Below are positions 1 through 45,329 of a DNA stretch of 45,329 bases, piece by piece. The notes beneath the pieces are model-generated. The model ran no database searches and was not told the DNA's origin. It was given only the letters and a program-made list of their open reading frames with translations. The position numbers were made by a program, and so were the translations under genes. Every line of letters starts with the position of its first letter. The first letter of the stretch is position 1. This DNA comes from an uncultured Candidatus Saccharibacteria bacterium (GTDB taxonomy: Bacteria; Patescibacteriota; Minisyncoccia; UBA6257; 2-01-FULL-56-20): NCBI GenBank assembly GCA_964418085.1, contig CAYQKB010000002.1, positions 1 through 45,329 on the forward strand. The letters run 5' to 3'.

Positions 1-558
1 GATCACTCCGGTCTTTGCAACTTTGGAATCAACAAGTTTGAATCCGGCGGCCTGTGTTCCTTCGGCAAATAATCGTTTGCCGCCGCCCACCGTCACCGGA
101 AACGTCCACACATGCATCCGGTCAATCAGATTATTCTTTAAAAGTGTCTGGATAAGGTTTCCGCTTCCATGAATCCACAAGTCCGGAGCGTCCATCATTT
201 TGAGCTTTTTAATCTCCGCCGGAACGTCGCCCGTCACAATCATAGAATTATTCCATGAAAGTGCCGAAGGCGTGTGAGAGACAACATACTTTTTTGTAGC
301 ATTGAATGGCTTTCCCACTTCATGATCAATTGTTGCGGTTGGCCAATATGCAGCAAATATGTCATACGTCTTCCTGCCCAAGAGGAGTTCAAATGGCATA
401 TTCATAAATCCGTTTATCACTCCGCCCATAATTTCATCCCAATAGTTCGCCGACCACCCGCCTTGCGTGAACCCGCCTGACGTATCTTCTTTCGGCCCAC
501 CCGGCGCCTGCATCACCCCGTCGAGCGTTACAAAAGTTGTAGTGATTATTTTTCTCAT
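1..558 (-). CDS. dihydrofolate reductase family protein (RibD C-terminal domain-like); C-terminus runs off the window
   Basis: Absent from the ORF track because there is no stop inside the window. My reverse-complement translation from the ATG at 556-558 gives MRKIITTTFVTLDGVMQAPGGPKEDTSGGF...LLLGRKTYDIFAAYWP...LWIHGSGNLIQTLL. That is the pattern I associate with YyaP/RibD_C DHFR-like proteins. The frame stays open to position 1. Confidence 0.7.
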   Translation of the reverse strand, partial: MRKIITTTFVTLDGVMQAPGGPKEDTSGGFTQGGWSANYWDEIMGGVINGFMNMPFELLLGRKTYDIFAAYWPTATIDHEVGKPFNATKKYVVSHTPSALSWNNSMIVTGDVPAEIKKLKMMDAPDLWIHGSGNLIQTLLKNNLIDRMHVWTFPVTVGGGKRLFAEGTQAAGFKLVDSKVAKTGVI

Positions 559-597
559 TGGGTTTATTTTAACATAGACGTACCTGTGCGAGATCAA

Positions 598-1173
598 TTA
601 CAACGTAAAAACTTTCCATTCGAAGTCCTTTAAAAATATGAGCTCAAGCTCCGGGGAGGTGTTTCTGAGAAGCGAAACCGATTCTGCATTCGGCGGCAAC
701 TTGGCGCTTTTATAGTGGCAAACAACTCGTATGGGAACAAGCCCAAGCCCTTCCCGCACTTCCGGTTTATCATGTGAAGCGCCGAAGTGAGCGAGCGCAT
801 ATGCTCCAGCCGAAGACCCCGCAACCGTTTTTCCTTCTAGAAGTGATTTTAAATCGGGATATGTTCGTAATATCTTAAGCAGTTTATTCGTACTTCCTCC
901 GTTAAAATATACAGCATCAGATCGCTTAAGCTGGTCCAGAAAATCTTCTTTTGTCGCTATGACAAAGTTTATTTTTTTGCCATGCGCTGCAACAGTGAAC
1001 ATTTTTATTTGATACTCAAAGCTCTCCGTAGTATGCTCCTCTGTCCGCGAAGCAAAATATATCAAGAGTATTATGCCACCATCCGGAATATCCCGCACAA
1101 CCTCACCATAAAAAGTGCGGTTGAGTTCATTATCTTTTCGAGTAAACCCTCCGTGGAGGATGTACTTAGTCAT
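598..1173 (-). CDS. peptidase S51 (peptidase E-like) family protein
   Basis: 191-aa ORF. FNGGSTNKLL and VAGSSAGAYAL resemble the GGNT and GxSAGA nucleophile motifs of S51 dipeptidase E and cyanophycinase-type enzymes. Its start overlaps the upstream ORF stop by 4 nt. Confidence 0.65.
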   Translation of the reverse strand: MTKYILHGGFTRKDNELNRTFYGEVVRDIPDGGIILLIYFASRTEEHTTESFEYQIKMFTVAAHGKKINFVIATKEDFLDQLKRSDAVYFNGGSTNKLLKILRTYPDLKSLLEGKTVAGSSAGAYALAHFGASHDKPEVREGLGLVPIRVVCHYKSAKLPPNAESVSLLRNTSPELELIFLKDFEWKVFTL

Positions 1174-1820
1174 GGGATTATTTTACTTAACCAAGGTGGA
1201 GCTATTTTCCTGAGTTGATTTCCAAAATATGCGCAGATAATACCGCAAATGATTCCCATGCCATTCATAATTCCCAGCCAGAAGGGGGCAAGAGGGGTAT
1301 CTTTAAAGTTTGGGAGTAATAGTGACATTGTCAGAAAAAAACCATAGACCCCGCCAGCCCTCAATGCATTTTCTTTTTCATCTATAAAAAGTCCCAGAAT
1401 CAGGGCGATACAGACCCAAAGGACTAAATCAAACCACGAACCCATAAACATCTTATGAGCACTTCCGTAGCCAAAAAAAGCTCCGACAAAAATAGCAATC
1501 ATAATTATCTTGCGAGTTTTAATTTTTATCTTCACCCATCTTTTTGTTATTTGACTCCCTAGCCATCCAAAAATAAATCCAAATAGCGAAAACGCAAAAG
1601 CTGCTGCGTACTGATTATTGATGATTTCTGTAAACTTTCCCCTTGGAGCGATTAGTTGTTGAATGGCAACAATTATAACTCCCCAAAAAGCACTAAGGGC
1701 GATATATTCGAAATCGCCAGCTTTTTTGGACTTAGTAAAATTTCTATATGTCCAAACGGTTATTGCACCTGGAACTATAAAAATGAAGAAACTAATTAAG
1801 TCGATTGTTGGTTCAGGCAT
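1170..1820 (-). CDS. hypothetical polytopic membrane protein (about 6 TM segments)
   Basis: 216-aa ORF with repeated hydrophobic stretches (FFIFIVPGAITVW, FWGVIIVAIQQL, AFAFSLFGFIFGWL, IIMIAIFVGAFFGY, LVLWVCIALILGLF, GMGIICGIICAYF). Translationally coupled to the S51 gene. Confidence 0.55.
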   Translation of the reverse strand: MPEPTIDLISFFIFIVPGAITVWTYRNFTKSKKAGDFEYIALSAFWGVIIVAIQQLIAPRGKFTEIINNQYAAAFAFSLFGFIFGWLGSQITKRWVKIKIKTRKIIMIAIFVGAFFGYGSAHKMFMGSWFDLVLWVCIALILGLFIDEKENALRAGGVYGFFLTMSLLLPNFKDTPLAPFWLGIMNGMGIICGIICAYFGNQLRKIAPPWLSKIIP

Positions 1821-1903
1821 GGATGATCTTTTATTTCTAAATTATAGGATCTATGGTATCAAATTCATAGGATATTGAAAATTTAGTTAAACCGAAAGGA
1901 AAT

Positions 1904-2662
1904 ATGAAAGATAATGAAACAATCAATGAATCGAAAAGGAAAAGTTTAGTTTTTCTTAGTTACAATTCAGCCGATAAAAAAGTAGCTGAGGAGATTGCAG
2001 TTTTTTTGGCAACCGCGCAGGTAGGTGTTTGGTTTGATGAGTGGGCATTGGCCCCGGGGGATTCACTTATTGAAGAGATCGATGGTGCATTAGGAAGGTG
2101 TAGTCATTACGTTTTAGTATGGTCTCGTAGGGCGGCACGATCCAGATGGGTTCAGCGAGAGCTTCGATCAACATTGGCCAGGGTGACTTCGAGGCGCAGG
2201 AGACCCATCAAAATTATTCCAGTTTGCGTTGATAAGACGCCCCTTCCAAATATCTGTTCTGATTTAAGCTACTTAACTCATCAAAACAACATGGAAATCG
2301 ATTATTCTCAGATCATAAATGCTGTAACTGGCGCGACTCCAGAAATTCCATTTATAAAGATACTTCTTCGTAAGATCGAGGAGGTAATGACTGATATATC
2401 GAATTTGGCATGGGGAACCGGAGAACTGATCGATGCCGAGACTGGTCAAGGATGGCATTCTAATATTAAATGTTTGCTGACTTCTTACAACTTTGGAAAC
2501 TTTACTTACGAAACAAGTTTAGGAGTTGCAGATCATAAGCATGTTTTTGTCGATGGAAAACCCTACGAGAGGAGAACTAAGTTTTGGCGCATGATTTGTC
2601 GGCCGGCTAATTGTTCTTGTGGTTATAGTATAGTCGAAGAGGATCTCGAACTTATCCATTGA
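1904..2662 (+). CDS. TIR domain protein with an uncharacterised C-terminal domain of about 110 aa
   Basis: The N-terminal half, LVFLSYNSADKKVAEEIAVFL...VWFDEWALAPGDSLIEEIDGAL..CSHYVLVWSRRAARSRWVQRELRS, matches the bacterial TIR pattern (FxSY..D, PG.s, S.W...E). An AAAGGA SD lies 5 nt upstream of the ATG. Confidence 0.75.
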   Translation: MKDNETINESKRKSLVFLSYNSADKKVAEEIAVFLATAQVGVWFDEWALAPGDSLIEEIDGALGRCSHYVLVWSRRAARSRWVQRELRSTLARVTSRRRRPIKIIPVCVDKTPLPNICSDLSYLTHQNNMEIDYSQIINAVTGATPEIPFIKILLRKIEEVMTDISNLAWGTGELIDAETGQGWHSNIKCLLTSYNFGNFTYETSLGVADHKHVFVDGKPYERRTKFWRMICRPANCSCGYSIVEEDLELIH

Positions 2663-2669
2663 TCTTTAA

Positions 2670-2702
2670 GGGCTGGCGAAAATTCGTCAGCCCCTCTTTT
2701 AT
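2670..2702. terminator. bidirectional stem-loop terminator between convergent genes
   Basis: GGGCTGGCG-AAAATT-CGTCAGCCC followed by CTCTTTTATT. It sits between the stop of the TIR gene and the stop of the YdeI-like gene. Confidence 0.5.
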
Positions 2703-2739
2703 TCTTATTCTGAATGGAAAACCTCCACCACCGCCTCAT

Positions 2740-3024
2740 TCAACGATGAGGACAACCAATCCAACAGCACGGTCTACGCATTCCGCTTTTAAGCTTCGAG
2801 AGTCCTTTCTCAATGCGGATATTCCTCGTTTCCGATTTTTTGCCAGACGTAACCCAGCAAATCCATTCATTGCGCGCGAGGGGAGTAATGTCTTCCCACA
2901 TAGCTAACGCCGCAGGCGTCGCAATAATGGCTTTTCGTAAATCCTGCGGCATTTTATGCACGGTGCCCCCGGCTATACTTTCTGCGGCTCGCCGTAGCTT
3001 TAGCGAAGGTCGGCTTTTGGTCAT
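2740..3024 (-). CDS. YdeI/OmpD-associated family protein
   Basis: 94-aa ORF. PQDLRKAI...WEDITPLARNEWICWVTSGKKSETRNIRIEKGLSKL is the typical C-terminal YdeI-like signature. Confidence 0.65.
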   Translation of the reverse strand: MTKSRPSLKLRRAAESIAGGTVHKMPQDLRKAIIATPAALAMWEDITPLARNEWICWVTSGKKSETRNIRIEKGLSKLKSGMRRPCCWIGCPHR

Positions 3025-3036
3025 GAGATTATTTTA

Positions 3037-3366
3037 TCAAATACGTCTAACTTTCTTTTTCTTTTCCGGTAAAGATTTCGAAATATTGAAAAGAATACTC
3101 GGAAGCTCTTCTATGTTTGAAAGCTGATCTTCCTCAACAATATAATGTGGCTTTGCGTCGGGATACGGAGAGCCTTTTTCGCATATTTTTTCGAGCTGCT
3201 GGCTTGATGGCAATATTTTTACATATAGTCGGTCGTCGCAGACAAGCGCAACTACTTTGCCGTCTGCGTAGAGCGCATATTCTCCAAACATCGCCCGGGC
3301 AGAAAAGCGTTTTGGATTCGCCAATTTTTCAAGTATAAATTCTATTACTTCTTTTTGAGTTGACAT
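3037..3366 (-). CDS. TfoX N-terminal domain protein
   Basis: 109-aa ORF. ARAMFGEYALYADGKVVALVCDDRLYVK matches the TfoX/Sxy N-domain core. Confidence 0.7.
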   Translation of the reverse strand: MSTQKEVIEFILEKLANPKRFSARAMFGEYALYADGKVVALVCDDRLYVKILPSSQQLEKICEKGSPYPDAKPHYIVEEDQLSNIEELPSILFNISKSLPEKKKKVRRI

Positions 3367-3592
3367 GATTTTAGTAATTTTTTTCTCGGAATCCGAAGCT
3401 ATTTAAGGGTGGCTGGTGCTGATAGGAATGCCGCCCACTATTTGATACTGTAATAACTATACTCGGAATCCGTCTTAGACTCGAACCTAAGCTAGACTGC
3501 TGTGTACGATGACGCCTTTGAGTGATGTATAAATAAGGCATCTTTACTTATTTTGTAAATTATCCTGAAGCCCTATAAAATAATATACGAAC

Positions 3593-4069
3593 ATGACACC
3601 TAAAAATACAATTTGTCTCTGGTTTCAAAAGGACGCGGAAAGCGCAGCGAGCTTTTATGCCGCTACTTTTCCAGATAGTAAAGCAGGGGCTATTTTTCAC
3701 GCGCCCAGTGATTTTCCGGATGGCAAGAAGGGCGACGTACTAACGGTAGAGTTCACTGTCTGCGGAATTCCCTGCGTTGGTTTGAATGGTGGCCCTGCGT
3801 TTAAACAAAGCGAGGCATTTTCTTTTCAGATCGCAACGGACAATCAGGAAGAAACAGATCGCTATTGGAACGCAATCGTCGGAAACGGCGGCGTGGAGAG
3901 TATGTGCGGGTGGTGCAAAGACCGCTGGGGAGTATCTTGGCAGATCACGCCGCGTACGCTTACCGATGCGCTTGCCGCCGGCGGTGCTGAAGCAGAGCGC
4001 GCTTTTAAAGCGATGATGACAATGAAAAAAATTGACGTCGCCGCTATCGACGCAGCGCGGCGCGGTTAA
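3593..4069 (+). CDS. VOC superfamily protein (PhnB / 3-demethylubiquinone-9 3-methyltransferase-domain type)
   Basis: 158-aa ORF. ICLWF...AASFY, VEFTV.G...GLNGGP and CGWCKDRWGVSWQITP are hallmark motifs of this domain. Confidence 0.8.
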   Translation: MTPKNTICLWFQKDAESAASFYAATFPDSKAGAIFHAPSDFPDGKKGDVLTVEFTVCGIPCVGLNGGPAFKQSEAFSFQIATDNQEETDRYWNAIVGNGGVESMCGWCKDRWGVSWQITPRTLTDALAAGGAEAERAFKAMMTMKKIDVAAIDAARRG

Positions 4070-4090
4070 GGAACTGACCCGCGGAACGAT

Positions 4091-4747
4091 TTATTTTAAG
4101 ATTACACTCTCTAGCTCCTCTGTATTATGGGCGATATAATCTGGATCATGTGCGCTTAATTTTTGCTCGCTCGTGAAACCCCATGTGACCGCAATACTTT
4201 TAATCCCCACTTTTTTAGCAACATCTACCTCATGATTACTATCTCCAACAAAAAAAGTATCCTGTAGATTTAGATTGTTATCTTTAATTATTTTCTGAAC
4301 GGGCTCCAATTTATCATTTGCATCTGTGATAATTTCGTTAAAAACATTTTCCAGCCCATACTTTTGTACCTCAGGAAGTAATGTCTCAGGAAAATCGGAA
4401 CTTACGACGGCAAGAAAATAACCGCTTTCCTTACATGTGTGTATGAGTTTTACCACTTCAGGAAATGCGACTGCTTTTGGACAGTCTTTATCTAATTGCA
4501 ATTCCTGGAATAGCTTTGTCCGCTCCTCTTCGTTATAACCCTCAGGTAAATATTTTTGATAAAAAAGAGCGGGCGGCTGTTTCCAGTTTTCTCTGAATTC
4601 TTCCGTAGATATCTCCCTTACTCCATATTTTTTAAATATCTGATTAATAATCCACATTTGGTTCGTCACTGTGTCTCTCACTACGCCAGACCAATCAAAG
4701 ATAATATTTTTCATGTAAGTTATAAGCTCCTCGAAATCCGAACTCAT
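4091..4747 (-). CDS. HAD superfamily hydrolase (phosphoglycolate phosphatase-like)
   Basis: 218-aa ORF. Motif I-like IIFDWSGVV (second Asp replaced by Ser), VVSSD, and GDSNHEVDVAKKVGIKSIAVTWG (motif IV). The true start may be the internal MKNIIFDW. Confidence 0.7.
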   Translation of the reverse strand: MSSDFEELITYMKNIIFDWSGVVRDTVTNQMWIINQIFKKYGVREISTEEFRENWKQPPALFYQKYLPEGYNEEERTKLFQELQLDKDCPKAVAFPEVVKLIHTCKESGYFLAVVSSDFPETLLPEVQKYGLENVFNEIITDANDKLEPVQKIIKDNNLNLQDTFFVGDSNHEVDVAKKVGIKSIAVTWGFTSEQKLSAHDPDYIAHNTEELESVILK

Positions 4748-4815
4748 CGAGCCTGAGGCTCTCAGAGCCGAATGGCCTATCTCAAGTTAGCTACAGGGCC
4801 GGAGTCGAATGTCGC

Positions 4816-5061
4816 TTATTTTTTAATTAAAGCAAGTTTCTTCTCTCGTCGCCAGCCTTTGATTTCAGATTCGCGCTTTCTCGCTTCGCGCAAAGTTGGA
4901 AATGATTCTGAATAGAGCAGTCGTACGGGTCGTCTTATTTTTGTATAGTGCGCCCCCGATTTTGATTCGTTATGCTGAAACAATCTCCTTTCTAGATTAT
5001 TTGTGCAACCGACGTATAAAGATTGATCGGCACATTCTAAGATATAAACGAAGACGGACAT
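4816..5061 (-). CDS. GIY-YIG nuclease family protein (stand-alone URI domain)
   Basis: 81-aa ORF: VYILECADQSLYVGCTNNLERRLFQHN...REARKRESEIKGW. Confidence 0.85.
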   Translation of the reverse strand: MSVFVYILECADQSLYVGCTNNLERRLFQHNESKSGAHYTKIRRPVRLLYSESFPTLREARKRESEIKGWRREKKLALIKK

Positions 5062-5218
5062 GGTTTTATTTTATCACTTTATCAGTGTCTTCAATTTTCT
5101 TCGCGTCGAAGGATTAAAGAATTGTCCCTCGTCGAAGACTCACCCGGGAACTTCGATTTTTACACTTCGTAAAAAGAGTCGAAGACACTGAGATTTGAAC
5201 GAAGTGAAAATCGAAGTG

Positions 5219-5290
5219 CTGCCGGGCTAGGGGTCGAACCTAGATTGATGGATTCAGAGTCCATTTGCCTACCAATTAGCAGACCCGGCA
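5219..5290 (-). tRNA. tRNA-Gln (anticodon CTG)
   Basis: The reverse complement folds by hand into a cloverleaf. Acceptor TGCCGGG/CCCGGCA. Anticodon stem ATGGA/TCCAT with loop CTCTGAA. T arm CTAGG-TTCGACC-CCTAG. Discriminator G. No encoded CCA. Confidence 0.85.
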
Positions 5291-5406
5291 ATTAATTTAA
5301 CTCCTCTTTTATATCACGAAATTCGGAAAAAGCTAAATGCCGGAAATTAGATTTCGCGGATGCCCCCCAGTTGCCTTTTTAATCCAGGGTACTATTATAT
5401 AAACAT

Positions 5407-6654
5407 ATGAATAAAAATAAGAGGGGAATTATATCGGGCGTTGGTGTGGCGGCGTTGATTGCGGTTGTTTCTTTTGGAATTGCGTTCGCCGAGGGGAATC
5501 ATGGAAATGGAAATTCGGACAATGAAAATGGAGGCGGGCATGAGGAGCACGCCCGGGTTTGTCCGCGTGGCGGATCGCCGGATTCTGCGAATTGTCATGC
5601 ACGTGTCATCGTTGACTCGCAAGGTTTGCCGAAATCTAAATCAACTCCGAGCGGCTTCGGCCCGGCTCAATTCCGCGGTGCATACGGCGTGAGCGGTATC
5701 ACAAGTTCGAATCAGACAATCGCGATCGTGGATGCGTATGATCATCCAAACATTTTGTCGGATTTGAATAATTATAGCGCCACATTCGGCATTCCCAGTT
5801 TGAAAAGCTGTTCGGTTGGGACGGGCACCACGAACGTGCCCTGTTTCCAAAAAGTAAATCAGCGCGGAGGCACAACCTATCCCACAGCAAGTGCCGGATG
5901 GGCGCTTGAAATTTCACTCGACGTCGAAGCCGCGCATGCCCTCTGCCAAAACTGTAACATCCTCCTTGTTGAGGCGGACTCGGCAAGCTTTGCAAATCTC
6001 ATCGCCGCAGAAGACGAGGCCGCAGCCATGGGCGTAAAAACTATTTCGAATTCCTGGGGCGGCAATGAATTTTCCGCCGAAACGTCTTCAGAGTACGACG
6101 GCCACTTCAATAAGCCCGGTGTGGCGATTACGGTAAGCTCCGGCGACAGTGGCTATGGAACAGAATATCCGGCAGCTTCGCAGTATGTGACGGCGGTCGG
6201 TGGCACGAGCTTAACCGTGGATTCGGGGAATAATCGCACGAGCGAAAGAGCATGGAGCGGAGCGGGGAGCGGCTGCAGCGCATATGAGCCAAAGCCGTTG
6301 TGGCAAGTTGATGCGCTCTGCGCAAATCGTACGGTTGCGGACGTCTCCGCGGACGCCGATCCGAATACCGGCGCGGCGGTTTACGACAGCGTTCGGTATC
6401 AAGGGCGAAGTGGATGGTTCAAAGTTGGAGGCACGAGTCTTTCTTCTCCGCTCATTGCGGCGACATACGCTCTAGCCGGAAATGTGAACTTAGTCACACC
6501 CGCGAATCAACTTCCGTATGTAAACAGCGCAAACCTGCACGACATTACAAGCGGCAGCAACGGGAGCTGCGGCGGAACATATCTTTGTACCGCGGTGTTG
6601 GGCTACGATGGACCAACCGGACTTGGTACGCCAAGCGGCTCGGCCGGATTCTAG
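5407..6654 (+). CDS. secreted S53 (sedolisin-like) / S8 clan serine peptidase
   Basis: 415-aa ORF with an N-terminal signal or anchor (GVGVAALIAVVSFGIAFAEG). Motifs AIVDAYDHP, ISLDVEAAHA, SNSWGG, VSSGDSGY and GGTSLSSPLIAA. Confidence 0.7.
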   Translation: MNKNKRGIISGVGVAALIAVVSFGIAFAEGNHGNGNSDNENGGGHEEHARVCPRGGSPDSANCHARVIVDSQGLPKSKSTPSGFGPAQFRGAYGVSGITSSNQTIAIVDAYDHPNILSDLNNYSATFGIPSLKSCSVGTGTTNVPCFQKVNQRGGTTYPTASAGWALEISLDVEAAHALCQNCNILLVEADSASFANLIAAEDEAAAMGVKTISNSWGGNEFSAETSSEYDGHFNKPGVAITVSSGDSGYGTEYPAASQYVTAVGGTSLTVDSGNNRTSERAWSGAGSGCSAYEPKPLWQVDALCANRTVADVSADADPNTGAAVYDSVRYQGRSGWFKVGGTSLSSPLIAATYALAGNVNLVTPANQLPYVNSANLHDITSGSNGSCGGTYLCTAVLGYDGPTGLGTPSGSAGF

Positions 6655-6835
6655 TAATTCAAAATCTTTGTAAAAAGCCCTCGGAGCTTCGATTGAGTAT
6701 TGCTGCTCACTCATAAAGCAAAAAAGAAAAGGTCCAACTGCCTGAATCGGTTGGGGTCTTCCGGTACACCAAAGCACCGGATTTTTATTTCCCCCTAATT
6801 CTATCTTTGATTATCTACTTTCTATTATCTATTTT

Positions 6836-7909
6836 CTAATTAGTTATCCCTTCAAGAAATATCGGTTCGTAGGCAGCGATGATATTTGTTCCGGAGAGCG
6901 CATCCATACGGTAATAATACGAATCGGAAATCGTGTAATCAATGAGGCGAACGAAATCCGGCGTTGAGGTGCTCGGATTTTTTTGGTTCAGGAGTTCGTC
7001 CCACGGACCGGTTTGGCTTGCCGAGCGGTAGACGATAAGTACGTTTGTCGGCGGCGGAAGATTTTGCCAGCCGATTTCAATGCTCTGGTTTACGTGCAGA
7101 ACCCAAAACGGATTTGTTTGCGGAGTATAATAGCCGGCTATTTTTCCGTCAGGAGTGTAATACGCAACTTGGTTAACGGGCGGTGTTTGAGGTGGCGGAT
7201 TATTATCCGGCGGGGGAGTATTCGGCGTAGTTGAAGTCGGATTTCCGGATGGAGGAGTGATGGGGGTCGTGGAAGTCGGCGAGGGCGGAGTGGAAGTTGC
7301 TTGCGGCGGGTTTCCCGATCCGGGATTTTTATTTCCTCCGTCAGCTATCGGGCCGTTTCCGGTTGATGTTGCGGTTGATGTCGGAGTCTGGCCTCCCACT
7401 GGCGGCGGTGGAGGAGGCAATTCCGCTTGAACGATAGGGGACGCCCAGAGTGTAAATCCGTCGGGTGTAAATGCCTGCGCATAATACGAATAGTTTGATG
7501 CGTTTTCTCCGTGCCCGAGCGCGATGTCCGCCGAGCCGCCAGAGCTCTGCCCTACGGGAACTGTTTTCCAGCGAACCCACAGCCCGTTCCCGCTCGATCT
7601 GAAAATAACGATGCTGGTGGTTCCTTCGGGAAGATTTGTCCACGTGATCGTGATTTTATTTTTTCCGTTTTTCACAATCTGTATTGAGCCGCGCGCGAGC
7701 TGATCAATGTCTTGAAGAATTCCTTTTGATTGAGCGGCAATGTCTCCGCTTGCCGGTGGCTGCATTTGATCCGGAGAAGCGGTGGGCGTGACCGGAGCGA
7801 CCGGAAGCTCTGGGAGCGATTGAGTAAGTATGTAATAAACTCCGGCTCCAAGTATGATCACAAGTATGATCGCGAGTACGATATAAATTTTGAGGACTTC
7901 GGTACCCAT
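6836..7909 (-). CDS. membrane-anchored Pro/Thr-rich surface protein with two FN3-like repeats
   Basis: 357-aa ORF with an N-terminal TM segment (IYIVLAIILVIILGAGVYYIL). Two related modules (ITITWTNLPEGTTSIVIFRSS..W and IEIGWQNLPPPTNVLIVYRSA..W) are separated by a PPPP/TSTP linker. Confidence 0.55.
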   Translation of the reverse strand: MGTEVLKIYIVLAIILVIILGAGVYYILTQSLPELPVAPVTPTASPDQMQPPASGDIAAQSKGILQDIDQLARGSIQIVKNGKNKITITWTNLPEGTTSIVIFRSSGNGLWVRWKTVPVGQSSGGSADIALGHGENASNYSYYAQAFTPDGFTLWASPIVQAELPPPPPPVGGQTPTSTATSTGNGPIADGGNKNPGSGNPPQATSTPPSPTSTTPITPPSGNPTSTTPNTPPPDNNPPPQTPPVNQVAYYTPDGKIAGYYTPQTNPFWVLHVNQSIEIGWQNLPPPTNVLIVYRSASQTGPWDELLNQKNPSTSTPDFVRLIDYTISDSYYYRMDALSGTNIIAAYEPIFLEGITN

Positions 7910-7992
7910 TCTTCTTTAAGTATAGACGAGCTGTCTCAAAAAGTAATGCACTGTCTTGAATCTCCTTAGTTTTAATGTTATAATCACTTGCA

Positions 7993-8421
7993 ATGAGAGA
8001 AAAACCACTAATTCTTATCGCGGACGACAAAGAAGAATTTCGGGAAATAATTTCTGCGAAGCTCGGTGCCGCCGGTTTCGACTGCGTGACGGTGAAAAGC
8101 GGAGCGGAAGCGGTACAAAAAGCGCCCGAGCTTCTGCCTGATTTGATTTTAATGGACATAAATATGCCGCCCGGAATAAATGGCGTGGAAGCGGCGCTTT
8201 CTGTCAGGGAAAATCCAGCAACGAAAGCAACGAATATCGCGTTTTTGACGAGTGCAAACCATCCGTGGCCGGGCATAAGCGGCGGAGACAACGAAATGAT
8301 CAGCAAAGAGCTTGGTATGCAGGGTTTTTTTGATAAGGCAAACGTTGATGAGATGGCTGAAAAAATGAAAATAGCATTTCGCATGATAGGAGAGCCGCCG
8401 AAACCTCCTGCTGCAGAATAG
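7993..8421 (+). CDS. response regulator receiver domain protein (single domain, CheY/PilH-like)
   Basis: 142-aa ORF. LILIADD and DLILMDINMP (acceptor Asp). Lies directly upstream of pilB. Confidence 0.8.
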   Translation: MREKPLILIADDKEEFREIISAKLGAAGFDCVTVKSGAEAVQKAPELLPDLILMDINMPPGINGVEAALSVRENPATKATNIAFLTSANHPWPGISGGDNEMISKELGMQGFFDKANVDEMAEKMKIAFRMIGEPPKPPAAE

Positions 8422-8442
8422 CGGTGTGATATAATACTACAC

Positions 8443-9684
8443 ATGAGAGACGTTGATTCCCTGAAGGTTGCGATAGAAAAAATACTCATTCAGCCGCTCG
8501 AGAAAATTTCTCTCGTTGAATTGGTTGATTTGTTCGTTGAATACGCGTATACCGCTCACGCGTCGGATATTCATATCCAGCCGGAAGAAGAGAAGGTGCG
8601 TATTCGTTTCAGGGTTGATGGAATACTGCAGGACATTTTCGAGGATATCGGAGTGGGGAAGGCGATACATCACGAAATTATCAGCAGGATAAAAGTGCTC
8701 TCCGGTCTTCGTATTGACGAGCACCTCGTGCCGCAGGACGGCAGATTTAAATGTCAGTTAAAAGATATTGGTGATGTAAACGTGCGCGTGTCCACGATGC
8801 CAACGTATCATGGTGAAAATGCGGTTCTGCGTATTTTGGCGGAGACGCAGGCATGGACGCTCGAGGATTTGGGATTTCCGCCAAACGAATTGGAGAAAGT
8901 GCAAAAGGCGATACGGCGGCCATACGGAATGATTTTGGCGAATGGTCCGACCGGCTCGGGGAAAACTACAACGCTCTACACGATTTTAAAAAAGTTGAAT
9001 CATGATGAAACGTCCATTGTTACCGTCGAAGATCCGATAGAGTACGCGCTCGAGGGCGCTACGCAAATTCAGACCAATGCGACGGTCGGGCTCACGTTCG
9101 CAAGCGGTCTCCGTTCCATCCTGCGCCAAGATCCGAACATCATCATGGTCGGTGAAATCCGGGATGAAGAAACAGCCAGCATTGCGGTGAACGCGGCGCT
9201 GACCGGCCACTTGGTTTTAAGCACACTTCACACAAACGACGCCGCGACCACGTTCCCGCGTCTTATCGACATGGGTGTCCCGCCGTTTTTGGTCGCCTCA
9301 ACCGTGAACATCGTCATGGGCCAGCGGCTGGTGCGGACAATCTGTCCGTCATGCAAAGAAAAAAGAGTTTTAAGCCCCGAGGAGGTGAGAAGCATAAAAG
9401 AAATTATTCCAGAAATCGAAGGGGAGAAGGAGATTCGGGAATTTTATCAGGGCAAAGGATGCAAGGCGTGCAACCAGACCGGGTATCGCGGAAGAATGGG
9501 CATTCGCGAGGTTTTGGAAATTACGGATGATATTCGAACTCTCATTATGAACCGCGCGTCCGCTCAGGAAATAAAACGGGCAGCGATAAAAAACGGGATG
9601 ATAACGATGATAAAAGACGGGATCATTAAAGCGCTAGCGGGAGTCACGACGCTTGAAGAAATATTGAGGATTATTTATGAATAA
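8443..9684 (+). CDS. pilB: type IV pilus assembly ATPase (GspE/PilB family, short form)
   Basis: Walker A GPTGSGKTTT, Asp box IIMVGEIRDEETA, His box GHLVLSTLHTNDA, and the tetracysteine CPSC...CKAC motif. Confidence 0.9.
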   Translation: MRDVDSLKVAIEKILIQPLEKISLVELVDLFVEYAYTAHASDIHIQPEEEKVRIRFRVDGILQDIFEDIGVGKAIHHEIISRIKVLSGLRIDEHLVPQDGRFKCQLKDIGDVNVRVSTMPTYHGENAVLRILAETQAWTLEDLGFPPNELEKVQKAIRRPYGMILANGPTGSGKTTTLYTILKKLNHDETSIVTVEDPIEYALEGATQIQTNATVGLTFASGLRSILRQDPNIIMVGEIRDEETASIAVNAALTGHLVLSTLHTNDAATTFPRLIDMGVPPFLVASTVNIVMGQRLVRTICPSCKEKRVLSPEEVRSIKEIIPEIEGEKEIREFYQGKGCKACNQTGYRGRMGIREVLEITDDIRTLIMNRASAQEIKRAAIKNGMITMIKDGIIKALAGVTTLEEILRIIYE

Positions 9685-9690
9685 GTTTTT

Positions 9691-10758
9691 ATGAATAAAC
9701 TCTTAGCCCTTTTTGGCTATGTTTCGCTTCAGGAAAAGATTAATTTTGTTCGCCATTTGGCGATTGTGACGAAGTCTGGTCTTCCGTTGCTCGAGAGTTT
9801 AAGGATAATTGGCGAACAGACGGAGTCAAGACCGCTCAAAAAAATAATAAAGAATGTCGGCATCGAGGTGAATAACGGCCACCTCCTTTCGGACGGCCTC
9901 GAAAAATATAAAAAAACATTCGGAGATTTTTTTATCAGTATCATCCGCATCGGCGAACTCTCCGGCACGCTGACGACGAATCTCACCTATCTCGCAGAGG
10001 AGCTTAAGAAAGCAAAAAACCTGCAGGGCAAAGTTCGCTCCGCGATGGTGTACCCGATGATAATCCTTATCGCGATGCTTCTCGTCTCTGGATTCCTCAC
10101 ATTTTTCATATTTCCAAAACTGCTTCCGGTGATCACGGGGCTGAACGTCGCGCTTCCGCTCCCGACGCGCATCCTTATATCCATTATCAATGTTTCAAAA
10201 AAGTTCGGAGTATGGATCGTCGGAGGCGCTATCATACTCTTTGTACTTCTTCGATTCCTGATTACAAAGGTAAAGGGAATTAAATACTTTTTTGACCGTT
10301 CCGTTTTTTATGTTCCGGTGGTGTCGGGCTTTGTCCAGAGCGTGAATGTGGCGAACTTCGCGCGAATTCTCGCCCTGCTCTTGAAGAGCGGCATCACGAT
10401 TGTGGACGCACTCGAGATTACCGGCTCTACGTTTGAGAACAGCGCTTTTAGGAAATCGTTTTATGGTGCGCAGGACTTTGTACGGAAGGGCGGCCAGCTA
10501 TCGGATTTTTTGGGGATGCGGAAAAATTTTTTCCCTCCGCTTCTCATCGGCATTGTGAAAATCGGGGAGAGCACGGGCAATCTCGAAGACAATCTTATAT
10601 ATCTGTCCGACTATTATACCGAGGAGCTCGACAACCATCTTCGGACGATGACCACGTTTTTGGAGCCGTTGCTGCTTCTTATCATGGGAATGATGGTCGG
10701 ATTTCTCGCTTTGGCAATTATTTTGCCGATTTACTCGATCTCGAACGGAGTGAGGTAG
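9691..10758 (+). CDS. pilC: type IV pilus platform protein (GspF/PilC family)
   Basis: 355-aa ORF with two T2SSF-like halves (IGELSGTL and IGESTGNL) and three TM regions. Adjacent to pilB. Confidence 0.9.
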   Translation: MNKLLALFGYVSLQEKINFVRHLAIVTKSGLPLLESLRIIGEQTESRPLKKIIKNVGIEVNNGHLLSDGLEKYKKTFGDFFISIIRIGELSGTLTTNLTYLAEELKKAKNLQGKVRSAMVYPMIILIAMLLVSGFLTFFIFPKLLPVITGLNVALPLPTRILISIINVSKKFGVWIVGGAIILFVLLRFLITKVKGIKYFFDRSVFYVPVVSGFVQSVNVANFARILALLLKSGITIVDALEITGSTFENSAFRKSFYGAQDFVRKGGQLSDFLGMRKNFFPPLLIGIVKIGESTGNLEDNLIYLSDYYTEELDNHLRTMTTFLEPLLLLIMGMMVGFLALAIILPIYSISNGVR

Positions 10759-10875
10759 GGCGGCAAAAGTGTATATAGTATAATTGAGAGGTGAAACGGA
10801 ATGGCTTCATCCCGTTAGAAGCAGATCGCGATCTATGATTTAAATAGATTTTTTTACTTTAAAAAAATTCCCACA

Positions 10876-12660
10876 ATGGATTTTCTAATGACAAATACTA
10901 AGCGATCGCGGCTTCTAACGGGATTCAGTCTCATAGACCTTGTCATAAGCCTGGGAATAATTACGTTGCTTTTCGGCGGGATATTTCTCGTATATTTCTC
11001 GATTGTTGATTCAACAAAAAATAATTCAATTCGGACAGAAGCGCTTTTTCTTTTGGAACAACAGGCGGAAATCGTGCGCAACATTCCCTACGATCAGGTG
11101 GGGACTGTGGGCGGCATTCCCTCCGGCATTATTCCGCAGTCGCAGACGATAACGGTCGGGGACATGAGTTTTTTGGTGAATACCACTGTCCGGAACATTG
11201 ATGACCCCTTCGACGGAACGCTCGGCGGCACTCCAAACGACACCGCCCCCGCGGATTACAAATTTGTAGATCTTCGGGCGCAGTGTATCCAGTGTTCGAG
11301 GCCTGTTTCGTACGAAATGACAACAACTGTCGCGCCGGCAAATCTCGAGTCAGCAAGCACGAACGGTTCTCTTTTTATAAATGTCCTTGATGCGAACGGC
11401 ATAACGGTTTCAAATGCGAATGTGCACGTTTCGAACGCGAGTGTCACTCCCGCAATTGATCTGACAGATACCACAAATGCGTCGGGATCGCTGCAGCTCG
11501 TCGGTGTTCCCACGAGTACGCAGGCCTATGCGATATCAATCACCAAGGGTGGCTATTCTTCCGATAAAACGTATGCGCCGGGCAATCCCGCAAACCCGGT
11601 GAAGCCCAACGCCACTGTCGCCGCCGGAGCGGTGACGCAAGTAACGTTTGCGATAGACCGCACAAGCCAGATAAATGTCCATACGTCGGGCAATACCTGC
11701 ATAGCGTCCGCAAACAAAAGTTTTTCGATGGTCGGCTCGAAAGTTATTGCCACAAATCCGAATGTGCTCAAGTTTTCGACGAGTTCCGTGACGGACGGAA
11801 GTGGCCTCAAAACATTTTCCGCGATTGAGTGGGATACCTATTCGCTCACGCTCTCAAGTTCCTCGACTGATCTCGCAGGCACCGTCCCGCTTACGCCGCT
11901 CGCGGTAAATCCGAGCTCGACATACGATTTTAGATTCATAACAAAGTCACTAAATCCTCTGTCGCTTCTCGTGACCGTTACGGATACGGCGACCGGCGCC
12001 GGTGTTTCAAGCGCAACGGTGGCTGTTTCGAAAAGCGGATTTTCACAAACGGCAATTACGGGAAGGAACACGTGGACCGACACCGACTGGTCTGGTGGAC
12101 AATATAGCAGTCAGGATGGGGGAATCGAAACCGATTCTCCGGCGGGCTCGCTTGCGCTGAAGTCGGTTGGTGGAGCATATACCACAGGCACCGTTTCGTG
12201 GCTTATATCTAAAACGTTTGACGTGGGAACGGACAGCGCTTCGTATTACGCGTTAAGTTGGAATCCTGATACGCAGTCGGTGCAGGCAGGGTCGAATAGT
12301 GTGCAATTTCAGATTGCATCAAATAATGATCAGGCAACATGGAATTTTATCGGTCCGGATGGAACGGCGAATACATATTATTCGGCGACCGGCACAATCG
12401 CGTACGGGGGGCACACGAATAATCGTTTCATTCGCTATAAAGTTTTCCTTCAAACGCAGGATGAAAATTACACGCCGACAATTCATACTGTAAGTTTAGA
12501 TTTTAGTTCAATATGCGTTCCGCCCGCGCAGGTATTCTTTTCGGGATTAACTTCCGGAACCTATACGATAGATATAAGCGCGCCGGGATATCAGGAATCC
12601 ACGAGTACTGTTTCCGTGGCGTCGAACTGGCAGGAAGTCCGCATACCACTTTCGCACTAA
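10876..12660 (+). CDS. large pseudopilin-like protein (prepilin-type N-terminal segment plus beta-sandwich repeats)
   Basis: 594-aa ORF. The N-terminus KRSRLLTGFSLIDLVISLGIITLLFGG resembles a class III signal with a hydrophobic helix. Repeats such as ANVHVSNASV...TNASGSLQLVGVP...GGYSS look like carboxypeptidase-regulatory-like domains. Confidence 0.65.
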   Translation: MDFLMTNTKRSRLLTGFSLIDLVISLGIITLLFGGIFLVYFSIVDSTKNNSIRTEALFLLEQQAEIVRNIPYDQVGTVGGIPSGIIPQSQTITVGDMSFLVNTTVRNIDDPFDGTLGGTPNDTAPADYKFVDLRAQCIQCSRPVSYEMTTTVAPANLESASTNGSLFINVLDANGITVSNANVHVSNASVTPAIDLTDTTNASGSLQLVGVPTSTQAYAISITKGGYSSDKTYAPGNPANPVKPNATVAAGAVTQVTFAIDRTSQINVHTSGNTCIASANKSFSMVGSKVIATNPNVLKFSTSSVTDGSGLKTFSAIEWDTYSLTLSSSSTDLAGTVPLTPLAVNPSSTYDFRFITKSLNPLSLLVTVTDTATGAGVSSATVAVSKSGFSQTAITGRNTWTDTDWSGGQYSSQDGGIETDSPAGSLALKSVGGAYTTGTVSWLISKTFDVGTDSASYYALSWNPDTQSVQAGSNSVQFQIASNNDQATWNFIGPDGTANTYYSATGTIAYGGHTNNRFIRYKVFLQTQDENYTPTIHTVSLDFSSICVPPAQVFFSGLTSGTYTIDISAPGYQESTSTVSVASNWQEVRIPLSH

Positions 12661-12661
12661 C

Positions 12662-13426
12662 ATGAACAATTCTAACTTTATCAATCCAAACGAAGAGAAT
12701 AGCCATCTTTTGAAACCGTCTCGGAGCGTGGTGACGCGACCTGCCCGAACGATTGAAGTCGTTCAGTCGGGCGGGGGGCGAGGAATTTTTTCAGCAGAAA
12801 AAATATCCTGTGTTTCAAAAGATGGCTATTCTCGAGCCGCCTTCTCTCTTCTTGAAATTGTTTTTGCACTTGCGATATTCGCGGGTATCGCAATCGTTGT
12901 CGGGAGTTTGAAAAGCAGCGTTGGCGTTCTCCAAAATATTGTTGGGCAGAAACTGCAATCCGAGCAGGATGTAGGCCAGTCATTCCAGATAATCGCGACG
13001 GACATCCGCTCCGCAGGGCAGTCGAGCATCGGCGCGTATCCCATTTCGGCGGCAAGTACCAGCTCATTCTCGTTTTATAGCGACGTTGATCGGGATGGAA
13101 TTTTTGAACTCGTAAGATATTTTTTCGTCACCAGCACACTTCAGCGCGGGATTACAAAGCCAACCGGAAACCCGCTCGTATATTCGACGAGCACCGAGAT
13201 GGTAACCACGTCAATCGCGAATATTATTATCTCGTCAAGTACACCAATTTTTTCTTACTACGACTCGGGCTATACCGGTTCGCAGGCCCCGCTGGTCGCG
13301 CCGGTAGATATATCGAAAGTGCGCGCCGTGAAAATATCCGTCTATGTCGATGTGAAGCCGACTACCGCTCCCTCCGCATTATTTTTCACTCAAACTATAA
13401 CGTTAAGAAATTTACGCGGGACATAG
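12662..13426 (+). CDS. pseudopilin-like protein with an unusually long leader
   Basis: 254-aa ORF. The pilin-like segment AAFSLLEIVFALAIFAGIAIVVG begins only at about residue 59. The first 170 nt or so contain a 22-bp perfect inverted repeat, so the true start is uncertain (in-frame GTGs at 12725 and 12728). Confidence 0.5.
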   Translation: MNNSNFINPNEENSHLLKPSRSVVTRPARTIEVVQSGGGRGIFSAEKISCVSKDGYSRAAFSLLEIVFALAIFAGIAIVVGSLKSSVGVLQNIVGQKLQSEQDVGQSFQIIATDIRSAGQSSIGAYPISAASTSSFSFYSDVDRDGIFELVRYFFVTSTLQRGITKPTGNPLVYSTSTEMVTTSIANIIISSSTPIFSYYDSGYTGSQAPLVAPVDISKVRAVKISVYVDVKPTTAPSALFFTQTITLRNLRGT

Positions 13427-13451
13427 AAATATAACGTATGACAAACAACAA

Positions 13452-14924
13452 ATGACAAGTAAAAAAGTTACAAGGTACAAGCTACAAGTTGCAAGTTCGC
13501 GTCGCGGTCAATTCTCTTTGGAGGTGCTGATTTTTTCTTCGGTCGTAGTCACTTTAATTAGCGGCTTTGTGTTCCTTTCGCTTTCGTTCACCCAGCTCTC
13601 GGTTCGCGGGATTAACAAGCAAGAGGCGTTTTCCATAGCGGAGTCGGGGATAGAGTACTATCGGTGGCATCTCGCGCACGCGCCATTGGACTTTCAGGAT
13701 GGGACTGGGCATGCCGGGCCGTATGTTCATCAGTATTTCAACAGGGACGGTACGGTCGTCGGAAGTTTTACGCTGAATATCACGCCTGTTCCGGGATCAA
13801 CGGTTGTTACAATCGAGAGCACCGGCAATGTCATTGCCGATCCGTCCGTTCAAAAAATTATCAAAGTTCAACTTGGGAAGTCGTCATTTGTGAAATATTC
13901 TGTGGCGATTGGCGAAGATGTCAGATTCGGCAGTGGCACAGAAGTATTTGGTCCTATTTTTTCGAATGGCGGTATTCACTTCGATGGGCTCGCGCACAAT
14001 AGTGTGCAAAGCGCTCAGGCAACGTATGACGATCCGGACCATGGTGGTCAGGCGGAGTTCGGTGTGCATACTCATGTAAGCCCGGTTGATCCATTTCCTC
14101 CTGGGGCGGTACCGAGTAGGCCGGATGTGTTTATCGCCGGGCGGAGTTTTCCGGTTCCCGCTTTGGATTTCACGCAGATCACGCAGACGCTTTCTTCCCT
14201 CAAATCCCTTGCACAGGCAAGCGGCACATATTTTGCATCAAGCTCTGCGTTTGGCTACGATCTCGTGCTCGATCCTTCGGGGGCGTACTCAATGTATAAA
14301 GTGACAGCGCTCAAACCTCCTCCGAACGGGTGCACAAATACAAGTAATCAGGATGGATGGGGAACGTGGAGTATTCAAAGCGAGACGCTTAAGGCGACCG
14401 GCACAATCCCGTCGAACGGCGTTATTTTTGCTGAAGACGATTTGTGGATTCGCGGACAGGTAACTGGGAAGCATGTCACGATCGGAGCAGGGCGTTTTCC
14501 GGATAATCCCGCGACACGGGCAAGTATAACCGTGAATAGCAGTACGCTGTATACAAATTATAACGGGAGCGACACCATCGGGATGGTCGCCCAGAATAAT
14601 TTCAATGTTGGTTTGTATAGTGAAAACATTCTCCGGATTGATGGCGCGCTAGTTGCGCAAAACGGACGAATAGGAAGATATTATTATTCACCGCCAAACG
14701 ACAACTCGAATTCAAATAAGTGCGGCAATACCGTGGTTCGCCAAAAGATCACTCTCTACGGTTCGCTTTTCAGTAGTCTGCGATATGGATTTGGATACAC
14801 CGACAGTACGGGCTACCAGGAGCGCGATATTATCTACGACTCCAATCTTCTTTACGCGCCGCCGCCGAGTTTCCCTCTCACGGCCGACCAGTATTCGATA
14901 ATCTCGTGGGACGAGGTACAATAA
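13452..14924 (+). CDS. pilus-associated protein with a pilin-like N-terminal hydrophobic segment
   Basis: 490-aa ORF within the pilus operon: RGQFSLEVLIFSSVVVTLISGFVFL. No further family recognised. Confidence 0.5.
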   Translation: MTSKKVTRYKLQVASSRRGQFSLEVLIFSSVVVTLISGFVFLSLSFTQLSVRGINKQEAFSIAESGIEYYRWHLAHAPLDFQDGTGHAGPYVHQYFNRDGTVVGSFTLNITPVPGSTVVTIESTGNVIADPSVQKIIKVQLGKSSFVKYSVAIGEDVRFGSGTEVFGPIFSNGGIHFDGLAHNSVQSAQATYDDPDHGGQAEFGVHTHVSPVDPFPPGAVPSRPDVFIAGRSFPVPALDFTQITQTLSSLKSLAQASGTYFASSSAFGYDLVLDPSGAYSMYKVTALKPPPNGCTNTSNQDGWGTWSIQSETLKATGTIPSNGVIFAEDDLWIRGQVTGKHVTIGAGRFPDNPATRASITVNSSTLYTNYNGSDTIGMVAQNNFNVGLYSENILRIDGALVAQNGRIGRYYYSPPNDNSNSNKCGNTVVRQKITLYGSLFSSLRYGFGYTDSTGYQERDIIYDSNLLYAPPPSFPLTADQYSIISWDEVQ

Positions 14925-14936
14925 AAGAGATTTAAA

Positions 14937-15422
14937 GTGAAAATTAGAAATCAGAAAAAAAGAAACGGATTGACTCTCATAGAAATACTCATCGCACTCA
15001 CTATTCTCGCGATTATTTCTGGCATTGCGATTGTGTCTCTTAATCCGGCAGGCCAGTTTGCAAGCGCCAGGAATTCCCAGCGCGCTCTTCATCTAAGCGC
15101 CCTTATGAGTGCAATTCGCCAGAATATAGCCGACTCTGCGATGGGGACATTTGTCTGTGCCGCCGGATCAATTCCGACGACGACAACAAAAATGGCCGTT
15201 GGCGCAGGCAATTATGACATCGCAAGTTGTCTCATACCGACGTATCTTGGGACACTGCCCTTTGATCCATCAACCTCAACCGCGCATTACGACTCAAATA
15301 CGGACTACGATACGGGGTATACAATTGTGCAGGCAACAAGCACTGGTGCGATAACGCTTTCCGCTCCTGCGACCGAGCTCAAAAAAGCTTCGAGCACTCC
15401 GAATATTTCGATTACGCGCTAA
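14937..15422 (+). CDS. type IV pilin (prepilin-type N-terminal cleavage/methylation domain)
   Basis: 161-aa ORF with a GTG start. KKRNGLTLIEILIALTILAIISGIAIVSL is a canonical G/LTLIE pilin N-terminus. Confidence 0.75.
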   Translation: MKIRNQKKRNGLTLIEILIALTILAIISGIAIVSLNPAGQFASARNSQRALHLSALMSAIRQNIADSAMGTFVCAAGSIPTTTTKMAVGAGNYDIASCLIPTYLGTLPFDPSTSTAHYDSNTDYDTGYTIVQATSTGAITLSAPATELKKASSTPNISITR

Positions 15423-15665
15423 TGATTCCAAAATTGACCAAATCACGATGAAAAAATTTTCTATATCCCGCTGTGTATTGCCGTCATTATTTTCCCGCTA
15501 TGGGCTCACGCTGAATTTTCGGCCGAGGCGGGAACATCTCAGCTTGCAAGTCTTTTTTCCGCTCTTCAATCTTTGGTTTTAAATCTGCAATCTCTTCTCT
15601 CTTTTCGAAATCAGGGAAATCAACTCGCAGACATCTCGGGACCGATGCAGGGGAAATAGGCAAAA

Positions 15666-16823
15666 CTATTTTAAATTTTCTATGAGAGCAATCTCGAGCG
15701 GCACCATCGCAAACGGGCTGTAGCGCATCTCCGAGTATGCGCGGATGAGTGATTGAATAAGTTTTCGAGCAACGTCCGGATTCAAAAGTGTGGAAAGTTT
15801 TTTCAATTTCTTGATTTCGTCGTCCGTAAGTTCGCCTTGAAATGTTGCTTCAAGTTGTGGACTGTATATAAGTGAGAGTGCTTTTCGGAGGTGGTGAATG
15901 ATATCTTTGGTAAGTTGGTTCAGATTATGTCCTTCGTCGTTTAGTCCCGCGATGTAGGCGAGTGCGTCGCCAAGTTTTTTGGATGCGATAAGGTCGGAAA
16001 GTTCCTGCACTTTCCGGGCGCCGACCCGTCCCGTGATGCGCTCGACGGATGCAACGTCAATTTTTTTCCCGACGCGCTCCGCGGTCGGGACTCCGGCCTC
16101 GCTCCGGGCGAGCGTCGGAGCTTGCATCAAACTTATCTGATCGAGAAGCGACTCGGCGTCCCGGAAGCTTCCTTCGGATGCTGCGGCGATAAGCTCAAGC
16201 GCGGCTTCATCCGCTTTTATTTTTTCTTGCTTAATAATATACGAAAGTTTCTCGATGATTTTTATTTTCGACGGCTTTTTAAAGATGAAACGCTGCGTTC
16301 GGGAAGTAATGGTGGTGGGGACCTTTTCGTATTCCGTCGTGGCGAGTATAATCACCGCGTGCGCCGGCGGCTCTTCGAGCGTTTTGAGGAGTGCGTTCCA
16401 TGCAGGGGTAGTAAGCATGTGCGCCTCGTCAATGATATATACCTTAAAATCGCCGGCTGAAGGGGATATTTTTATTCCGTCCTTCAAATTTCGGATTTCA
16501 TCTATGCCGCGATTCGAAGCTGCATCAATTTCTATGACATCAAACGAGTTCTGAAGATCGATCCCGGTGCAATGTCGGCATTCGTTGCACGGCTCGCCCT
16601 GCGCGTGAAATTTTTTGTCGGTTTTCCGTTTATCGCAGTTCAGGAGTTTTGCTATGAGCCGCGCCGTTGTTGTTTTCCCCGTGCCTCGCGGGCCATAAAA
16701 AAGATATGCGTGCGCGAAGCGATCGTTCTTCGCCGCACTTTTAAAAATCTGCGTATTTGTCTCTTGCCCTAAAAGATCATCAAGTTTCTGTGGGCGATAT
16801 TTTCTATATAGTGCGAGTGGCAT
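15666..16823 (-). CDS. dnaX: DNA polymerase III subunit gamma/tau
   Basis: YRKYRPQ, GPRGTGKTTTARLIAK, Zn module CNECRHC, DEAHMLT and LKTLEEPP. Confidence 0.9.
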   Translation of the reverse strand: MPLALYRKYRPQKLDDLLGQETNTQIFKSAAKNDRFAHAYLFYGPRGTGKTTTARLIAKLLNCDKRKTDKKFHAQGEPCNECRHCTGIDLQNSFDVIEIDAASNRGIDEIRNLKDGIKISPSAGDFKVYIIDEAHMLTTPAWNALLKTLEEPPAHAVIILATTEYEKVPTTITSRTQRFIFKKPSKIKIIEKLSYIIKQEKIKADEAALELIAAASEGSFRDAESLLDQISLMQAPTLARSEAGVPTAERVGKKIDVASVERITGRVGARKVQELSDLIASKKLGDALAYIAGLNDEGHNLNQLTKDIIHHLRKALSLIYSPQLEATFQGELTDDEIKKLKKLSTLLNPDVARKLIQSLIRAYSEMRYSPFAMVPLEIALIENLK

Positions 16824-16990
16824 TTTGAAAATTATTGCTTTGTTTATATTTTTTTAATCTTTTGATTATAGCGGAAGCAGGGGATAATACACATTGACAA
16901 TACCAATAGTATATGTTAGTTTATATGCAGACTCAGGAGCGCAACGGCGATCTATGAGTTTTGACAATTGAACAATCGGATAAATGCATT

Positions 16991-17578
16991 ATGAAATCTA
17001 TTATTACAGTTTCTCTCTTGTTGGCGGTCATGACGTCTGCGGCTCTTGCTGCGGATACTAACACCAACGCGGTCGTGACGGTGGCGGTTCCTCGAACTCC
17101 AGCGGAAGCGGATACAAATGTAGTTGCAAACACACCGCCGCCGCCTGTCCCGGTCACTGTGAATCCGCCGGTCGCGACGATAGTAACTGCGCCAACGGTA
17201 GTAGCGCCCGCACCAGTCGTCGCCGTGGCTCCGGCGGCGGTAACGGTAATCACGACTCCGGCCCCATCTCCGCCGCCCGCAGTAATCATCACGAGGCCCG
17301 CAGCGAAATTCTGCCGGCCTGTCACGATTCGGGAGTTCCCGTTCCTCATTGAGGGAGACGGGAAATGGGACGATACCATTCTCTATGATGACTCTCTGAC
17401 TATCGAATCGGTGGGCGTTATGGCCCAGGACAAATTGCATGACTGGTTCGTGGTCACTGTCCACCACCGGGATGGAAGGAGATTCACTTTCCCCATCAGT
17501 ATCCAGTCCGAGGTTGGACGGGGGATCGAATGGGTCGCCGTTCCCCGAGAAGCGCTGCAACCAAGGGCAAAAAAATAA
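16991..17578 (+). CDS. secreted hypothetical protein with a Pro/Ala/Val/Thr-rich region
   Basis: I prefer the ATG at 16991 (MKSIITVSLLLAVMTSAALAADT is a signal peptide) over the TTG at 16961 in the ORF track. A low-complexity PAVT stretch is followed by a globular tail of about 90 aa. Confidence 0.5.
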   Translation: MKSIITVSLLLAVMTSAALAADTNTNAVVTVAVPRTPAEADTNVVANTPPPPVPVTVNPPVATIVTAPTVVAPAPVVAVAPAAVTVITTPAPSPPPAVIITRPAAKFCRPVTIREFPFLIEGDGKWDDTILYDDSLTIESVGVMAQDKLHDWFVVTVHHRDGRRFTFPISIQSEVGRGIEWVAVPREALQPRAKK

Positions 17579-17596
17579 AAGAAATTCGAAAACAAA

Positions 17597-17633
17597 TTCG
17601 CACGGCTTAAAAACCCGTGCGAAACATTTTTTA
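17597..17633 (+). terminator. rho-independent terminator
   Basis: TTCGCACGG-CTTAAAAA-CCCGTGCGAA followed by ACATTTTTT, 19 nt after the stop at 17578. Confidence 0.6.
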
Positions 17634-17767
17634 TGCATGCTATTTTTAAACTCTCTGCGACATTGACGGTGGGTGAGTATTGATATATAAAGTAGCCAGC
17701 AGATGCGGGCACCATTTCATGGTCGCTCAAGGCATCAAACAATTAAAAAATTCTCTCACGTACTTTA

Positions 17768-18147
17768 TGAAAAAACTAGATAAATTCTGGCTGATAACAA
17801 TTATTCTTATTCTTTCAGTTGGCGGTTATTTGGCCGCACCCAAGGACACAAAAAAAGCCTTCGCTCGAAACACTGAAGCTCCAACCACCTCGGTTCACCT
17901 CGGCTCCGAATGGGTCGTCGACGGCAATCTAGTGTACTATAGCGAGACCCTCGAGCTAGTCTCGGTAAGCTCGTCGGGAATATCCGGTGAATTCCTTGTA
18001 ACCGCGAGGAGAAAGGAGGATCACGATAATTCCCGCACATTCATAATACATGTGGCGAACGGCAACAGAGAAATCACTTGGTATGGCGTCTCCGCAAGCG
18101 CACTCAATATGCAAGCAAAGATTATCGAAAAACTCGAATCCAAATAG
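17768..18147 (+). CDS. membrane-anchored hypothetical protein
   Basis: The internal ATG at 17768 gives MKKLDKFWLITIILILSVGGYLAAP (signal anchor). The upstream extension in the ORF track is probably spurious. Confidence 0.45.
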
Positions 18148-18243
18148 AATAAGATAAGAACATAAACCCTCCTGCATCTTCCCCGCCCGGAAAAATCCGC
18201 AGCGGGGAGTTTTGTTTTTGTGCGCGTACGTAACCCCATTTTC

Positions 18244-18310
18244 TGTCATTCCCGCGAAAGCGGGAATCCAGAATAAATCCTGGATCTTCGGGTCAAGCCC
18301 GAGGATGACA
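18244..18310. repeat. MITE-like palindromic element, copy 1 (GTCATTCCCGCG...GGAATCC family)
   Basis: TGTCATTCCCGCGAAAGCGGGAATCCAGAATAAATCCTGGATCTTCGGGTCAAGCCCGAGGATGACA. Ends are TGTCAT/ATGACA, with two internal hairpins. Confidence 0.8.
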
Positions 18311-18380
18311 AAAAAAGGACTATTGTCCAGTGCCCGGGTTAAGTTTTATAATGTCCCTACCGACGTTTACCGAATCAAGC

Positions 18381-20249
18381 ATGAAGAAAAAAAATATACA
18401 GCACAATATCGCATTCGAAGAATCTCTCAGCGAAAACTGGACGAGCGATATTGATATAGTTGAAGTCCCGCTGGGGAATAAGCCGCTGTTTTATTTGGGA
18501 TTGGCAATTGTCTGCATCGCCATCGTCGTTGGTTTTCAGATTGGTTATCTCAATCTTTTCAAAGGGTCGTTCTATAAAGCTCGGGCGGAAGCAAATGTTA
18601 CAAGGGAAGCACGAATTCCTGCGCCGCGAGGACTTATCACGGACAGGAATGGAGTGGTGCTTGCACAAAATAGTGCTGCGTTCACGGCCGTGCTCGACGC
18701 GAAAGAATTTTTGAAACATCCCGAGTCGCAGGAAGAAACGCTCCAGGCAATTTTTGACGTACTTCAGGTGGGAAGTAGCACGGTGTCGGAGTCGCTTAAA
18801 AGCGCAAATGAGTCGGAATTTCTCACGCCAATAGTGCTTAAAGAAAATTTGAGCCAGGAAGAAATTATCGGTTTAAAAAGTCGAGGGCTCTCGTCGGTAA
18901 GTGTTGAAAGCGATTTTGAGCGGCAGTATAAAGACGGAATTGTGTTCGCTCCGGTTGTGGGCTACACCGGTCGCGTTAATTCCTCTGATTTGAAAAATAA
19001 TTCTGATTTAAAAGGCGAAGATTTAATCGGGCGCGCAGGAGTGGAATCGTTTTATGATAAAGAGCTGCAAGGAACTCCGGGTATTATTTCGGTGGCGAAG
19101 AACGCACGTGGTCAGGTGCTTGGTCCGGAAGAAAAACTCGATCCCAAAATAGGCGCGTCAATTCGTCTTACGATTGATTCCGGCCTGCAGGAATATTTGT
19201 ATCAAAGTTTGCGTAATCAGCTTTCGGTTCTCGGGAAAAAAGTCGGCATCGGGCTTGCGCTTGATCCGCGGAACGGAGAAGTGCTCGCGCTTGTCAATAT
19301 TCCGACGTTCGACAACAATATCTTGAGCAATCCCGGGAACGACGCGGAAAAAATTACCATGCTCACTGCTCCGACGAAGCCGCTTTTCAATAGGATTGTC
19401 GGCGGCCTTTATAACCCGGGTTCGACTATCAAGCCGCTCGTCGCGACTGCGGCACTGACCGAGGGAATCATTGACCCAGCGAGAGAAATAAATTCTCCCG
19501 CGTATCTCGAAGTTCCGAATCCGTATAATCCCGATCAGCCAACGCACTATATGAACTGGCGGCCGCAGGGATATGTGAATCTCTATTCTGCGATCGCGGA
19601 GTCGAGCAATATTTATTTTTATACCGTTGGCGGCGGTGCCGGAGATATTAAAGGGTTGGGCATAACGCGGCTTCGGGAATGGTGGCAAAAATTTGATTTG
19701 GGGCAGGAAACCGGAATTGATTTGCCCGGCGAAAGCTCCGGCTTCTTGCCTTCGCCCGAATGGAAAGAGGCAAAAACGAAAAAGCCCTGGCTTTTGGGAG
19801 ACACCTACAATGTTTCGATCGGGCAGGGAGATTTGCTTCTGACGCCGCTTCAGCTTCTTTCATACATTGATGCAATGGGAAACGGGGGAAAAATATACCG
19901 GCCATTTCTGAATCTGGATGAGTCGCATCCACAAGTAAATGCGGATATTTCGTCGTATGATCCTGCGATTGCTGAAGTTCAGAAGGGTATGAGGCAGGTT
20001 GTTGTAAATCCTCTTGGAACTGCACACTCGCTAGCGGATTTGCCGTTCCCCGTTGCGGCAAAAACAGGTACTGCACAGATACAAAATAATACGCAGGCGA
20101 ATGCTATCTTCGTTGGTTACGCTCCGGCGCCCGATCCGCAGATCGCTCTCTTGATACTTGTTGAAAATGAGAAAGAGGGGAGTCTTAACACGCTTCCGGT
20201 AGCGAAAGACGTCTTGAATTGGTACTATATGAATAGGATTCAAAAATAA
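18381..20249 (+). CDS. mrdA: penicillin-binding protein 2 (peptidoglycan D,D-transpeptidase)
   Basis: SxxK (GSTIKP), SxN (ESSNIYF), KTG (AKTGTA) and an N-terminal TM anchor. I prefer the start at ATG 18381, downstream of a TTGTCC-18-TATAAT promoter-like site at 18323-18352. The ORF-track start at 18330 lies inside that site. Confidence 0.85.
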   Translation: MKKKNIQHNIAFEESLSENWTSDIDIVEVPLGNKPLFYLGLAIVCIAIVVGFQIGYLNLFKGSFYKARAEANVTREARIPAPRGLITDRNGVVLAQNSAAFTAVLDAKEFLKHPESQEETLQAIFDVLQVGSSTVSESLKSANESEFLTPIVLKENLSQEEIIGLKSRGLSSVSVESDFERQYKDGIVFAPVVGYTGRVNSSDLKNNSDLKGEDLIGRAGVESFYDKELQGTPGIISVAKNARGQVLGPEEKLDPKIGASIRLTIDSGLQEYLYQSLRNQLSVLGKKVGIGLALDPRNGEVLALVNIPTFDNNILSNPGNDAEKITMLTAPTKPLFNRIVGGLYNPGSTIKPLVATAALTEGIIDPAREINSPAYLEVPNPYNPDQPTHYMNWRPQGYVNLYSAIAESSNIYFYTVGGGAGDIKGLGITRLREWWQKFDLGQETGIDLPGESSGFLPSPEWKEAKTKKPWLLGDTYNVSIGQGDLLLTPLQLLSYIDAMGNGGKIYRPFLNLDESHPQVNADISSYDPAIAEVQKGMRQVVVNPLGTAHSLADLPFPVAAKTGTAQIQNNTQANAIFVGYAPAPDPQIALLILVENEKEGSLNTLPVAKDVLNWYYMNRIQK

Positions 20250-20251
20250 TT

Positions 20252-20321
20252 GGAGTTAGTGGTTAGGAGCTAGGAGTTAGTCAAAATTCCTAATTCCTAA
20301 TTCCTAATTCCTAATTCCTAA
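20252..20321. repeat. heptad-based palindromic element (TAGGAG arm / TTCCTAA x5 arm)
   Basis: GGAGTTAGTGGTTAGGAGCTAGGAGTTAGTC-AAAA-TTCCTAA x5 (tandem heptamer at 20287-20321). The arms are complementary if G-U pairs are allowed. Confidence 0.75.
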
Positions 20322-20324
20322 ATT

Positions 20325-21332
20325 ATGTCCGAACTGAGAAAAGATTTAGTTTCCGGCGATTGGATAATTGTCGCTACCGAACGGGCGAAGCGGCCGAAAT
20401 TTGTTGACGTCAAGAAAAAAGACGTCGCATTGGAGCGCACGCCCACTCCTGTAAAAGATTGTCCATTTGAGGATTTACAAAAATCCGGCAACTGGCCGCC
20501 GATTTTAAGTTATCCGAACGATAAAAAATGGAAAATTGTTTTGATACGGAATAAATATCCCGCTCTGGCTCATACTGCGGGTTGCGCGGTTACCCTCAAG
20601 GAGGGGCCGCATGAAGTAAAAAGCGGCGTGGGTGAACACGACTTGATTATAACGCGCAACCATGCCAAAAATTTTGCCGACCTCAGTCTTCCTGAAGCGA
20701 CAGAGGTCATGAAGCTATTGCAGAAAAGGTATCTCACGCTTCGGGAGGATTCGTGCAGTGTTTATACTTCGACATTTTTCAACTGGGGAGCAAAAGCGGG
20801 CGCATCGTTATATCATCCGCATTATCAGGTGCTTACATTGCCGATTATTCCTCCCGATATCGCGCATTCGTTGCGCGGATCGGAGCGGTATTTCGAAAAA
20901 CATAAAAAATGCGTGCACTGCGTTATGCTGGATTTTGATATAAAAGAAGAAAAACGGATTATAGATATAAACTCGGAGGCAGTTGCCGTCGCACCTTTTG
21001 TCTCGCGCGTTCCTTTTGAAGTTCGCATTTTCCCTCGCGCGCATATGTCCCGGTTTGAAACGACGCCGGCAGGTACGCTCACGAATATTGTTAAAGTGCT
21101 GCAATCGGCTATGAAACTGATAAGAAAAAACGCCGGCGATCCGGACCTCAATTTTTTTATTCACACGGCGCCGCTCAAGGGAGAAGGATACGGCTATTAT
21201 CATTGGCACATCGAGATTGTTCCGAAGGTTTCGACGTGGGGAGGGTTTGAATTCGGGACGGGCATAGATATAAATGTCGTGAACCCCGAAATGGCGGCTT
21301 CAATTCTGACCGGCAAAGTTCCAAAGAACTAG
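20325..21332 (+). CDS. galT: galactose-1-phosphate uridylyltransferase family protein (HIT superfamily)
   Basis: 335-aa ORF. RNKYPAL, YHPHYQVLTLP (His-x-His-x-Gln active site) and YHWHIEIVP. Confidence 0.8.
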   Translation: MSELRKDLVSGDWIIVATERAKRPKFVDVKKKDVALERTPTPVKDCPFEDLQKSGNWPPILSYPNDKKWKIVLIRNKYPALAHTAGCAVTLKEGPHEVKSGVGEHDLIITRNHAKNFADLSLPEATEVMKLLQKRYLTLREDSCSVYTSTFFNWGAKAGASLYHPHYQVLTLPIIPPDIAHSLRGSERYFEKHKKCVHCVMLDFDIKEEKRIIDINSEAVAVAPFVSRVPFEVRIFPRAHMSRFETTPAGTLTNIVKVLQSAMKLIRKNAGDPDLNFFIHTAPLKGEGYGYYHWHIEIVPKVSTWGGFEFGTGIDINVVNPEMAASILTGKVPKN

Positions 21333-21333
21333 A

Positions 21334-21675
21334 ATGCTTCAAAGAATTTCAAAATTTAGAATACCGCTGGCTATTTTTGTGACAAGCTTGGCGTTTATCA
21401 TCGGCGGATGCGCTTGGGCATATGTCGCGACAAAAGATATTAAGGGGCCGATTATCGTGCACTTCAACAACGTGACCGGCATTGATCACATCGGAAGTTT
21501 CTATGATCTTCTAATGATTGGTATTACAAGCGTGGTAGTGGTGCTTATAAATTTCTTTCTTGCGCTTGAGCTTCAGGATCGCGACCGGTTTTTGAGTAAA
21601 ATCGTCACCGCGACGACCCTATTCCTGAGCATCTTGATTTTTATAACGTTTGCGGCTATTATAGCTGTAAACTAG
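21334..21675 (+). CDS. small membrane protein (3 TM)
   Basis: 113-aa hydrophobic ORF. It starts 1 nt after the galT stop. Confidence 0.5.
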   Translation: MLQRISKFRIPLAIFVTSLAFIIGGCAWAYVATKDIKGPIIVHFNNVTGIDHIGSFYDLLMIGITSVVVVLINFFLALELQDRDRFLSKIVTATTLFLSILIFITFAAIIAVN

Positions 21676-21744
21676 GAGCTAGTAGTTAGGAACTAGGAAT
21701 TAGTCGATTCAATCCTAACTCCTAATCGCTAACTCCTAACTCCC
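21672..21744. repeat. heptad-based palindromic element, second copy
   Basis: CTAGGAGCTAGTAGTTAGGAACTAGGAATTAGTC-GATTCAA-TCCTAACTCCTAATCGCTAACTCCTAACTCC. Same arm composition and central TTAGTC as the element at 20252-20321. Confidence 0.7.
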
Positions 21745-21747
21745 AAA

Positions 21748-22056
21748 ATGAATTTCTCAATCATCGAAACCGGTGCGAAACAATATAAGGTTTCCGTCGG
21801 AGACAAGATAAAAATAGAAAAAATCGAGGCGAATGTCGGCGATAATTTTGTTTTCGATAAAGTGCTGCTTCGCGCGGAAGGGGAGAGTGTCGTAGTGGGC
21901 GAGCCGTATATTTCCGGTGCCAAGGTTGAGGGAAAAGTTCTTGGACAGGAACGGGCAAAAAAAGTAATTATCTTCAAATATCACTCAAAGACCCGTCAAC
22001 GGAAAAAACGCGGTCATCGGCAGCATTTCACGGAAGTAGAGGTGATGAAGGTGTAA
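21748..22056 (+). CDS. rplU: 50S ribosomal protein L21
   Basis: MNFSIIETGAKQYKVSVGDKIKIEKI...FKYHSKTRQRKKRGHRQHFTEV. Confidence 0.9.
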   Translation: MNFSIIETGAKQYKVSVGDKIKIEKIEANVGDNFVFDKVLLRAEGESVVVGEPYISGAKVEGKVLGQERAKKVIIFKYHSKTRQRKKRGHRQHFTEVEVMKV

Positions 22057-22068
22057 GTCATACATCCG

Positions 22069-22138
22069 TGTCATTCCCGCGCAAGCGGGAATCCAGGTTA
22101 TTTTTATTTTCTGGATCCCCGCCTGCGCGAGGATGACA
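22069..22138. repeat. MITE-like palindromic element, copy 2
   Basis: TGTCATTCCCGCGCAAGCGGGAATCCAGGTTATTTTTATTTTCTGGATCCCCGCCTGCGCGAGGATGACA. Confidence 0.8.
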
Positions 22139-22161
22139 GAGTTGAGTACCTGGTTTAGAAT
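22133..22161 (+). promoter_or_regulatory. sigma-70-like promoter, -35 ATGACA / 17 nt / -10 TAGAAT
   Basis: The -35 hexamer is the terminal ATGACA of MITE copy 2. TAGAAT at 22156-22161 lies 12 nt upstream of the ATG at 22174, with an AAAGGA SD between them. Confidence 0.4.
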
Positions 22162-22173
22162 GAAAGGACAGAT

Positions 22174-23835
22174 ATGAATTCGGAAAATCGAACTTGTCAA
22201 AATTGTAAAAAAGAATTTGTTATCGAGTCGGAAGATTTTGATTTTTATAAGAAAATTTCAGTTCCAGCGCCAACATGCTGTTCCGAATGTCGTCTGAAGC
22301 GACGAATGATGTTTAGGAATTTCAAAACGTTATATAAACGGACATCAAGCCTCTCAGGCAAGCCAATCATTTCAATTTATCCGCCCGAGTCCCCATATAT
22401 AGTCTATACCCACGACGAATGGTGGGGCGATGATTGGGATTCGAAATCGTACGGAAAAGATTTTGATTTTTCACGTCCGTTTTTTGAACAGTTTAAAGAA
22501 TTGCTGCTTGCGGTGCCGCGGTTTAATTTAATGAACACCCAGAGCCAGAATTGCGAGTATTCAAACATGGTGTTGCGGAGTAAAAATTGCTATCTCGTTT
22601 TCGGTTGTGTGGATACGGAAGACTGTGCATATGGTCACATCGTGTGGGAATGCAAAGACTGCATTGATAATCTTTATCTGCATCATTCCGAGCTCTGCTA
22701 TGAATGCGTTGATTGTTTGTGGTCCTATAAACTTTCCTACTCGCAGGAATGTGAAAGCTGTACGGAGAGTGTCGGTCTCTACGATTGTCGAAGTTGCATG
22801 AACTGCATTGGGTGCGTAGGTTTAAAACAAAAGTCTTATTATATTTTTAATGAAAATGTCGGCAAGGCCGGATATGAACAATTTTTGAAAGATCACCCAC
22901 TCGGCGATCCAAAAACTATTTCGTATATTCTTGAGAGACGAGAAGAACTTCGAAAAAAAGTCCCGCAACGCCATTTTTTTGGCTCGCACAACACCAACGT
23001 TTCCGGAAATCATATTTACAACGGAAAAAATGTCCATTACTCATTTGACTTGAAAGAAGGCGAAGACTCCAAATATATTTTTACCGCAAGCAAGATGAAA
23101 GATTCTTATGATGCCACGTTCAATGGCGGCGGAGTGGAGCTGGGATATGAGTTGCTCGCGTGCGTGGGTCGCGGCATTCAATTTTGCCAAAACGTCATGA
23201 ATTCCAGCGATGCGTATTATTCTGACAATTGTTACGGTTCGCATAACATTTTCGGCTGTGCGTGGATGAAGAATGCCAATTACTGCATTCTAAACAAGCA
23301 GTACTCAAGGGAAGAGTATGAAGTGCTCGTGCCAAAAATTATTGAGCATATGAAAAAAAATGGAGAGTGGGGAGAATTTTTTCCTATTTCCCTTTCACCA
23401 TTTGGATATAATGAATCAATCATCAATGAATATTTCCCACTAAGCCGCGAAGAAGCGGAAAAGCAGGGTTATAGGTGGGCCGATGATCCACCAGTTACAA
23501 CAGGGCAAGAAACGCTAAAGCATGATGCACTCCCAAAAAATCCGAAAGAATATTCGGATGATCTCGTAAAGGAAGTTCTTGCATGCGGCAGGTGCGGAAG
23601 AAATTATCGGTTTATACCAAAAGAGATACAATTCCATAAGCAGATGGAGTTTTCGCTTCCGAAAGAATGTTTTAATTGTCGGCATGCTCGGAGGATGAGT
23701 GTGCGAAACCCGCGCCGACTGTGGGATGGCGTGTGCGCAAACTGCGGCGCGGCATTCAAGACTTCGTATCCGCCGGACAAGCAAAAAGAGCTCAAAATCT
23801 ATTGCGAAAAATGTTATTTGAATGAAATGGGTTGA
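22174..23835 (+). CDS. uncharacterised cysteine-rich protein with N- and C-terminal zinc-ribbon modules (paralog 1)
   Basis: 553-aa ORF with about 33 Cys by my count. It is collinear with the ORFs at 24226 and 33271. No family recognised. Confidence 0.8.
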   Translation: MNSENRTCQNCKKEFVIESEDFDFYKKISVPAPTCCSECRLKRRMMFRNFKTLYKRTSSLSGKPIISIYPPESPYIVYTHDEWWGDDWDSKSYGKDFDFSRPFFEQFKELLLAVPRFNLMNTQSQNCEYSNMVLRSKNCYLVFGCVDTEDCAYGHIVWECKDCIDNLYLHHSELCYECVDCLWSYKLSYSQECESCTESVGLYDCRSCMNCIGCVGLKQKSYYIFNENVGKAGYEQFLKDHPLGDPKTISYILERREELRKKVPQRHFFGSHNTNVSGNHIYNGKNVHYSFDLKEGEDSKYIFTASKMKDSYDATFNGGGVELGYELLACVGRGIQFCQNVMNSSDAYYSDNCYGSHNIFGCAWMKNANYCILNKQYSREEYEVLVPKIIEHMKKNGEWGEFFPISLSPFGYNESIINEYFPLSREEAEKQGYRWADDPPVTTGQETLKHDALPKNPKEYSDDLVKEVLACGRCGRNYRFIPKEIQFHKQMEFSLPKECFNCRHARRMSVRNPRRLWDGVCANCGAAFKTSYPPDKQKELKIYCEKCYLNEMG

Positions 23836-23856
23836 AATTATTATTTGAAAATATAA

Positions 23857-24222
23857 ATGTATAAAACAAAAAAAGACAAATTGCCAAAGAAGCCGCCGAT
23901 TTCGATTGATTTCGATGGGGTGGTTCATGCGTATAGCAAAGGATTTCATGATGGCAGCATTTACGACGAACCAATCCCTGGTGCACAAAAAGCAATGCGG
24001 GAACTCAGGAAAAAACATCATCTGTATATATATTCGAGCCGCGGGAAAACTAAGGCGGGTTGTGCGGCAATGGAAGAATATTTAAAGAGATGGAAAATTC
24101 CGTTTGATGAAGTTGTCAGCCATAAACCGCCGGCAAGGTTTTATATTGATGATCGAGCCATCCGATTCGAAACATGGCGGCAAGTTCTTCGAGATGTCCG
24201 TTTTTTTGAAAAGAAAAAGTAA
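23857..24222 (+). CDS. small HAD-superfamily phosphatase (nucleotidase / polynucleotide-phosphatase-like)
   Basis: 121-aa ORF. Motif I ISIDFDGVVH, motif II YIYSSR, and distal K...YIDDR. Confidence 0.65.
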   Translation: MYKTKKDKLPKKPPISIDFDGVVHAYSKGFHDGSIYDEPIPGAQKAMRELRKKHHLYIYSSRGKTKAGCAAMEEYLKRWKIPFDEVVSHKPPARFYIDDRAIRFETWRQVLRDVRFFEKKK

Positions 24223-24225
24223 TCT

Positions 24226-26007
24226 ATGAATACAGAAAAGAAAATCTGCCAGAACTGTAAAAAAGAATTTGTAATTGAACCGGAAGATTTCGATTTTTAT
24301 AAAAAAATTTCTGTCCCTCCGCCGACCTGGTGCCCGGAGTGTAGGCTTCAGCGCCGACTAGCGTGGCGAAATACATGGCATCTCTTTAGGAAAAAAGACG
24401 CCCAAACCGGCAAGGAGATATTTTCTATATTTTCGGAAGAAAGCCCCGTAAAAATATACGAGCGAGATTTTTGGGCTTCGGATAAATGGGATCCAATGGA
24501 ATACGGTCGCGAGTACGGCTGGGATCAACCCTTCTTTGAGCAGTTCAAAGAATTGTTGCATGCCGTTCCATTGCCCGCGCATTCGGTTTTAAATCTTTCA
24601 AATTGCGAATACTGCACGAACGCGAACGAGCTCAAAAATTGTTATTTCGTCCGGGCTTCAACAGCTTCAGAGGATTCGCTATATCTCATTTGGGATCATG
24701 GTTCGAAACGATCGCTCGACAGTCATATGACTAATAGGTGCGAATTGGGCTATGGAAATCTAAATACCGTACGATGCTACAAGACATTTTTCTCTGTAGA
24801 TTGTGAGGATTGTCAGTCAGTTGTTCTCTCTAAAGACTGTATTGCCTGCAACGATTGTTTTGGTTGTATTGGACTTCGCAATAAGTCGTATCACATTTTC
24901 AACCAGCCATATTCAAAAGAAGAATATATAAAAACGCTTCAGGGACTTGATATCGGCTCTGCAAAAAATTTGGACGCACTCGAAGCGCGCGCGTACGAAC
25001 ACTGGAAAAAATATCCACAGAAGTTCATACATGGGAGGCAAAATCTTGGAGTAACAGGGGATTACATCTATGAATCGAAAAATGCTCGGCAATGTTTTCG
25101 CATCCGTGGCGGAGAAGATGTAAAATTTTGCCAAAACCTCCTCGAAGCATCTTCGAAGGATTGCTACGACTATTCAAACTGGGGGCAGGGTGCGGAGTTG
25201 ATATACGAATGTCTGGTTGGGGGAGTTGGCATTTACAACATTCGATGTAGTTGGCAGACATACGAAAACGTGAAAAATATCGAATACTCCGCTTTTTGCC
25301 ACAACTCTTCGGATTTATTCGGATGCGTCGGTCTCAAAAATAAACAATACTGCATATTTAACAAACAATATTCGAAAGAAGATTTTCAAAGGCTGCGCAC
25401 AAAGATTATCGAACATATGAACACGATGCCGTATCGGGATGCGAAGGGACGAATATACACGTACGGCGAATTTTTTCCGTCAGAGCTTTCGCCGTTTCCG
25501 TATCAGGCAACCGAGGCACATGAATTTTTCCCGATGATGGAAGAGGAAGCGATTAAAAAAGGTTTCGTCTGGTATTCTCCTAAAAAACAAAACTATTCCA
25601 TTACACTTGAGAATCAGGACATCCCGGACCATATTAAAGATGTAAAAGATGATATTTTAACTGCAGTGATTGAATGTAAGCACAAAGGTGAATGTCGGGA
25701 AGAATGCACGGGCGCTTTCCGAATCGTTGGAGAGGAGCTAAAATTTTTGAAACAATTCAATCTCGCGCTCCCGCGTCTCTGTCCTAATTGTAGGCATTAT
25801 AGCCGCCTTGCATTCAGAAATCCGCCGAGATTTTCTCGTCGTGCGTGCCAATGTGTAGGAATAGATTCCAGTAATAATATTTACAAAAATACAATCTCCC
25901 ATTTCCACGGCGCAGAAAAATGCCCTAACGAATTTGAGACATCATATTCGCCAGATCGCCCAGAGATTGTATATTGCGAACAGTGCTACACTTCTGAAGT
26001 GTCCTGA
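24226..26007 (+). CDS. uncharacterised cysteine-rich protein with N- and C-terminal zinc-ribbon modules (paralog 2)
   Basis: 593-aa ORF starting 3 nt after the HAD stop. It shares MN.E..IC.NCKKEFVIE.EDFDFYKKISVP.PT.C.ECRL.RR, FFEQFKELL, GC.GL.NK.Y.IFN and TSYSPD...YCEQCY with its paralogs. Confidence 0.8.
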   Translation: MNTEKKICQNCKKEFVIEPEDFDFYKKISVPPPTWCPECRLQRRLAWRNTWHLFRKKDAQTGKEIFSIFSEESPVKIYERDFWASDKWDPMEYGREYGWDQPFFEQFKELLHAVPLPAHSVLNLSNCEYCTNANELKNCYFVRASTASEDSLYLIWDHGSKRSLDSHMTNRCELGYGNLNTVRCYKTFFSVDCEDCQSVVLSKDCIACNDCFGCIGLRNKSYHIFNQPYSKEEYIKTLQGLDIGSAKNLDALEARAYEHWKKYPQKFIHGRQNLGVTGDYIYESKNARQCFRIRGGEDVKFCQNLLEASSKDCYDYSNWGQGAELIYECLVGGVGIYNIRCSWQTYENVKNIEYSAFCHNSSDLFGCVGLKNKQYCIFNKQYSKEDFQRLRTKIIEHMNTMPYRDAKGRIYTYGEFFPSELSPFPYQATEAHEFFPMMEEEAIKKGFVWYSPKKQNYSITLENQDIPDHIKDVKDDILTAVIECKHKGECREECTGAFRIVGEELKFLKQFNLALPRLCPNCRHYSRLAFRNPPRFSRRACQCVGIDSSNNIYKNTISHFHGAEKCPNEFETSYSPDRPEIVYCEQCYTSEVS

Positions 26008-26045
26008 GTTTTATCGAAGGATCAAGCAGAAGTTTCATAAAATTT

Positions 26046-26170
26046 ATGCCGCATATTCACGACAAAATAGATTTCACGGTGGATAATTCTCGCTGCGCGC
26101 AAAATTGACAGGGTGCTTTTCCGAGAGTATTCTACAGAGTGCGGCACAACCAGTCATTTGAAAACTTAAC
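26046..26170 (+). pseudogene. NUDIX hydrolase 5' remnant (frameshifted and truncated)
   Basis: ATG at 26046 encodes MPHIHDKIDFTV, the N-terminus I associate with a NUDIX subfamily (MPHIHEKIDFTV...). After a 1-nt frame change it continues IILAARKIDRVLFREYSTECGTTSHLKT and then stops. No NUDIX box follows. Confidence 0.4.
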
Positions 26171-26182
26171 AAAGGGCTAGAT

Positions 26183-26701
26183 ATGACAAGCGACGACGAT
26201 GATAACGACAGTGACGCTAAGCAGAATCGGCAGGAGCGGCAGGAAAACTGGCGGACAGAATATCGAACAGTTACACTAGGCTGGAGATTTTTCGCAAGTT
26301 TGCGATTCATTGTTGCGGCATTTGCTGTGACATTACAGTCTGCACTGATAACTCTGTATAATCAGACCGCAAAAGTTGGTGGCGGCGGAGATAGGTGGCT
26401 TGGAATGAATGCTATTACAATCGCAGTTATGGGGTTGTATACAATCCTTGCCATTTTATTTATAGAATGGAGAACGGTGAGTCTTCTGCGAGAAGTGATG
26501 AGGCGAGGAGTTGAGCTGGAGTTTCATCTCGGTGCGACCGAGGGTTTCTTCCATCGGCTTTCGGATCCAAAGTTGGTAAGACCAAAGGGAATAAGGCGGG
26601 CCATAACTCATACAGGAGGACTCACGCTGGTTTATATGAGCATTTTCTTGTTGTGGTTTTACCTTTTTGGGGACAACCTCATCAAATTTCTTCAACCATG
26701 A
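26183..26701 (+). CDS. hypothetical membrane protein (acidic N-terminus, 3-4 TM)
   Basis: 172-aa ORF with hydrophobic segments FIVAAFAVTLQSALITL, ITIAVMGLYTILAILFI and LTLVYMSIFLLWFYLF. Confidence 0.5.
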   Translation: MTSDDDDNDSDAKQNRQERQENWRTEYRTVTLGWRFFASLRFIVAAFAVTLQSALITLYNQTAKVGGGGDRWLGMNAITIAVMGLYTILAILFIEWRTVSLLREVMRRGVELEFHLGATEGFFHRLSDPKLVRPKGIRRAITHTGGLTLVYMSIFLLWFYLFGDNLIKFLQP

Positions 26702-26716
26702 ACGAAAGGAAAAATT

Positions 26717-26905
26717 ATGGAAAAATTGTCTAAATCTGCGGAAGAAAAACTTCAGGAGGAACTGTCTGAAAGGTTTCCGACCCGCGAGGAAGAAGAGCGA
26801 GAACAATTAATTCAAGCCATAATAGGTGTTGTTTTGATTGTGATTGCTACGGCCCTCGTTGTAGCCAATCTTGTTCTAATGCACCTCAAGGGACATCCAC
26901 ATTAA
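26717..26905 (+). CDS. small hypothetical protein with a C-terminal TM helix
   Basis: 62-aa ORF with a charged N-terminal half followed by IIGVVLIVIATALVVANLVLM. A GAAAGGA SD lies upstream. Confidence 0.4.
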   Translation: MEKLSKSAEEKLQEELSERFPTREEEEREQLIQAIIGVVLIVIATALVVANLVLMHLKGHPH

Positions 26906-26925
26906 TCTCGAAGTTTTTTTCACGA

Positions 26926-26958
26926 CGGCGCGCGCCACAAAGCGACGCGCCGTTTTCA
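26926..26958 (+). terminator. rho-independent terminator
   Basis: CGGCGCG-CGCCACAAAGCGA-CGCGCCG followed by TTTTC, 20 nt after the stop at 26905. Confidence 0.5.
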
Positions 26959-27055
26959 ATGTTTGAGCTCATGATATTTTTTGACATCGTATGTCATGCC
27001 CATATATCATGTGCGTAGCTGTTTGGAACAAGAAGAATGACGTGGGGCTTCTTTT

Positions 27056-28120
27056 TTAAAGTGCTTTATGCTTTTTCAAAGCTAGTTGAACTTGTGTATC
27101 CAAAAATTCAGAGAAACTTAGTCCGGCCGCACGGGCTTCTTTCGGGGAAAGACTGTTTTCAGTGAGCCCCGGGATTGTATTGATTTCCAAAAAATAGATT
27201 GCGCCGTTGGGGACAAGAATAAAATCCGAGCGCGTAAGTCCATCGCAGCCCAAAAGCGCGTGCGCCTTTTTCGAAAGTTCCTGAATTTTTCTGGTAACTG
27301 CGTTTGGAATAAGCGCAGGGCAAATTTCGCGGGTTTCGGGAGAATATTTCGCTTCGTAGTCAAAAAAAGTTCTGCCTTTCGGGATTATTTCAACAATCGG
27401 GAGGGCGATAAGCTCGGTTTGGTTTGTATTTCCCAAAACGGCGCAGGTGAGCTCGCGTCCTTTGATATATTTCTGAATCAAAATGAGAGCATCCTCGCTC
27501 GCCGCCCTTTTGAGTGCGAGCGGAAGATATTTTTTACTTTTGACGATCGAGGTGCCGATGCTCGAGCCGGATTCATTCGGCTTCACGACGCAGGGATAGC
27601 CGATTATTTTTTCTATTTCGGCTTGCGTGGCTTTTGAGCTGGCATTTGCGGAGCGTACAATGAGCGATTTCGGCACCGTGATGCCGGCATTTTCCGCCAT
27701 CTCAATGGTTTTTATTTTATTCATAGCAAGCGCACTCGCGAGTACGCCGGAGCCGGTGTAGGGGATACCAAGTATTTCAAGGAGTGCCTGCACTTTACCG
27801 TCCTCTCCAAATTTGCCGTGCATTCCGATGAATGCTACATCAAATTCATTAAATCGTTCGCGCGTGAGCGGCAGGAGCTCGCTTTTTAATACCAATGCTT
27901 TTGTCGGTATTTTTTTACCTTTTTCGGCCATGAGCTGGTTCATTTTTCTTTGAGGTTCGAGAAGCCATTGCCCATCTTTCGATATCTCGATACGAGAGAT
28001 GAGATATTTGTCTGCCGGAAGATTTCGCGCGATCTGCTCTCCGCTTTTAAGCGAGACATCTCGCTCGCTTGATGGCCCTCCGCATATAACCGCCACACGG
28101 ATTTTTTTCTTTTTATTCAT
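27056..28120 (-). CDS. ddl: D-alanine--D-alanine ligase
   Basis: 354-aa ORF. IRVAVICGGPSSERDVS and HGKFGEDGKVQALLEILGIPYTGSGVLASALAMNK, with an ATP-grasp C-terminal half. Confidence 0.9.
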   Translation of the reverse strand: MNKKKKIRVAVICGGPSSERDVSLKSGEQIARNLPADKYLISRIEISKDGQWLLEPQRKMNQLMAEKGKKIPTKALVLKSELLPLTRERFNEFDVAFIGMHGKFGEDGKVQALLEILGIPYTGSGVLASALAMNKIKTIEMAENAGITVPKSLIVRSANASSKATQAEIEKIIGYPCVVKPNESGSSIGTSIVKSKKYLPLALKRAASEDALILIQKYIKGRELTCAVLGNTNQTELIALPIVEIIPKGRTFFDYEAKYSPETREICPALIPNAVTRKIQELSKKAHALLGCDGLTRSDFILVPNGAIYFLEINTIPGLTENSLSPKEARAAGLSFSEFLDTQVQLALKKHKAL

Positions 28121-28226
28121 ATTAAGTGATATTTTTCATTTTTATTTCAATTTGATGGAGGGTTTTCAACAAAGTCGGGCAGGTTTCCATTATTCATTAT
28201 TCTAAATTCTATATTCATCCCCTTAT

Positions 28227-28235
28227 TGCTATAAT
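28227..28235 (+). promoter_or_regulatory. extended -10 element TGCTATAAT
   Basis: TG-n-TATAAT lies 36 nt upstream of the ATG at 28271, in the divergent ddl/ATPase spacer. Confidence 0.3.
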
Positions 28236-28270
28236 ATATCCATACACAAATAAATTAAAGCAACCTCCGC

Positions 28271-30616
28271 ATGGCACTTTTTTATTTTTTAATCATCCTC
28301 GCGTTTTCGACCATTGCCGGACTCTTGATTTATTTTAGTGGGCGCAAGGCAATACGTCGTAGAAAAGAAGATCTTTCGAAGGCCGTACTGCTTCGCATAC
28401 AGGTTCCACGGCACGAAACCGGAAAACTGGATTTTAAAAGCGAAGCAAAAAAATTTGAAGCACTTCTGAAGCGTTTGGCTTCATTCAATCGCGTCTGTTC
28501 GCTTGAGGTATTTGTGGAGCACATCGGCGGGGATATTCACTTCCTTCTATGGGTGCCAAGGGCATTTATCGGCGGTGTTCGCGAGGAAGTATATCGTTTA
28601 TGGCATGGGGCAAAAGTCAGCGTGGTTCATTCCGCTCCGGTGATTTTCGGAAGCCGCAGCGTTTCAATTTGCGGTCATATTGAGCAGAAGAAGGATCACG
28701 CGCTTTCCGTAAAGACGCATAAAGTTTTGGAAGCCGATCCATTTGCTTCGATTTTAAAAACACTGTCGCGCATCGAAAAGATCGGTGAAGGGGCGGGCAT
28801 GCAGCTATTGCTCCGTCCCGTTTCCGACCGTCACAAAAGAAGTATTGCTCAGTCTCTTACGTCAATGATGCGGGGAGAGTTGGGCGAGATAGTCGCAAGA
28901 AATAAATTGATCTCTAAGGAGGGTATTAATATCCCGAGTGTGGGCGTAGAGATTGAGGAAAAAAAGAAGCGCGAAAAGATTAAGAAAGATGTTTTCAACT
29001 TTGCATGGAATAAGATTTCCCAGCCGCTTTTTGTCGCAAATGTCCGGATATGTGTTTCTGCAGGCGCGAAATTTCGGGCGGAAGAAATTTTGGATGAGAT
29101 TGTGTCAAGCTTTAGCCATTTCGACGATCCGCATCACAATGAATTCAGATTTGTGAAAGAGAGAAATTCAGAAAAGAGTATCGGCGATTTTATCGCGCGC
29201 CGCTGGAACGATGCCGAGACGATTGTTCTTTCGGGCGAAGAAATAGCGAGCTTCTGCCACTTTGCGTCGCCTCCGGAGGGCGGCATGAGTCTGTCCTGGC
29301 TCGGGGTGCGTCAAATTCCTTCTTCAGGCGCTTCATCGAGAGGAGCTCACATTGGTGAGAATGAATTTGAAGGAGCATCGAGACAGATTTTTTTGAGAGA
29401 AGAAGATAAGCAGAAGCATGTATTTATTGCAGGAGTTGATGGCACAGGAAAGTCCACGCTTATTGGGACTATGATGATGGACGACATTAATCACGGCAGG
29501 GGCGCGGCGCTGATTGATCCAGTGGGGCATCTTGCGGAGCGATTACTTGGCAAGATTCCGCCAATGCGCAGGAAAGATGTTATCTATCTCGATGTGGCCG
29601 ATAACGCCCGTCCACCGGGAATTACTCTCTTCGATGAAGGGATTACGCATGAGGAAAAAGTTTTTATGGCCGAAGAGCTATGCGAGATTACAAAGAAATT
29701 TTTCACTCTTGAGACGAGGGGCCCGCTCTTCGATGCATATATTCGAAACAGTTTTTTGCTTCTCGCGGAAAATGTGGCCCATGGTGCGAATTTCTTTGAC
29801 CTCCCAAGAATTCTTCTTGAAAAAAGATATCGGGCACTTCTTCTCTCGCGGGCGAAAGATGTCGGGCGTATCCGGTTTTGGAACGATGAAGCGAGAAGCG
29901 AATCTGGCGAGACTGCACTTGCAGGCATTGCGCCATATATCCTCTCGCGGTTTGAAAAATTTGTTGCGTCCGATTTTCTGCGATATGTGTTCGCACACCC
30001 GGGTGGGGCAGTGAATATCAGGCGCGCCGTCTCGGAAAATAAAATTATTTTGGTGAATCTTCGCGAGAAAGTTCTGGGTCGCCACGAGAGCGAGCTTCTG
30101 GGAATGGTTTTAGCTGGTAAAATATATGCCGCCGCATTTTCCCGATCTGCTGCAGTCGAGACAAAGAAAAACTATAATCTGTATCTCGATGATTTCGGGG
30201 GTTGTATCACAAATTCCTTTTCTTCAATCATATCCGGGGATCAGAATGTTTCTTTGAATATTGTTTTGGCAACAAAATCAATTGGAGAACTTCCCGAAAA
30301 AGTGAGGAATAGTATTTTTAAGAGCCATGTTTCAAGGATAATATTTCGAGTGACTGGACAAGACGCGGAATACTGCGCTTCCGAGCTCGGGTCGGCTGCG
30401 ACTCGGCACGATTTAATAAATATCCCTAATTTTGAAGCATGTGTGAAAGTGTCCGCTCACGGAGGACATTCCAAGCCCTATACTATAAGGATGAAAGGGG
30501 ACTCAGGTATGGGAAGTACGGAGGTTGCTCATGCACTTAAAGAACATTCGCGCGTGGCATATGGAAGAGATGTTCGCGAATTGGAAAAAGAAATCCGCCG
30601 GAAGACGGCAGAATAG
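28271..30616 (+). CDS. membrane-anchored P-loop ATPase, VirD4/TraD (coupling-protein)-like
   Basis: 781-aa ORF with an N-terminal TM segment (FYFLIILAFSTIAGLLIYF) followed by an unassigned domain of about 340 aa. Then HVFIAGVDGTGKSTLIGTMM (Walker A), ALIDPVGHL, DVIYLDVAD, and a Walker-B-like NLYLDDFG. Confidence 0.6.
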   Translation: MALFYFLIILAFSTIAGLLIYFSGRKAIRRRKEDLSKAVLLRIQVPRHETGKLDFKSEAKKFEALLKRLASFNRVCSLEVFVEHIGGDIHFLLWVPRAFIGGVREEVYRLWHGAKVSVVHSAPVIFGSRSVSICGHIEQKKDHALSVKTHKVLEADPFASILKTLSRIEKIGEGAGMQLLLRPVSDRHKRSIAQSLTSMMRGELGEIVARNKLISKEGINIPSVGVEIEEKKKREKIKKDVFNFAWNKISQPLFVANVRICVSAGAKFRAEEILDEIVSSFSHFDDPHHNEFRFVKERNSEKSIGDFIARRWNDAETIVLSGEEIASFCHFASPPEGGMSLSWLGVRQIPSSGASSRGAHIGENEFEGASRQIFLREEDKQKHVFIAGVDGTGKSTLIGTMMMDDINHGRGAALIDPVGHLAERLLGKIPPMRRKDVIYLDVADNARPPGITLFDEGITHEEKVFMAEELCEITKKFFTLETRGPLFDAYIRNSFLLLAENVAHGANFFDLPRILLEKRYRALLLSRAKDVGRIRFWNDEARSESGETALAGIAPYILSRFEKFVASDFLRYVFAHPGGAVNIRRAVSENKIILVNLREKVLGRHESELLGMVLAGKIYAAAFSRSAAVETKKNYNLYLDDFGGCITNSFSSIISGDQNVSLNIVLATKSIGELPEKVRNSIFKSHVSRIIFRVTGQDAEYCASELGSAATRHDLINIPNFEACVKVSAHGGHSKPYTIRMKGDSGMGSTEVAHALKEHSRVAYGRDVRELEKEIRRKTAE

Positions 30617-30641
30617 TTTCTAGGATTTTTTCGGACACACT

Positions 30642-32045
30642 CTATCCGAGTTTTTTGGTACGCATAAAAATAGCGAGTCCCTTAAACCATATCCGTGCGG
30701 CTTTAACCGGAGACATTATTGAGAGAAGATAGTTGAGTTCCACGAGGCCTTTCAAAATCCAGCCAAAAATGCCGGAGATAATTATCGGTCCGACTTTTGC
30801 CACCGCGTATTTTCCGCCAACTGGAACGACGTAGGCATACTTTTTAGGTACGTATGTCTTCGGTTTTAAGTTGTAAGTTGAAATTTCCAATTTTTTTATC
30901 TCTTCAATAATATTCCACGCGACCACGTTTCCTTGGGATATCGCCGCTCGCGCGACGCCCGGAATCGGCCGCTTCGTCACCGGATCATAAAAGCAAATGC
31001 TGTCACCAAGGCCATACACGTGCATGGCGAAGTTCAAATTTGGAGTTTGCGGAAGACACTTCATTCCGTCTCCGACAATCGCCCGGTTTCGCTCCTCTGT
31101 TTTTACTGAAGCATTAAGAAGGAGCTCGGGTGCTTTCACTCCGCCTGCCCAGACAAGAACGTCAAACGGCATCGTGTCTCCGGTGTCGAAAACAACGGCC
31201 TTTTTTTTGGCACACGCAATCTTCTTTTCCGTAACGACGCGCACATTTAAATAGTTCAGTCGGCGCGTCGCAAGAGCGATAACGCGTTCGTCGAGCCCGG
31301 GGAGTATTGTTTTCGCCCCCTCGATAAGCGTGACATCAATCCGACAGCCTTTGAATTCTTTTTCGATTTCTTCGCACCAATTTTTAAATTCTGAAGCAAG
31401 TTCAACTCCCGTTGGCCCCGCCCCGCCAATGACGATTTTCACCCTCCCACCTTCTCGGAATACCTTGTGGTTTTGCCCAAAAGGTGAACGGGATAGAAGT
31501 CCAATTTTTTCCAGGGAGTGATTACCGTGCGAGAAGGTGGGAGGGTTTACCTCGGCGGTTTTTTGGGAGGCGCAGTCAGAAACTGCATCGCGTATTCGTA
31601 TTGCATCGGCGAATGTTTTGAAGGGGAGCGAATATTTCTCGAGTCCCGGTATGCCAAAATAGTTTGTTTCGGATCCGAGTGCGAGGACAATAAACTGGCA
31701 TACTATGGTTTCTCCGTCCATAAAGTAGACACGCCCCTCCATCGGTTCAATACACTCAATTTTTTTATGAATAAATTGAATATTTGTTCCGTCAATAATG
31801 GATCGTATATCGTATGCCGCAACGGCGTGAAGATCTCGCAGGGCAACTGTTTCTTGTGGGGTTGTGGCAACTTCATAGAGAAGCGGAGTATAAGTATGGT
31901 GGTCGTTCCTGTCGACAAGGACGATTTCGTATGTATCGGAAAGCGTGAGGGCGCGAAGATTTTTTGAAAGCACTTGTGCCGCCCGCAAGCCTCCGAAGCC
32001 CGCTCCGAGAATCACAATTTTTTTAGACAGGGTCTTCGTGTCCAT
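30642..32045 (-). CDS. ndh: type II NADH dehydrogenase-like FAD-dependent oxidoreductase
   Basis: KKIVILGAGFGGLRAA and IVIGGAGPTGVELA dinucleotide folds, with a C-terminal amphipathic or membrane tail. Confidence 0.75.
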   Translation of the reverse strand: MDTKTLSKKIVILGAGFGGLRAAQVLSKNLRALTLSDTYEIVLVDRNDHHTYTPLLYEVATTPQETVALRDLHAVAAYDIRSIIDGTNIQFIHKKIECIEPMEGRVYFMDGETIVCQFIVLALGSETNYFGIPGLEKYSLPFKTFADAIRIRDAVSDCASQKTAEVNPPTFSHGNHSLEKIGLLSRSPFGQNHKVFREGGRVKIVIGGAGPTGVELASEFKNWCEEIEKEFKGCRIDVTLIEGAKTILPGLDERVIALATRRLNYLNVRVVTEKKIACAKKKAVVFDTGDTMPFDVLVWAGGVKAPELLLNASVKTEERNRAIVGDGMKCLPQTPNLNFAMHVYGLGDSICFYDPVTKRPIPGVARAAISQGNVVAWNIIEEIKKLEISTYNLKPKTYVPKKYAYVVPVGGKYAVAKVGPIIISGIFGWILKGLVELNYLLSIMSPVKAARIWFKGLAIFMRTKKLG

Positions 32046-32075
32046 AGCTTTAATTATAACGGGCTCTTGGGTATA

Positions 32076-33215
32076 ATGAAAATGGAGATGATTAAATTAC
32101 TAAGCAAAACAAATCCAAAAAGTTTGAAGGGTGTCGCACTCCTTCGTCTCGATTTCAATACCGAAGATGACTGGAGGCTTATTGCAGCGCTCCCAACAGT
32201 TCGTTTCTTGCTACGCACTGCTGAAAAGGTAGTCATCGTAAGCCATAAAGGCAGGCCGCCGGTGCTTAAAACGGGCTTTTCCGGCTCTTTGAGCAGTGCC
32301 CAGAAAAAATTCAGTTTACGTGCCGATGCAACTAAGCTCCAGAGATTAATACAGCGGAGAGTTCGCTTTATTTCGCGGCTCGATTTCGAAGAAGCTAAAA
32401 ACGAAATTGAGAAAGCTCCGCGTGGCGCAATTTTTCTTTTGGAAAACCTCCGTTTTATGAAGGGGGAAGAGGAAAATAATCCGAAATTTGCTCGCACGCT
32501 GGCATCGCTTGCAGATTTTTATGTAAACGATGCTTTTGCCGTCTCGCACCGCGCGAATGCGTCGGTCGTTGCTATCACAATATTTTTGCCGAGTTATGCC
32601 GGCCTCGGGCTTGAAAAAGAGATTGCGTCTCTTTCACAAGTGATGCAGCATCCGGTGCGTCCGCTTGCACTCATTGTCGGCGGCGCCAAGGTGAGCGATA
32701 AGCTCGGCGTTTTGAAACAATTCAAAAACAAGGCAGATCGTATTCTTGTTGGTGGAGCAGCGGCAAACACAATTCTTTTTTTGAAAGGAATGGATATGAA
32801 AGAATCTTTATATGAAAAAGACCCCGCGGAGCTGAGGAGACTCAAAGAAATATTGACTTACAAAAATATGCTTCTGCCAATAGATTTTTCCTGGGGAGGT
32901 GATGCTATTCTCGACATCGGCCCAAAGTCCGCCGCATATTTTGGCAAAATTGTAGGCGCGGCAAAGACGATCATTTGGAGCGGTCCCTTGGGTCAAACGG
33001 GCAAAAAGCCTTTCGATAAAGGCAGTATTGCTATGGCCCGCGCAATAGTCAAAAATAAAAAAGCATTTTCCGTTTCCGGCGGCGGCGAAACGGTGGAATT
33101 TCTAAAACAGCATGGCTTCGACAAAAAATTCAGCTTCATTTCAACCGGCGGCGGAGCGATGCTAGACTTCTTGGCAGGAAAAAAACTCCCGGGGATCGAA
33201 GCATTAAAAAAGTGA
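32076..33215 (+). CDS. pgk: phosphoglycerate kinase
   Basis: LRLDFN, VSHKGRP, FSVSGGGETV and STGGGAMLDFLAGKKLPG. I chose the start at ATG 32076 because the ORF-track start at 31974 would overlap ndh. Confidence 0.9.
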   Translation: MKMEMIKLLSKTNPKSLKGVALLRLDFNTEDDWRLIAALPTVRFLLRTAEKVVIVSHKGRPPVLKTGFSGSLSSAQKKFSLRADATKLQRLIQRRVRFISRLDFEEAKNEIEKAPRGAIFLLENLRFMKGEEENNPKFARTLASLADFYVNDAFAVSHRANASVVAITIFLPSYAGLGLEKEIASLSQVMQHPVRPLALIVGGAKVSDKLGVLKQFKNKADRILVGGAAANTILFLKGMDMKESLYEKDPAELRRLKEILTYKNMLLPIDFSWGGDAILDIGPKSAAYFGKIVGAAKTIIWSGPLGQTGKKPFDKGSIAMARAIVKNKKAFSVSGGGETVEFLKQHGFDKKFSFISTGGGAMLDFLAGKKLPGIEALKK

Positions 33216-33228
33216 TCGAATTTTAATC

Positions 33229-33259
33229 TGTCATTCTCGCGCCCTGCGCGGGAATCCAG
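33229..33259. repeat. MITE-like element, half copy (left arm only), copy 3
   Basis: TGTCATTCTCGCGCCCTGCGCGGGAATCCAG, 12 nt upstream of the ATG at 33271. Confidence 0.65.
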
Positions 33260-33270
33260 AAAATAAAACT

Positions 33271-35044
33271 ATGAATTCCGAAAATAAAATCTGTGAAAAT
33301 TGTAAAGCCCAGTTCATTATCGAGCCGGAAGACTTTGATTTCTACAAGAAGATTTCAGTTCCTCCGCCAACCTGGTGCCCGGAGTGTCGGCTTCAGCGAA
33401 GATTGGCGTGGCGGAATGAAAGAGGGCTGTCAAAGAGAAAATGCAATGCTCCCGGCCATTCGGAGGAAATCATTTCAGTTTATTCTGATCCAAAGCTGTG
33501 CGTGTATGACCCAAAATATTGGTGGAGCGATGCGTGGGACGGAACGCAATTCGGCGAAGAGATTAATTTTTCAAAACCGTTTTTTGCGCAATTCAGAGAG
33601 CTTTTAGAACGGGCGCCACTTCTATCCCTTGTGGATAGTAAATCAACCAATACAAGCTACTGCAATCTCACGGTCGAGCATAAAAATTGTTATCTGGTAA
33701 CCGCCGGATGGAACAACGAAGACTCGTATTACAGCAATCGAATTTCTTTTTGTAAAGATACGCTCGATTCTTATGTGTGCCATAAAACTGAATATGGGTA
33801 TGAAAATATAAACTGCAAAGATTCATATCAGCTTTTTTTCAGCCGCAATTCCGAGGGGTGTAATAACTCCTATTTTTTATATGATTGTCGAGGTTGCTCG
33901 AATTGTGTTTGTTCGACGGGGCTCCGAAGCAAGCAATATTATATTTTTAACCAGCCATATACCAAGGAAGAATATTTCAAAAAGTTGAAGGAGTTGGAAA
34001 TAGAAAGTGCCGCCGGCCTTGAAAAACTAAAGGCGAAGCTCGAGGAAATGTATCTGCAGTCGATACATAAATACGCTCAAATTATTAAGTCTTCCAATGT
34101 GGTGGGGGACAATATTTCGGAGGCCAAAAATTGCTATTGGTGTTTTGATATTGCGGGCGATGCCGAAAATTCAAAATACTGCAATTGGGCCACGTATGGC
34201 CTCAGGGATTGTTACGACTCCGGGCCGGGAGCGGGCGGGAAGTCAGAGCTTACCTATGAAGGAATAAGTATCGGCGTCAATAATGCGCGATGCAGTTTCG
34301 GCACCGCAATTTGGTATTCGCACGATGTCCATTATAGCTATAACTGCCATTCGTCGGAATATCTTTTTGGCTGTGTTTCATTGCGCAATAAAAAGTATTG
34401 CATCTTGAACAAGCAATATACGAAAGACGAATATGAAACATTAGTCCCAAAGATTATCGAACATATGAACAAAAATGCCTTATAGCGATAAACAACGAAG
34501 GATATATGGACATGGAGAACTTACTCCGATTGAGCTGTCGCCATTTCAATATAACGAAACTATTGCTCAAGAATTTTTCCCATTGACCCCAGAGAGAGCG
34601 CGCGCGGAAAATTATCCCTGGTACGAGCAGGAGAAACGAGCATATACAATTACCAAAAAGTCGGAAGAACTTCCGGATAGCATTATGGAAGTAAGCGAAG
34701 AAATCACGAATGAAATTATCGAATGCGCTCACAAAGGAAAATGTAATGATCAATGTGCAACGGCGTTTAAAATAATTCCACAAGAAATTCTTTTTTATAA
34801 AAAGTTTAATCTTCCCTTGCCCCGGCTATGCCCTAACTGTCGTCATGGAATGCGATTAAAATTGAAGAATCCAATGAAGCTCTGGCACCGTGAGTGCATG
34901 TGTGATTACGGAATCCATTCCAATTCCGTAAAGCACGCCCATCATCCGTCGGGCCGCTGTCCGAATGAATTTGAAACGTCCTATTCTCCGGATCGGAAAG
35001 AGATTGTATACTGCGAAGAGTGCTATCAGGCCGAAGTGGCATAA
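33271..35044 (+). pseudogene. cysteine-rich zinc-ribbon protein paralog 3, interrupted by a 1-nt frameshift in an A5 run
   Basis: ORFs 33271-34485 and 34475-35044 together align end to end with paralog 2 (IIEHMNK|MPYSDKQRRIYGHGEL versus IIEHMNTMPYRDAKGRIYTYGEF). Removing one A at 34471-34475 restores a single ORF of about 590 aa. Confidence 0.75.
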
Positions 35045-35058
35045 TCTTAAAAACTAAA

Positions 35059-35931
35059 ATGAAATCTAAAAAAATTCTAGTCATATACCACGGCAATTGC
35101 CCGGACGGATTCGCCGGCGCATGGGCGGCATATAAAAAACTTGGAAACAGAGCCGAGTATGTTGGCGTTGAGGATAGGCGAGTACTGCCCAAAAACGCGA
35201 AAGGGAAAGAAATTTATCTTATTGATTTGGTCTATCCAAAGGAGTTATTAAAAAAACTCATCAAAGAAAATAAGCGCGTAGTGGCGATTGATCACCATAT
35301 CACCGCCAAGGATTCGATGATGCTGGTAAGCGAGGGATTGTTTGCACTTGACCATTCGGGCGCAGTGCTCTCCTGGCTCTATTTCCATCCGCAGAAAAAA
35401 GTTCCACAATTTTTAAGGCACATCGAGGACTTTGACTTGTGGAAGTTTAAACTTGCTGGAACAAAAGAACTGCGGGCGTTTTTGGATTCAAAAACATGGA
35501 GTTTTAAACTTTGCGACGAACTTGCCGGGAATATGGAATCGGTTTCAAAAACAAATGTATATCTAGAAAAAGGAAAAGCGATTCTCGAATATCAGGAAAA
35601 AGTAGTGGAGGATCTCGCTCTAAGGAATTCGGAGTACGTTTCTTTTGCTGGATATAAAACGCTTGTCTTGAATTCGCCCGTGCTTCAGTCGCAGATTGGG
35701 AACGCGCTCACGAAAAAGAAGCCGCCTATCGGTATTGTATGGAACGAACATGATGGAAGAATTTTTGTCTCGCTCCGATCGAATGGAGCTGTGGACGTGT
35801 CTAAAATCGCCCAAAAATTTGGAGGTGGCGGCCATAAAGCCGCTTCAGGATTTTCCTTTGGAACCGGTAAAAAGTTTCCGTGGAAAAGGAATCCTCTGTC
35901 ATCCTTGCGAAAGCGGGGATCCAAAATATAA
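35059..35931 (+). CDS. DHH/DHHA1 family phosphoesterase
   Basis: MKSKKILVIYHGNCPDGFAGAWAA, DHH motif VVAIDHHIT, and DHHA1 motif FGGGGHKAASGF. The start at 35059 is preferred over the ORF-track 35020. Confidence 0.8.
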   Translation: MKSKKILVIYHGNCPDGFAGAWAAYKKLGNRAEYVGVEDRRVLPKNAKGKEIYLIDLVYPKELLKKLIKENKRVVAIDHHITAKDSMMLVSEGLFALDHSGAVLSWLYFHPQKKVPQFLRHIEDFDLWKFKLAGTKELRAFLDSKTWSFKLCDELAGNMESVSKTNVYLEKGKAILEYQEKVVEDLALRNSEYVSFAGYKTLVLNSPVLQSQIGNALTKKKPPIGIVWNEHDGRIFVSLRSNGAVDVSKIAQKFGGGGHKAASGFSFGTGKKFPWKRNPLSSLRKRGSKI

Positions 35932-35965
35932 AACCGCCTGGATTCCCGCCTGCGCGGGAATGACA
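35897..35965. repeat. MITE-like palindromic element, copy 4
   Basis: TGTCATCCTTGCGAAAGCGGGGATCCAAAATATAAAACCGCCTGGATTCCCGCCTGCGCGGGAATGACA. It overlaps the last 11 codons and the stop of the DHH gene. Confidence 0.8.
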
Positions 35966-35975
35966 AAATTAATTT

Positions 35976-36578
35976 ATGAAAAAGAATTTTTACGCATACG
36001 TTGTTCCCCGAAAAAAGCTGAAGGGTATCGCAAATAGTTGGGCTGAATGCGAAAGAATAGTGTCTGGCGAGTTCGGCGCCCGGTATCGGGGGTTTGCGAC
36101 AAGAGAAGAAGCCGAAGAATGGCTCCGGCTTGGGGCAAACTATGAAATTAAGTCCGTCAAAAAGCTGGAAAAGGGAATTTATTTCGACGCGGGCACGGGC
36201 AGGGGGAAGGGAGTTGAAATAAGCGTCACGGACGAAAAAGGTAAAAATTTGCTTCACAAAGCGCTTCATAAAAACGAACTCAATAAATTTTTAAAACATG
36301 AACTTGGCGATGAGGCGACAAATAATTTTGGCGAACTTTTGGCGTGCAAATATGCAATTGAAATCGCGATGAAAGAAGATGTAAGAAAAGTTTTTGGAGA
36401 CAGCAAGCTCGTAATCGAGTATTGGACGAAGTGGCACGTGAAAAAGGAAGTCGGTGAGGAGACATTTGAACTCGCCCGCGAAGTGGCGGGTCTCCGGCAA
36501 AAATTTGAAGAAGAGGGCGGGGAAGTAGTCCGTATCTCCGGCGACGACAATCCGGCGGATTTGGGATTTCATTCTTGA
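35976..36578 (+). CDS. rnhA: ribonuclease H1 with an N-terminal hybrid-binding (viroplasmin-like) domain
   Basis: N-terminal FYAYVVPRKKLKGIANSWAECERIVSGEFGARYRGFATREEAEEWL. The RNase H core has the acidic residues IYFDAGT, NNFGELLA, FGDSKLV and GDDNPADLG. Confidence 0.8.
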   Translation: MKKNFYAYVVPRKKLKGIANSWAECERIVSGEFGARYRGFATREEAEEWLRLGANYEIKSVKKLEKGIYFDAGTGRGKGVEISVTDEKGKNLLHKALHKNELNKFLKHELGDEATNNFGELLACKYAIEIAMKEDVRKVFGDSKLVIEYWTKWHVKKEVGEETFELAREVAGLRQKFEEEGGEVVRISGDDNPADLGFHS

Positions 36579-36648
36579 TTTTGATTTCAGGGAAAATAGG
36601 AATAGAATGGTTGGAATCGAAACTTGAAAACTTAACGAAAGGCAGATT

Positions 36649-36966
36649 GTGAAAATATCGAAAATTCCCAAAAACGCGATTCGCGGAAGTCTTGAAGAAT
36701 GTGCAAAGCAGTTGGTGGCTTACGAGCGGCAGCTAATTTTAGAGAGGCAAAATAGAAATTCAAGCCTTAAGATCACTCAATGGTTTATACCGAAAGAACA
36801 CCATGAGGATTGGGTTACATGGATGTACAACAAAATTGGCCGCGAGTTGAACAAGGCAGCCAAGAATCCGAAATATCGGGCTAGCATCATGCTGGATCGC
36901 CGCAAGCGAATCAAATTATTCCAGGTAGAATCAGACACGGTTGAAACCTTAACGAAAGGAAAGTGA
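36649..36966 (+). CDS. hypothetical small basic protein (tandem paralog A)
   Basis: 105-aa ORF with a GTG start. It shares AKQ[LI]V...[IL]LE[RK]...AKNPK.R.S[IV] with the next ORF. Confidence 0.4.
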   Translation: MKISKIPKNAIRGSLEECAKQLVAYERQLILERQNRNSSLKITQWFIPKEHHEDWVTWMYNKIGRELNKAAKNPKYRASIMLDRRKRIKLFQVESDTVETLTKGK

Positions 36967-37199
36967 TGAAAGCAAAAAAGAGACGAGAAATCGCAAAGCA
37001 GATTGTTGATTTTGGCCGCCGGGTGTTTTTAGAAAAATTGGCAATGGATTTCAAAACTCCGATGGTGACATCCTACATTTCCGAGGGCGAATACGAAGCT
37101 CGCATAGCGAGAGTTGAGCGGGCGATCGTGGAAGCGACGAAGAAGATCGCCAAGAATCCCAAACGCAGGGTAAGCGTTAAAGTACCCGTAGGCCCATAG
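36963..37199 (+). CDS. hypothetical small basic protein (tandem paralog B)
   Basis: 78-aa ORF. Its GTGATG start overlaps the stop of paralog A, suggesting translational coupling. Confidence 0.4.
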   Translation: MMKAKKRREIAKQIVDFGRRVFLEKLAMDFKTPMVTSYISEGEYEARIARVERAIVEATKKIAKNPKRRVSVKVPVGP

Positions 37200-37213
37200 G
37201 CAGTTCAAATTCA

Positions 37214-37255
37214 AAAGCCGCTCCGAACAAAATCGGAACGGCTTCTTGTTTTTTA
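37214..37255. terminator. bidirectional rho-independent terminator
   Basis: AAGCCGCTCCGA-ACAAAA-TCGGAACGGCTT followed by CTTGTTTTTT, with a T-run on the opposite strand as well. It lies between convergent ORFs. Confidence 0.65.
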
Positions 37256-37286
37256 TCGCCGCGGCGACCGTCCGCGTGCCGACTGG

Positions 37287-37931
37287 CTAGCCGTGCAGGG
37301 CGCGCACGATCGCGCGGGCGAGCTCCGCCGGGTCGGCGAGCCTTTTGAGCTGCTCGTCGAAGGTCGTGGGGAGTTTATGAAAATCCTCTTCGCGAACCTC
37401 GTTGGATCTGCCAAAGGGTACGACAGGAGGCAGGCACAGTTTGATTGCGGGATTCTCTGCCGCCTCTCCATACGCGAACTGAAACCTTTTCGAAAGGCAG
37501 ATTGCTGGCGACGGAGGAGGATCTGAAACGGTGCCAACCCATAGCACAAGCAGACGTGAATAATTTATGGCGTCCGGCCAGTTCCTCTCCGAGTTCAAGC
37601 CCCATTCACAAAAGACAAGCTCATGGAACGCGGAAGAATTTTTCCAAGCGTACTCAAGAGTTGAGGCCGCCTTCGAGAGAAGTGTTTTGATCTGCTCCGT
37701 TCTTTCACAGTTTTTCTTTTCCGTTGCCTCCTCACGCTCAATCTTTTCTCGCTCGCGCGTCGCCATTTCCAATTGGATGGTTGTGAGCTCATCGGCGATC
37801 ACCGCTCCAAGATTGAGGCAGAGATGATGATTAGCGAGGCCACTTTCAGTCACGGTTTTAAAGGCCGTGAGAGTTCCTTCTACTGTACCGGGTTCTTCGG
37901 GAATATTCTCTATTCGTGTCGTATCAGACAT
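37287..37931 (-). CDS. hypothetical protein
   Basis: 214-aa ORF with no motif recognised. The last 100-120 nt or so are markedly GC-rich compared with the rest of the gene. Confidence 0.45.
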   Translation of the reverse strand: MSDTTRIENIPEEPGTVEGTLTAFKTVTESGLANHHLCLNLGAVIADELTTIQLEMATREREKIEREEATEKKNCERTEQIKTLLSKAASTLEYAWKNSSAFHELVFCEWGLNSERNWPDAINYSRLLVLWVGTVSDPPPSPAICLSKRFQFAYGEAAENPAIKLCLPPVVPFGRSNEVREEDFHKLPTTFDEQLKRLADPAELARAIVRALHG

Positions 37932-38019
37932 ATTTTTCTCCGTGGTTACGAAGCGCGAAATTGGAAACGATATCCAAACGCCGCTTCTTTGTTAATTGAA
38001 CTGATTACTTTTTACCTTA

Positions 38020-38066
38020 AAAACAAAAAACCGGCAAATCAAAAGCCGTTCCAGTAGGAACGGCTT
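38020..38066 (-). terminator. rho-independent terminator
   Basis: On the minus strand, AAGCCGTTCC-TACT-GGAACGGCTT followed by TTGATTTGCCGGTTTTTTGTTTTT, 24 nt after the stop at 38090. Confidence 0.6.
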
Positions 38067-38089
38067 TGCATTTTGGACGAGCACCTAGA

Positions 38090-38287
38090 TTATTTTTTTT
38101 GGGCTTGTGGTTGGTTTTTCTGAGCAATCTGCCGTAACCCCGCCGCCTTACACGGGTACAGATTATCTGTTCCGGCGTCCATGAATTCGCCAAATGGACG
38201 TCTGTGAATTGAGGCGTCTCCAAGTGGCATTCCCATTTTGCAGTAGGGGCAAACAGTTTTGCATGCGGTTTCCAGATTAATATTCAT
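38090..38287 (-). CDS. hypothetical small Cys-containing protein
   Basis: 65-aa ORF (CKTVCPYC...C) with its own terminator. No SD-like purine run is evident upstream (TTATATTCATATG). Confidence 0.35.
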   Translation of the reverse strand: MNINLETACKTVCPYCKMGMPLGDASIHRRPFGEFMDAGTDNLYPCKAAGLRQIAQKNQPQAQKK

Positions 38288-38370
38288 ATTTGATTTTTTC
38301 TAAGCTAAAAATAGTGTATATCTTAATAAGTAAAAATTGCAAATTTTTGTTTTATATGATAAAACATATG

Positions 38371-38784
38371 GGCTGGTAATCAGGATGATTACTCTTTATT
38401 CGCAATCCATTCGATAAACTCAGGATTGCCCTGAGCGCAGTCGAACGGGCAAGGATAAAGGGAGGAAAGTCCGGACACTCGCTCTGGCTTCGGTTGGAGC
38501 AATTGTAGCGGCTAACAGCCGTCGTTCGTAAGAATAGAGGTGCGATCAGAAACGTCCCGAGGCGAAAGCCGAGGGAGGACCCCATCCCAAGCTTGTTGGT
38601 CCAGTTCCGCGATAGGGATAAAAAAGCGGAAATGAAACGGCTAAATCCTTACTGGGTGCAAGGTCGTGCCGAGCTCAGCTCGGAGAACCGCTCGAGCCCG
38701 CGAGCAATCAAGGGCCCAGACAAATTATCATCTCGTCGAGCTTAGCTCGACAAGACAGAATCCGGCTTACGGATTGCCAGCAGC
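38371..38784 (+). ncRNA. rnpB: RNase P RNA (bacterial type A)
   Basis: Universal P4 strands GGAGGAAAGTCCGGAC (about 38460) and ACAGAATCCGGCTTA (about 38755). P1 pairs GCTGGTAATC with GATTGCCAGC. A terminator follows. Confidence 0.9.
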
Positions 38785-38788
38785 TATA

Positions 38789-38818
38789 AGCTCCCGCAAG
38801 GGGGCTTTTGGTTTTTTT
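38789..38818 (+). terminator. rho-independent terminator of rnpB
   Basis: AGCTCCC-GCAA-GGGGGCT followed by TTTGGTTTTTTT. Confidence 0.7.
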
Positions 38819-38843
38819 GCTGTTGCCATAGAAAAGTAAGTAC

Positions 38844-41366
38844 ATGATAATTAGTAGAATGATTAATGAAACCGAACCTCAAGATTTATCCAAAAAAACG
38901 TCCCAAGAAATTCTTGCAGCTTTAAAAACCTCGCCAAGCGGCCTCTCATACGCCGAGGCAGCGCGGCGGTTAAAAATTTACGGCCGAAACGAGTTTGGAC
39001 AAAAAAAGAAAGCAAGTGCGCTTATATTATTTGCTACCCAGTTCAAAAGCCCGTTGCTTCTGCTTTTGATCGGCGCGGCGCTTGTCTCCGGATTCCTCGG
39101 TTCAAAGCTTAATTCGATTATCATCCTCGTCATTGTTGCCGCAAGTTCGATTATTGATTTTTTAAATACCTATAAATCCGGAAAAGCTGCCGCGAAGCTC
39201 GAAGAAAAAGTGCATATCACATCGGGCATAGTGCGCGAAGGAATTACGACCGAGCGGAATATCAAAGAAGTCGTGCCCGGCGATATTTTCACCATTGAGG
39301 CAGGGGATACCATTCCGGCTGACAGTATTTTGATTCAAAGCAAAGATATATTTATAAGCGAGGGCGTTCTCACGGGAGAGTCTATGCCGGTTGAAAAAGA
39401 TATTTCACATTCCGACAAATCTCTCTGGATGGGTACGAGTGTTGTTTCCGGAAGAGGGCTCGGGGTTGCGGTGCGTACTGGCTTAAAGACCCGCTTCGGC
39501 AGTATTCGCGAGAAGCTGGGCGAACCGGAAGAGGCGACGGAGTTTGACCGCGATCTCAAAGCATTCAGCTTCTTCATATTTAAGATAACAATTTTTTTGG
39601 TGCTCGCAATTATTCTTATTAATCTGGTGTTTGAAAGAAAAAATCCGCTCGACATTTTTCTCTTCGCCGTTGCCGTAGCGGTCGGCATCACTCCCGAACT
39701 GTTGCCGCTTATCATCACGTCGAATCTCGCGCGTGGTGCACTCGTGATGTCGAAGAAGGGAGTTATCGTCAAAAAACTTTCCGCAATCCACAATCTTGGA
39801 GGTGTGGATGTTATTTGCACGGATAAAACCGGCACGCTCACAGAGGATAAAATCGCACTTGTAAAATATGTCGACGGGAAGGGGGTGGAATCCGATGAGG
39901 TATTTATGTGGGGAGTGCTTGGAAGCGTTCACAGGACCGGCGTCGGCAATACGCTCGATAACGCGATTCAGGAGTTTAAAAAGATTGACGTGTCCGAATG
40001 GACAAAGCTCGACGAGCTCCCGTTTGATTCGGAGCGCCGCCGCGATTCCATTTCGGTAAGAAAGGGCAAGAAAGTTATGTTGATAGTGAAGGGCGCCCCC
40101 GAAGAAATATTCAAAATCTCGAACTTCTGCGGAGATAAAAAAACCAAGCTTACTAAAAAGCTGTTGGCAGAAATTGAAAGCGTCTATACGGGCTTGAGCG
40201 CCGACGGTTTCCGCGTTTTGGGCGTTGCGATTAAAGATATCGACGGCAAGGAGATATATTCGAAGGATGACGAGGATGCCATGACGTTCATGGGCTTTCT
40301 TGCGTTTCTTGATCCTCCGAAGAAAAGTGCAAAAAGTACACTCGAGCTTTTAAAAGAATATAACGTCGAGATTAAAATCATCACCGGAGATAACTACCTC
40401 GTAACAGAGAAGATCGCCCGTGAGCTAGATTTCAGGATTGTGGGCCGATGTACGGGCGAAGAAGTTGGGGCGATGAAGTTTGATGAGTTGAAGAAAAAAG
40501 TAGAAGAAATAAATGTCTTTACCCGCATATTGCCGGAACAAAAAGAATTGATCATTAAAGCGCTTCGTGAAAATGGGCATGTGGTGGGTTATCTTGGAGA
40601 CGGCGTGAACGACGCGTTGCCGCTTCGGGCGGCAGACGTGGGCATTTCCGTGAATAATGCGGTAGACATCGCAAAGGAAAACGCCGACATCATTCTGTTA
40701 CGCAAGGGGCTTCATGAAGTGATTGAAGGAATTATCGAAGGAAGAAAAAACTTTGCGAATACATTTAAATATTTGATGATGGTATTGAGCTCAAACTTCG
40801 GAAACATGTTTACAATGCCGCTTGCGTCGTTTTTTCTTCCGTTTTTGCCGATGACGCCGACCCAGATATTGCTCAACAACTTTCTCTATGATTCTTCGCA
40901 GCTCACCACGCCCATGGATGAGGTAGATAAGGAATTTTTGAAGCGTCCGAAAAAGTTTGATATTAAGTTCATGAAGAAATTTATGATCGTCTTCGGCCCG
41001 CTCAGCTCCACGTTCGACCTCCTCACGTTTTTGATATTACGGTCGCTCTACCTTTCGACTGCTGCATTTCAGACGGGATGGTTTCTTGAATCAATCGCCA
41101 CGCAGACGCTTGTGGTGTGGGTCTTTCGGACACGCGAAAATGTTTTCAAAAGTAAGGCGCATCCGCTCGTTGTAGGAAGCGCAATTGGTATTGTTCTCTT
41201 AGCATGGATACTGCCTTTTCTCGGCGCCGGACGTTTCTTTGGATTTACGCCGCTTAAAGTTGGCGCGCTGGCGCTGATAGTTGGAGTGGTGGCGCTCTAC
41301 CTTATTTCGGCAGAGTACATGAAAAAATATTTTTATAAACGATACGGAAATTTGATTGAAAAGTAA
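38844..41366 (+). CDS. mgtA: magnesium-translocating P-type ATPase
   Basis: 840-aa ORF. ICTDKTGTLT, TGDN, GDGVNDALPL, and LLNNFLYDSSQ typical of MgtA-type pumps. Confidence 0.85.
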   Translation: MIISRMINETEPQDLSKKTSQEILAALKTSPSGLSYAEAARRLKIYGRNEFGQKKKASALILFATQFKSPLLLLLIGAALVSGFLGSKLNSIIILVIVAASSIIDFLNTYKSGKAAAKLEEKVHITSGIVREGITTERNIKEVVPGDIFTIEAGDTIPADSILIQSKDIFISEGVLTGESMPVEKDISHSDKSLWMGTSVVSGRGLGVAVRTGLKTRFGSIREKLGEPEEATEFDRDLKAFSFFIFKITIFLVLAIILINLVFERKNPLDIFLFAVAVAVGITPELLPLIITSNLARGALVMSKKGVIVKKLSAIHNLGGVDVICTDKTGTLTEDKIALVKYVDGKGVESDEVFMWGVLGSVHRTGVGNTLDNAIQEFKKIDVSEWTKLDELPFDSERRRDSISVRKGKKVMLIVKGAPEEIFKISNFCGDKKTKLTKKLLAEIESVYTGLSADGFRVLGVAIKDIDGKEIYSKDDEDAMTFMGFLAFLDPPKKSAKSTLELLKEYNVEIKIITGDNYLVTEKIARELDFRIVGRCTGEEVGAMKFDELKKKVEEINVFTRILPEQKELIIKALRENGHVVGYLGDGVNDALPLRAADVGISVNNAVDIAKENADIILLRKGLHEVIEGIIEGRKNFANTFKYLMMVLSSNFGNMFTMPLASFFLPFLPMTPTQILLNNFLYDSSQLTTPMDEVDKEFLKRPKKFDIKFMKKFMIVFGPLSSTFDLLTFLILRSLYLSTAAFQTGWFLESIATQTLVVWVFRTRENVFKSKAHPLVVGSAIGIVLLAWILPFLGAGRFFGFTPLKVGALALIVGVVALYLISAEYMKKYFYKRYGNLIEK

Positions 41367-41392
41367 GAATATTTCACCCTAGAGTACGAAAC

Positions 41393-41421
41393 TTGAAAAT
41401 CTTTCAAGGGCAGGGTAGAAT
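41393..41421 (+). promoter_or_regulatory. sigma-70-like promoter, -35 TTGAAA / 17 nt / -10 TAGAAT
   Basis: Near-consensus hexamers with exact 17-nt spacing, about 120 nt upstream of the greA ATG. Confidence 0.45.
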
Positions 41422-41540
41422 GTGCCTACATGAATCCCGTTAGAAACTGTAACACCCGTGACCATTCAATATAAAGTAGTCAATTTAAGCGATAATCGCC
41501 TTGCTAGTCACAAGGCATTGATTTTAATTTTCTAAACGGG

Positions 41541-41996
41541 ATGAATAAATTTTATCTGACGAAAGAGCGGCTCGAGGAGATCAAAAAAGAAGTAGAAGAC
41601 TTAAAAAATAAAAAGCGCGTTGAGGTTGCGGAGCGTCTTCGGAGCGCAAAGGAATATGGTGATCTCTCTGAAAACGCCGAGTATGCGCAGGCGCGGGAAG
41701 AGCAGGCATCCGTGGAGACAAAAATTTTTGAACTTGAGGAATTGCTTCAGAAAGCATCAATCATACAAAAATCAGAAAGCAAGGTAGTACGGGTCGGATC
41801 AACCGTCACCGTTAAGAAGGGAGGTGAAACATTCCGATATTCGATAGTCGGCTCATATGAAGCAAAGCCGGAAGAGGGAAGAATTTCGGACGAGTCTCCA
41901 TTTGGTCGCGCGTTTATCAATCACGCCGCGGGAGAAACGATAACCCTCAAAGCTCCTTCGGGGCCGGTAGTGTATGAAATAATAAAAGTTGAATAG
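41541..41996 (+). CDS. greA: transcription elongation factor GreA
   Basis: LTKERLEEIKKEVEDLK...AKEYGDLSENAEYAQAREEQ, plus a C-terminal FKBP-like fold. Confidence 0.9.
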   Translation: MNKFYLTKERLEEIKKEVEDLKNKKRVEVAERLRSAKEYGDLSENAEYAQAREEQASVETKIFELEELLQKASIIQKSESKVVRVGSTVTVKKGGETFRYSIVGSYEAKPEEGRISDESPFGRAFINHAAGETITLKAPSGPVVYEIIKVE

Positions 41997-42027
41997 TCGG
42001 CCATAGTGCCGAATATATTTACACGGC

Positions 42028-43488
42028 ATGCTCGAAGATATTTTAGAAGAACGTCTCAAGAAATTAGCCCGCCTTAAAGAAGCGGGTATAGATGCGTATC
42101 CGCCTGTCGTAGAGCGGACACATGTCTCTTTGGAAGCTCATAAGAAATTCGAAGCGCTTAGTAAATCAAAAAAGGAAATATCTCTCGCCGGACGCCTCAC
42201 CTCTCTCCGCGATCAGGGGAATATTATTTTTGCGGATCTCACGGATGAGTCCGGCAAGATTCAAGTCGTTTTAAAAAAAGACAATCTGCCCGAGTTCAAG
42301 CTGTGGAAGTCAGCGCTCGACATCGGCGACTTTATTTCTGTGGCGGGCACACTCTTTACGACCAAAAAAGGTGAAGAAAGTCTGGAGGTTTTAAAGTTCA
42401 CCATCCTTACAAAATCCTTACGTCCGATTCCGAGCGAGCGCTATGGCATTGAAGACCCCGACGCACGCTTGCGAAAGCGCTATCTTGAGCTCCTCACAAA
42501 TCCCGACGCACGGGAACTATTCAAGAAGAAAACTATTTTTTGGGAAAGTATACGTGACTACCTAAAAAAAGAAGGATTTTTGGAAGTGGAAACTCCGGTA
42601 CTTGAAAATATTCCCGGTGGAGCGGAGGCGGAACCGTTTAAGACGCATCACAACGCGCTCGACACTGATTTTTATCTTCGCATTTCTCTCGAGCTTCCGC
42701 TAAAAAAACTATTGGTCGGTGGATACGAAAAGGTATTTGAAATAGGCCGCATTTTCAGGAATGAAGGAATAGATCGTGAACATCTCCAGGATTATACCCA
42801 ACTTGAATTTTATTGGAGCTACGCCGACTACAACGTTCTCATGGATCTTGTTGAGGATATGTACAAGACTGCAATCAAGAAAACGTGTGGCGGGCTTGTG
42901 ACCATGCGCGGCGACGAAAAAATAGATTGGAGTAAAAAGTGGAAAAAGATTGATTATGTCGAGCTTTTTAAAAAGGAAAATAAAATTGACCCGATTACCG
43001 CGACAGTCGAAGAGCTAAAAAAGCGGGCAATGGAATTAAAGCTTCAGCCCGAAAAAAATCAGAAAAATGCCGGCAAGGGGCGCCTTATTGATCTTATCTT
43101 CAAGCACACCGCGCGGCCAAAGCTCGTTGAGCCCTGTTTCTTGATTGATCCGCCGGTGGAAATTGAGCCCTTGGCAAAGCGGTCGCGGAAAAATCCGGCA
43201 TGCGTTGAGCGCTTCCAGGTGATGGCCGCGGGCACTGAGCTCGGCAAAGGATTTTCGGAACTGAATGACCCGGTTGACCAACGAGCTCGTTTTGAAGAGC
43301 AGATGAAGCTTCGCGAAGGAGGGGACAAAGAAGCGCAGCAGCTCGACGCCGACTTTTTGGAAGCGCTCGAGTATGGTATGCCTCCTGCGGCCGGCTTCGG
43401 CCTCTCCGAGCGTCTCTTCGCGGTTTTGATGGATAAGCCCGTCCGCGAAACGGTCATCTTTCCGCTCATGCGGCCTAAAAGTAATTAA
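42028..43488 (+). CDS. lysS: lysine--tRNA ligase (class II)
   Basis: OB-fold N-domain. Motif 2 RIFRNEGIDREHLQDYTQLEFY. Motif 3 GFGLSERLFAVL. Confidence 0.92.
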   Translation: MLEDILEERLKKLARLKEAGIDAYPPVVERTHVSLEAHKKFEALSKSKKEISLAGRLTSLRDQGNIIFADLTDESGKIQVVLKKDNLPEFKLWKSALDIGDFISVAGTLFTTKKGEESLEVLKFTILTKSLRPIPSERYGIEDPDARLRKRYLELLTNPDARELFKKKTIFWESIRDYLKKEGFLEVETPVLENIPGGAEAEPFKTHHNALDTDFYLRISLELPLKKLLVGGYEKVFEIGRIFRNEGIDREHLQDYTQLEFYWSYADYNVLMDLVEDMYKTAIKKTCGGLVTMRGDEKIDWSKKWKKIDYVELFKKENKIDPITATVEELKKRAMELKLQPEKNQKNAGKGRLIDLIFKHTARPKLVEPCFLIDPPVEIEPLAKRSRKNPACVERFQVMAAGTELGKGFSELNDPVDQRARFEEQMKLREGGDKEAQQLDADFLEALEYGMPPAAGFGLSERLFAVLMDKPVRETVIFPLMRPKSN

Positions 43489-43742
43489 GGACGACTCGCG
43501 CGCACGACTACGGGCGAAAACGGCCCATTTGAAAAAATTTAAAGAGATTATTACGATACCCACAGCCCACAAATTGTCTGCGCGCGGCAAAGGAATTCTC
43601 TGCACTAAAAATTTAATAATTTCGTCATTATTGAGTTTTTTGCGGGAAAAACCCACGAAGACAATTTTTAAACCCGCTCCGGCTGTTCCGGCGCGGGCTT
43701 CTTTCTTACAAATTATAAAATTGAGCGGCATAAAATTAAAAA

Positions 43743-43781
43743 GGAGCGGACACTAGTTGATAGAGCCGCTCCAGTTTTTTT
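43743..43781 (+). terminator. rho-independent terminator with no obvious upstream gene
   Basis: GGAGCGG, a 16-nt loop, CCGCTCC, then AGTTTTTTT. It lies 255 nt downstream of the lysS stop. Confidence 0.5.
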
Positions 43782-43923
43782 GCTCTACATTCCGTTGCTC
43801 CCTTTCGACAAGCATGTTAACCACAACAATGCTCATAGTTCGTATCGCTACGCACCGAGAACGATATTCAAGCAAAACCCTCCCTTCGGAACAAAAATTC
43901 TATCACGGCGTTTTGAAAAAGTG

Positions 43924-43961
43924 AAATCCCGCCGAGTCCATTGGACTCGTGGGATTCTTTT
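43924..43961. terminator. stem-loop, possible bidirectional terminator (downstream of dnaE on the minus strand)
   Basis: AATCCCGCCGAGTCC-ATT-GGACTCGTGGGATT with T-rich runs on both strands. Confidence 0.35.
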
Positions 43962-43984
43962 GAGGACAAGGTTTTATAAGGCAT

Positions 43985-44065
43985 TGTCATTCCCGCGCAG
44001 GCGGGAATCCAGAGCAAAGAAAAATCTGGATCGCCACGGACTTGAAATAAGCTCTCGCGATGACA
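43985..44065. repeat. MITE-like palindromic element, copy 5
   Basis: TGTCATTCCCGCGCAGGCGGGAATCCAGAGCAAAGAAAAATCTGGATCGCCACGGACTTGAAATAAGCTCTCGCGATGACA. Confidence 0.75.
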
Positions 44066-44155
44066 AATTATAAAATAGCTAGGGCTAAAAAAATCTTAAA
44101 ATTTTTAACTTTGCACTGTCATTTTCCACTTTGAGATTTCAACTTTCCATTTCCA

Positions 44156-45329
44156 CTACGCCTCTAGCTTCCTCGCATCATCGCAAATCATTTTCGGCTC
44201 GCCATCGCGCCATGTCATTCTGCCGCCCACAAGCACCACATTATTTTCTTCCCACACTGATGCGGTCTTGAGGAGCGTGCTATTAAATACCAATATCTCA
44301 AGCTGTTGGAGGGAAGTGTCCTCGATTGTTGCAAAAATCATCGGGTCGCCCTTCTTTGTGATAATTTTTTGAATTTTCGAGATAAGCCCGGCGGTGCGTT
44401 GTGGTGCTATTTCATCTTTCACGAGCCGCACTTTTTCGATTGAGGTAGGCTTTATCGTTTTGAGTTTTTCCGAGTAGGCATTTATCGGATGATCGGAAAG
44501 ATAAAATCCCAAAAGTTCTTTCTCCCATATCAGTTTTTGTGCATCTGTTGCCGGAGGCGCGGACTTGAGTCGTAAGGAAACCTTTGGCGCGCTTGTGCCG
44601 CCGAAAAGCGAACTCCCTGAAGAGTTTTGTGTTGCCGCCTTTCGTGCAGACGCCGCAAACTTTACGATGTCATCAATATTCACGATTGCCTGATTTCGCT
44701 CAACGCCAAGCGAATCAAACGCACCGCCCTTCGCAAGCGATTCAAGTGATTTTTTATTCAGATCTTTATGCTGGACCCTCATCAAAAATTCCTCAAACGT
44801 CTGGAACGGTCCGTTCTTTATCCGTTCCTCGATAATGCCTCGAGTAATTTCCGCGCCAACATTTTTAATTGCGACAAGGCCGAACCGGATGTGTTTCTTG
44901 CCCGCCATAGCTTTTGCGGAGGAAGGTCCCTCCGGCGTAAAATTCACAAAGCTCTTGTTGATGTCCGGCGACAATATTTCAAGTCCGGCTTGCTTGGCCT
45001 CCTGAATCAAAACAGAAATCCGATCAATGTCGTTTACCTCCGAGTTCAAAAGCCCTGCCATAAATTCTTCGCGATAATGAGCTTTGAGGTATGCCGTGCG
45101 GTATCCGATGACGGCGTAACAGGCCGCATGGCTCTTATTGAAGCCGTATCTCGCGAACGGAGGGAACATTTCCCAAATTTGTTGAGCGGTGTTTGCGGGA
45201 ATTCCGTTTGCGATCATTCCGCTCAAAAGTTTTTCCTTCTGCTCGTCGAGAAGGGATTTTATTTTTTTACCGATTGCTTTGCGAAGTGTGTCCGCTTCAG
45301 GAAGCGTGAAGCCAGCGTGACTACGTGCT
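44156..45329 (-). CDS. dnaE: DNA polymerase III alpha subunit, C-terminal part (N-terminus outside the window)
   Basis: The frame is open to the window edge. My translation upstream of the ORF-track start reads ...AGFTLPEADTLRKAIGKKIKSLLDEQKEKLLSGMIANG, followed by FARYGFNKSHAACYAVIGYRTAYLKAHY and a C-terminal OB-fold region. Confidence 0.9.
   Translation of the reverse strand, partial: ARSHAGFTLPEADTLRKAIGKKIKSLLDEQKEKLLSGMIANGIPANTAQQIWEMFPPFARYGFNKSHAACYAVIGYRTAYLKAHYREEFMAGLLNSEVNDIDRISVLIQEAKQAGLEILSPDINKSFVNFTPEGPSSAKAMAGKKHIRFGLVAIKNVGAEITRGIIEERIKNGPFQTFEEFLMRVQHKDLNKKSLESLAKGGAFDSLGVERNQAIVNIDDIVKFAASARKAATQNSSGSSLFGGTSAPKVSLRLKSAPPATDAQKLIWEKELLGFYLSDHPINAYSEKLKTIKPTSIEKVRLVKDEIAPQRTAGLISKIQKIITKKGDPMIFATIEDTSLQQLEILVFNSTLLKTASVWEENNVVLVGGRMTWRDGEPKMICDDARKLEA

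What the first reader, a model, noticed from the sequence alone, without database searches (positions are those of the whole stretch)
22069..26007. Tight operon: two paralogous Cys-rich zinc-ribbon proteins of about 550-590 aa bracket a 121-aa HAD phosphatase
Seen in sequence:
- ORFs 22174-23835 and 24226-26007 are collinear paralogs.
- They share the N-terminus MN.E...C.NCKKEFVIE.EDFDFYKKISVP.PT.C.ECRL.RR, then FFEQFKELL, GC[VI]GL.xK.Y.IFN, IIEHM, SPF.Y, and a C-terminal TSY.PD....YCE.CY.
- Only a 121-aa ORF with the HAD motif DFDGV separates them, with gaps of 21 and 3 nt. The three genes are therefore almost certainly one transcript from the ATGACA-17-TAGAAT promoter.
- The large proteins have no signal peptide or TM segment. 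Paralog 1 has about 33 Cys in 553 aa by my count.

I cannot place the large proteins in any characterised family from memory.

Inference: the arginine-rich zinc-ribbon ends and the phosphatase partner point to a nucleic-acid or nucleotide-directed function. Three copies within 13 kb is a large investment for a streamlined genome. This is my best candidate for an undescribed system.
Basis: partly seen in the sequence, partly recalled or inferred. Interest (0 to 1): 0.8.

Follow-up and report, generated by a model that had tools for sequence, protein, structure and literature searches.

The report
Uncharacterised zinc-finger protein family of CPR bacteria
The two large cysteine-rich genes are real tandem copies of a very large, completely uncharacterised protein family found only in ultra-small CPR/Patescibacteria bacteria; the small phosphatase between them is a one-off insertion, and the family's real conserved neighbour is an orphan secretion-type (VirD4-like) ATPase.

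Summary
ORFs 22174-23835 (553 aa) and 24226-26007 (593 aa) are full-length paralogs (39% identity, E 1e-133) with 33 Cys each. A 121-aa HAD-like ORF lies between them with gaps of 21 and 3 nt. A third copy, frameshifted, lies at 33271-35044.

The proposed three-gene system with a phosphatase partner is not supported. A HAD-family profile hits no ORF in 80 related loci. The HAD gene is absent between the orthologous pair in the closest relatives, and its own homologs sit in unrelated contexts.

The large proteins belong to a huge family restricted to Patescibacteria (>7,000 clusters at 90% identity, 2,056 at 50%). The core has no Pfam, NCBIfam, PADLOC or PDB match.

Architecture: treble-clef zinc ribbon, two duplicated Cys-ladder repeat modules, a second ribbon, and a CxxC-x17-19-CxxC finger.

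Members occur in tandem arrays of 1-7 genes. 22 of 42 full-length loci also carry a VirD4/TraG-type ATPase, same-strand with a median gap of 45 nt. The window's own copy is at 28271-30616. One ATPase subtype carries the same terminal finger.

Best guess, at low confidence: zinc-finger adaptor or cargo-binding partners of these orphan ATPases. Function is unproven.

The parts
22069..22138 (.). 70-nt palindromic repeat element in the rplU-P1 intergenic region.
   Evidence: RNA fold -49.5 kcal/mol, z -4.7. The core 25-mer occurs 4 times in the window against 0 expected.
22133..22161 (+). Promoter-like match ATGACA-17-TAGAAT
   Evidence: 10 of 12 consensus match. Such matches are only weakly enriched in the region: 16 found against 9.8 +/- 2.9.
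22174..23835 (+). P1, a 553-aa divergent paralog of the Cys-rich zinc-finger/solenoid family
   Evidence: At most 43% identical to any sampled member. AF2 pLDDT 75. No PDB fold match.
23857..24222 (+). 121-aa capless mini-HAD phosphatase, a lineage-specific insertion
   Evidence: All four HAD motifs by sequence. phrog_1238 E 1e-22 and weak matches to 1xpj, TIGR01689 and Hydrolase_6. Not linked to the family elsewhere.
24226..26007 (+). P2, a 593-aa member of the widely conserved 'P2-type' paralog lineage
   Evidence: Orthologs 54-77% identical across Paceibacteria lineages. This cluster is present in 57 loci. AF2 pLDDT 77, pTM 0.77.
24247..24342 (+). P2 zinc ribbon 1 (C8, C11, C36, C39) followed by a basic helix CRxQRRxxxRN
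   Evidence: These Cys are 97-99% conserved in 160 sequences. zf_Tbcl hits in 18 of 38 members. Homologous to ribbon 2 by hhalign at 98.1%.
24580..24945 (+). P2 Cys-ladder repeat module 1 (residues 119-240), 12-residue period, ending in C205-x2-C208-x2-C211-x2-C214
   Evidence: Autocorrelation peaks at lags 12, 24 and 36. 12-residue register. Cys conservation 75-97%.
25018..25425 (+). P2 repeat module 2 (residues 265-400), a duplicate of module 1
   Evidence: hhalign 99.3%, E 2e-20. AF2 short-strand solenoid, mostly pLDDT 86-98 across residues 321-400. Weak beta-helix-like Foldseek hits.
25675..25791 (+). P2 zinc ribbon 2 (C484, C494, C519, C522) with a basic helix
   Evidence: Cys 94-98% conserved. 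Homologous to ribbon 1.
25846..25986 (+). P2 terminal zinc finger (C541, C566, C584, C587), of zf_Tbcl_2 / CxxC-x17-CxxC type
   Evidence: Cys 98-99% conserved. PF23477 and TIGR04272 hits in P1, sub-threshold. Zinc binding by this domain type was shown by ICP-MS in M. mazei proteins (PMC12704099).
28271..30616 (+). 781-aa VirD4/TraG-type (coupling-protein family) P-loop ATPase with an N-terminal TM segment and a DUF8128-type region. This is the conserved genomic partner of the family.
   Evidence: Walker A GVDGTGKST. Homologs carry PF10412, PF12696, PF02534, PF01935 and PF26449. phrog_5156 E 8e-49. Homologs occur in 30 of 81 loci.
33271..35044 (+). P3, the third family copy ('P3-type' lineage), split by a 1-nt indel in an A5 run near 34470-34476
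   Evidence: The repaired 590-aa product aligns full length and is 47% identical to P2.
35020..35931 (+). DHHA1-domain protein directly downstream of P3. This neighbour is shared only with close relatives.
   Evidence: PF02272 E 2e-9. Same gene order in Ryanbacteria L090. Found in 0 of 80 broader loci.

Best explanation
Shown. P1 and P2, with the frameshifted P3 about 7 kb downstream, are tandem paralogs of a very large, uncharacterised protein family of about 580 aa. It was found only in Patescibacteria of the Paceibacteria/Parcubacteria lineages. Each protein has five parts: (i) an N-terminal Cys4 treble-clef-type zinc ribbon followed by an invariant Arg-rich helix; (ii) two duplicated repeat modules built on a roughly 12-residue Cys-ladder repeat, the first ending in a conserved CxxCxxCxxC cluster; (iii) a conserved acidic linker; (iv) a second copy of the ribbon plus Arg helix; and (v) a terminal CxxC-x17-19-CxxC zinc finger. 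The mini-HAD gene between P1 and P2 is a lineage-specific insertion of an unrelated, probably active, small phosphatase. It is probably co-transcribed but is not a conserved partner. The conserved context is tandem arrays of family members plus VirD4/TraG-type P-loop ATPases. These appear to belong to the population of 'orphan' coupling-protein homologs recently counted in Patescibacteria. One ATPase subtype carries the same terminal zinc finger.

Inferred. The family proteins are multi-zinc adaptor or cargo-recognition subunits. They bind a polyanionic ligand, most likely nucleic acid, through the Arg-rich fingers, and they work with, or present cargo to, the hexameric translocase-type ATPase. 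The repeat core serves as a rigid scaffold or oligomerisation surface. Different paralogs may form hetero-oligomers or supply different specificities.
For: Paralogy and architecture.

Family size and range: more than 7,196 hits, all named 'hypothetical protein' from Patescibacteria. 2,056 clusters at 50% identity with E<=1e-30, nearly all 550-600 aa. At least 588 matches in species-representative genomes, with all but one of the 80 listed (L026) carrying Patescibacteria-type or unassigned names.

No characterised homolog.

HAD not linked.

Tandem arrays: 196 family ORFs in 81 loci, 54 loci with two or more, 75 adjacent pairs with a median gap of 10 nt.

ATPase linkage: 43 ATPase ORFs in 30 of 81 loci, and in 22 of 42 loci of 12 kb or more. 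22 are directly adjacent to a family gene, all same-strand, median gap 45 nt. That is about 49 per Mb, against about 2 per genome in the published census of 5,713 in 2,918 genomes, of which only 148 are near virB4 (PMC12102498).

Shared domain: zf_Tbcl_2 at 39-49 bits (cutoff 27) in the ATPases directly upstream of arrays in L067, L002 and L051, and in P0391.

Other points: ribbons 1 and 2 have pI 9.3 with invariant R40/R44/R48 and R523, and near-invariant (>=90%) R527/R531. P2-type orthologs are 54-77% identical across lineages, which points to strong purifying selection.
Against: No experiment or structure ties the family to nucleic acid or to the ATPase. The ATPase is absent from about half of the full-length loci, and two of three ATPase homologs examined from the ATPase side had no family gene nearby. 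In the window itself the ATPase is 2.2 kb from P2, with two intervening genes, one on the opposite strand. Part of the linkage could be inherited synteny among related lineages, for example the dnaK-...-dnaJ arrangement. The zinc-finger hits in P1 and P2 themselves are below the Pfam and NCBIfam cutoffs. The AF2 models are poor in exactly the Cys-rich repeat regions (pLDDT 22-38 across residues 121-190 in P2, 54-69 in P1). The CxxCxxCxxC cluster could bind Fe-S and point to a redox role instead.
Confidence: 0.35

Rival explanations
1. One reading: P1-HAD-P2 is a dedicated three-gene system in which the zinc-ribbon proteins and the phosphatase act together on nucleotides or nucleic acid.
For: The genes are tightly spaced on one strand (gaps of 21 and 3 nt). 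The HAD ORF has all four catalytic motifs. In this window and in Ryanbacteria, a DHHA1 phosphoesterase and an RNase H-like gene follow copy 3.
Against: HAD is absent from all 80 related loci by tblastn and by a family HMM. It is absent between the orthologous pair in the closest relatives. HAD homologs are never next to a family member. DHHA1 was found in 0 of 80 loci.
Confidence: 0.04
2. The family proteins are cargo, not adaptors. They would be exported or injected substrates, or secreted Cys-rich structural subunits, recruited by the VirD4-like ATPases to the patescibacterial type IV secretion apparatus for interaction with the host.
For: Multi-copy paralog arrays lie next to coupling-protein-type ATPases. 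The proteins have no signal peptide. The C-terminal region is Arg-rich with a conserved extreme C-terminus, which resembles T4SS signals (established knowledge). Patescibacterial T4SS lack relaxases and are thought to serve non-conjugative roles (PMC12102498). A 12-residue Cys-ladder solenoid would be stabilised by disulfides outside the cell.
Against: Cross-lineage conservation is very high (54-77%), which is unusual for effectors. There are three tightly folded Cys4 zinc sites. The ATPases directly flanking the arrays (the ~490-aa and ~700-aa types) have no N-terminal hydrophobic segment in their first 40 residues and look soluble; TM prediction was not run. These ATPases are not near virB4. 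The family is absent from phage and mobile-element collections.
Confidence: 0.13
3. A metal or redox protein. The Cys-rich core would bind Fe-S clusters or many Zn ions and act as a redox sensor, metal buffer or zinc-dependent holdase linked to the DnaK/DnaJ chaperone system.
For: 33 Cys per protein. The C205-x2-C208-x2-C211-x2-C214 cluster is conserved. In one lineage the arrays sit between dnaK and dnaJ. A CutA1 divalent-ion-tolerance gene lies next to the ATPase in 5 loci. The best, though non-significant, structural look-alikes for P1 include PerR and the Hsp33 redox switch.
Against: Most core Cys are only 30-80% conserved and vary between paralogs. There is no ferredoxin or radical-SAM type motif or family hit. 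The dnaK/dnaJ context is confined to related lineages. The fold hits have E>0.6.
Confidence: 0.12
4. A conserved cytoplasmic structural or housekeeping protein with no functional tie to the ATPase. The proximity would reflect inherited gene order and the multi-copy nature of both families.
For: About half of the full-length loci lack the ATPase. The window's ATPase is not adjacent. Family genes also sit next to rplU, pgk, argS and other housekeeping genes.
Against: Adjacency is direct, same-strand and short-gap in several lineages whose ATPase N-termini are clearly different. The two families share a zf_Tbcl_2 domain. The enrichment is roughly 10-20-fold over the expected density.
Confidence: 0.2

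Closest known systems
Pfam zf_Tbcl (PF13451) and zf_Tbcl_2 (PF23477) / NCBIfam TIGR04272 'CxxC-x17-CxxC' zinc fingers
   Same: The terminal modules have the same Cys4 spacing and give sub-threshold to threshold hits: zf_Tbcl in 18 of 38 members, zf_Tbcl_2 in P1 at 21 bits. The CxxC-x17-CxxC domain type binds zinc experimentally in M. mazei small proteins (PMC12704099).
   Different: These models cover only about 40-aa end modules. They say nothing about the roughly 400-aa core and have no assigned function. The hits in P1 and P2 are below the curated cutoffs.
VirD4/TraG/TrwB type IV coupling proteins and their cognate substrates or adaptors
   Same: The conserved neighbour is a coupling-protein-family ATPase with TrwB_AAD_bind, TraG-D_C, T4SS-DNA_transf and DUF87 domains. 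Coupling-protein genes classically sit next to the gene for what they recruit, usually the relaxase.
   Different: No relaxase-like (HUH or 3-His) motif was seen by inspection in the family. The flanking ATPases appear to lack TM segments, from inspection of N-termini only. They are not near virB4. No characterised coupling protein is known to pair with proteins of this architecture.
Left-handed beta-helix (hexapeptide-repeat) proteins such as gamma-carbonic anhydrase, LpxA and GlmU
   Same: These are the best Foldseek hits for the P2 model, so the core resembles a short-strand solenoid.
   Different: TM-scores are at most 0.24 and rmsd is 8-17 A. There is no Hexapep Pfam hit. The repeat period is about 12, not 18. 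The P1 model gives no such hit.
12-residue Cys-containing beta-solenoids such as the Tenebrio molitor antifreeze protein (recalled from memory, not tested)
   Same: A 12-residue repeat with a register-conserved Cys ladder.
   Different: There is one Cys per coil, not two. The protein is cytoplasmic and zinc-finger-flanked. No sequence or fold match was obtained.
Mini-HAD phosphatases (TIGR01689 EcbF/BcbF, PDB 1xpj, phrog_1238), for the 121-aa ORF only
   Same: About 120 aa, capless, all four HAD motifs present. phrog_1238 E 1e-22 and 1xpj E 0.004.
   Different: The substrate is unknown. TIGR01689 scores 21 bits against a 162-bit cutoff, so the ORF is not an equivalog.

Membership tests
zf_Tbcl (PF13451) treble-clef zinc finger | Pfam HMM score above the 24-bit gathering cutoff | tested here: inconclusive
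   P1 scores 18.8 bits and P2 17.1 bits. 18 of 38 family members hit at E<=0.1, best 8e-6.
zf_Tbcl (PF13451) treble-clef zinc finger | Four conserved zinc-ligand Cys (CxxC ... CxxC) | tested here: met
   C8, C11, C36 and C39 are 97-99% conserved. The duplicate site C484, C494, C519 and C522 is 94-98% conserved.
zf_Tbcl_2 (PF23477) / TIGR04272 CxxC-x17-CxxC | HMM score above cutoff (27 or 36 bits) | tested here: inconclusive
   P1 scores 21 bits (PF23477) and 18.2 bits (TIGR04272). P2 gives no hit because of an insertion between the first ligands. The neighbouring ATPases score 39-49 bits.
zf_Tbcl_2 (PF23477) / TIGR04272 CxxC-x17-CxxC | CxxC - about 17 residues - CxxC spacing | tested here: met
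   P1 has C521-x2-C524-x19-C544-x2-C547. The ligand columns are 98-99% conserved.
HAD superfamily phosphatase (121-aa ORF) | Motifs I-IV (DxD, S/T, K, DD) | tested here: met
   D18-F-D20-G-V, S60/S61, K90 and D98-D99 read directly from the translation. phrog_1238 E 1e-22.
HAD superfamily phosphatase (121-aa ORF) | Pfam or NCBIfam score above cutoff | tested here: not met
   Hydrolase_6 scores 17.8 against 27 bits. TIGR01689 scores 21 against 162 bits.
Conserved operon partnership of HAD with the Cys-rich family | Recurrence of the linkage in other genomes | tested here: not met
   0 of 80 loci by tblastn and by a HAD-family HMM. Absent in the closest relatives. HAD homologs sit in other contexts.
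Hexapeptide-repeat left-handed beta-helix enzymes | Hexapeptide motif, 18-residue coil, significant fold match | tested here: not met
   No Hexapep hit. Period is about 12. Foldseek TM is at most 0.24.
Type IV coupling protein (VirD4/TraG), for ORF 28271-30616 | P-loop NTPase with TrwB/TraG domains | tested here: met
   Walker A GVDGTGKST. The window protein is sub-threshold (TrwB_AAD_bind 17.7 against 20.5 bits). Homologs at 30-36% identity carry PF10412, PF12696, PF02534 and PF01935.
Type IV coupling protein (VirD4/TraG), for ORF 28271-30616 | Encoded with a T4SS (virB4) or a relaxase | tested here: not met
   Among the roughly 25 window ORFs scanned against Pfam (about 20 were not scanned), none matched VirB4 or a relaxase. 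The literature reports only 148 of 5,713 patescibacterial homologs near virB4.
Known anti-phage defence systems | Match to a PADLOC model | tested here: not met
   0 hits at E<=1 for P1, HAD and P2.
Fe-S cluster protein | Bound Fe-S cluster | not testable with these tools
   A conserved CxxCxxCxxC cluster exists, but the metal identity needs spectroscopy or ICP-MS.

The most novel reading that the evidence does not exclude
The Cys-rich zinc-finger/solenoid arrays, together with the orphan VirD4-like ATPases that flank them, form a previously unrecognised machine found widely in Paceibacteria. One ATPase subtype carries the same zinc finger. This could be the missing cargo-recognition or processing module for the relaxase-less patescibacterial T4SS, or an independent nucleic-acid or protein translocation motor. 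Either would explain what the thousands of 'exapted' coupling-protein homologs in CPR genomes do.
Probability: 0.3. Interest if true: 0.78.

Novelty: categorically new. Interest (0 to 1): 0.58.

Why it matters
CPR/Patescibacteria make up a large share of bacterial diversity, live as tiny symbionts, and have streamlined genomes in which about half the genes are unknown. A family that is kept in 2-7 copies per locus, is conserved at 54-77% identity across lineages, and has no relative in any curated family or structure library is likely to do something central to their biology.

Its link to VirD4-like ATPases bears on a recently raised open question: why Patescibacteria carry about two coupling-protein homologs per genome that are not next to a secretion system (PMC12102498). 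That link turns the question into a concrete pair of proteins that can be expressed and tested together.

For annotation, the result also shows that the HAD gene should not be read as part of the system.

Tried and rejected
- **ORF 10876-12660 as the third copy.** Rejected. It is a pilin-like protein with a CarboxypepD_reg domain. The real third copy is at 33271-35044.
- **HAD and DHHA1 as conserved partners.** Rejected.
- **Hexapeptide left-handed beta-helix enzyme.** Rejected: weak fold hits only, no Hexapep match, 12-residue period.
- **Defence system.** No PADLOC hit.
- **Phage or mobile origin of the family.** No hit in 50,697 phage records and one fragment in IMG/VR. The weak phrog_15341 hit (E 5e-4) is to a family of unknown function.
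- **Novel relaxase.** No conserved His triad or HUH motif. Only H167 is at least 90% conserved. This was by inspection only.
- **Structured RNA upstream.** Only a spurious mir-392 hit on the palindrome.
- **PDB searches with isolated finger regions.** Non-significant look-alikes only, such as bL32 and GATA, at E>0.2.
- **Literature searches.** Searches for PF13451, zf_Tbcl, TIGR04272, PF23477, DUF8128, and Paceibacteria with zinc ribbon found no description of the family.
- **Med15_N KIX hits (13 of 38 members).** Judged a spurious helix similarity.

Full report
**1. Observation.**
The ORF list confirms three same-strand genes: P1 at 22174-23835 (553 aa), a 121-aa ORF at 23857-24222, and P2 at 24226-26007 (593 aa). 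The gaps between them are 21 and 3 nt. P1 and P2 align over their whole length at 39% identity, E 1e-133, and each has 33 Cys.

tblastn of P1 and P2 against the window finds a third copy at 33271-35044 (42-49% identity). It is split into two ORFs. The break is a single extra base in an A5 run near 34470-34476. Removing one A restores a 590-aa protein that aligns end to end.

The ATGACA-17-TAGAAT match is at 22133-22161. Promoter-like matches are barely enriched in this region, with 16 found against 9.8 +/- 2.9 in shuffles. The -35 hexamer also lies in the right arm of a 70-nt palindromic repeat element at 22069-22138. That element folds at -49.5 kcal/mol with z -4.7, and its core 25-mer occurs four times in intergenic positions in the window.

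**2. Known families.**
Pfam and NCBIfam give only sub-threshold hits to small terminal zinc fingers: zf_Tbcl at the N-terminus, and zf_Tbcl_2 / TIGR04272 at the C-terminus of P1. Scanning 38 family members one by one adds nothing for the core. PADLOC gives nothing. PHROGs gives only a weak hit to a family of unknown function.

A family profile finds no PDB sequence at E<=10. The AF2 models reach pLDDT 77 / pTM 0.77 for P2 and pLDDT 75 / pTM 0.75 for P1. For P2 they give only weak, geometrically poor matches to left-handed beta-helix proteins, with TM at most 0.24 and rmsd 8-17 A. For P1 they give nothing, best E 0.66. The viral structure library returns only generic hexapeptide-repeat and zinc-ribbon hits.

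Literature searches for the domain accessions and for related terms found no description of the family.

**3. Size and range of the family.**
The 90%-identity protein collection holds more than 7,196 hits. Every listed hit that carries a name is called 'hypothetical protein' and comes from Liptonbacteria, Nomurabacteria, Paceibacterota or 'Patescibacteria group'. The exhaustive 50%-identity library holds 4,748 clusters at E<=1e-3 and 2,056 at E<=1e-30. Nearly all of the best 150 are 550-600 aa and match end to end.

A scan of one genome per species found at least 588 confirmed matches. The 80 kept are Patescibacteria-type or taxonomically unassigned MAGs, apart from one 7.4-kb contig binned as Gammaproteobacteria. 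The family is absent from 50,697 phage records, and IMG/VR has only one fragment. It is therefore a chromosomal family specific to CPR bacteria. P2-type orthologs keep 54-77% identity across named candidate phyla, which implies strong constraint.

**4. Architecture.**
Profile-profile comparison shows two internal duplications. Residues 119-240 match 265-400 (99.3%, E 2e-20). Zinc ribbon 1 matches zinc ribbon 2 (98.1%, E 9e-14).

In 160 full-length sequences, three Cys4 sites are 94-99% conserved: C8/11/36/39, C484/494/519/522 and C541/566/584/587. A C205-x2-C208-x2-C211-x2-C214 cluster is 75-97% conserved, and C367 and C376 are 92-94% conserved. The remaining core Cys are variable.

Module 1 has a 12-residue period. 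In P1 it reads as nine rows, most ending in ...[SE][KE][ND]C, which forms a Cys ladder. Ribbons 1 and 2 are basic (pI 9.3) and are followed by invariant Arg residues: R40, R44 and R48 after ribbon 1, and R523 after ribbon 2, with R527 and R531 near-invariant at >=90%.

The CxxC-x17-CxxC domain type has been shown by ICP-MS to bind zinc in two Methanosarcina mazei small proteins (PMC12704099).

**5. The phosphatase.**
The 121-aa ORF has all four HAD motifs. It belongs to a small family of stand-alone mini-HADs: phrog_1238 at E 1e-22, 1xpj at E 0.004, and 59 homologs in the large collection. It is not a partner of the large proteins, on three lines of evidence:

- tblastn finds it in 0 of 80 related loci, and an HMM built from its 59 homologs hits only the window's own ORF among 851 ORFs.
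- In the closest relatives, whose P2 orthologs are 69-77% identical, the flanking family genes are directly adjacent with no HAD between them. L082 has a 4-nt overlap and keeps the upstream PBP2-GalT-membrane-L21 synteny. L081 has a 40-nt gap. L083 has a different context.
- HAD homologs lie between yebC and ruvC, after a rubrerythrin gene, or after an R-M system, and never beside a family member.

The DHHA1 gene after copy 3 is shared only with a Ryanbacteria relative and was found in 0 of 80 loci.

**6. What is conserved around the family.**
Clustering all ORFs of the 80 loci plus the window gives only two recurrent clusters.

The first is the family itself: 196 ORFs in 81 loci, 1-7 per locus, with 54 loci holding two or more. 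There are 75 adjacent pairs with a median gap of 10 nt.

The second is a P-loop ATPase: 43 ORFs in 30 loci. The window's member is the 781-aa ORF at 28271-30616, which lies between P2 and P3. In loci of at least 12 kb, 22 of 42 contain it. 22 ATPase genes are directly adjacent to a family gene, all on the same strand, with a median gap of 45 nt.

Homologs of this ATPase carry TrwB_AAD_bind, TraG-D_C, T4SS-DNA_transf, DUF87 and DUF8128 domains. Sources that name them call them VirD4/TraG-family. A 2025 census found 5,713 VirD4-type homologs in 2,918 Patescibacteria genomes. Only 148 were near virB4, relaxases were almost absent, and the authors suggested exaptation (PMC12102498). The density near family genes is about 49 per Mb. 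That is roughly 10-20 times what about two copies per genome would give, assuming genomes of about 1 Mb, which is my own estimate.

Three ATPase subtypes occur:

- About 490 aa, apparently soluble.
- About 700-770 aa, apparently soluble, with a confident zf_Tbcl_2 finger (39-49 bits against a 27-bit cutoff) followed by a disordered tail.
- About 780-930 aa, with an N-terminal TM segment and DUF8128. This is the window's type.

A recurrent order is DnaK, zinc-finger ATPase, family array, short ATPase, DnaJ (L002, L014, L024, L067). CutA1 lies beside the ATPase in 5 loci.

From the ATPase side, one of three contexts examined had family genes nearby: L090, which mirrors the window's Ddl-ATPase-PyrRedox-PGK-family-family-DHHA1-RNase H order. 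The other two did not.

**7. Paralog history.**
Distance clustering shows two ancient lineages that are both widely retained: P2-type in 57 loci and P3-type in 38. There are also many divergent extras. Adjacent genes are more often of different types (54 pairs) than the same type (26 pairs). P1 is a singleton, at most 43% identical to anything sampled, including the upstream genes of the closest relatives.

**8. Interpretation.**
Shown: this is a huge, constrained, CPR-specific family of multi-zinc proteins with a duplicated Cys-ladder repeat core. It occurs in tandem arrays. It is linked to orphan VirD4-like ATPases both by position and by a shared zinc-finger domain. The HAD gene is a local insertion.

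Inferred, at low confidence: the proteins act as adaptors or cargo-recognition partners that bind a polyanion, probably nucleic acid, through the Arg-rich fingers and work with the translocase-type ATPase.

The rivals cannot be excluded in silico: exported cargo, a metal or redox protein, or no functional tie to the ATPase at all. The experiments that would separate them are listed under next steps.

**9. Verdict.**
The 'system with a phosphatase partner' reading is not supported. The claim that the large proteins are an undescribed family is supported, and is strengthened by a different and better-supported partner.

Interest is moderate to high. The finding is a real unknown of broad distribution with a testable link to a recent open question, but it has no demonstrated function.

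Noticed in passing
window 33271-35044 (break near 34470-34476): The third family copy is split into two ORFs by a 1-nt indel in an A5 run. Removing one A restores a 590-aa full-length protein. This is either an assembly or homopolymer error or a young pseudogene.
   Followed up: partly
window 22069-22138; also 18245-18269, 35940-35964 (minus strand), 43986-44010: A REP/MITE-like palindromic repeat with core GTCATTCCCGCGCAAGCGGGAATCC occurs 4 times in intergenic positions against 0 expected. The copy upstream of P1 forms a 70-nt hairpin (-49.5 kcal/mol, z -4.7). It overlaps the putative -35 hexamer, produces the spurious minus-strand ORF 21985-22200, and gives a spurious Rfam mir-392 hit.
   Followed up: partly
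window 28271-30616: The 781-aa TM plus DUF8128-type VirD4-like ATPase matches phrog_5156 (unknown function) over its full length at E 8e-49. It also shows about 20% identity to proteins of Bacillus phages (0105phi7-2 'DNA helicase or translocase', phage G gp156, and the SPP1 gene 32 region).
   Followed up: partly
L002, L014, L024, L067 (also L073, L078, L056, L028, L074): In one group of Paceibacteria the cassette of zinc-finger ATPase, family array and short ATPase sits between dnaK and dnaJ on the same strand. The short ATPase is followed directly by dnaJ in 9 loci.
   Followed up: partly
L019, L022, L030, L037, L051: A CutA1 divalent-ion-tolerance gene (PF03091, E 7e-22) lies directly beside the VirD4-like ATPase, next to family arrays.
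   Followed up: no
window 35020-36578; L090 18217-19895: A DHHA1-domain gene overlaps the end of copy 3 by 25 nt and is followed by a gene with an RNase H1 N-terminal (Cauli_VI) domain. The same order occurs in a Ryanbacteria contig, where the RNase H-like protein is 84% identical.
   Followed up: partly
window 8443-14924: A type IV pilus-like cluster: T2SSE ATPase (E 8e-126), T2SSF platform protein, a 594-aa pilin-like protein with an N-terminal hydrophobic segment and a CarboxypepD_reg domain, and two ORFs with no family match.
   Followed up: no
L026 (CAYJLM010000079.1): A 7.4-kb contig with two family genes is assigned to an 'uncultured Gammaproteobacteria' MAG. This is probably a binning error and not occurrence outside Patescibacteria.
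   Followed up: no
family residues about 54-90 (P2 numbering); window 24385-24495: The region after zinc ribbon 1 weakly resembles the zf_Tbcl_2 finger of the ATPases (blastp E 1e-3 to 1e-2). Position 58 is Cys in 66% of members, but not in P1 or P2. This suggests a degenerate second finger, so that the N- and C-terminal finger pairs would be duplicates.
   Followed up: partly
window 21748-22173: The rplU (L21) gene is followed by the repeat element and P1. The same L21-then-family order, with one inverted gene between, is seen in relative L082.
   Followed up: no
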